Virus record (IMG/VR): IMGVR_UViG_3300006024_000023
Coordinates: 1 to 26,018 of that record
From: a virus
Taxonomy: Duplodnaviria; Caudoviricetes
Length of the DNA stretch: 26,018 nucleotides
Direction: 5' to 3' (one strand)
The notes below the pieces were generated by a model that did not search any database, was not told where the DNA came from, and saw only the letters and a list, made by a program, of their open reading frames with translations. The translations under genes were made by a program, and so were the position numbers. Shown in pieces: positions 1 through 26,018 of this stretch. Each line of letters starts with the position of its first letter. Position 1 is the first letter of the stretch.

Positions 1-69
1 CTTATTCATGATTTTATTCTCATGCCGTACATGGTTACGGATACTCTCTCTGTCTGTCCAATCAGTCAT
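1..69 (-). CDS. hypothetical protein, 5' part (runs off the left edge)
   Basis: Read by hand: the ATG at 69 overlaps the end of the 62..244 ORF, and the frame MTDWTDRESIRNHVRHENKIMNK stays open to base 1. Confidence 0.6.
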   Translation of the reverse strand, partial: MTDWTDRESIRNHVRHENKIMNK

Positions 70-244
70 AACCTTTCCTCCTTTTCCAATCAGAATACAT
101 TCTACCATACATCATACCTTCATGAGATTTGATGTCAGCACCACTGAGAAGTTCTTCTTCTCTTGTCGTTCTATCAACTGGCATGGTAGAATACTCTTGC
201 TGCCAGTTGTCTAGGTCTCTAAAGAACTGTTCTTTGTTCTTCAT
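62..244 (-). CDS. small phage hypothetical protein (60 aa)
   Basis: ORF track; ATGA start/stop coupling with the upstream ORF that ends at 241. Confidence 0.8.
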   Translation of the reverse strand: MKNKEQFFRDLDNWQQEYSTMPVDRTTREEELLSGADIKSHEGMMYGRMYSDWKRRKGYD

Positions 245-690
245 TTCCTCTTGCCAGTGTAATGGTATGCTTGATACTCACTCTGCTTGAGTTTGTATCG
301 TTTAATGTGATCTTCTATCCTATCAAGGTCATCGAACCATGCCTTGTTTAGTTGATCACTTCTCTCCTTACATGGTATGAATGCGTAAGGAAATCTAGGG
401 AGATGCGGGAACAACTCAAGTTTCCTTGAGTTCGTTACCTTTGGTGCGGTTTCCCTTACTCTCTTCTTCTGCGATGACTTTGAGGCGACCGTTGTAGTCG
501 TACCCTTCTTTGAGGAGTTCTTTGTTGATCGCTGCTGGATCCCAGAATTCAAGTTCTCCACGCTCTTTGAGAATGTAGAAACAGTCTTTGCGGAGTGCGT
601 TGATGAAGTCTTCCTCCTCCCAGTCGTTGAAGACTTTTTCGATGGGGTCTTTCTCGTCCCAGTTGATGTGGATGCCATTAGCGTCGTCAA
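241..690 (-). CDS. hypothetical protein with an S/T/K-rich N-terminus overprinted on 416..703 and a globular-looking C-terminal ~58 aa; start uncertain (ATG 690 or TTG 414)
   Basis: The C-terminal part (LFPHLPRFPYAF...HIKRYKLK) fills the gap 241-415 and its stop is coupled to the next ATG. An alternative TTG at 414 has AAGGA upstream. Confidence 0.6.
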   Translation of the reverse strand: MTTLMASTSTGTRKTPSKKSSTTGRRKTSSTHSAKTVSTFSKSVENLNSGIQQRSTKNSSKKGTTTTVASKSSQKKRVRETAPKVTNSRKLELFPHLPRFPYAFIPCKERSDQLNKAWFDDLDRIEDHIKRYKLKQSEYQAYHYTGKRK

Positions 691-703
691 TAAATTCGAT
701 CAT
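416..703 (-). CDS. acidic phage hypothetical protein (95 aa)
   Basis: ORF track; ATGA coupling at 700-703; protein-like composition (IHINWDEKDPIEKVFNDWEEEDF). Confidence 0.8.
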   Translation of the reverse strand: MIEFIDDANGIHINWDEKDPIEKVFNDWEEEDFINALRKDCFYILKERGELEFWDPAAINKELLKEGYDYNGRLKVIAEEESKGNRTKGNELKET

Positions 704-858
704 GAGTTTTCTTGGTCAATCTTACCTTGCTCCTTGATTTGTAGGAGTAGTTCTTCTGCTAGTGCGTGTTTCTGTTCATTACATGCAGTCATGTAATCAA
801 TGATTAACTTACGCATAGCATCACTGAGTTGATAATCAGTTGAGTTGTCCGAGTCCAT
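700..858 (-). CDS. small helical hypothetical protein (52 aa, not in ORF track)
   Basis: Translated by hand: MDSDNSTDYQLSDAMRKLIIDYMTACNEQKHALAEELLLQIKEQGKIDQENS*. It fills the gap and its TGA overlaps the ATG at 703. Confidence 0.7.
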   Translation of the reverse strand: MDSDNSTDYQLSDAMRKLIIDYMTACNEQKHALAEELLLQIKEQGKIDQENS

Positions 859-1042
859 AGTCACTGAATAAGGTTTCTTCTGTGTCTAATTGGTTAGGAT
901 CTAACCACTCAAAGAATTCATCAGCAAAACATAGTGCATCATCAACTCTCTCTTCTGACATCAATTGCTTGAAGCGTTCTGTCACCCATACGTAGATGTC
1001 ATCACGTTGTTGTGAGATCCTTAGTGTGTCTTCGTTGTTCAT
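836..1042 (-). CDS. phage hypothetical protein (68 aa)
   Basis: ORF track; ATGA coupling with the stop at 1039. Confidence 0.8.
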   Translation of the reverse strand: MNNEDTLRISQQRDDIYVWVTERFKQLMSEERVDDALCFADEFFEWLDPNQLDTEETLFSDYGLGQLN

Positions 1043-1287
1043 AGTTTTTCAGCGAATAGAATGTTGGTGAGGTGGTCATACTGGATGAATTGTACATCCT
1101 TTGGTAGTAGAGATGCAGCAGCAGCGGCGAAGTCATTTGGAAACTTCTTAAACATTCGCCTATACTTCTGTTCTCCTTCATAATCTAGATCTTCACGTGG
1201 CAGTATGCGAATTTCAAACTGTCCACGAGAGTATCTATTAGGGTACGGATTGATGTACTCTTTGATGTGTTCTTGAAGCATGTTCAT
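1039..1287 (-). CDS. phage hypothetical protein (82 aa)
   Basis: ORF track; ATGA coupling at both ends. Confidence 0.8.
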   Translation of the reverse strand: MNMLQEHIKEYINPYPNRYSRGQFEIRILPREDLDYEGEQKYRRMFKKFPNDFAAAAASLLPKDVQFIQYDHLTNILFAEKL

Positions 1288-1514
1288 TTTGAGAATACCT
1301 CACTAGTGTGTTCTACTTGAAGTGATTTGATGTCTAGTAGCATCTTACACATATGTGCAACATACTCTACATCCTCTTCACATGGTTCAAAATCATAAGC
1401 ACTGTCCCAATCGACAGTGTTATCTTGAAAAACTGGAGCACCGAACATATAACCTTCATCATCCATTGCATATGCGTTGCCATCAGCAACGATATAGAAA
1501 CTAGGAACAGTCAT
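1284..1514 (-). CDS. acidic phage hypothetical protein (76 aa, start revised to ATG 1514)
   Basis: The track's TTG start at 1568 is the -35 box of a promoter. The first ATG downstream of that promoter gives MTVPSFYIVADGNAYAMDDEG... Confidence 0.75.
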   Translation of the reverse strand: MTVPSFYIVADGNAYAMDDEGYMFGAPVFQDNTVDWDSAYDFEPCEEDVEYVAHMCKMLLDIKSLQVEHTSEVFSK

Positions 1515-1539
1515 GGGAGTGAGAGAAGCAAGTGAATAA

Positions 1540-1568
1540 AGTATACTATGTATTAGAGCGTTTGTCAA
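1540..1568 (-). promoter_or_regulatory. sigma70-type promoter TTGACA-N17-TATACT
   Basis: -35 TTGACA at 1568-1563, a 17-nt spacer, -10 TATACT at 1545-1540, 25 nt upstream of ATG 1514. Confidence 0.8.
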
Positions 1569-1966
1569 CGCATGTAGAGATATCCCCCCGCCCAGTCAGC
1601 ATTTGCTAGTAAATATTCACGATCTTTGATAAGTCTGAGATCATAGCGTACATGCTTTGCTGGAGACTTCCAACTTGCTGGTTTGTACACTTGACCAGTC
1701 TTCTTATCAATGAATGCGTGAACACTACGCTGATTGTTAACCATCACGATCTTGTGATACTTGCGACCAGACTCTATAACGAAGTCGTAGTCGCATACAC
1801 CTGACTTAAGTTCATTAATTCTTTCAACGTGGTACTTACTGTTACCATCTTTAACAATTGATCTCTCATGATGTCTGATTGAATCATTGATGTAGTTCTG
1901 CTTGAGTGCATCACATAACCCTTGAGTGTGAGTGAGTATGTTTTCAGTGATTGTTGCAGTGGTCAT
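1565..1966 (-). CDS. conserved cyanomyovirus-type hypothetical protein (133 aa)
   Basis: ORF track. The motif GRKYHKI...SVHAFIDKKTGQVYKPASWKSPAKHVRY is one I recognise from T4-like marine phage proteins. It has its own promoter upstream. Confidence 0.85.
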   Translation of the reverse strand: MTTATITENILTHTQGLCDALKQNYINDSIRHHERSIVKDGNSKYHVERINELKSGVCDYDFVIESGRKYHKIVMVNNQRSVHAFIDKKTGQVYKPASWKSPAKHVRYDLRLIKDREYLLANADWAGGYLYMR

Positions 1967-1990
1967 GAGGTCTCTTGTGTTGATGAATTA

Positions 1991-2050
1991 AGTATAACGC
2001 GGAATGTGGTATGAAACAACCACTAGTGTACACTTATTCAAGTGGCACAC
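1991..2050 (-). promoter_or_regulatory. early-type promoter: palindrome + TTGTTT-N17-TATACT
   Basis: Minus strand reads GTGTGCCACTT-GAAT-AAGTGTACAC (2050-2026), 6 nt, TTGTTT (2019-2014), 17 nt, TATACT (1996-1991), then 24 nt to ATG 1966. Confidence 0.7.
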
Positions 2051-2059
2051 TCCGCACCT

Positions 2060-2200
2060 TTACCGCAGAAGATCCAATGCTTCACGTGACAATTGCTCTT
2101 GTGGCATATCGTCAGTTAAGAATGGAGTGTCACTCTGCCATTCTTGTTCTGCGTTGTCTAGATTCTGGAGTAACCAGCGATCTAACATTACTTCGTTCAT
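2060..2200 (-). CDS. small acidic hypothetical protein (46 aa, not in ORF track)
   Basis: Translated by hand: MNEVMLDRWLLQNLDNAEQEWQSDTPFLTDDMPQEQLSREALDLLR*. ATGA coupling with the stop at 2197. Confidence 0.7.
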   Translation of the reverse strand: MNEVMLDRWLLQNLDNAEQEWQSDTPFLTDDMPQEQLSREALDLLR

Positions 2201-2358
2201 AGTAAAAACCAATCAAGTTTGTTAATAGATTCGTCGCAGTGAGCACATGATAGTGCTGACCATGCAAAGTGATATACTCTGGATGGTTGATCACAACAAG
2301 GACACACAATGATCTTACCATTGGTTCCACTTCTTGTTGTTGAGGTGACTTGGTTCAT
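2197..2358 (-). CDS. small zinc-ribbon-like protein (53 aa, start revised to ATG 2358)
   Basis: MNQVTSTTRSGTNGKIIVCPCCDQPSRVYHFAWSALSCAHCDESINKLDWFLL has CxxC...CxxC. An AAGGAA ribosome site lies before ATG 2358, while the track start at 2391 falls within the promoter. Confidence 0.75.
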   Translation of the reverse strand: MNQVTSTTRSGTNGKIIVCPCCDQPSRVYHFAWSALSCAHCDESINKLDWFLL

Positions 2359-2382
2359 GGTGTGTTCCTTGACGACTTCATT

Positions 2383-2439
2383 AATATACATCAGTTTGAT
2401 GCAGTGTGGCGTGATGGTAGACAGTTTGATAACTGGTTG
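2383..2439 (-). promoter_or_regulatory. early-type promoter: palindrome + -10 TATATT
   Basis: Minus strand CAACCAGTT-ATCA-AACTGTCTAC (2439-2417), 28 nt, TATATT (2388-2383), 24 nt to ATG 2358. There is no good -35 box. Confidence 0.55.
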
Positions 2440-2561
2440 TAAAGTGTCCCATCATCCACAGATTTGTGGTAGAAAGATTTGGAGTCTGCTACCATCATCA
2501 TATCCATTATAAATCGGATCTGAGATGGTGTTAGATCAACTTGGGTAGTCTGTTCAATCAT
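2391..2561 (-). CDS. small hypothetical protein (56 aa, not in ORF track)
   Basis: Translated by hand: MIEQTTQVDLTPSQIRFIMDMMMVADSKSFYHKSVDDGTLYNQLSNCLPSRHTASN*. ATGA coupling to the methyltransferase stop. Confidence 0.65.
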   Translation of the reverse strand: MIEQTTQVDLTPSQIRFIMDMMMVADSKSFYHKSVDDGTLYNQLSNCLPSRHTASN

Positions 2562-3508
2562 AAGTGGTTCAAGATGCTTGTAGACGCTTGTAGAGGGGTC
2601 TCAGGAAGTGTATTAATTCTCTTTTGAATTAAATCACCATAATCCTCATGTAATTCACACCCAATATAATACCTATCGAGTGATTTTGCAACTGTTGCTG
2701 TTGTGCCACTGCCCATGAATGGATCAAGTACAATGTCACCCTTCTCACTACCAGCAAGGATACATGGTTTGATCAGTTCTTCAGGATACGTAGCAAAGTG
2801 TGCTCCCTTGTATGGTTTCTTGTTTACTGTCCAGACAGAGCGTTTATTGCGTTTTGTATATGATTTTGTAAGACCCGAATGCGGTTGGAGTCCTGTTCCT
2901 GGATTGTGGTACTTTCCTTTTGATCTGTCTCTTGTTCCCCAATCTTTTGCTGGTTCTTTGATTGCTTCATTGTCATAGTGGTAATACTTACTCTTACTCA
3001 AGAGAAAGATATACTCATGAGACTTTGTACATCTATCTCTTACACTCTCTGGCATAGGGTTTGGTTTATGCCATATAATATCTTGCCTTAGATACCATCC
3101 ATCCGCACGTAATGCGAATGCAAGCATCCATGGTATACCAATCAGATCCTTATCCTTATATCCTTGGAGTTTGTTGGATCTTCTTGGTGTAGTCTTAGGT
3201 AGGTCTTGTCTGTTGTTAGAGAATGTCTGCTTAGGTATGCACCCATCCTTTCTGTAATTATAGTATGAGTCACCAATGTTCAACCATAGTGTACCATCCT
3301 CCGTAAGTACATTGCGTACCTTACGGAAGACTTGTACCATCTCTTCAACATATTCTTCTGGTGATTGCTCTTGACCTATCTGGTCATCCTCACCACCATA
3401 GTCTCTTAGTCCGTAGTATGGTGGTGATGTGACGCACATCCTTGCACTCTCTGGTAAGAATGCATCAAGTGTATCACGACAGTCTCCAAATAGAATAGTG
3501 TCTTTCAT
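2558..3508 (-). CDS. DNA methyltransferase, N4-cytosine/N6-adenine family (beta-class motif order)
   Basis: Catalytic motif IV TSPPY lies N-terminal to the SAM-binding motif I DPFMGSGTT. Other family motifs are IIWHKPNPMPES, HEYIFLLSK and HFATYP. Confidence 0.93.
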   Translation of the reverse strand: MKDTILFGDCRDTLDAFLPESARMCVTSPPYYGLRDYGGEDDQIGQEQSPEEYVEEMVQVFRKVRNVLTEDGTLWLNIGDSYYNYRKDGCIPKQTFSNNRQDLPKTTPRRSNKLQGYKDKDLIGIPWMLAFALRADGWYLRQDIIWHKPNPMPESVRDRCTKSHEYIFLLSKSKYYHYDNEAIKEPAKDWGTRDRSKGKYHNPGTGLQPHSGLTKSYTKRNKRSVWTVNKKPYKGAHFATYPEELIKPCILAGSEKGDIVLDPFMGSGTTATVAKSLDRYYIGCELHEDYGDLIQKRINTLPETPLQASTSILNHL

Positions 3509-3525
3509 GCTCTAAAAATTGGTGA

Positions 3526-3614
3526 AGGAAAACAAAACTGAGGGTCAGTGCATTACCCCAACGGTCATGTGTCTGCTTCTAAGTCAGACTAGTCAGGAAC
3601 TCGTTTGTTTTCCT
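3526..3614 (-). ncRNA. candidate structured RNA (sRNA or 5' leader), 89 nt, family not recognised
   Basis: It has an 11-bp perfect closing stem AGGAAAACAAA/TTTGTTTTCCT and internal hairpins GTCTG-ACTTAGAAG-CAGAC and GGGT-AATGCACTG-ACCC. It starts 7 nt after a -10 box, in the largest intergenic gap of the window. Confidence 0.65.
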
Positions 3615-3617
3615 GAA

Positions 3618-3679
3618 AGTATAATGACATACTATTGAATATTTGTCAAGGGGTGTGTGACATTACGTAAACTGTCTAC
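3618..3679 (-). promoter_or_regulatory. early-type promoter: palindrome + TTGACA-N17-CATTAT (TGn-extended; overlapping TATACT)
   Basis: GTAGACAGTT-TACG-TAATGTCACA (3679-3656), 6 nt, TTGACA (3649-3644), 17 nt, CATTAT (3626-3621). Confidence 0.7.
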
Positions 3680-4220
3680 CAACACACCACCCAACAATAC
3701 TCTTTCTGATACCTTTAGTTACAGGTTTAACTCTATGACCTAGAGTTGATGGAAATACTATCAATGAACCCGCCTTTGGTTCTAATGCTATTCTATTCCA
3801 TTTCAATTCCATACCATACTGAGGTAAAACAAATTCTAACTCTCCTCCCTCATAATCATCATTCAATAATAATGAGAAGGATAGTTTACGATGGAATTGT
3901 CTCTTTTTATCACCAGCACGTATGTAATCAATATGCCATCCATAATGATCATTCACATGATAGTGTGCATACTGATAAGCGTTATTATGAAATTCATCAT
4001 TCAATTGATACTTGTACACATCATCATTGACAGATTGTACATGATCCCTACAGAATCTTCCAACCCAATCACGCTGATCACGAAAACATATATCAGTAGA
4101 GCGAATGTGTTTTTCTTTATCACCCCACACCCTACCTTTCTTAAATATTGAGGTATCATCAAGATACTCAATTATATTGGGTGGAAGTGTGATATCAATA
4201 GCAGTTGGGTCAACATACAT
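3663..4220 (-). CDS. 2OG-Fe(II) oxygenase (prolyl-4-hydroxylase/PKHD-like)
   Basis: HxD (WHID), RKLSFSLLLNDDYEGGELEF, and a distal His plus 2OG-binding Arg in FPSTLGHRVKPVTKGIRKSIVGW. Confidence 0.92.
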   Translation of the reverse strand: MYVDPTAIDITLPPNIIEYLDDTSIFKKGRVWGDKEKHIRSTDICFRDQRDWVGRFCRDHVQSVNDDVYKYQLNDEFHNNAYQYAHYHVNDHYGWHIDYIRAGDKKRQFHRKLSFSLLLNDDYEGGELEFVLPQYGMELKWNRIALEPKAGSLIVFPSTLGHRVKPVTKGIRKSIVGWCVGRQFT

Positions 4221-4378
4221 TAATCATTGAAGATAGGAATGATGTTAGTTTTTGCGTGTTCTGTTTTGTTTATGTGCTGCTCCCACTGAGCGGCATCGTC
4301 CAAATTGAAGAAGGTCGCTTGTTGGCGGGATGTGCCCTTCTTCTTCGTCTTTTTCATCCAAACGACAGCGTATTTCAT
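4220..4378 (-). CDS. small basic hypothetical protein (52 aa, not in ORF track), mostly nested in 4245..4580
   Basis: Translated by hand: MKYAVVWMKKTKKKGTSRQQATFFNLDDAAQWEQHINKTEHAKTNIIPIFND*. TAATG coupling to the oxygenase start. Confidence 0.65.
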   Translation of the reverse strand: MKYAVVWMKKTKKKGTSRQQATFFNLDDAAQWEQHINKTEHAKTNIIPIFND

Positions 4379-4580
4379 GCCAATAATTAGGGTATACTAG
4401 AATTGATGCGTAATGGCGTCCCCACCTAGAGTTTGCACTCTTGGGTAGAGGTTGATCAATGAAACATATTGTGAGATAAGCATCATCAATAAAAGAAATG
4501 TAACCTACAACGTCACGCCATGCGACTGGTTGTAGCATTTGAAAATCATTCTTCGTCAGTCGTGTCTGATTTGTCTTCAT
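4245..4580 (-). CDS. phage hypothetical protein (111 aa)
   Basis: ORF track. Beta-rich core VGYISFIDDAYLTICFID...ILVYPNYWHEI; the C-terminal tail overlaps the next gene. Confidence 0.7.
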   Translation of the reverse strand: MKTNQTRLTKNDFQMLQPVAWRDVVGYISFIDDAYLTICFIDQPLPKSANSRWGRHYASILVYPNYWHEIRCRLDEKDEEEGHIPPTSDLLQFGRCRSVGAAHKQNRTRKN

Positions 4581-4764
4581 CGAACAACTTGCGATTAGCG
4601 TTTGCTGGATTAGGTAGTCTGAACATTTGTTTCAGATCATTGAGATCATTCAGTTGTTGCTGCAGATTATCAATTTGTTTCTGCAGAATCTGAAAGTTGT
4701 GATCGTTGTTGTTTTGCAGCATCAAAAAGTTTTGTATTGCTGACTTGAAATCTTCCTCTTTCAT
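4546..4764 (-). CDS. coiled-coil hypothetical protein (72 aa)
   Basis: ORF track; heptad pattern FQILQKQIDNLQQQLNDLNDLKQMF. Confidence 0.75.
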   Translation of the reverse strand: MKEEDFKSAIQNFLMLQNNNDHNFQILQKQIDNLQQQLNDLNDLKQMFRLPNPANANRKLFDEDKSDTTDEE

Positions 4765-4915
4765 TTTCGTTGATCAGTGATAATTGGCGTTGGAGTTCAT
4801 ATTCTACCACACAAAGGTGTTGTTGTAAATGGTGTTCCCACTCATTATCTTTAATGAGTTGCGTGACGTTATTTATTTGTGCTAATGCACTAAGAAGTCT
4901 TGTTTTTTTGTTCAT
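4670..4915 (-). CDS. helical hypothetical protein (81 aa)
   Basis: ORF track; TAATG coupling at 4915; its 3' 95 nt overlap the next ORF. Confidence 0.7.
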   Translation of the reverse strand: MNKKTRLLSALAQINNVTQLIKDNEWEHHLQQHLCVVEYELQRQLSLINENERGRFQVSNTKLFDAAKQQRSQLSDSAETN

Positions 4916-5157
4916 TAGTACCTACTAGGAATACTTTGTTTCATTTGTAAGTAACCATGCATTAATGACCTAAGTTCATCAGCACGATCAGAGTTTACAT
5001 CATCGATGCAAGATAACATCTCCTCATATATTCCTCGTGACGAGATAGTTTCATCCTGAAGGTAATCTTCGATAGCGTCTTGCATACGGATCTTACGTTG
5101 TTTTGCATACTCTTGGTCGGGTACATAATTTGGATTAGTTAATACAGGTCTGTTCAT
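4915..5157 (-). CDS. phage hypothetical protein (80 aa)
   Basis: ORF track; start and stop coupled on both sides. Confidence 0.8.
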   Translation of the reverse strand: MNRPVLTNPNYVPDQEYAKQRKIRMQDAIEDYLQDETISSRGIYEEMLSCIDDVNSDRADELRSLMHGYLQMKQSIPSRY

Positions 5158-5342
5158 GAGAATTCCTCGCTACGACGAGTTTCTAGGTAAGCAAGGATTT
5201 CTTGACGCCACTCCATCAGTTCATGGTAACACTGCTGGTTGTGAGCACACCCACGTAACTTTGAGTCTGGTTTATGCACTGACTCAATAAAGAGACCAAG
5301 TGCATCACGACGTTTTTCTTCTTTAGTAGTGTTCCAATCCAT
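5154..5342 (-). CDS. phage hypothetical protein (62 aa)
   Basis: ORF track; starts 1 nt after the halogenase stop and has ATGA coupling downstream. Confidence 0.8.
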   Translation of the reverse strand: MDWNTTKEEKRRDALGLFIESVHKPDSKLRGCAHNQQCYHELMEWRQEILAYLETRRSEEFS

Positions 5343-5343
5343 T

Positions 5344-6468
5344 TTAGTTGTGTTGGTGGGTAGGGTTCATACCATCATGCCATGTTTTAAATGACATTAA
5401 TGGCCAAATGCCATACTCCTTTTTTGCGTGTTCTTTGGAGTTTAGCACGGGATAGTCTGTTCGTAAAGACTGCTCACTATAAATGCGGAAATCCACATCT
5501 GGTTCAAATGGTAGACTCTTGGCATACTGCCAGAATGGAGTATCATAAGCAGATCCGAACTGATAATGCCATAGAACAAATGTCTCAACTCGTTTCATGC
5601 ACCTGCCTACACTATGATCACACATGTATTTTGGTCTATCATTTACAATATGTTGCCATGCATGACAAGCAATATACTTATAGAATGTGCTTGACGTTGC
5701 TTCCAGTGGTTCTAAGAAACAAAATTTATTACCATTAAGTATAGTTCTATCTCCTTTCCACATACTCTTAGCAGCATAATTTCTGAATGTTAGATAATCA
5801 TCAGGAACTACATTAAAGATCTCATGCATATTAAATGTTGCTTCATCCTTAGATGTTATGTTATTATTGTAAAGATACCCATATGATACACTATCATGAT
5901 TTGGTATTACAAATGTCCAACCATCAGGTGTTGCAACACATCTAGTATGTGTTAGATCTGGATCTCTACCACCTTGCTTACATAATAGAACTGCATTCAA
6001 TGGATTGATGAGAGTATTATATTCATTATAATCATTACCAGACCTACCTCTACAATCAAAGATGTAGTCAGCATCAATCTCTGCTTCAGGATCTATTATA
6101 TTCTTCTCAATTACATTCACATACTGTGATTCTCTAACCTTTCTTGATAATTCATGTGTCTGGAAATGCATTGCAACATTATCCATGTAAAACTTATGAA
6201 AAAATTTCTCTTGCTTCTGTCCCCATTTCTCATATAATATACCAGTCTTGATTGTTGCACCAATATCATTATTCCACCAATCTATATTAAGACTAGCAGC
6301 TGCTAATGACAACACATCAGGAGTAGTACCTTGTCCAACTCTCTCCATTGGAGTGTCTGGATCGTAGTACATATCGATGTCAAACAAATTCTGACCGTAG
6401 TATCCAAAATTCAGTGCAGTTATGCATCCAGCATTACCAGCACCTACTATTGCTATTTTCTTCTTCAT
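5344..6468 (-). CDS. flavin-dependent halogenase-like protein (tryptophan halogenase PrnA family, short form)
   Basis: FAD-binding IAIVGAGNAG, VGQGTTP (cf. VGEATIP), ATIKTGILYEKW with the catalytic-Lys position, GWTFVIP (cf. WxWxIP), FLEPLEATS and HY...DTPFW. Confidence 0.88.
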   Translation of the reverse strand: MKKKIAIVGAGNAGCITALNFGYYGQNLFDIDMYYDPDTPMERVGQGTTPDVLSLAAASLNIDWWNNDIGATIKTGILYEKWGQKQEKFFHKFYMDNVAMHFQTHELSRKVRESQYVNVIEKNIIDPEAEIDADYIFDCRGRSGNDYNEYNTLINPLNAVLLCKQGGRDPDLTHTRCVATPDGWTFVIPNHDSVSYGYLYNNNITSKDEATFNMHEIFNVVPDDYLTFRNYAAKSMWKGDRTILNGNKFCFLEPLEATSSTFYKYIACHAWQHIVNDRPKYMCDHSVGRCMKRVETFVLWHYQFGSAYDTPFWQYAKSLPFEPDVDFRIYSEQSLRTDYPVLNSKEHAKKEYGIWPLMSFKTWHDGMNPTHQHN

Positions 6469-6650
6469 GATGATATTTGATCACAACTAATTATATCCGA
6501 TACTGGCACCTCATGTTCACCTGCTATAAGATAGTAGTGTTGACCATCACGTTCTCCCAGATATTTCAACTCATCCTCTGGAAATTCATTCTCACGTAGC
6601 ATCGCTTGTATCTGTAGATGTTTCAACTGGTCAGCGTCAGGCAATTCCAT
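6465..6650 (-). CDS. phage hypothetical protein (61 aa)
   Basis: ORF track; first gene after the 6673-6701 promoter; ATGA coupling to the halogenase. Confidence 0.8.
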   Translation of the reverse strand: MELPDADQLKHLQIQAMLRENEFPEDELKYLGERDGQHYYLIAGEHEVPVSDIISCDQISS

Positions 6651-6672
6651 ACCAATAAAATTCTTATGCTAT

Positions 6673-6701
6673 AGCATACCAAATAATTACTGAGTTGTCA
6701 A
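6673..6701 (-). promoter_or_regulatory. sigma70-type promoter TTGACA-N17-TATGCT
   Basis: TTGACA at 6701-6696, a 17-nt spacer, TATGCT at 6678-6673. The -10 box is half of the perfect palindrome TATGCTATAGCATA (6665-6678). Confidence 0.75.
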
Positions 6702-7586
6702 GTCTTTAAATTCATGAACTGTGTGGATGTATGCATACACTTCAGCAACTGTCCCATCAGGGTTGACATCATACTCTAAGTTGAAATATGATTCACCCAC
6801 CAGTTTAGAGGTAATGAATGCCACCTGATCTCCTGTTAATACCTGTACACCACCATCACGTGACAGTAAATCTAGATATGACTTTGCATATTCTTTCAAG
6901 TTTGGTGTGTATCTTATAATTCCTTTACCTTCATAATCACTATCATATAATTTGGCATACTTAAAGTTCAATCTATATGTGATTAAATCACTATCAGGAT
7001 AAACATCAATTGATCCTTTACATATTGGAGTACGATATAATCCAAGATCGTTAGATGTTAAAGCAATATCATTGACTCTACTTAAGAAGTCATTGTCTTC
7101 TATTTCTGATAGATCATACAGTGAATCATATACTCTAATACTAATCAGATCACCAGTTGGTGACAGTGTTATACCAGTAAAATAAGTACGTGTTTCATCA
7201 GTAACACTAGTAAATTTATCTATTTTCTGTCTTACATCATTAAACTTAGGTTGTCCGATACCATCAACAAATAGTTTCCAAAGAGATGGATTGGTTCCTA
7301 CACTTTTATATTCATAGAACTTCTTACAAAAGAACTCTTGATACACACCATCTAAGTGATAGACATACAAATCATTATCATCATCCAAATGTGGATCTTT
7401 GACAGTAGGTAGTTCAAAATGAAAATACTTGTTAATTGTATATCTAACAGCATCATCTAGTACAGGACCATACTGAGAACTATCGAGACTAGTAAACCTT
7501 GCAGGCATCATCTCAACGGTTGATACCTTCTCTCCGTCTGATAGACGGTACTTATCAGCAATATTATAGTCTTCGGTAAAGATCAT
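6687..7586 (-). CDS. hypothetical protein (299 aa), last gene of the tail module
   Basis: Long ORF with TAATG coupling at 7586; no motif firmly recognised. Confidence 0.85.
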   Translation of the reverse strand: MIFTEDYNIADKYRLSDGEKVSTVEMMPARFTSLDSSQYGPVLDDAVRYTINKYFHFELPTVKDPHLDDDNDLYVYHLDGVYQEFFCKKFYEYKSVGTNPSLWKLFVDGIGQPKFNDVRQKIDKFTSVTDETRTYFTGITLSPTGDLISIRVYDSLYDLSEIEDNDFLSRVNDIALTSNDLGLYRTPICKGSIDVYPDSDLITYRLNFKYAKLYDSDYEGKGIIRYTPNLKEYAKSYLDLLSRDGGVQVLTGDQVAFITSKLVGESYFNLEYDVNPDGTVAEVYAYIHTVHEFKDLTTQ

Positions 7587-7933
7587 TACTCGTTGCTCGC
7601 AATTTGTTGTCCTTCTGCATTAACAAGAGAATAAAATATATAATCCTCTGGTATTGCAGTTGATGCTTGTGATGATGGAAAATTATCCTCTAACCACTCC
7701 ATAGTGTCAGCAACATCATCATCTATTTCAGAAAATACAAACTCTGAATTCTTTAGTGCTGTCCACAAATCATTTGGTAGAATGCCTTGATACTTGGTGT
7801 ATGATGTATTGATGGCATCAACATCAGAACTAGCATTCCAACCAGTTGATCTTAAGTATAGTACAGGCTTGCCCAATTGAGCAGCATACTTCTCAATGAA
7901 ATTATCAAGATAGAAAGTGTTGTAGTTATTCAT
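7586..7933 (-). CDS. hypothetical protein (115 aa)
   Basis: ORF track; tightly packed between its neighbours. Confidence 0.85.
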   Translation of the reverse strand: MNNYNTFYLDNFIEKYAAQLGKPVLYLRSTGWNASSDVDAINTSYTKYQGILPNDLWTALKNSEFVFSEIDDDVADTMEWLEDNFPSSQASTAIPEDYIFYSLVNAEGQQIASNE

Positions 7934-7941
7934 GTTACTCT

Positions 7942-8877
7942 TTATAGTTCAGATTCATCAGTATAGAACTTATCCCAATCTACTGGAACAAGATCCTCAA
8001 CATGCAAATCTTTCATCAGTTGTAGAACAGTATCTGTGACTTTCCTTGAAGCAGATTCACCACGTTGAGCAAGTCTCTTTAGATTCTCTTCGTTATTATT
8101 CCAGAAATCATTACTTGCTTCACCCTGAGTCTCAACCCACTGATTAGCATCATTCTCATCCATGAATGCAGGAGCATCTGTTACTCCATCATCCAACTTA
8201 CCATTTGGATATAGTTTCCTATAGTTTGATGGGTCAATTGGGAACTTAAGTTCATGTGTATACTTAAAATACTTTAAACCTGATCCTTCAAACTGAGCAT
8301 CAGTTGGTGATGGTAATGATTTATCCCTTAACCATTGTCTCCATGCAACCCAGTCGTCTTTCTCACCTGTATACTTTTCTGTAATGTCTGGCAATACCCT
8401 CCAATCAGATAGTGATAACATATTAATTTTCTGTCTACGAAGTTTACGCCATCTCTCCTCCCAGAAAACTACTTCACTATCAATTTTGTATACTTTTTCT
8501 TCTACCTGTAGACTTTTAACTTGTTTAACAACAGTAAAGAAGTCTTTAACTTCAGTATAAAATTCTTCTGCTTGTTGCTTTGTTGCTGAGGTGAAGTTAT
8601 ATGCTCTAGGATATGATGTGTTATTAGAGAAATTGTATATAGTTTTAACTCTTTGGCAAAAATACGTGCCATCATTAAAGAACTGAATGTATTGAAGTTG
8701 ATCTTTATCACTGTGCCAGAAATCATCAACTTTAGTTTCAAAAAACTTTGTAATTAATTCTTGATCCACTTGAGTTCTTGGTACTGCTATAGCTCCTAAC
8801 CTTTCTGTATCATGATTAGAGAAACTTCCATTTATAAAATCAGCTTCAAGTAATAGTTTTCTTTCTAGAAATGCCAT
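7942..8877 (-). CDS. tail fibre assembly chaperone domain protein
   Basis: WRKLRRQKINMLSLSDWRVLPD...WVAWRQWLRD..P matches the RxxRNxLLxxSDW...D...WxxYRQxLRDxP pattern of phage tail assembly chaperones. It lies downstream of the fibre genes. Confidence 0.75.
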   Translation of the reverse strand: MAFLERKLLLEADFINGSFSNHDTERLGAIAVPRTQVDQELITKFFETKVDDFWHSDKDQLQYIQFFNDGTYFCQRVKTIYNFSNNTSYPRAYNFTSATKQQAEEFYTEVKDFFTVVKQVKSLQVEEKVYKIDSEVVFWEERWRKLRRQKINMLSLSDWRVLPDITEKYTGEKDDWVAWRQWLRDKSLPSPTDAQFEGSGLKYFKYTHELKFPIDPSNYRKLYPNGKLDDGVTDAPAFMDENDANQWVETQGEASNDFWNNNEENLKRLAQRGESASRKVTDTVLQLMKDLHVEDLVPVDWDKFYTDESEL

Positions 8878-8882
8878 GAGAA

Positions 8883-9548
8883 TTACTTACCTTTGATGTA
8901 CCATCCTGTTACTATGTATTTATCTTGAGTCATGACTGTATTTCCTTTATGTGTATGAGTAAATCCACCAGGCCAAATAACAACAGTACCTGCAGTTGGT
9001 TTGATTCTACGTCTTTGATATAAAAACTCAGTCTCTGCTTCTCCATCTGGCATATCATTTAGATAAATCATCCACACCAATTCTCTTTGAGAATGTGCCA
9101 TGTCAGCATTTTCATGATGCCATAGATGATAACCACCGCCTGGTGGAGTTCGTTGCACCTTAATATCAACAGACGTCAATGCTTGTTTCTTTAATGCCTG
9201 ATACTCGGTTATATAATGGTTAGCACATGATTTGAGAACTTGATTGATTTGTATAACAAGTTCTCTATTTGAATAGTTTAATAGAAATGAAAAATCTTGT
9301 CTGTTAAGAGCACCATTATAAAAATCTTCTGATTTATATACTGTTTCTCCATCAGATAAGTAATCAGTATTTTCATAGTTAACAGTACAACCTATATTTG
9401 AAATCTTCTTAGAGTAATCAATGATACTATCACATAATGGTTTTGGCATGAAATTAGGCCACACACCAATAAAGTCGTCGAATTCGACTTTGGTTATCTT
9501 TGGGTCTAGCATCAATTCAAGTGGTCTATAATCAGGAATTTCAGTCAT
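8883..9548 (-). CDS. 2OG-Fe(II) oxygenase (HxE type)
   Basis: GGGYHLWHHEN, RELVWMIYLND, AETEFLYQ, WPGGFTHTHKGN, KYIVTGW. Confidence 0.92.
   Translation of the reverse strand: MTEIPDYRPLELMLDPKITKVEFDDFIGVWPNFMPKPLCDSIIDYSKKISNIGCTVNYENTDYLSDGETVYKSEDFYNGALNRQDFSFLLNYSNRELVIQINQVLKSCANHYITEYQALKKQALTSVDIKVQRTPPGGGYHLWHHENADMAHSQRELVWMIYLNDMPDGEAETEFLYQRRRIKPTAGTVVIWPGGFTHTHKGNTVMTQDKYIVTGWYIKGK
8917..8923 (-). promoter_or_regulatory. possible T4-like late promoter ATAAATA
   Basis: 39 nt upstream of ATG 8877. It also encodes the conserved D-K-Y of the oxygenase, so it may be coincidental. Confidence 0.35.
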
Positions 9549-9549
9549 A

Positions 9550-12500
9550 TTAATAAGCTTTGATCATATATTTAGTCTTATGGAAAGGGTTTATTATTGG
9601 GACTTGTCGTTGTGGTCTCATTGTAACATCTGGGACTGGTTTTTTGAAGTTACTAGTCAATTTAAACTCAGCTTCTGTCATATCCATGAATATATCATTC
9701 TGTGTGAATGATACTTGAAGTGTTCCTGCAGCACCACCAGTACCAGCAGGAGAAACTGCAGTGACTCTAAGGAATGATCCGCCAAAATTAGTATTCCAAA
9801 AATCGAATGTTAGTTCATCACCAGCATTATAATTTTGTCCAGGACTGACAATTGAATTAATCCTTACTCTCGTATCACCAGTTACAACAGGAGTAGCATC
9901 TAAAGTTGGCCAAGGTGTCATAGTAACATTTAATATCATACCGTTACCTGTTCCAGACGAACCACTAGCATAAACCATATTCACATCAACAGTGACGTTA
10001 TCATCAGGATCAGTCCAATACGAATTGCTACCTGTTAAACGATATTTCCACTCACCAAGAATTGTACCTTGCCATGCAGCAGTATTCAATGCAGCAGTAT
10101 TAAGTCTGTCTGCCCAAAGTTCAAATGTTTGTAATCCTCCAGTAATACCTCCACCTAAACCAGAACCTTCAGGTGCATTTGCATTACCTAAACCTGCTAC
10201 GTTACCACCAGTGAAATCTGTGTTAGGATTAGAGAGAATAGATTCAGTAATCATATGTGAGTGTGTAAGTGTTCCTGAAATACCAGGAGAAGTATATACA
10301 TCAACTATAAATTTAGTTGGTTCTGTGTCAACAACTCCAGCTACTATTCCTGTATCAGCACCACCTGTTAGACCAGTTGATTGTAATGTTTGACCATTTA
10401 GGATAGTTGCAGGAGAAATCCACCATGTTAAGAAATCAACTACTCCTTTATCATCCTCATCCAATGGACCAAAGTCAGTTGATCCAAAACCCAACCAGTT
10501 TGTATTTGTCTCTTCGTTTACTGGGTATCCAAGATTCAGATTTTCACTGATCCAAGTATCGATATTAAAACTGTTACCAAAATATAGTTGCAATTCTACT
10601 TGGAAGGCACCGAGACTTTGTAACCAAGTTCTCCATGCATCTCCAGGAGTATCACCTTGACCCCATTCATCTTGTGTTCCAGTTATCGCAGGGTCTCCTG
10701 TTCTAAACAAAGTATTACGACCCCATGGAATACATGGGTCATTTCCATTTCCTTCTGACTCTACTGTAGCAGAAATGTATAAATGATCATGCTCTGGTGG
10801 TTTAACTATTACTTCTTGCAAAGGTCCAATCTGTGCAGTAACTATACCTTGAATACCAAATACAATATCATCAGTAACAGTTTCCAATCCTCGTAATCTT
10901 ACAGTACCAAGAGAGAAGAACTGTGAATTAAGACCTGTCTCATTTGTAGATGGTCCTTGAATCTGTTCTAGTGGTTGTACACCAAAAGAATCAACTTTAT
11001 CAAAGTACCAATATCCACCCTCAGCACCAACATCATTGAAAGTTTTACCAGCTGTAGATACAGGCAAGAATGCTGAACCACCTCTAGAAGAGTCCACTAA
11101 TCCAACACCACACAGTCTTCTGTTCCTATAATCAGGTAAGTTAAACACACCACTATATGTTACTGTACCATTAATATCTGGTACTGCAGAACCACTACCA
11201 CCATAGGTATTACCAATGACATCAAATAATGCCCAGTATTGTATAACATCAAGTTGTTGACCTTCACATGCAATAAATCCAGCATATCTACTACCAAGAG
11301 AACCATCTGTAGTACCATATGTTGAAGTAGCACCTTCCTTTAGAATAGGAATAACTGTACCAACAGGATAACCATCAAACTTCTCAGTCTTTTTACTATA
11401 CCACTTACCTAGATTAGTAGATGGTGGTGGTACAACAGCATATGTTGTTACTGTCCATGTAAATGGATTATTAATTGAACCAGTACCAACACTGATTTGT
11501 GTAAACTCTGGTGTACTTAACTGTGTAGCAGATTTAATAATAAGATTGAAACTGGTGTTAAGTGCAGGATCAAATGTTCTTGGTCCTTCTACTGGTGTAT
11601 CAAAGTCAATAGAAATCAATGCATTATATCCACCAATAGATTGAATAGTAACTGGTAGATTAATACCACTAATAGTTACAGGAGCACTAGAGATAAAAGT
11701 ATCTGGTATTTGATTAGTTTTATCTGCTGGTGGTAAGAATGCTGCATCAGTATCTGGTCCACTATTCGTTACAACAGTCCATGTTGGGATAGTTCTAGAA
11801 CCAACATTAATTTGTAATTCTTTAGGATCACCAAACAGTGTAGATGATTGTAAGTAAATGGTTAATGTATCACCATTTGTTACATCTGTTGGAAATACAC
11901 CAATAGAACCACTGTTTTTCTTAACTCTCACAAGACTAGCATCAGTAGATATAACATCTACAGGTACTGATACACCAGCACCTAGTCCAGTAATACCACC
12001 TGAGGGTTGTTCATCTGATCCAATGAGTGCATCTGCTTCAGCATTATTAACATCAGTAAAACTAAATGCATCAGGTGATGAAGATAGATTTGCTCCAGTA
12101 GTAATGGTCCACGTGGATCCACCAGAAACATCACCAATACTCAAATCTGTTGATCTTGGGGTATTTCCTGTTGCTGCTGTAAGCATTCTTATTTGTAAAT
12201 AATCACCATTACTAACAGTTCCTTGGTTAGGACTAAATGTTACACCATCTAATACATCAAAACCATCAGCATTTGTTGTAGTAGTATTAACAGATGCAAC
12301 TGCCCACTCACCAATACCAGTAAGTGAAATGTTACCAGTAGTGGTCATTCCCTGAATTCTAATAACCTCACTATATGCATATTTGTTTATAATTAGATCT
12401 TCTAAGTCAGTAAATACGGGAAATGGTATTGGTTCATTTAAAGGTAATGCTTCATTTGTTATACGCCAAGTTTCATTTGATGTACCAATAACCAGTGTAA

Positions 12501-12975
12501 GTCTAAGAACACTATTGTTTAAAGCACTGGTGGTTCCTCTAATCTGAATTTTAGCACCATTCTGTACAGTCACATTACCACTAGGTTGAATCCACCCAGT
12601 ATCCCAATTGCCATCACCATCAGTATCAATTCTCAACGACCATTTATCTGTACCACCAGCCTCATTAGAACTTAATGATATTGCTGCATCTGTTCCAGAT
12701 GATAATCCACTAACTGTAATTAAACTTTCATTTGGTCTAGTACCATCAGCATAAGTATACAAAGTATTTAATGACGCACCCTCAACAGGTATCAGTGGGA
12801 ACGGATCTGGTGAAAAGTCTTCAGCTATGGTTGAAATCAACCAAAACTGTGTAAGAGTACCAATCTGTACTGTAATAGTTTGAGTAGAACTCCACGATGG
12901 TGGTGCTTTAAACTTAAACTGAATATAATCACCCTCATCAACATATAATGGGGTATTTGAGTATGAATACGTCAT
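9550..12975 (-). CDS. tail fibre protein with N-terminal beta-sandwich-like repeats and a tail collar domain (1141 aa)
   Basis: Collar motif YPVGTVIP...GFIACEGQ...YWALFDVIGNTYGG...FNLPDYR; HxH motifs (HDH, HSH); C-terminal PFHKTKYMIKAY; about four PDxF...VxNG..IQIR...WT repeats. Confidence 0.88.
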   Translation of the reverse strand: MTYSYSNTPLYVDEGDYIQFKFKAPPSWSSTQTITVQIGTLTQFWLISTIAEDFSPDPFPLIPVEGASLNTLYTYADGTRPNESLITVSGLSSGTDAAISLSSNEAGGTDKWSLRIDTDGDGNWDTGWIQPSGNVTVQNGAKIQIRGTTSALNNSVLRLTLVIGTSNETWRITNEALPLNEPIPFPVFTDLEDLIINKYAYSEVIRIQGMTTTGNISLTGIGEWAVASVNTTTTNADGFDVLDGVTFSPNQGTVSNGDYLQIRMLTAATGNTPRSTDLSIGDVSGGSTWTITTGANLSSSPDAFSFTDVNNAEADALIGSDEQPSGGITGLGAGVSVPVDVISTDASLVRVKKNSGSIGVFPTDVTNGDTLTIYLQSSTLFGDPKELQINVGSRTIPTWTVVTNSGPDTDAAFLPPADKTNQIPDTFISSAPVTISGINLPVTIQSIGGYNALISIDFDTPVEGPRTFDPALNTSFNLIIKSATQLSTPEFTQISVGTGSINNPFTWTVTTYAVVPPPSTNLGKWYSKKTEKFDGYPVGTVIPILKEGATSTYGTTDGSLGSRYAGFIACEGQQLDVIQYWALFDVIGNTYGGSGSAVPDINGTVTYSGVFNLPDYRNRRLCGVGLVDSSRGGSAFLPVSTAGKTFNDVGAEGGYWYFDKVDSFGVQPLEQIQGPSTNETGLNSQFFSLGTVRLRGLETVTDDIVFGIQGIVTAQIGPLQEVIVKPPEHDHLYISATVESEGNGNDPCIPWGRNTLFRTGDPAITGTQDEWGQGDTPGDAWRTWLQSLGAFQVELQLYFGNSFNIDTWISENLNLGYPVNEETNTNWLGFGSTDFGPLDEDDKGVVDFLTWWISPATILNGQTLQSTGLTGGADTGIVAGVVDTEPTKFIVDVYTSPGISGTLTHSHMITESILSNPNTDFTGGNVAGLGNANAPEGSGLGGGITGGLQTFELWADRLNTAALNTAAWQGTILGEWKYRLTGSNSYWTDPDDNVTVDVNMVYASGSSGTGNGMILNVTMTPWPTLDATPVVTGDTRVRINSIVSPGQNYNAGDELTFDFWNTNFGGSFLRVTAVSPAGTGGAAGTLQVSFTQNDIFMDMTEAEFKLTSNFKKPVPDVTMRPQRQVPIINPFHKTKYMIKAY
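9569..9575 (-). promoter_or_regulatory. possible T4-like late promoter CTAAATA
   Basis: 20 nt upstream of ATG 9548; resembles the gp55-type TATAAATA box. Confidence 0.45.
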
Positions 12976-13009
12976 TCTGGGCTATACAGATATTATTCCA
13001 GTCATATTA

Positions 13010-13016
13010 TATTTAG
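13010..13016 (-). promoter_or_regulatory. T4-like late promoter CTAAATA
   Basis: Overlaps the stop of the upstream gene at the head of a 37-nt AT-rich gap before a structural gene. Confidence 0.55.
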
Positions 13017-16000
13017 ATCTCTCTCACACCGTTCCAATTGTCTTCTAGATTCTTATCTACCTGAATTGGATAGTTTGCTTTAACCTCAACTGGAATGTCA
13101 ATACCATCAACTAATATTAATTCCGACAAAACAGTTGTATCTGGTGACTCTACAGGTTCCTCATCTCTAACTTTATCATCAGATGGTGGTATTATAAAGT
13201 TGTCAGGTCTTCTATCAATTATTACTCCTGTTGTTGTGGAATCTGACGTGGTTCCACCAGCACCTTGTACTTGAATTGTCCATGATATGCTATTTGGACC
13301 AAAGTTGTTCCATGGTACACCAACAGTGCTCCAGTCAATAACACCATCTCTATCTGTTTGTCCTTGAGTACCTCCCAATTCAGATGAAGTTGCGGGATTG
13401 AGAACAACAACCGAACCAACAGTATTACTTCCATCAAGATAATAATAGGTTGGTGTTATCTGAATGGATGTAGTTGCATATTTTGTTTCATATTCGATAT
13501 CAAAATTATCATTACCGTAATTAATACTAACAGGTGAATCAATACTACATGTTGGGAATTGAGATACATTAATAGTAATACATTCAGTAGGAGAATCACC
13601 AGCAGTACCAGTTACGTAACCACAATAAGTTGTGGTATCACCAGGACATACATTTTGTTGACTAGTAAGATTCCCATTAGTAATAGTACCTTGTGTCCAT
13701 ACGAGTGTATCAGCATCACCAGTAAAGTACCACTCTATATTAGTGCATTGTCCAACAACAATACTACTTGATGGATTGGCACTAAGAAAGAATGTTGGTG
13801 GTGAGAAGACAGTAACTGAAACAGTAAGTGTAACTGTTCCTTCTGGTCCTGTAGCATTCAATGTATATGTTGTGTCCGATACTGGATTAACTGTAGTCTG
13901 AGCATAGAAGAAATTACTATCATTAGTATTAATAATACCAGGAGCAACTACAATATTATTAACATCACCAAACACGATCCATGCTAATGTAACACTTTGA
14001 CCAGATTGAATTTCTAATGTTTCAACAGCACTACCATTAGGAGCAATGATCTTAAAGTTAGCACTTGGTGGTAGAGTTTTATTATGACCTGGAATCCATC
14101 TTTCTCCACTGTTACTAGTCTCAAGAATAATATTAACACCATTAGCATTACAGTCTGCTACGAATTCATCGTAAGATGCCTGAATAGTAGCGTATACCAT
14201 ACTACCAGATATATCAATCCATAGTGATACATATGTACCCTCAGGCACATTTGCTAGATTACAAATGTCAAACCAACTAGAGGTAAAATTAACATCACCA
14301 TCATCACGTCTAACTTGAATACCACCATTTGCATATGGATCACTCAAATAGTTTGATGGCATTTTCAATCTACTGAGTGGATACCTTACACCACCATTAG
14401 ATTGTAGAACTGCTTGTAGCAACCAGAATGTTCTAAATGGGAAGTTACTACGAAAAGAAGCCCAGTCATTAAACATAGTTTGTACTGATGGAGATACCTC
14501 GTCAATAAGAGAGATACAGTTAACTAACTGAGCAAGTTGTGCATTTGAAATCTTTGCAATTAATGGTGGTTCCTCATTAGGATCATCACTATAAAATACT
14601 TCACGACTAAACTCATTACTACCATTAAATTGAAATTCTGGATTTGGATCATCTGCTGCAGCAACCTTACGCATAATAGAGTGGTTGGAATCACTACTTA
14701 CGATTCCTTCATTCTCATCAAAAGTGCTATTTCCACCAGCAGTTGTACCAATCTGTCTTACTCCCTGCCAGACATCCTGGGAATTTTTATCTACCAGTAC
14801 AGGATAATTTGCAATAATTTCTACTGGAATGTCAATGTCATCTATTAATATCTTCTCACTAAGAACTTCAGTCTCTGGTGAGATAACTGGGTCTTCGTCT
14901 ACAAATTTATCTATTGATTCTGGAATTGAAAAGTTATCAGGTTCTCTGTCTATGACAGTATCAAAATTACCAGAATCTGATGTAGTGGTAGTACCACTAA
15001 CATTTAAACTAACCGCAACTGACTCAGGTCCATAATTATTCCATGGCATAGAAATATCAACAGTACCATTTCTCTCTGTAGATGATGCTGGATCACCCAA
15101 CTCTGAAGATGTTGCTGGTGAAATATTAACAGTAGTACCAACAACTTGACTACCATCCAAATAATTATATGTTGGTGTTATTTGGATAGCATTTGTAGCA
15201 TATATTGTTTCATATCCTATGGTATAAGTAGAATCTCCATACATTACAGTTCCAAAACCAGGAAGAGTTAATGAACATGTTGGTGGTTGCAACACAGTAA
15301 CTGTAACACAAGTAGTTCCAGAACCACCACCAGGACCAAAAGCTTGAGCACAATATGTTGATGTATCACTAGGTACTACAATCTGATTACCTGTTTGATT
15401 TGTACTACTAATAGTACCAGAAGTAAAACCAAAACTGGTTGTTGGATTTACACAATACCACGAAACAGTAGACTGTTGTCCGTTAATTATAGTTGATGGA
15501 CTTGCATTAAAAACAATTTGTGGTGCATTATATGTACAACTGCCATCATCAATTGTAGCACCTGGATCATAATTATTTGCTAATGGGTCAGTACATCCTG
15601 TAGGGAGTATACAAGATCCATCATCTGTATCTGCATTTGGATTATAGTTTGTTGCTTGTGGATTGGTACACCCAAAAATAGGACAATTACCAGTTGCCAT
15701 ACCTGTATGCCTTCCATTAGTAGCAACTAGTTGTCTTTCTGTAGCACCACCATTATAGATGAATATGTATAAAGAAGTCGTATACGAACTAGAAGCACCA
15801 TTTCCACCATCAACAAAATTGTTACTTGCAGCAGTAAATCCATCATACCAATAGTTTGCACCACCTTCTTCAGCATACCTACCAAAGAATTGATCATACC
15901 AATAACTTATTTCATTAAAAACCCACGTAATAGGACGGCTAGGATCACTACTAGTACCACCTGGAAACCAAAATCTATCAGAGGATGTTGGATCTCCAGG

Positions 16001-16057
16001 AACTCCATTGGTACAAGTCTGTCCATATACGTAGTAGTGACCGTCTTGAAATGCCAT
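13013..16057 (-). CDS. virion structural / adhesin-like protein with DDGSC repeats, Ig-like domains, a vWA-like domain and an internal duplication (1014 aa)
   Basis: Two GCTxPxAxNYxPxAxxDDGSC repeats; Ig-like strands (VTLAW, TTYTLNATGPEG); MIDAS-like WIDISGSM; aa ~179-436 is homologous to aa ~754-1014. Confidence 0.85.
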   Translation of the reverse strand: MAFQDGHYYVYGQTCTNGVPGDPTSSDRFWFPGGTSSDPSRPITWVFNEISYWYDQFFGRYAEEGGANYWYDGFTAASNNFVDGGNGASSSYTTSLYIFIYNGGATERQLVATNGRHTGMATGNCPIFGCTNPQATNYNPNADTDDGSCILPTGCTDPLANNYDPGATIDDGSCTYNAPQIVFNASPSTIINGQQSTVSWYCVNPTTSFGFTSGTISSTNQTGNQIVVPSDTSTYCAQAFGPGGGSGTTCVTVTVLQPPTCSLTLPGFGTVMYGDSTYTIGYETIYATNAIQITPTYNYLDGSQVVGTTVNISPATSSELGDPASSTERNGTVDISMPWNNYGPESVAVSLNVSGTTTTSDSGNFDTVIDREPDNFSIPESIDKFVDEDPVISPETEVLSEKILIDDIDIPVEIIANYPVLVDKNSQDVWQGVRQIGTTAGGNSTFDENEGIVSSDSNHSIMRKVAAADDPNPEFQFNGSNEFSREVFYSDDPNEEPPLIAKISNAQLAQLVNCISLIDEVSPSVQTMFNDWASFRSNFPFRTFWLLQAVLQSNGGVRYPLSRLKMPSNYLSDPYANGGIQVRRDDGDVNFTSSWFDICNLANVPEGTYVSLWIDISGSMVYATIQASYDEFVADCNANGVNIILETSNSGERWIPGHNKTLPPSANFKIIAPNGSAVETLEIQSGQSVTLAWIVFGDVNNIVVAPGIINTNDSNFFYAQTTVNPVSDTTYTLNATGPEGTVTLTVSVTVFSPPTFFLSANPSSSIVVGQCTNIEWYFTGDADTLVWTQGTITNGNLTSQQNVCPGDTTTYCGYVTGTAGDSPTECITINVSQFPTCSIDSPVSINYGNDNFDIEYETKYATTSIQITPTYYYLDGSNTVGSVVVLNPATSSELGGTQGQTDRDGVIDWSTVGVPWNNFGPNSISWTIQVQGAGGTTSDSTTTGVIIDRRPDNFIIPPSDDKVRDEEPVESPDTTVLSELILVDGIDIPVEVKANYPIQVDKNLEDNWNGVREI
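15536..15673 (-). repeat. two tandem DDGSC peptide repeats
   Basis: GCTNPQATNYNPNADTDDGSC and GCTDPLANNYDPGATIDDGSC. Confidence 0.9.
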
Positions 16058-16381
16058 TTAGAATTCTACTGTACGAGTGACTAGTTTGGGTATGTCTGAT
16101 GGTTCATTAGGTATACCCACAAGAGCATAATGAATTTCTTTTAATTTCTTTGGATGACGATGAGTGAATTTACCTTTAGATCTATTTTCACCCTTAAAGT
16201 ATTCCTCTTCAACCCACTTATAATCATTATCAGCAGTTAAAAGGATCTGCAACTGCAAATCTTGATCTGGTTCTCTCTGTTTATATTCTAATTCAACAAC
16301 ACAATTACTCTCATCTGCATAAACAAATTCTAAAGATAATGGTGGTATTGGATCGAAAGATTGTTGAGATGGTTTATTCAT
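16058..16381 (-). CDS. hypothetical protein (107 aa)
   Basis: ORF fills the gap between two structural genes almost exactly (4-nt and 0-nt spacers). Confidence 0.75.
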   Translation of the reverse strand: MNKPSQQSFDPIPPLSLEFVYADESNCVVELEYKQREPDQDLQLQILLTADNDYKWVEEEYFKGENRSKGKFTHRHPKKLKEIHYALVGIPNEPSDIPKLVTRTVEF

Positions 16382-16385
16382 GTTA

Positions 16386-17273
16386 TTATATCTTAATTAG
16401 ATATTCTACAAGGGTGAATGGTGTTACAAGTTGATCTAATTTTTCATCATTAGAAATATCAACGTCAACATATGCTTCTACTCCAGTCATATCAACATCT
16501 TTTTGATCATATGAATATACAAAATTATGTGCATATGTTGTAGGTCTGGTAATACTATGTTTGTGTATAGATTCCCTACCTCCTATTGAAGTGTACTCTG
16601 CTGAGTTCTGAGCACCTGAATTAGCAGTTTGTGCATCAAGGTCTTTACCACCAGTATAACCTATTTCATGTTGACCAGTGTAATTTAGATACCTTTGGTT
16701 AGATGTATGTGCATGACCTTCAAAATTTTCAATATTTAACTCAGTTTCAGTGGTAGATCTGGCTAGATTATATCTAGGATTTCCTAGGAAAGCAAGATCA
16801 CCAGAAGGTACAATCCTCACATTACCAAGATAACTAGCAGATATTGTATCTCCAAAATTACTAATAACTTCAATCTGTGGTCCAACTCTATTAACTTTTG
16901 CCTGACCAATCAATCCAGTATCAATAAAATCATTTGAATACGCACCTGTACCTCTACCACCAGTAATTACTTTCGATCCCATATCTGGCAGTTGAAACTC
17001 ACCCAGATCTCCAGTTGATAGATCTTCATTCCTCAATTGTGTATCCTCTTTTTTAAACCTTGAATTATCACCAACACCCAACACACGTGATAATGCTAGA
17101 AAATCCTTTGCTTGAAGTTTAGATCCATCACATCTTAAATATCCTGCAGGTAATACTTGTTTAAAGTTTGCAGAACTAGGATCATTTCCTCCTGCAATTG
17201 CATCAGTAGTGTGTACAATGATACTTCCTACCATCCCACCGTATCTTCCTCTTTGATTAGTATAATTTGCCAT
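16386..17273 (-). CDS. tail collar domain protein (295 aa)
   Basis: VGSIIVH...PAGYLRCDGS...FLALSRVLG...FQLPDMGSK; HAH and HKH; ends PFTLVEYLIKI. Confidence 0.88.
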   Translation of the reverse strand: MANYTNQRGRYGGMVGSIIVHTTDAIAGGNDPSSANFKQVLPAGYLRCDGSKLQAKDFLALSRVLGVGDNSRFKKEDTQLRNEDLSTGDLGEFQLPDMGSKVITGGRGTGAYSNDFIDTGLIGQAKVNRVGPQIEVISNFGDTISASYLGNVRIVPSGDLAFLGNPRYNLARSTTETELNIENFEGHAHTSNQRYLNYTGQHEIGYTGGKDLDAQTANSGAQNSAEYTSIGGRESIHKHSITRPTTYAHNFVYSYDQKDVDMTGVEAYVDVDISNDEKLDQLVTPFTLVEYLIKI

Positions 17274-18601
17274 TAGTATGCTCTGATAATATACAAAACG
17301 GTTAATGAAGGTTGACTGGTGTTCATACTAATTTCTAATGCACCAACATTACTTACATTATCTAGTATAGTAGTGACTGGAATATTAACATCAGCAGTCA
17401 ATCTAGACTGAGGTTTTAAACTAGCTTGATCATAAAAGATAGATATTGGATCATGTGAATGTGCTTGAATATCAGTGCTTTGCCAATCTAAAGCACTACC
17501 AATATTACTTACAAATGTACCATAATTTACGCTCCATGCTCCAGCTGGATCTCCACCAGCATCAGGAGCAGGACTATAATTCCTCTGACCTACAGGAATT
17601 GTATAGTTACTTCCATATGAACCATAAGGAATAACATCACCACTCCGCATTCCACCATAAGGTCTACCAGTTCTAACCTTATCACTAATAAACTCATCTT
17701 TGTCAGTGATACTACTCTTTGTTACACCTCTTGGACCAAAATCCTGATCCGCTGGATCCTCAGATAATACTTCCATAATTGTTCTACCTGGCAAACCCGC
17801 ACCAGCACCACTATAGGAAGAAATTTGACCCCAAATAGTTGAATCTAATAACTCAATAGTTTCAGTTTCAGGAGTTGCGTTCTTATACCATCTCAAACTA
17901 AATCTTGCCTCATCAAATTCATTACTATTGAATATGTTTGGAAGATCTCTTCTATCAAAAGAAGCATAGGTATATTTCATAGTGATGTTATCATAGGGGA
18001 CAACACCAAGTCCTGGTTTAGTTGGATCCGCATTCTGTAATGTATCATAAACACCAGGATGAGCATGAGGTCTAATATGTTGATTTCCTAGTTTTCTGCC
18101 AGCAATAAAAACTAGTTTTTCACCTGTACCATCAATAATAGTATTTCCAGTAATAGAACCAGTATAACCATTTCTATCGTTAAGTGTAAACTCAACGTCA
18201 GTTCTTACATCATTAAAGACACTAGGAATACCATTATCAGTATTCTCTCCTATAAATGGTTCAATTATTGGTCTAGCATCAGGATCAGAATCAATTGGAT
18301 CACCAGTACCAGATATAGCATTAAAGTAACTACCTTCAATGTCCATCAATGTTTTACCAGCAACCAAATCAGGAAGAACAAATTGTCCAGTATATGCTGG
18401 AAATGCTCCTCCTAAATTCGATGTTCCCTGATTATAAGTATCACCAATAACTTGTACCAGCAATGGATAATCTTTTGCATCAGGTGTTGTTCCATCACAA
18501 ACAATCCACCCGTCAGGAACTTCACTAACGCCCCCTGACCAAGGCATGATTGTGCCGATAACGGCAGCTTTCATTGTTCTTGTTTCTTGGTAAAAAGGCA
18601 T
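17273..18601 (-). CDS. tail collar domain protein / short tail fibre-like (442 aa, start revised to ATG 18601)
   Basis: IGTIMPWSG...PDGWIVCDG...YPLLVQVIGDTY...FVLPDL; HAH and HSH; ends QPSLTVLYIIRAY. ATG 18601 lies 4 nt after the upstream stop. Confidence 0.88.
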   Translation of the reverse strand: MPFYQETRTMKAAVIGTIMPWSGGVSEVPDGWIVCDGTTPDAKDYPLLVQVIGDTYNQGTSNLGGAFPAYTGQFVLPDLVAGKTLMDIEGSYFNAISGTGDPIDSDPDARPIIEPFIGENTDNGIPSVFNDVRTDVEFTLNDRNGYTGSITGNTIIDGTGEKLVFIAGRKLGNQHIRPHAHPGVYDTLQNADPTKPGLGVVPYDNITMKYTYASFDRRDLPNIFNSNEFDEARFSLRWYKNATPETETIELLDSTIWGQISSYSGAGAGLPGRTIMEVLSEDPADQDFGPRGVTKSSITDKDEFISDKVRTGRPYGGMRSGDVIPYGSYGSNYTIPVGQRNYSPAPDAGGDPAGAWSVNYGTFVSNIGSALDWQSTDIQAHSHDPISIFYDQASLKPQSRLTADVNIPVTTILDNVSNVGALEISMNTSQPSLTVLYIIRAY

Positions 18602-18605
18602 TTTC

Positions 18606-21600
18606 TTATACGTCTGTGAGATACCAACCAACTAAGGATGATGGTGCGCCAGGCCCTCCGTCTGGTGTGGCATTACCAGCATAAACGAGACTGAACGCTG
18701 CGTTTGGAGTCTGTACAACTAGTTCACCACCAGCTTCATATCCAACAAAGGTTGATGGTGCAATACCTGGAAGAACAGTAGTTCCAGTATTAGATGATTC
18801 ACCTTGCACCTTAACATTATCAGGTGCTCTAACAACCATACTTAAGTTGTATGATAGACTACCACTAATATCTATAATGCGAATCATATCACCCATTTCA
18901 GGTGCTGCAGGAAGTTTGATTAGAGTATTACCAGTACAGTTAACAAAGTAGTTAACATTTGCTTCAGCAAGGAATGATTCTGCCTCATAGAGCCACTTAC
19001 GTGCTCCAGTCTGGGAGAAGTAATTCTCAATTCCAGCAATCTTAACTGCACCATTGTTATCAATACCGAAGATTTCATCACCTGCAGTTGCATATGAAGT
19101 GTTCTCTCCAGCATATACTGTGAGATCTCCACCACGAATAAATGCATCACCAGTAACATCAATATCACCACCAAATGTAGATGTTCCTGTTCCAAGAGCA
19201 GAGAACGAACCATAAGTGGTAAAGTCACCAGATGAATTATTAAAGGTCAATCTTGGTGTAGTTTCATCAGTTCCGAAGATATTAATGTCACCACCGTTGA
19301 TCGTTAGATCACCAGATGCAGTATCAACTTCTAGAGTTGTTCTTAATGGGATGCCAGTTGCACCACCATTTGTTAATCTAAACCACTGCTGACCTTCGAT
19401 GGTAGAACCATTAACAGTAAAGGTATCCTCAACAGTGAGTGTTCCAGCAATAGCAGTATTACCACTATTGGAATCCATGGTGAATTTATTAAATCCAGAA
19501 CCAGCAGTAATATTACCAAAGATCTGAGTATTACCAGTTGTAGACTCAACATTGAATACAATAGCAGCAGGATCACCACCATCATTAACCTGTAAAGACT
19601 GTGGTGAAGTGCTAATTAGTTGCTCAATAGAACAGAATTCAAGTCCTGATAATCTAAAGTAGTCTTGTGTAGTAATAGTACCACCAAATTCTGCAACACC
19701 AATGTTAACATTAGCAGGGTCAGAACCAATACCAGTTAGAGGTTCATCTAATACACCGTTACCATCAAGGTCAGAACCAGTAATATATGAAGAATTAGAC
19801 TGCTTATCAAGTTTTGCTATGACACAGCTATCAGGGTGATCAGTAGCAGATGTAGTTCCATCAACTCCTCTTGTAACAATCAATCTGAAACCTTGTGGGT
19901 CATTAGGGTTACTAATGTTATCAATACCAACAACCTGAACAATTTCAGATTTAGATTCATCAGATGTGTAACCTGCAATAGGTTGACCAGTAGCATCTTG
20001 AGGACCAACCTGTCTATCAATTAAGAGAAGATCACCAAGTTGGAAATCATTAACAGATGGTGTAGTAATTGGTAGGTAGTAATTGTTACCTGCTTGGTTA
20101 ACACCATTGACTTGGAAGGTAAGGTCTCCACCGCCACCGCCACCTAATTGGGCGTCAGTGATAGTTAGAGTCTCATTGTCTGCATATCCTTCACCACCAG
20201 ACTCAATCGTAACGTCGATTGTAAAGTCAAAGCGGATAAGAATTGTAAATGCTGCACCAGCACCATTCAATGATCCAGTTGCATCAAGGAATTGATATAT
20301 GCCAGGTGTTCTTAAAGTAGAACCATTATTAACAATGTTATCAACAGATGCAATCTGACCACCACCTTGTAAGAATAGAGTTGAACCCCATGGTGCAACA
20401 CCAGCAGTATCAATTCTTCTACCAGTTGATTCATATTTGTAGAAATCAATATTTGGATTCTCTAAACCACCAATTTGATGTCCAATAGTTGATGTACCAA
20501 ACTTACCTCTTCCTATCTCAACAATACCAGCATTTAGACCACCGTCTAGTCTGATATTACCTTCAACGATTGTAGATGCAAGAACATTCAGAGTATTTCT
20601 GATTGTAGTATTACCACCAGTTGAACCTAATGTAAATTGAGTTGCATTTGTTGCGAGGTTAACAGTGTTAGTGGATGAACCATCAAATGCATTAACTTCT
20701 CTCGTTTGAGAGAATATTCTAGATGAACTTGTACCAGCTCCATAACCGTACCCAAATTCAAATTGTCCAGCAACACCAGTGTAGAATGTACCAATCTTAG
20801 TGTTTGACTTACCAGGTGAGCTAGTTGCGAAACCACCACCAAGTGTAATTTCACACTCTGAAGTAAATGACTCAGCAACAGTACCAATTACTGACTTAAA
20901 CTTAGTGGTATTTCTCGCAAAATACAGATTAGTAGTTGCTGCAGCTTCATTGATCAACCATGTTGAGGTTGGTGAAGATCCACCTATTGTATATGTCTGA
21001 GGAGAGGTCGAATTGTTCATCAGAGTCAATATCTGACCATCACCTGCCCAGTTCAGGATGTTTGCATTACTATTAACGAAGTTGAATGCAGTGTTAGTAG
21101 TAGTAATATCTCCACCATTAACTTCAATGTCAGTCATGAACATTGAATCGCCAGTGAATCTAGAATTACCAACAACAACGAAGTTTCTATCTAATTCATT
21201 CTGTGGGTTAACAGTATCCTCTATTTTAGTATTAACACCAACACGACCAGCGTTAGTGGTCATGACACGTAAAGTTGCACTATCATCAGGATCAGTGCTA
21301 TCGCCACCAACCAAGAATGCGTTATCTTCAGCAGTCTCAGTCTTATTGATAGTTGTATCTGCTAGGTAACTATTAATAGTCTTACCACTAACAAATGCAG
21401 TACCAACAACATCTAAGTTTGCTCTAGGTGTTGCCTCATCACTAGTAAATGCCTTAAGAGCAGATGGATGTTCAGTTCTTGCAACAGTGTTAACACCAAG
21501 TTTGTAATCACCAATAGTTTCAGTTTCAGTTCTAAGTGCTTCAGCACCAAGTACACCATACTCTTTCCAATTGGAGTTAGAATACTCAACTATAGGAACT

Positions 21601-24600
21601 GGATTTCCATTTGACTGAGCAGTATCAATTACACCACCAGGACCATTCCAAGATAGAACATCAATACCAATACCATTATTAACTTGGAAGTGAACATAGT
21701 TATTGGAAGAATCGAATGCATCACCATTAGGAGAGTATATTAACCATGAAGAATTCAATAATGGATTACTGAAATTAGTTAATTTAATCTGTGATACATC
21801 ACTAATACCAATCGAAGCGTTAGAAATATTATTTCCTTGTGCATCCTTGAATGTAAATTTAACTACGTTAGTACCATCAAACTCAATCGTAAAGATATTG
21901 TTTGCAGGTATTTCATTAAAGTAGTTAGCATATATCCAACCAAGTGAACCAGTCTTACCAACTTCTAGACCCTTAAGTAGAATGTCACCTGATTTTGGTT
22001 GAACACTACCATAGTCTACTCTCTGATTAGCTTCTACTCTGTTTCCACCAAGATTAATACCTGTATTAGGATCAATATTGACAAGATCATTTTGGTTAGG
22101 TGTAATATTAGAAGGCAGACCAGAGCTCGTATGTGTCTGAATCTGATACTTCTGACCCTTACCTCTAGAATTGAATCCAAATACTGCAGCATCTACTCTG
22201 TTCTTACTGATACGAATATCACCATCTAAAGGATTACCAGGTCCAGTCCATGCAGTTCTGTCTAGTCCTTCATCTTGTTGTAAGTTAGTTACAGGATCAA
22301 CAGATGATACATTAGATCTAATAATTAATGCATCTCTAGACTGAGTTAGATCATTATCCTGAACAGATACAACTAAAGGAGACTGGAATACGTTCTGAAG
22401 TGATCCATCACCACCAACAACTGTAATATTCTCATTGAATGTTACAGGGGTATCAAATGATGTAACTAGATCACCGATATCCTCATTATCATCATCACTA
22501 TCCTTAAGAACTGCTGCCTCTAAGAATGTTTCTTGACCAGTAATAGCATTAATCTTTCTATTACCGATATAAAGATCTCCATTAGAGTTTAGACCCGTGT
22601 AGAAGACGATACCAGCGTTCTGTTTCTTACTTTGGGCGTAGAAGTCCTCTGTAGGACTTAGAACAATCTCCTGACGTGCTGGAAGACCAGTTGAATAGTT
22701 ACCTGGACCAAAACCAAGATATTCAAATGTGTGGTTACCAGCTCTTGCGATAGATGGTCGTCTAAGTTCAACATAATACTTCTGATCTACAAGAACTGTG
22801 CTATCACCAGAAATCGGTATTCTACGATCTTCAGATCCTGAAGTTGCATTACCAGGAAGTGCTCTAATAGCAGTTGTGCCCTCATAATCATTTTCAATAA
22901 ATGCTGGTTGTATAATAAAGTCTTCGACAAGTTCTCTTGTTACAGAGTTCTTGTAATCGTTAGTTCTAACTAGACCATGAGTATAGTTATCAGCAGCAGA
23001 ATATGTTGCTGGTGGATCAATTAATTGTTGTTTAACATTCTTCTCTTCTGCAGTTGTACCTGCCTTTTGGAACCAAAGAGGATCGTTCTTATAGTTCAGA
23101 GGATAGAGACTGCTAACTGGTTGAGAGAACTGGAAGTCACGGAAGTTACCACCTGCACCAGCACCTTGAGGTAATGGTGAAATGTTACCACGCAGACAAG
23201 ATAGGTAGTAAATACCATCTTGCTGACCTGAAATTCTCTTCTGTAGTGTCTCGTAGTTAAAGATGTAGAATGTATCTTCGATAATACCAGTATCTTCAAC
23301 ACTAGCAACATAATATTCAACACCTGCACTATCCTGAATCCTATCACCAGGAGTAATGGTGTAAACATTAGAACCATTTTGTCTATAATAATACTCAGGA
23401 TATCCCTTCTTAATAAGAGTCTTGAGTGGTAGGGATTTACCCATATCCTGATCCTCAAGCATATCAGCAAATGTGCTACCTTGAGTAAATCTAGTGTTAT
23501 AAAACTCTGAGAACTCTAATTTTCCGCCGCGAATATTTTTCAGAATTAGGTAATGTGAACCCGCATTTTCGTAATACCCATGGATATTTGCAATACCTGA
23601 AGAGTTACCAGTCCATTCGACCTGGTTAGCAGTGATACTAGCAGTCTTATTGACTACCCAATCACCGCCTTGTGGTGCATTAATCTGAACTGTAGTAAAC
23701 TGCTCATTCTTAAGACCAGGGAAGTTCTTAATATCAACTGTGTGATCAACCAGATCAAGTTCTAGATAACTAATAGTTTGAACTAATGGATCTTGTACAT
23801 AACGAGCAGATTGAATGGTTGCTTGAATACCAGAATTGAATCTGGCATATGCCTTGTACTCAATACCTTGTCCAGTGGTATCATTCTTATAAGGATCATA
23901 TGCATCTTCTTCATTTAATCCATTACCAAGGAATTGATTTGAATTGTAACCAATGTATTCACCAGCTTGTACTGGGTTCTCAAAACGAGCACCATATACT
24001 TCACCAGCAACAGGTTTTAGTAGAACTTTCTGTGGTACTAACTTACGTGTATCGTCAGTTCTTGTCTTGATAACAAATCCATTGATAGGATCTCTTGCGT
24101 TCTCAAGATAAGAAGGAATAACATAACGTAGTTTATATGTTCTGTCATCTGCAGGACGACTATCATCGAGACGTGTGAACCATGTATCAGTAGTCTTAGG
24201 TCTATCAGAGTAATCGTCTTGTTTTATTCTCCAAATAATATTTTTCTTCCTAATTCCTACTGAAATATTTGTTGATGCTTCATCAACACAATTAACATAC
24301 CACTTACCTTCAGTAGCAATACCAACACTAAATGTTGGGTCATACTTTACAGGTGAACGACGTTTGTTACAGAATACATTAAATTCATCAGTTTGTCCAG
24401 CAGTAAATTGAATAGGATCAGCATTGTTGATCGCATCAGCATGTGTCTTATGAATTGTAAAGACTCTAGCAGTTTGATAACGTGCATAGAATTCCTTAAC
24501 TGGATTCAATCTACCAAAGTTATCATCATTAATATCAGTGGTAGTAACTTCTGGATTATCATCTTCTTGCTCACCTATAGTTGGTAGATCATCTGGTGCA

Positions 24601-26018
24601 AGTGATCTGAAGAATACTTTGTGTGGTGTTACAGAAGAGAATGGTACATCAAAGATGTGTGGAACATCTGTTCTAATACCAGCGTTAACTGTTCCATCAA
24701 GTACACACTTATAACGATGTAAATCATAATCTTCATCAAGTATAAACTGATAGATGTCAATCTCTACATTAGGATCGATGCTATCAGCTTCAGATGCATA
24801 GATGAAGATACCTGCTGCTGCATTCTCTCTAGAGGTTGCAAGCATCAGTTTTGTCTGATCACTACCATTAAAGAATGTAGTGTTAGAGTAATCAAATGGT
24901 TGTGTCTTTCTACCTGGTGCAATTACATAGTAAGTTTGGTTAGTTTCAAATCCATCAGGTAATCTGATAAGACGCTTATCAACATCAACATACTTACCAA
25001 GATCAACATCAAAACGAGGACGTGGGACCAGTCTAACTGGTGTTCCAGTTTCAAATTGATGTGGGTTGGATCCACCATAACCAGAGGTATTAATAGTAAA
25101 TACTGTTCCTCTTTGTGAGAAGAGAGATACATTTGCTGTCTGCTCTTGTCTAGTGACAGCACCAGGACCAGAGTTAATAATTGTATTGATGTTACTAACT
25201 AATGTCTCAATTGCATTTACAGTACCAGCACACTCTCTGATCTGCTGTCCAACATTAGGATCAGCGGGATCGGTGATGATATTACCAGTAGTTGTATCAG
25301 CAATAATATCTGGACTAATACTTTCAGGACCAACGATAACTGTCTTAGGAAGTGTGTCTGCCCACTGACCTTTAGGGTAGTCAAAGAACAGATCAATAGT
25401 TCCACTAGACTGTAGTGCGTTTATAGTCTGACCGAAGTCAAGTCTAGAATTCTCTACACCAAGTTCAATCTCTGTATTGTTAATAATTCTCTTAACATAT
25501 ACATTCTGGGGGATTGTAGTGTAGACAGCAGTTGAACCTGTTTGTAGAACACCGTTAACATATGCAGGAGCAGAAGGATCAGTATCATCATACTCAGTTA
25601 CTGTCATACCAATGATGATACCACGAGTATCACCAACATCAACAACTGCTGATCCAGCAGTAGTTGAACAATTATATGCAAGGAAATCGAAGTTCCTCAT
25701 GGCAGCAGTTGCCATCTGTCCAACGTAGTTCCATGCATCTAGAGTTTCAGTCTTCTCACTATCAATGAAGGCTAGACTATTACCTACGTAATATGCTTCA
25801 CCAGCCTGTACAGAGTTGATGTTACCACCAAGTCTAAGGTCACCAACAATAGCATCAACAATGTATGCAACGTCACGATAACATGTAGATACTTCAGCAT
25901 CATTGGTAAAGGATCCTTTATTAAGAACAGGTAATAGAGATAGATTACTTACTTTGAATGCATCAACAGCGATATCAAATAGGTTCTCAATACTACTACG
26001 AACGTTAGCACAATCATA
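18606..26018 (-). CDS. giant virion structural / tail fibre-like protein, 5'-truncated by the window (at least 2470 aa)
   Basis: Read by hand, the frame has no stop from 26018 to the track's ATG at 25715 (YDCANVRSSIENLFD...WNYVGQMATAAMR). It is G/T/N/S-rich, with GGD[IL]/GxLTV fibre repeats, a GxGY module and a C-terminal YFVN..LP...GD.I.IID...LVY...GW fibre domain. Confidence 0.9.
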   Translation of the reverse strand, partial: YDCANVRSSIENLFDIAVDAFKVSNLSLLPVLNKGSFTNDAEVSTCYRDVAYIVDAIVGDLRLGGNINSVQAGEAYYVGNSLAFIDSEKTETLDAWNYVGQMATAAMRNFDFLAYNCSTTAGSAVVDVGDTRGIIIGMTVTEYDDTDPSAPAYVNGVLQTGSTAVYTTIPQNVYVKRIINNTEIELGVENSRLDFGQTINALQSSGTIDLFFDYPKGQWADTLPKTVIVGPESISPDIIADTTTGNIITDPADPNVGQQIRECAGTVNAIETLVSNINTIINSGPGAVTRQEQTANVSLFSQRGTVFTINTSGYGGSNPHQFETGTPVRLVPRPRFDVDLGKYVDVDKRLIRLPDGFETNQTYYVIAPGRKTQPFDYSNTTFFNGSDQTKLMLATSRENAAAGIFIYASEADSIDPNVEIDIYQFILDEDYDLHRYKCVLDGTVNAGIRTDVPHIFDVPFSSVTPHKVFFRSLAPDDLPTIGEQEDDNPEVTTTDINDDNFGRLNPVKEFYARYQTARVFTIHKTHADAINNADPIQFTAGQTDEFNVFCNKRRSPVKYDPTFSVGIATEGKWYVNCVDEASTNISVGIRKKNIIWRIKQDDYSDRPKTTDTWFTRLDDSRPADDRTYKLRYVIPSYLENARDPINGFVIKTRTDDTRKLVPQKVLLKPVAGEVYGARFENPVQAGEYIGYNSNQFLGNGLNEEDAYDPYKNDTTGQGIEYKAYARFNSGIQATIQSARYVQDPLVQTISYLELDLVDHTVDIKNFPGLKNEQFTTVQINAPQGGDWVVNKTASITANQVEWTGNSSGIANIHGYYENAGSHYLILKNIRGGKLEFSEFYNTRFTQGSTFADMLEDQDMGKSLPLKTLIKKGYPEYYYRQNGSNVYTITPGDRIQDSAGVEYYVASVEDTGIIEDTFYIFNYETLQKRISGQQDGIYYLSCLRGNISPLPQGAGAGGNFRDFQFSQPVSSLYPLNYKNDPLWFQKAGTTAEEKNVKQQLIDPPATYSAADNYTHGLVRTNDYKNSVTRELVEDFIIQPAFIENDYEGTTAIRALPGNATSGSEDRRIPISGDSTVLVDQKYYVELRRPSIARAGNHTFEYLGFGPGNYSTGLPARQEIVLSPTEDFYAQSKKQNAGIVFYTGLNSNGDLYIGNRKINAITGQETFLEAAVLKDSDDDNEDIGDLVTSFDTPVTFNENITVVGGDGSLQNVFQSPLVVSVQDNDLTQSRDALIIRSNVSSVDPVTNLQQDEGLDRTAWTGPGNPLDGDIRISKNRVDAAVFGFNSRGKGQKYQIQTHTSSGLPSNITPNQNDLVNIDPNTGINLGGNRVEANQRVDYGSVQPKSGDILLKGLEVGKTGSLGWIYANYFNEIPANNIFTIEFDGTNVVKFTFKDAQGNNISNASIGISDVSQIKLTNFSNPLLNSSWLIYSPNGDAFDSSNNYVHFQVNNGIGIDVLSWNGPGGVIDTAQSNGNPVPIVEYSNSNWKEYGVLGAEALRTETETIGDYKLGVNTVARTEHPSALKAFTSDEATPRANLDVVGTAFVSGKTINSYLADTTINKTETAEDNAFLVGGDSTDPDDSATLRVMTTNAGRVGVNTKIEDTVNPQNELDRNFVVVGNSRFTGDSMFMTDIEVNGGDITTTNTAFNFVNSNANILNWAGDGQILTLMNNSTSPQTYTIGGSSPTSTWLINEAAATTNLYFARNTTKFKSVIGTVAESFTSECEITLGGGFATSSPGKSNTKIGTFYTGVAGQFEFGYGYGAGTSSSRIFSQTREVNAFDGSSTNTVNLATNATQFTLGSTGGNTTIRNTLNVLASTIVEGNIRLDGGLNAGIVEIGRGKFGTSTIGHQIGGLENPNIDFYKYESTGRRIDTAGVAPWGSTLFLQGGGQIASVDNIVNNGSTLRTPGIYQFLDATGSLNGAGAAFTILIRFDFTIDVTIESGGEGYADNETLTITDAQLGGGGGGDLTFQVNGVNQAGNNYYLPITTPSVNDFQLGDLLLIDRQVGPQDATGQPIAGYTSDESKSEIVQVVGIDNISNPNDPQGFRLIVTRGVDGTTSATDHPDSCVIAKLDKQSNSSYITGSDLDGNGVLDEPLTGIGSDPANVNIGVAEFGGTITTQDYFRLSGLEFCSIEQLISTSPQSLQVNDGGDPAAIVFNVESTTGNTQIFGNITAGSGFNKFTMDSNSGNTAIAGTLTVEDTFTVNGSTIEGQQWFRLTNGGATGIPLRTTLEVDTASGDLTINGGDINIFGTDETTPRLTFNNSSGDFTTYGSFSALGTGTSTFGGDIDVTGDAFIRGGDLTVYAGENTSYATAGDEIFGIDNNGAVKIAGIENYFSQTGARKWLYEAESFLAEANVNYFVNCTGNTLIKLPAAPEMGDMIRIIDISGSLSYNLSMVVRAPDNVKVQGESSNTGTTVLPGIAPSTFVGYEAGGELVVQTPNAAFSLVYAGNATPDGGPGAPSSLVGWYLTDV

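Follow-up and report, generated by a model that had tools for sequence, protein, structure and literature searches.

The window analyzed here, a whole stretch of 26,018 nt, finds its best BLAST database matches in the T4-like phages of Prochlorococcus and Synechococcus, and its long ORFs all lie on the minus strand. Between the genes for a 2OG-Fe(II) oxygenase and an N6/N4 DNA methyltransferase (MTase) is a gap, 3509-3662, at the transition from large tail-fiber-like genes to short hypothetical genes. At 154 nt it is the largest gap between plausible minus-strand ORFs, as an earlier note made from the letters alone had claimed, and its minus strand carries the RNA element of this T4-like cyanophage, running 3614→3521. 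The MTase gene is a mere downstream neighbor, outside the RNA system. The features of the locus are as follows.

3663..4220, minus strand: 2OG-Fe(II) oxygenase gene, the upstream neighbor (PF13640, phrog_61)
3621..3649, minus strand: sigma70-type promoter (-35 at 3649-3644, 17-nt spacer, -10 at 3626-3621, predicted start 3614; 10 of 12 consensus matches)
3521..3614, minus strand: whole RNA element of 94 nt, with carrier stem, core, empty cassette slot and UCACC tail (from homologues and the covariance model)
3600..3614, minus strand: 5' strand of carrier stem P1, pairing with 3542-3526 (compensatory change in 5 of 12 pairs, 99% of cells paired)
3592..3597, minus strand: 5' strand of helix A, CCUGAC, with a conserved GUU before it and a conserved UA after it (5 of 6 pairs compensatory)
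3571..3589, minus strand: hairpin P2 (GUCUG/CAGAC), loop 3584-3576 (2 of 5 pairs compensatory)
3582-3581, minus strand: cassette slot, two U's, empty in the window's phage (from the position of inserts in homologues)
3551..3569, minus strand: linker CAUGAC, 3' strand of helix A, GUUGGG (3562-3557), and conserved GUAA; CAUGAC and GUAAUG may pair (P3)
3526..3542, minus strand: 3' strand of carrier stem P1 (from folding and covariation)
3521..3525, minus strand: unpaired conserved 3' tail UCACC (from homologue alignments)
2558..3508, minus strand: N6/N4 DNA methyltransferase gene, the downstream neighbor (PF01555, E=6.6e-59; phrog_67)

As the earlier note had proposed, sigma70-type -35 and -10 boxes are present, with the predicted +1 at 3614 on the first base of the closing stem, and 17 nt separate the element's 3' end, as first drawn, from the MTase ATG at 3508. 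Among the homologue matches listed, each of 86 distinct upstream regions has a -10-like hexamer 3-9 nt ahead of the stem, compared with 372 of 1420 control positions (26%), and 56 of the 86 have a -35 as well; the stem starts at, or no more than 2 nt from, the predicted transcription start. No terminator-like site was found near the element. A plus-strand reading gives a similar fold, yet the promoter, the genes and the G-U pairs favor the minus strand, and this reading was rejected. A GTGTCACA/GTGCCAC-like motif lies ahead of the promoter (window 3650-3670, minus strand) and in many homologues; a similar motif and a second promoter-like stretch occur in the gap before ORF 1565-1966 (1990-2050, minus strand). 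Unrelated upstream genes of homologues (e.g., at L044, L016, L083 and L005) share near-identical C-terminal peptides (...EEVxQxxxNPLLDAL is one). The conserved promoter block overlaps the 3' ends of these genes, which accounts for the likeness and suggests that the block is a recombination junction. The tail-region ORFs also include a tryptophan-halogenase-like gene at 5344-6468 and, besides 3663-4220, a second 2OG-Fe(II) oxygenase-like gene at 8883-9548, the latter judged from its translation only.

With a host-type promoter, the element is likely expressed early. Sequence words of the window stretch recur in five RNA runs, in every case within contigs, and pieces of the element are present in contigs of three RNA runs and one unlabelled run (X1, X2, X3 and X6); the X2 contig continues into the promoter, so that it could derive from DNA. 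That the element is transcribed is what its promoter and its covariation suggest.

In Rfam, nothing in the window reaches the gathering score, in keeping with the earlier claim that the structure is an unrecognized one. Even at E≤10, the segment 3400-3800 gives just two chance matches, with no riboswitch, ribozyme, tRNA or tmRNA; a ToxI match in this segment lies on the opposite strand (E=5.2, 14.7 bits). The wcaG, manA, glnA, PhotoRC-II and abiF models have no match in the window or in sets of 4, 20 and 20 homologue loci (some shared), and in homologue loci the gathering score is reached by tRNAs only. ARAGORN, run on 60 loci, called none of the elements a tRNA or tmRNA. A reading of UCACC as a tRNA-like CCA end was discarded on inspection, the stem register misfitting in GCG-start variants. 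We found no description of the element in the openly accessible literature searched. Fremin et al. (PMC10690425) may, however, have the core among their entries without a name: in the part of that paper drawn on here, 13 automated candidates carry a Prochlorococcus host label, two of them near in length, DNAVirus_3292 (87 nt) and DNAVirus_1540 (78 nt).

BLAST against 50,697 phage records matched 26, of which seven (P-SSM7 twice, S-SSM4 twice, S-SSM6b, AG-345-E02 and AG-345-L05) match the 92-97-nt element alone, at 78-94% identity and with unmatched flanks. Judged by sequence, P-SSM7, S-SSM4, P-SSM2, P-SSM5 and marine contigs all keep the element as a self-contained unit. The family was assembled from pattern scans of viral and metagenome contigs, which gave at least 145 motif matches, at least 71 of them unique; a looser descriptor gave at least 209 matches, with at least 113 unique elements and at least 51 unique cores, from 432 sequences that include many redundant contigs. 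Covariance model R2 matches 3521-3615 at 99.6 bits, its sole match with E<1 in the window. The core is present in one copy per record in the four complete genomes and in the viral contigs with strong matches. Its slot is empty in P-SSM7 and S-SSM4 and filled in P-SSM2 and P-SSM5, whose copies are divergent and have further modules after them; searches of P-HM2 and S-SM2 did not find the element, and in S-SSM7 it is weak. A GTDB pattern scan gave seven matches, none cyanobacterial, which were rejected as chance, as were the pattern matches at L009/L034, L211 and L236; several others (such as L062, L084, L089, L100, L149 and L164) lack promoter and core.

The single-sequence fold is modestly better than chance (z -2.2; 5 of 200 shuffles). 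Since such a fold alone is weak evidence, it is the support of the homologues that settles the element's reality. In 24 insert-free sequences, 98.9% of the cells of P1, helix A, P2 and P3 are paired and 12 of 28 pairs have two-sided changes, counted per sequence and not per event (helix A alone shows many pair types); none of 500 shuffles has as high a compensatory count, and slid controls are paired in 34-49% of cells. All 12 compensatory pairs fall in P1, P2 and helix A, and compensatory changes in these three helices show that selection acts on RNA structure. The 11-bp closing stem of the earlier note (3614-3604 with 3536-3526; pair probability 0.999) and its GUCUG/CAGAC hairpin (0.99) are both supported by covariation; P2 appears in homologues as CUAAG/CUUAG, CCUG/CAGG and CUCUA/UAGAG.

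Two other pairings from that note did not survive. The GGGT/ACCC hairpin is paired in 80% of cells with no compensatory change, a level that 500 of 500 shuffles reach, and it would use bases of helix A. The alternative fold of AGGAA with TTCCT has no compensatory change and one pair broken in 11 of 24 sequences; its ensemble probability is about 5e-6, it is 9 kcal/mol worse than the MFE, and it is fully Watson-Crick in 2 of 70 elements. Absent from the first reading were helix A (3597-3592 with 3562-3557), the UCACC tail (3525-3521) and the slot (3582-3581). Helix A was missed because its probability in the single-sequence ensemble is only 0.007. RNAalifold detected it unprompted, and among the matches listed, motif-selected with no pairing filter, all six positions are paired in 63 of 71 unique sequences, the other 8 having one C-A mismatch; helix-A counts from pairing-filtered sets were left out of the covariation evidence. 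Within the tail, CACC is invariant in 24 of 24 and 31 of 31 aligned sequences, these sets being partly chosen on UCACC itself, and the tail is missing where the core sits in other carriers. Pairing of CAUGAC with GUAAUG as P3 may turn helix A into a pseudoknot. Since P3, with 100% of cells paired, has no two-sided change and loses its outer pairs in divergent members, the pseudoknot is a putative one and the core may be an irregular rod.

Covariation, the lack of an Rfam match and the conserved -10 box thus bear out the central claim of the earlier note, that of an unrecognized structured phage RNA with its own promoter. The element is a real RNA family of ocean cyanobacterial viruses, absent from Rfam, and it has an unusual nested-cassette architecture. 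Among the matches listed, 60 of 113 unique elements have a cassette in the P2-loop slot and 53 have the slot empty; the cassettes, up to 80 nt long, replace the two U's of the loop and fall into 21 clusters, some of them related, and seven clusters each occur on two to five different core subtypes. Cassettes are found outside the core as well. That of cluster 0 is a free module just downstream of the element in 38 loci, and those of clusters 1, 3, 9, 14 and 20 lie outside the core in fewer loci, some of the short matches being chance. Clusters 3 and 9 occur directly behind a -10 box in short stems of their own, or inside a further module that also holds cluster 20. In AG-345-O18, one slot contains two cassettes in tandem. 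As for the carriers, the GGGAAACAAA-type stem encloses unrelated RNA contents in six loci (L076, L080, L099, L129, L159 and L163), the contents of a second carrier (GGCA...UAAGUCC), free or slot-nested, differ from case to case, and the core is also found in unrelated carrier stems. The build is therefore modular at three levels, carrier stem, core and P2-loop cassette, its parts being combined differently from phage to phage. Modules are distributed regardless of order, nesting and downstream gene, and they are probably independent in function as well.

In P-SSM2, about 300 unannotated bases after the MTase gene hold three structured RNA modules, and a second cluster follows about 550 bases on. 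The element is followed by two modules without an Rfam counterpart, at L304:2500-2611 (P-SSM2 NC_006883.2 55980-56090) and L005:4099-4210. One is a long bulged hairpin in the GGCA...UAAGUCC carrier; the other, of about 50 nt, has a covarying inner hairpin and probably an H-type pseudoknot (at least 60 matches, 6 variants). The second cluster, at L304:3160-3430 after the HWDGYP gene (gene 070), is led by a promoter and contains three structured modules, the middle one having the GGUU-helix...helix-GUAA frame common to the core, a covarying 6-bp helix of its own, and the capacity to accept cassettes. No module in 20 loci with module arrays has an Rfam match at the gathering score. At L276:1-75 and L412, where the core is housed in another carrier, a tRNA gene follows it within a few bases.

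The gene that follows the RNA varies. Over 104 distinct contexts among the matches listed, it encodes the HWDGYP protein (T4-GC66, phrog_1987) in 48, some other product in 44 and an MTase in 4, and none was found in 8. MTases are commoner upstream of the RNA's promoter, where they account for 25 of the 73 ORFs scanned (of 92 listed), and CP12 for 9. P-SSM7 has the element after two MTases; in S-SSM4 it lies between a CP12 gene and a tRNA, and the annotation of the stretch examined there includes no MTase. In run X6, a contig joins 3508 to 3669 via 25 other letters, so that the oxygenase-MTase pair also exists without RNA and promoter. The cis-regulatory switch, conceivably SAM-responsive, that the earlier note had offered as one half of its reading fares badly here: the downstream genes are varied, the alternative fold is unconserved and no terminator is present, and an MTase downstream in only 4 of 104 contexts refutes a SAM switch. 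The HWDGYP protein was rejected as an obligatory partner; it offers no family or fold clue, and its gene is 20 kb from the RNA in S-SSM4. This protein (L010:1930-2364 and relatives) has more than 5,600 relatives and no Pfam family, and it is also present in Erwinia, Yersinia, Caulobacter and other phages.

What stays plausible is the other half of the earlier reading, "decoy or antitoxin-like". Our preferred reading, to which we give somewhat less than an even chance, is that early-expressed, stem-protected RNA modules act in trans as decoys for host proteins, and not as an MTase switch. Host RNA polymerase would make the element at the head of the early transcript, and the pairing of its 5' end in the stem would shield the RNA from decay. 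The conserved internal motif of each module would titrate one host RNA-binding factor, candidates being a defense nuclease, a toxin, or an RNA-turnover or ribosome-associated protein, and phages would exchange modules by recombination, as with protein anti-defense genes. Since the slot is empty in the window's phage, only the core motif would act there. Position-independent, nestable, sequence-conserved modules are, we infer, what independent protein ligands should look like. The structure, the discrete unit with unrelated flanks in isolates, the single copy per record, the -10 box in 86 of 86 regions, the variable downstream gene and the mobility of the cassettes all argue for decoys; the patchy distribution and the lack of a host match for core or cassettes in the searches run argue against them. 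A decoy whose target is known usually looks like the partner of that target, and no such resemblance was detected here.

Those searches covered several sets of host sequence. The covariance model found nothing in 151 host-family genomes, nor in five named hosts, and BLAST of two P-SSM2 arrays against 401 host-family genomes gave only 17-41-nt chance-level matches; one P-SSM2 module matched a host ORF over 18-21 nt, likewise at chance level. Within the host family, Abi_2 is above cut-off in 12 of 251 genomes and reverse transcriptases (RTs) are present in 17 of 251. Against 34 host-family AbiF/RT loci, 31 core, cassette and module queries did no better than shuffles, in a comparison of sequence likeness that can miss structural mimicry. 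ToxN was found in 0 of 251 host-family genomes by a search that matched no control either, and the cassettes have no match in the host rRNA operon, RNase P, tmRNA or 6S RNA. Upstream of two host-family AbiF (Abi_2) genes (L533 and L534) is a conserved stretch of about 70 nt with a variable middle and no Rfam match, a candidate AbiF antitoxin RNA.

A more ambitious form of the decoy model, conceivable and on balance unlikely, is a combinatorial arsenal: nestable stems and cores, transcribed from an early promoter, would display at least 20 exchangeable structured cassettes, with a separate host factor titrated by each, and the core would perhaps be captured host 23S rRNA. If so, it would be an RNA counterpart of protein anti-defense islands. 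If the cassettes are decoys, each points to an undiscovered host defense or RNA-binding factor and could be used as bait, and cultured phage-host pairs with empty and filled slots make the decoy idea directly testable. Prochlorococcus myophages are among the most abundant ocean viruses, and P-SSM2 is a model phage. In the literature searched we found no precedent for a natural plug-and-play RNA scaffold with cassettes shuffled among phages.

Since no terminator follows the element, the RNA may simply be an mRNA leader. It would then act in cis at the 5' end of the first early mRNA, stabilizing it or aiding its translation, with the cassettes as tolerated passengers or extra protection. The position of the stem at or within 2 nt of the predicted start fits such a role, and so does the ORF that usually begins 12-300 nt downstream with no terminator between. 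A terminal stem alone suffices for RNA protection, and a leader leaves the conserved inner core unexplained, as it does the near-identical cassettes that move between cores, the tandem and nested cassettes and the multi-module arrays. Moreover, the HWDGYP gene is present in P-HM2 and S-SM2, two phages in which no copy of the RNA was found. We consider a leader rather unlikely.

A specific form of the decoy model, and the one lead from the target searches, has the core derived from, or mimicking, host 23S rRNA, presumably the segment around helix 35, and decoying an rRNA-directed nuclease or modification enzyme. Cores of the P-SSM7 type are colinear with nt 747-818 of the 23S rRNA of Prochlorococcus MIT1012, with scores of 58-63.5. 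The L001 core was beaten by none of 1500 shuffles (maximum 51.5), natural-sequence null maxima for three cores were 43.5-49 (n=122), and 15 of 49 empty-slot cores exceed all 60 of their shuffles. MIT9302 and Synechococcus RCC307 give lower scores, 45.5-51.5, and E. coli, with its best site elsewhere, gives 35.5-47. The scoring cores are, however, related rather than independent, and the target was chosen after the fact; the commonest core subtype has no match, a cassette takes the place of the loop in 60 of 113 elements among the matches listed, and a profile search of the core misses the 23S site. Because the window's core scores 46, inside its null (maximum 47), and the covarying helices A and P2 differ from what we take to be the rRNA's own pairings, we regard a 23S origin as improbable. 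The D1 protein of MIT1012 is identical to that of P-SSM2 over the 299 residues compared. Its 23S rRNA (L567:2247-2318, G001) differs from those of MIT9302 and RCC307 at several positions of an otherwise conserved segment, and some of these MIT1012-specific letters recur in P-SSM7-like cores. An 11-nt match of the empty loop to a 23S loop, presumably that of the GTPase center, was rejected (E=0.077, not above shuffles; this loop is replaced in half of the family).

About as little weight goes to an unrecognized self-cleaving or processing ribozyme that would release cassettes, neighboring modules or tRNAs from the early transcript. The compact covarying core, its invariant junction bases and its variable peripheral hairpin have that look, and the L276 element ends a few bases before a tRNA. 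Yet there is no Rfam ribozyme match, the AGAAG segment varies in divergent members, tRNAs occur in only 4 of 60 ARAGORN-scanned loci and are adjacent in none, and the 53 of 113 elements with empty slots, among the matches listed, have nothing there to release. It is similarly doubtful that these are selfish or nearly neutral structured elements spreading by recombination at shared motifs near a strong promoter. The distribution is patchy, as that would predict, one contig joins oxygenase to MTase without RNA and promoter, and any structured RNA tolerates nested loop insertions; set against this are the compensatory changes in three helices, the single copy per genome and the lack of a reverse transcriptase in 4 of 4 complete carrier genomes. 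Least credible by far is a riboswitch, for SAM or another ligand, controlling the downstream gene: the compact conserved core and the 17 nt to the MTase start in the window's phage suit it, but the MTase is downstream in 4 of 104 contexts, the AGGAA/TTCCT fold is unconserved, no terminator is near the element and no Rfam riboswitch matches at E≤10.

Several known RNAs invite comparison with the trans-acting modules we favor. The cyanophage structured RNA motifs wcaG, manA, PhotoRC-II and glnA are read as cis elements of metabolic genes in the sections of Weinberg 2010 used here (PMC2864571), and S-CREM1 carries a wcaG-manA-abiF cluster according to the passage cited (PMC9964418). Like our element, these are structured noncoding RNAs of T4-like cyanophages found by covariation; they are untested in phage and sometimes clustered. 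Unlike them, the element has no Rfam match to any of them and no gene partner, and it carries exchangeable cassettes. Ocean-VI and GUCCY-hairpin, absent from Rfam and described in the Weinberg 2010 supplement (PMC2864571), differ from the element as far as the relevant part of that supplement goes. RNAC and RNAD of T4 are likewise small RNAs of a T4-type phage without an assigned function; the portion of PMC9697503 consulted classifies them as late RNAs, whereas the host-type promoter of the element points to early expression, and the two are set apart by description only. CfrI of S-PM2 is, in the part of the report cited (PMC2984593), an antisense RNA of about 225 nt over psbA and a homing endonuclease gene; it too is a noncoding RNA of a cyanomyovirus, whereas our element is intergenic and has the same sense as its neighbors.

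The pseudo-ToxI of phage phiTE, as presented in the section of PMC3594212 used here, is a precedent for a phage RNA decoy and thus for our working model, in which the element would likewise act in trans against a host defense. Pseudo-ToxI is a tandem repeat resembling the host antitoxin; the element has no detected resemblance to one and consists of nested modules in one copy per genome, the tandem short-pseudoknot repeats of type III antitoxins being absent from each record. In the UG27 arrays, according to the part of the preprint cited (bioRxiv 10.64898/2026.09.22.753630), several units of 135-167 nt, neighbored by an RT and two accessory genes, serve as templates for cDNA. Our element differs in having a single core, cassettes that also exist on their own and no RT (PF00078 matched in 0 of 4 complete phage genomes carrying the RNA, a search that can miss a very divergent RT). 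It shares with UG27 the plan of phage RNA units with a conserved base, a pseudoknot (in the element a putative one) and a variable central hairpin, the units being gained and lost.

Follow-up and report, generated by a model that had tools for sequence, protein, structure and literature searches.

The question raised by this locus is how a fibre repeat that is cut between two adjacent genes could still form one domain, and what such a joint would do for the virion. The window, that is, the whole stretch of 26,018 nucleotides analysed here (IMGVR_UViG_3300006024_000023:1-26018), comes from a T4-like marine cyanophage and is a fragment of a record that is 13% complete. An earlier note on this DNA had proposed that the end of a 1014-aa protein and the beginning of a 1141-aa fibre are the halves of one beta-sandwich that docks an adhesin on the fibre. 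We consider it likely that one Ig-like repeat is present here in two pieces that co-fold and clip several heads onto the collar fibre; that the two pieces co-fold into a single domain is inferred with good confidence, and that the heads bind host surfaces is a putative role that we hold to be fairly probable.

The locus and its gene neighbourhood

The minus strand of the window encodes a giant tail protein, two collar proteins of 452 and 295 aa, a 107-aa ORF, a 1014-aa virion structural protein, a 1141-aa collar fibre, a 2OG oxygenase and a tail chaperone-like gene (Table 1). An equal gene order is annotated in S-PM2, Syn1, S-CAM1/3/4, ACG-2014e/i/j, S-RIM44, S-H9-2 and two Sf phages, and the position of the 295-aa collar protein is conserved across the annotated relatives compared. 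The genes of the window have their orthologues in the S-PM2 genes p226 with p223-p225, for which the S-PM2 records give the names short tail fibre and virion structural protein only, the split repeat being unannotated. The fibre is like the T4 gp12-like short tail fibre and the PF07484 family in its collar domain, which passes the PF07484 cut-off (36.9 bits versus 24). The giant tail protein is probably cut by the end of the window; it is a possible anchor candidate, and its C-terminus gave weak matches only, to fibre and tailspike chains (E 0.0017 and 0.32, respectively).

The head and fibre ORFs are separated by 37 nt, which is not a multiple of three, and are out of frame; the late-promoter-like box that had been noticed at their junction was found over the stop codon of the 5' gene. 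TAAATA is present at 68 of 71 distinct head-fibre junctions. The S-PM2 late promoter is given as NATAAATA (PMC2984593, in the part accessible).

Table 1. Coordinates of the features discussed, counted from the first letter of the window
Feature	Coordinates	Strand	Evidence or remark
Tail assembly chaperone-like gene	7942..8877	-	PHROG 4697, E 5e-103; kept 3' of the fibre in relatives
Collar fibre, 1141 aa	9550..12975	-	Arm of repeats, then collar
Collar domain (residues 565-604) and C-terminal part	9550..11409	-	PF07484, E 3.4e-9; PHROG 4924; HxH motifs at 729 and 905
Four intact Ig-like repeats of the fibre	11443..12828	-	116-position repeat profile; all-beta model, pLDDT about 90
Socket, fibre residues 1-50, second half of the repeat only	12826..12975	-	Profile 70-114
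Late-promoter-like box CTAAATA	13010..13016	-	Overlaps the stop codon of the head, 5' of the fibre
Head polyprotein, 1014 aa	13013..16057	-	PHROG 29022/2155/9770, virion structural protein
Terminal plug, last 70 head residues, first half of the repeat only	13016..13225	-	Family match to profile about 6-64
Internal plug ending module 1, residues 368-436	14750..14959	-	Plug profile, E 1.9e-32
Tail collar protein, 295 aa	16386..17273	-	PHROG 4714; two HxH motifs; without N-terminal arm
Tail collar protein, 452 aa	17273..18631	-	PF07484, E 2.6e-12; PHROG 4591; two HxH motifs
Giant tail protein, 5' of the collar genes	18606..25715	-	PHROG 4527 from profile position 1544

The two pieces of the repeat

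A repeat profile of 116 positions was built solely from 339 intact repeats of 93 distinct fibres. With this profile, four whole repeats were located in the fibre of the window at residues 50-175, 176-295, 298-404 and 403-511 (80-104 bits), in agreement with the approximately four that had been noted. The fibre begins, as had also been read, with a second half only: residues 6-49 correspond to profile positions 70-114 (18 bits, E 9e-7), and in a profile-profile comparison this socket matched the repeat with 96.8% probability (E 2.5e-10). All of the 75 sockets compared match the repeat profile, versus 1/75 when shuffled and 12/75 when reversed, the latter at other positions; their hydropathy aligned to that of the repeat gives a rho of 0.67 versus 0.37 when shifted.

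The head protein does end with a first half, here called the plug; what had been overlooked is a second, internal plug at residues 368-436, which reveals that the 1014-aa protein consists of two fused head modules. Module 1 (tip, Ig-like stalk and plug) is followed by a linker and by module 2, with a tip, an Ig-like stalk and the terminal plug; the linker after the internal plug has ~70 residues, is Gly/Ser-rich and then acidic, and occurs in related fused heads. The tip of module 2 we take to be VWA-like from its DxSGS motif, and this part of the head gave no match in Pfam or Atlas.

The claim that both halves match the repeat held for the socket and for 135 of 224 distinct family plugs (E<1e-3, median profile 6-64), and failed for the terminal plug of the window, which scored 2.7 bits against the repeat profile (E 0.053, not significant). 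Controls at the same profile gave 1/224 for shuffled plugs, 0/224 for reversed plugs and 1/219 for the preceding segments, and the hydropathy of the plug follows that of the repeat over 44 columns with a rho of 0.77 (≤0.34 when shifted). Besides the E value of the terminal plug, several results count against our explanation: the profile-profile comparison of plug and repeat reached 20% probability only (E 0.0012), its score against repeats 1 and 2 was no better than that of shuffled columns, and both pieces are acidic, with a median net charge of -12 for the plug and -3 for the socket.

A structure model of fibre residues 1-522 has four all-beta domains with a pLDDT of about 90; in residues 1-50 this value is 54-82 and strands appear in the final hairpin only, the equivalent stretch of repeat 1 forming two further strands. 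In the model of the last 190 residues of the head, the Ig domain has values of 90-98, and the plug 55-87 with two 3-residue strands only. The intact repeats are therefore predicted to be beta-sandwiches and each piece alone to lack its sheets, as expected of fragments that do not fold independently; a single-chain model in which a fragment folds poorly counts for little as evidence. Fold searches with the fibre arm returned generic tandem Ig-like arrays only (8-12% identity, TM ≤0.29), the viral matches being orthologues and unnamed Ig arrays, and the Atlas matches to the repeat were unnamed clusters. Searches of PDB sequences gave no relative of the repeat arm, the head end or the collar region; the alignment of a 123-aa PDB chain to the repeat arm (E 0.00026) spans a repeat boundary and was treated as a chance match.

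Conservation of the split

The N-terminus of the fibre matches 52 phage records, 49 of them over at least 80% of the query, and the plug matches 49 phage records at 149 places; on reading, the two accession lists agree. In an ORF survey of 211 sequences (210 loci and the window, redundancy included), 374 ORFs with a plug and 194 with a socket were detected and none with both halves, which bears out the conserved split point that had been predicted. The phages that keep this split are S-PM2-like cyanophages. Among 225 distinct plugs, 190 lie at most 3 residues from the stop and 4 at 4-35 residues, 29 are internal and 2 belong to cut ORFs; 75 of 76 sockets begin at Met. A search of 1.84 billion representatives with the plug gave 183 matches in total and, among the matches listed, the last plug lies at most 5 residues from the C-terminus in 147 of 150. 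The 79 distinct complete arrays were reduced to 51 by a 90% collapse. Three plugs are present in 31 of these arrays, two in 13, four in 4, one in 2 and six in 1; the 20 arrays that do not have exactly three plugs count against our explanation.

Other cut points and fused forms

The repeat is split at three different points, and the pieces are complementary each time: at about profile position 64/70 in the window type, at about 28-31/29-30 in a first-strand cut, and at about 103/last strand in a last-strand cut. The two further split points add support to the reading of the pieces as complementary parts of one fold. The last-strand cut is present in Sf-CH1b and in 12 of 18 related loci, the other 6 giving no repeat or strand-start match. 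Its heads, two or three where the length of the locus suffices, end in four repeats of which the final one stops at profile 101-103, and the collar protein begins with the missing last strand; this pattern opens 21 of 52 homologues and is held by none of 20 head ends. The first-strand cut was detected in L229/L230 (identical in sequence) and L231, with three heads each. The six head ends of L229 and L231 all match profile 5-31 and the fibre begins at 29-30; 2/300 shuffles scored as high as these head ends, and 0/300 at that place.

Fused versions, which the earlier note had proposed to look for, do exist: in five loci where the upstream gene order is complete (L232, L234, L239, L240 and L241), head, four whole repeats and collar share one ORF and separate heads are absent (12 loci were examined, the others being cut by contig ends). 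P0087 fuses a head like module 2 of the window (40%, E 3e-59) to a part like the fibre of the window (43%, E 9e-166); in this protein and in P0085 the module-2-like head is joined to repeats 2-4 and the collar. A gene locus for P0087 was sought and none was found. P0110 has an insertion of ~300 residues between profile positions 68 and 70, the cut site of the window. Bacterial proteins hold whole repeats in the first-plus-second register, and their arrays begin and end in it, so that an alternative register of second half plus first half was discarded; a candidate fourth cut point (P0161) proved to be a mis-called start within a fused ORF. As a separate observation, P0158-P0160 appear to begin without any strand, which does not agree with our explanation.

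A tree of the collar region included 64 of 72 candidates (one was unmatched and seven were thinned), its root not being established. The last-strand, first-strand and fused groups each come out as a single clade with support; the window type was not recovered as a single clade, and P0085 and P0087 fall inside it with modest support. Judged by these clades, it is likely that the cuts arose separately.

Diversity of the heads and likeness of the plugs

Comparison of 143 head modules gave alignments of the last 270 residues for 10015 of 10153 pairs, and of the remainder, the payloads, for 1328. The tips fall into 17 classes on a conserved stalk, in keeping with the variable upstream N-termini that had been anticipated, and a tip class is repeated within the array in 4 of 49 multi-head arrays. 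In L018 and L072 the fibre arms are 95% identical and the head sets differ. Of 23 heads scanned, PA14 was above the cut-off in 2 and I-set in 1, most having no family; that PA14, a sugar-binding family, passed in 2 of 23 modules only is a point against our explanation.

The likeness of the plugs was measured in 49 of the 51 arrays, two being dropped for short fibres. Plugs are 63% alike within a genome (137 pairs) versus 47% when heads with the same tip are compared between genomes (1425 pairs), although the pairs are not independent; for the neighbouring Ig domain the values are 35% within and 31% between genomes. Likewise, 119 of 131 plugs are closer to those of their own genome, as compared with 84/131 and 90/131 for two stalk domains. 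This likeness within a genome can come partly from shared descent or gene conversion.

Evidence from S-PM2d chemostats

Variants of S-PM2d grown in chemostats are listed in supplement 1 of PMC9910659, and their positions were mapped here, the ORF labels being shifted by one between its two supplements. In the part of this source that was accessible, a frameshift at codon 300/560 of the second S-PM2d head, which removes one plug, reached 92-95% in chemostat 2; therefore the phage could do without this head on the host used. In chemostat 3, an in-frame insertion in the first head, at codon 73, reached 83%. Point changes were located in the 449-aa collar protein and in the fibre, in both cases between the HxH motifs (PMC9910659, in part). 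Three of the mapped changes restore the GenBank codon and may represent standing variation. As far as this partial source goes, the pattern fits dispensable accessory heads together with collar needles that are host-facing too.

The proposed joint and alternative explanations

The first half at the end of each head module and the second half at the start of the fibre would form one rebuilt domain. Several different heads would share a socket type, probably on a trimeric fibre with three sockets; gp12 of T4 is a trimer. With three sockets, a fibre whose gene is split could bear different heads, in contrast with the one kind of the fused form, and any head of a genome would fit because the plugs are kept alike. 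The heads, which could be gained, lost or exchanged, would probably contribute to binding of the host surface alongside the collar needles, and the two linker-joined heads of the window would fill two sockets, either tethered or after cleavage. The docking by co-folding that had been proposed is supported by the comparative tests; the comparison with a single donor strand has to be replaced by a half/half cut, and the pair of proteins by an array of several heads. In a broader and tentative view, to which we give slightly less than even confidence, cyanophages would have cut one Ig-like repeat at least three times at different strands, each cut turning a one-head fibre into a hub that docks any of several unlike heads; virions of one genotype would carry mixed, combinatorial adhesin sets, and fused polyproteins would be processed or tethered to fill neighbouring sockets.

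The same joint could work with another stoichiometry, if the three collar proteins formed a 1:1:1 heterotrimer with one socket per unit and the heads were spread over baseplate positions. This arrangement is favoured by what the three proteins have in common, namely a collar, a pair of HxH motifs and a C-terminal end that is similar in all of them, by the lack of an arm in two of them, and by the occurrence of arrays of four and six plugs. Nevertheless, three plugs are the mode (31/51) and are retained when the heads fuse into one ORF (L006 and L072), and both first-strand-cut arrays also have three heads; as to stoichiometry alone, we regard the heterotrimer as possible but on the doubtful side. 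A different objection is that the joint is real and the heads are stalk, spacer or decoration, the collar needles alone binding the host. This would agree with the tolerated head frameshift of S-PM2d and with the place of its point changes, which lie in two collar proteins between the HxH motifs (PMC9910659, in part), and 21/23 heads have no binding family above the cut-off other than Ig. It is however unlikely, given 17 tip classes that differ within a genome, tips that differ between phages with 95% identical fibres, the presence of PA14, and the rise of an in-frame head-tip insertion in one of the chemostats (PMC9910659, in part).

It has also to be considered whether the plug is a separate docking module for itself or for another virion protein, with the sockets pairing among fibre chains and the halves no longer meeting. 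The strong divergence of the plug from the repeat and its very acidic character suggest as much; on the other hand, plug and socket occur together in the same 49 phage records, the hydropathy of the core is retained, and where the cut has moved both pieces have moved together, which makes this explanation very improbable. Least credible of all, and practically discarded, is that the break comes from faulty assembly, marks a recent pseudogene or is overcome by recoding that yields one chain. The window ORFs are indeed adjacent and out of frame, but an equal split in cultured phages and in many independent contigs excludes a sequencing error and upholds the stable arrangement that had been suggested; moreover, 65 of 71 junctions have a spacing of 0-60 nt and the other 6 one of 420-660 nt, the fibre has its own promoter box, and most plugs end genes that do not adjoin the fibre.

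Relation to known systems

This kind of joint is already known, and its phage precedent is that of Lactococcus phage Tuc2009, in which the C-terminal hairpin of BppU completes the sheet of the C-terminal sandwich of BppA (PMC4742702, in part). There, an accessory protein with a binding domain ends in an incomplete beta-sandwich that is completed by an extension of the scaffold; the heads and fibre of the window may work in a like manner, with which the complementary pieces and single-chain models agree. BppU uses its C-terminal hairpin and serves one accessory protein, whereas in the window the N-terminus of the fibre would supply a piece of its own cut repeat; unlike Tuc2009, the cyanophage system has 1-6 different heads that would share one socket type, three cut points and fused forms (PMC4742702, in part). 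Alignments of the fibre arm and the head end gave no match to BppU or BppA among PDB sequences at E up to 1.

In chaperone-usher pili, the next chain lends its N-terminus to complete an Ig-like fold that is short of strands, and tip adhesins are attached in this way; the Sf-CH1b-type cut, which removes the last strand only, has this donor-strand geometry (PMC10104325, in part). The pilus uses a single donor strand; the fibre of the window would give about 45 residues, and the plug covers about 6-64 of the 116 profile positions (PMC10104325, in part). Since no ORF has both donor and acceptor, no polymer would form, unlike in the pilus. When 13 window proteins were scanned against families, no chaperone-usher genes were detected among them, in a record that is 13% complete, and no pilin fold was present among the matches listed.

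The branched tailspikes of Ackermannviridae (CBA120 TSP1-4, gp10-like XD domains) likewise have a single scaffold for a number of receptor-binding proteins, which can be exchanged and whose docking ends are conserved; there, folded XD3 and TD1 dock in a fixed order and trimeric beta-helix spikes are anchored N-terminally, while the heads of the window are Ig-stalked and would dock C-terminally by a split-fold joint (PMC11721090, in part). XD2, XD3 and TD1 were sought in the fibre arm and head ends and none was found, the weak tailspike match of the giant protein mentioned above lying in its C-terminus. In phage A1002 the nozzle protein is spread over two genes, gp39/gp42, and rebuilt by strand complementation, but this is a one-to-one core nozzle (a beta-propeller) without an array of alternative heads (PMC13730344, in part). 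As far as these sources go, the window does not appear to belong to the Tuc2009, pilus, A1002 or Ackermannviridae systems. A literature search, mainly of openly accessible papers, returned no description of this split, and the accessible parts of PMC2984593 and PMC3037559 do not mention it.

The series of fused form, first-strand cut, half cut and last-strand cut is a natural record of the way in which donor-strand-type joints can arise from gene fission, and provides natural split-domain pairs usable for studies of protein assembly. For the phages themselves, the split repeat would explain how different heads are mounted on one fibre without dedicated adaptor proteins. For model cyanophages such as S-PM2 and Syn1, in which little is known of the parts that recognise the host, it gives a testable assembly rule and a role for virion proteins that have had no explanation.

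Insertions and linkers

In P0110, a homologous protein, an insertion of about 300 residues (residues 250-558) lies inside repeat 2, at the site where the Ig-like repeat of the window is split; it carries a GHSQG motif, which we take to be alpha/beta-hydrolase-like, and its cluster has 21 members. In a few genomes an unrelated gene separates the last head from the fibre, so the adjacency of head and fibre is not needed.

Fused heads, in which one ORF holds several head modules, show a linker of roughly 50-80 residues C-terminal to their internal plugs (the first half of the split repeat), initially rich in Gly, Ser and Pro and then acidic. The same kind of linker as in the window is found in L005, L006, L017, L066 and L072, GGNS or GSS motifs are frequent in these linkers, and they may act as a tether or a cleavage site.

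Collar proteins and neighbouring genes

Each of the three collar proteins of the window has a similar C-terminal end, and they are candidates for a heterotrimer. The collar proteins P0158-P0160, which form their own clade, apparently start after the last strand of the repeat, reflecting either a mis-called start or a further architecture.

The 107-aa ORF that precedes the head gene matched nothing in Pfam or PHROG; similar ORFs are present in L001 and L166, the starting stretch of the single head of L189 possibly resembles it, and it could be a detached head tip. The halogenase-family gene lies alongside 2OG oxygenases and a DNA methylase, and is with these neighbours ordinary cyanophage cargo.

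Features of the window and of related loci
Feature	Position	Strand	Remark
DNA methylase	2558-3508		
Tryptophan halogenase family gene	5344-6468	-	PF04820
Collar proteins	9550-12975, 16386-17273, 17273-18631	-	two HxH motifs each
Fused-head linker	14543-14749	-	Gly/Ser/Pro-rich then acidic, after internal plug
107-aa ORF	16058-16381	-	no family assigned
Unrelated gene between last head and fibre	L041:5003-5602; L042:9376-9972; L079:9547-9972		

Distribution and exchange

The Ig-like repeat of the window fibre is covered by no Pfam family. Intact copies occur in a 1345-aa virion protein of the more distant cyanophage S-SCSM1 (L029:9356-13393) and in the bacterial surface proteins P0111, P0114 and P0117. 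The head of L232, where head, whole repeats and collar form one ORF, and that of L130, split as in the window, have in common a domain of about 110 residues with 61% identity, a similarity in sequence that suggests exchange between the two lineages.
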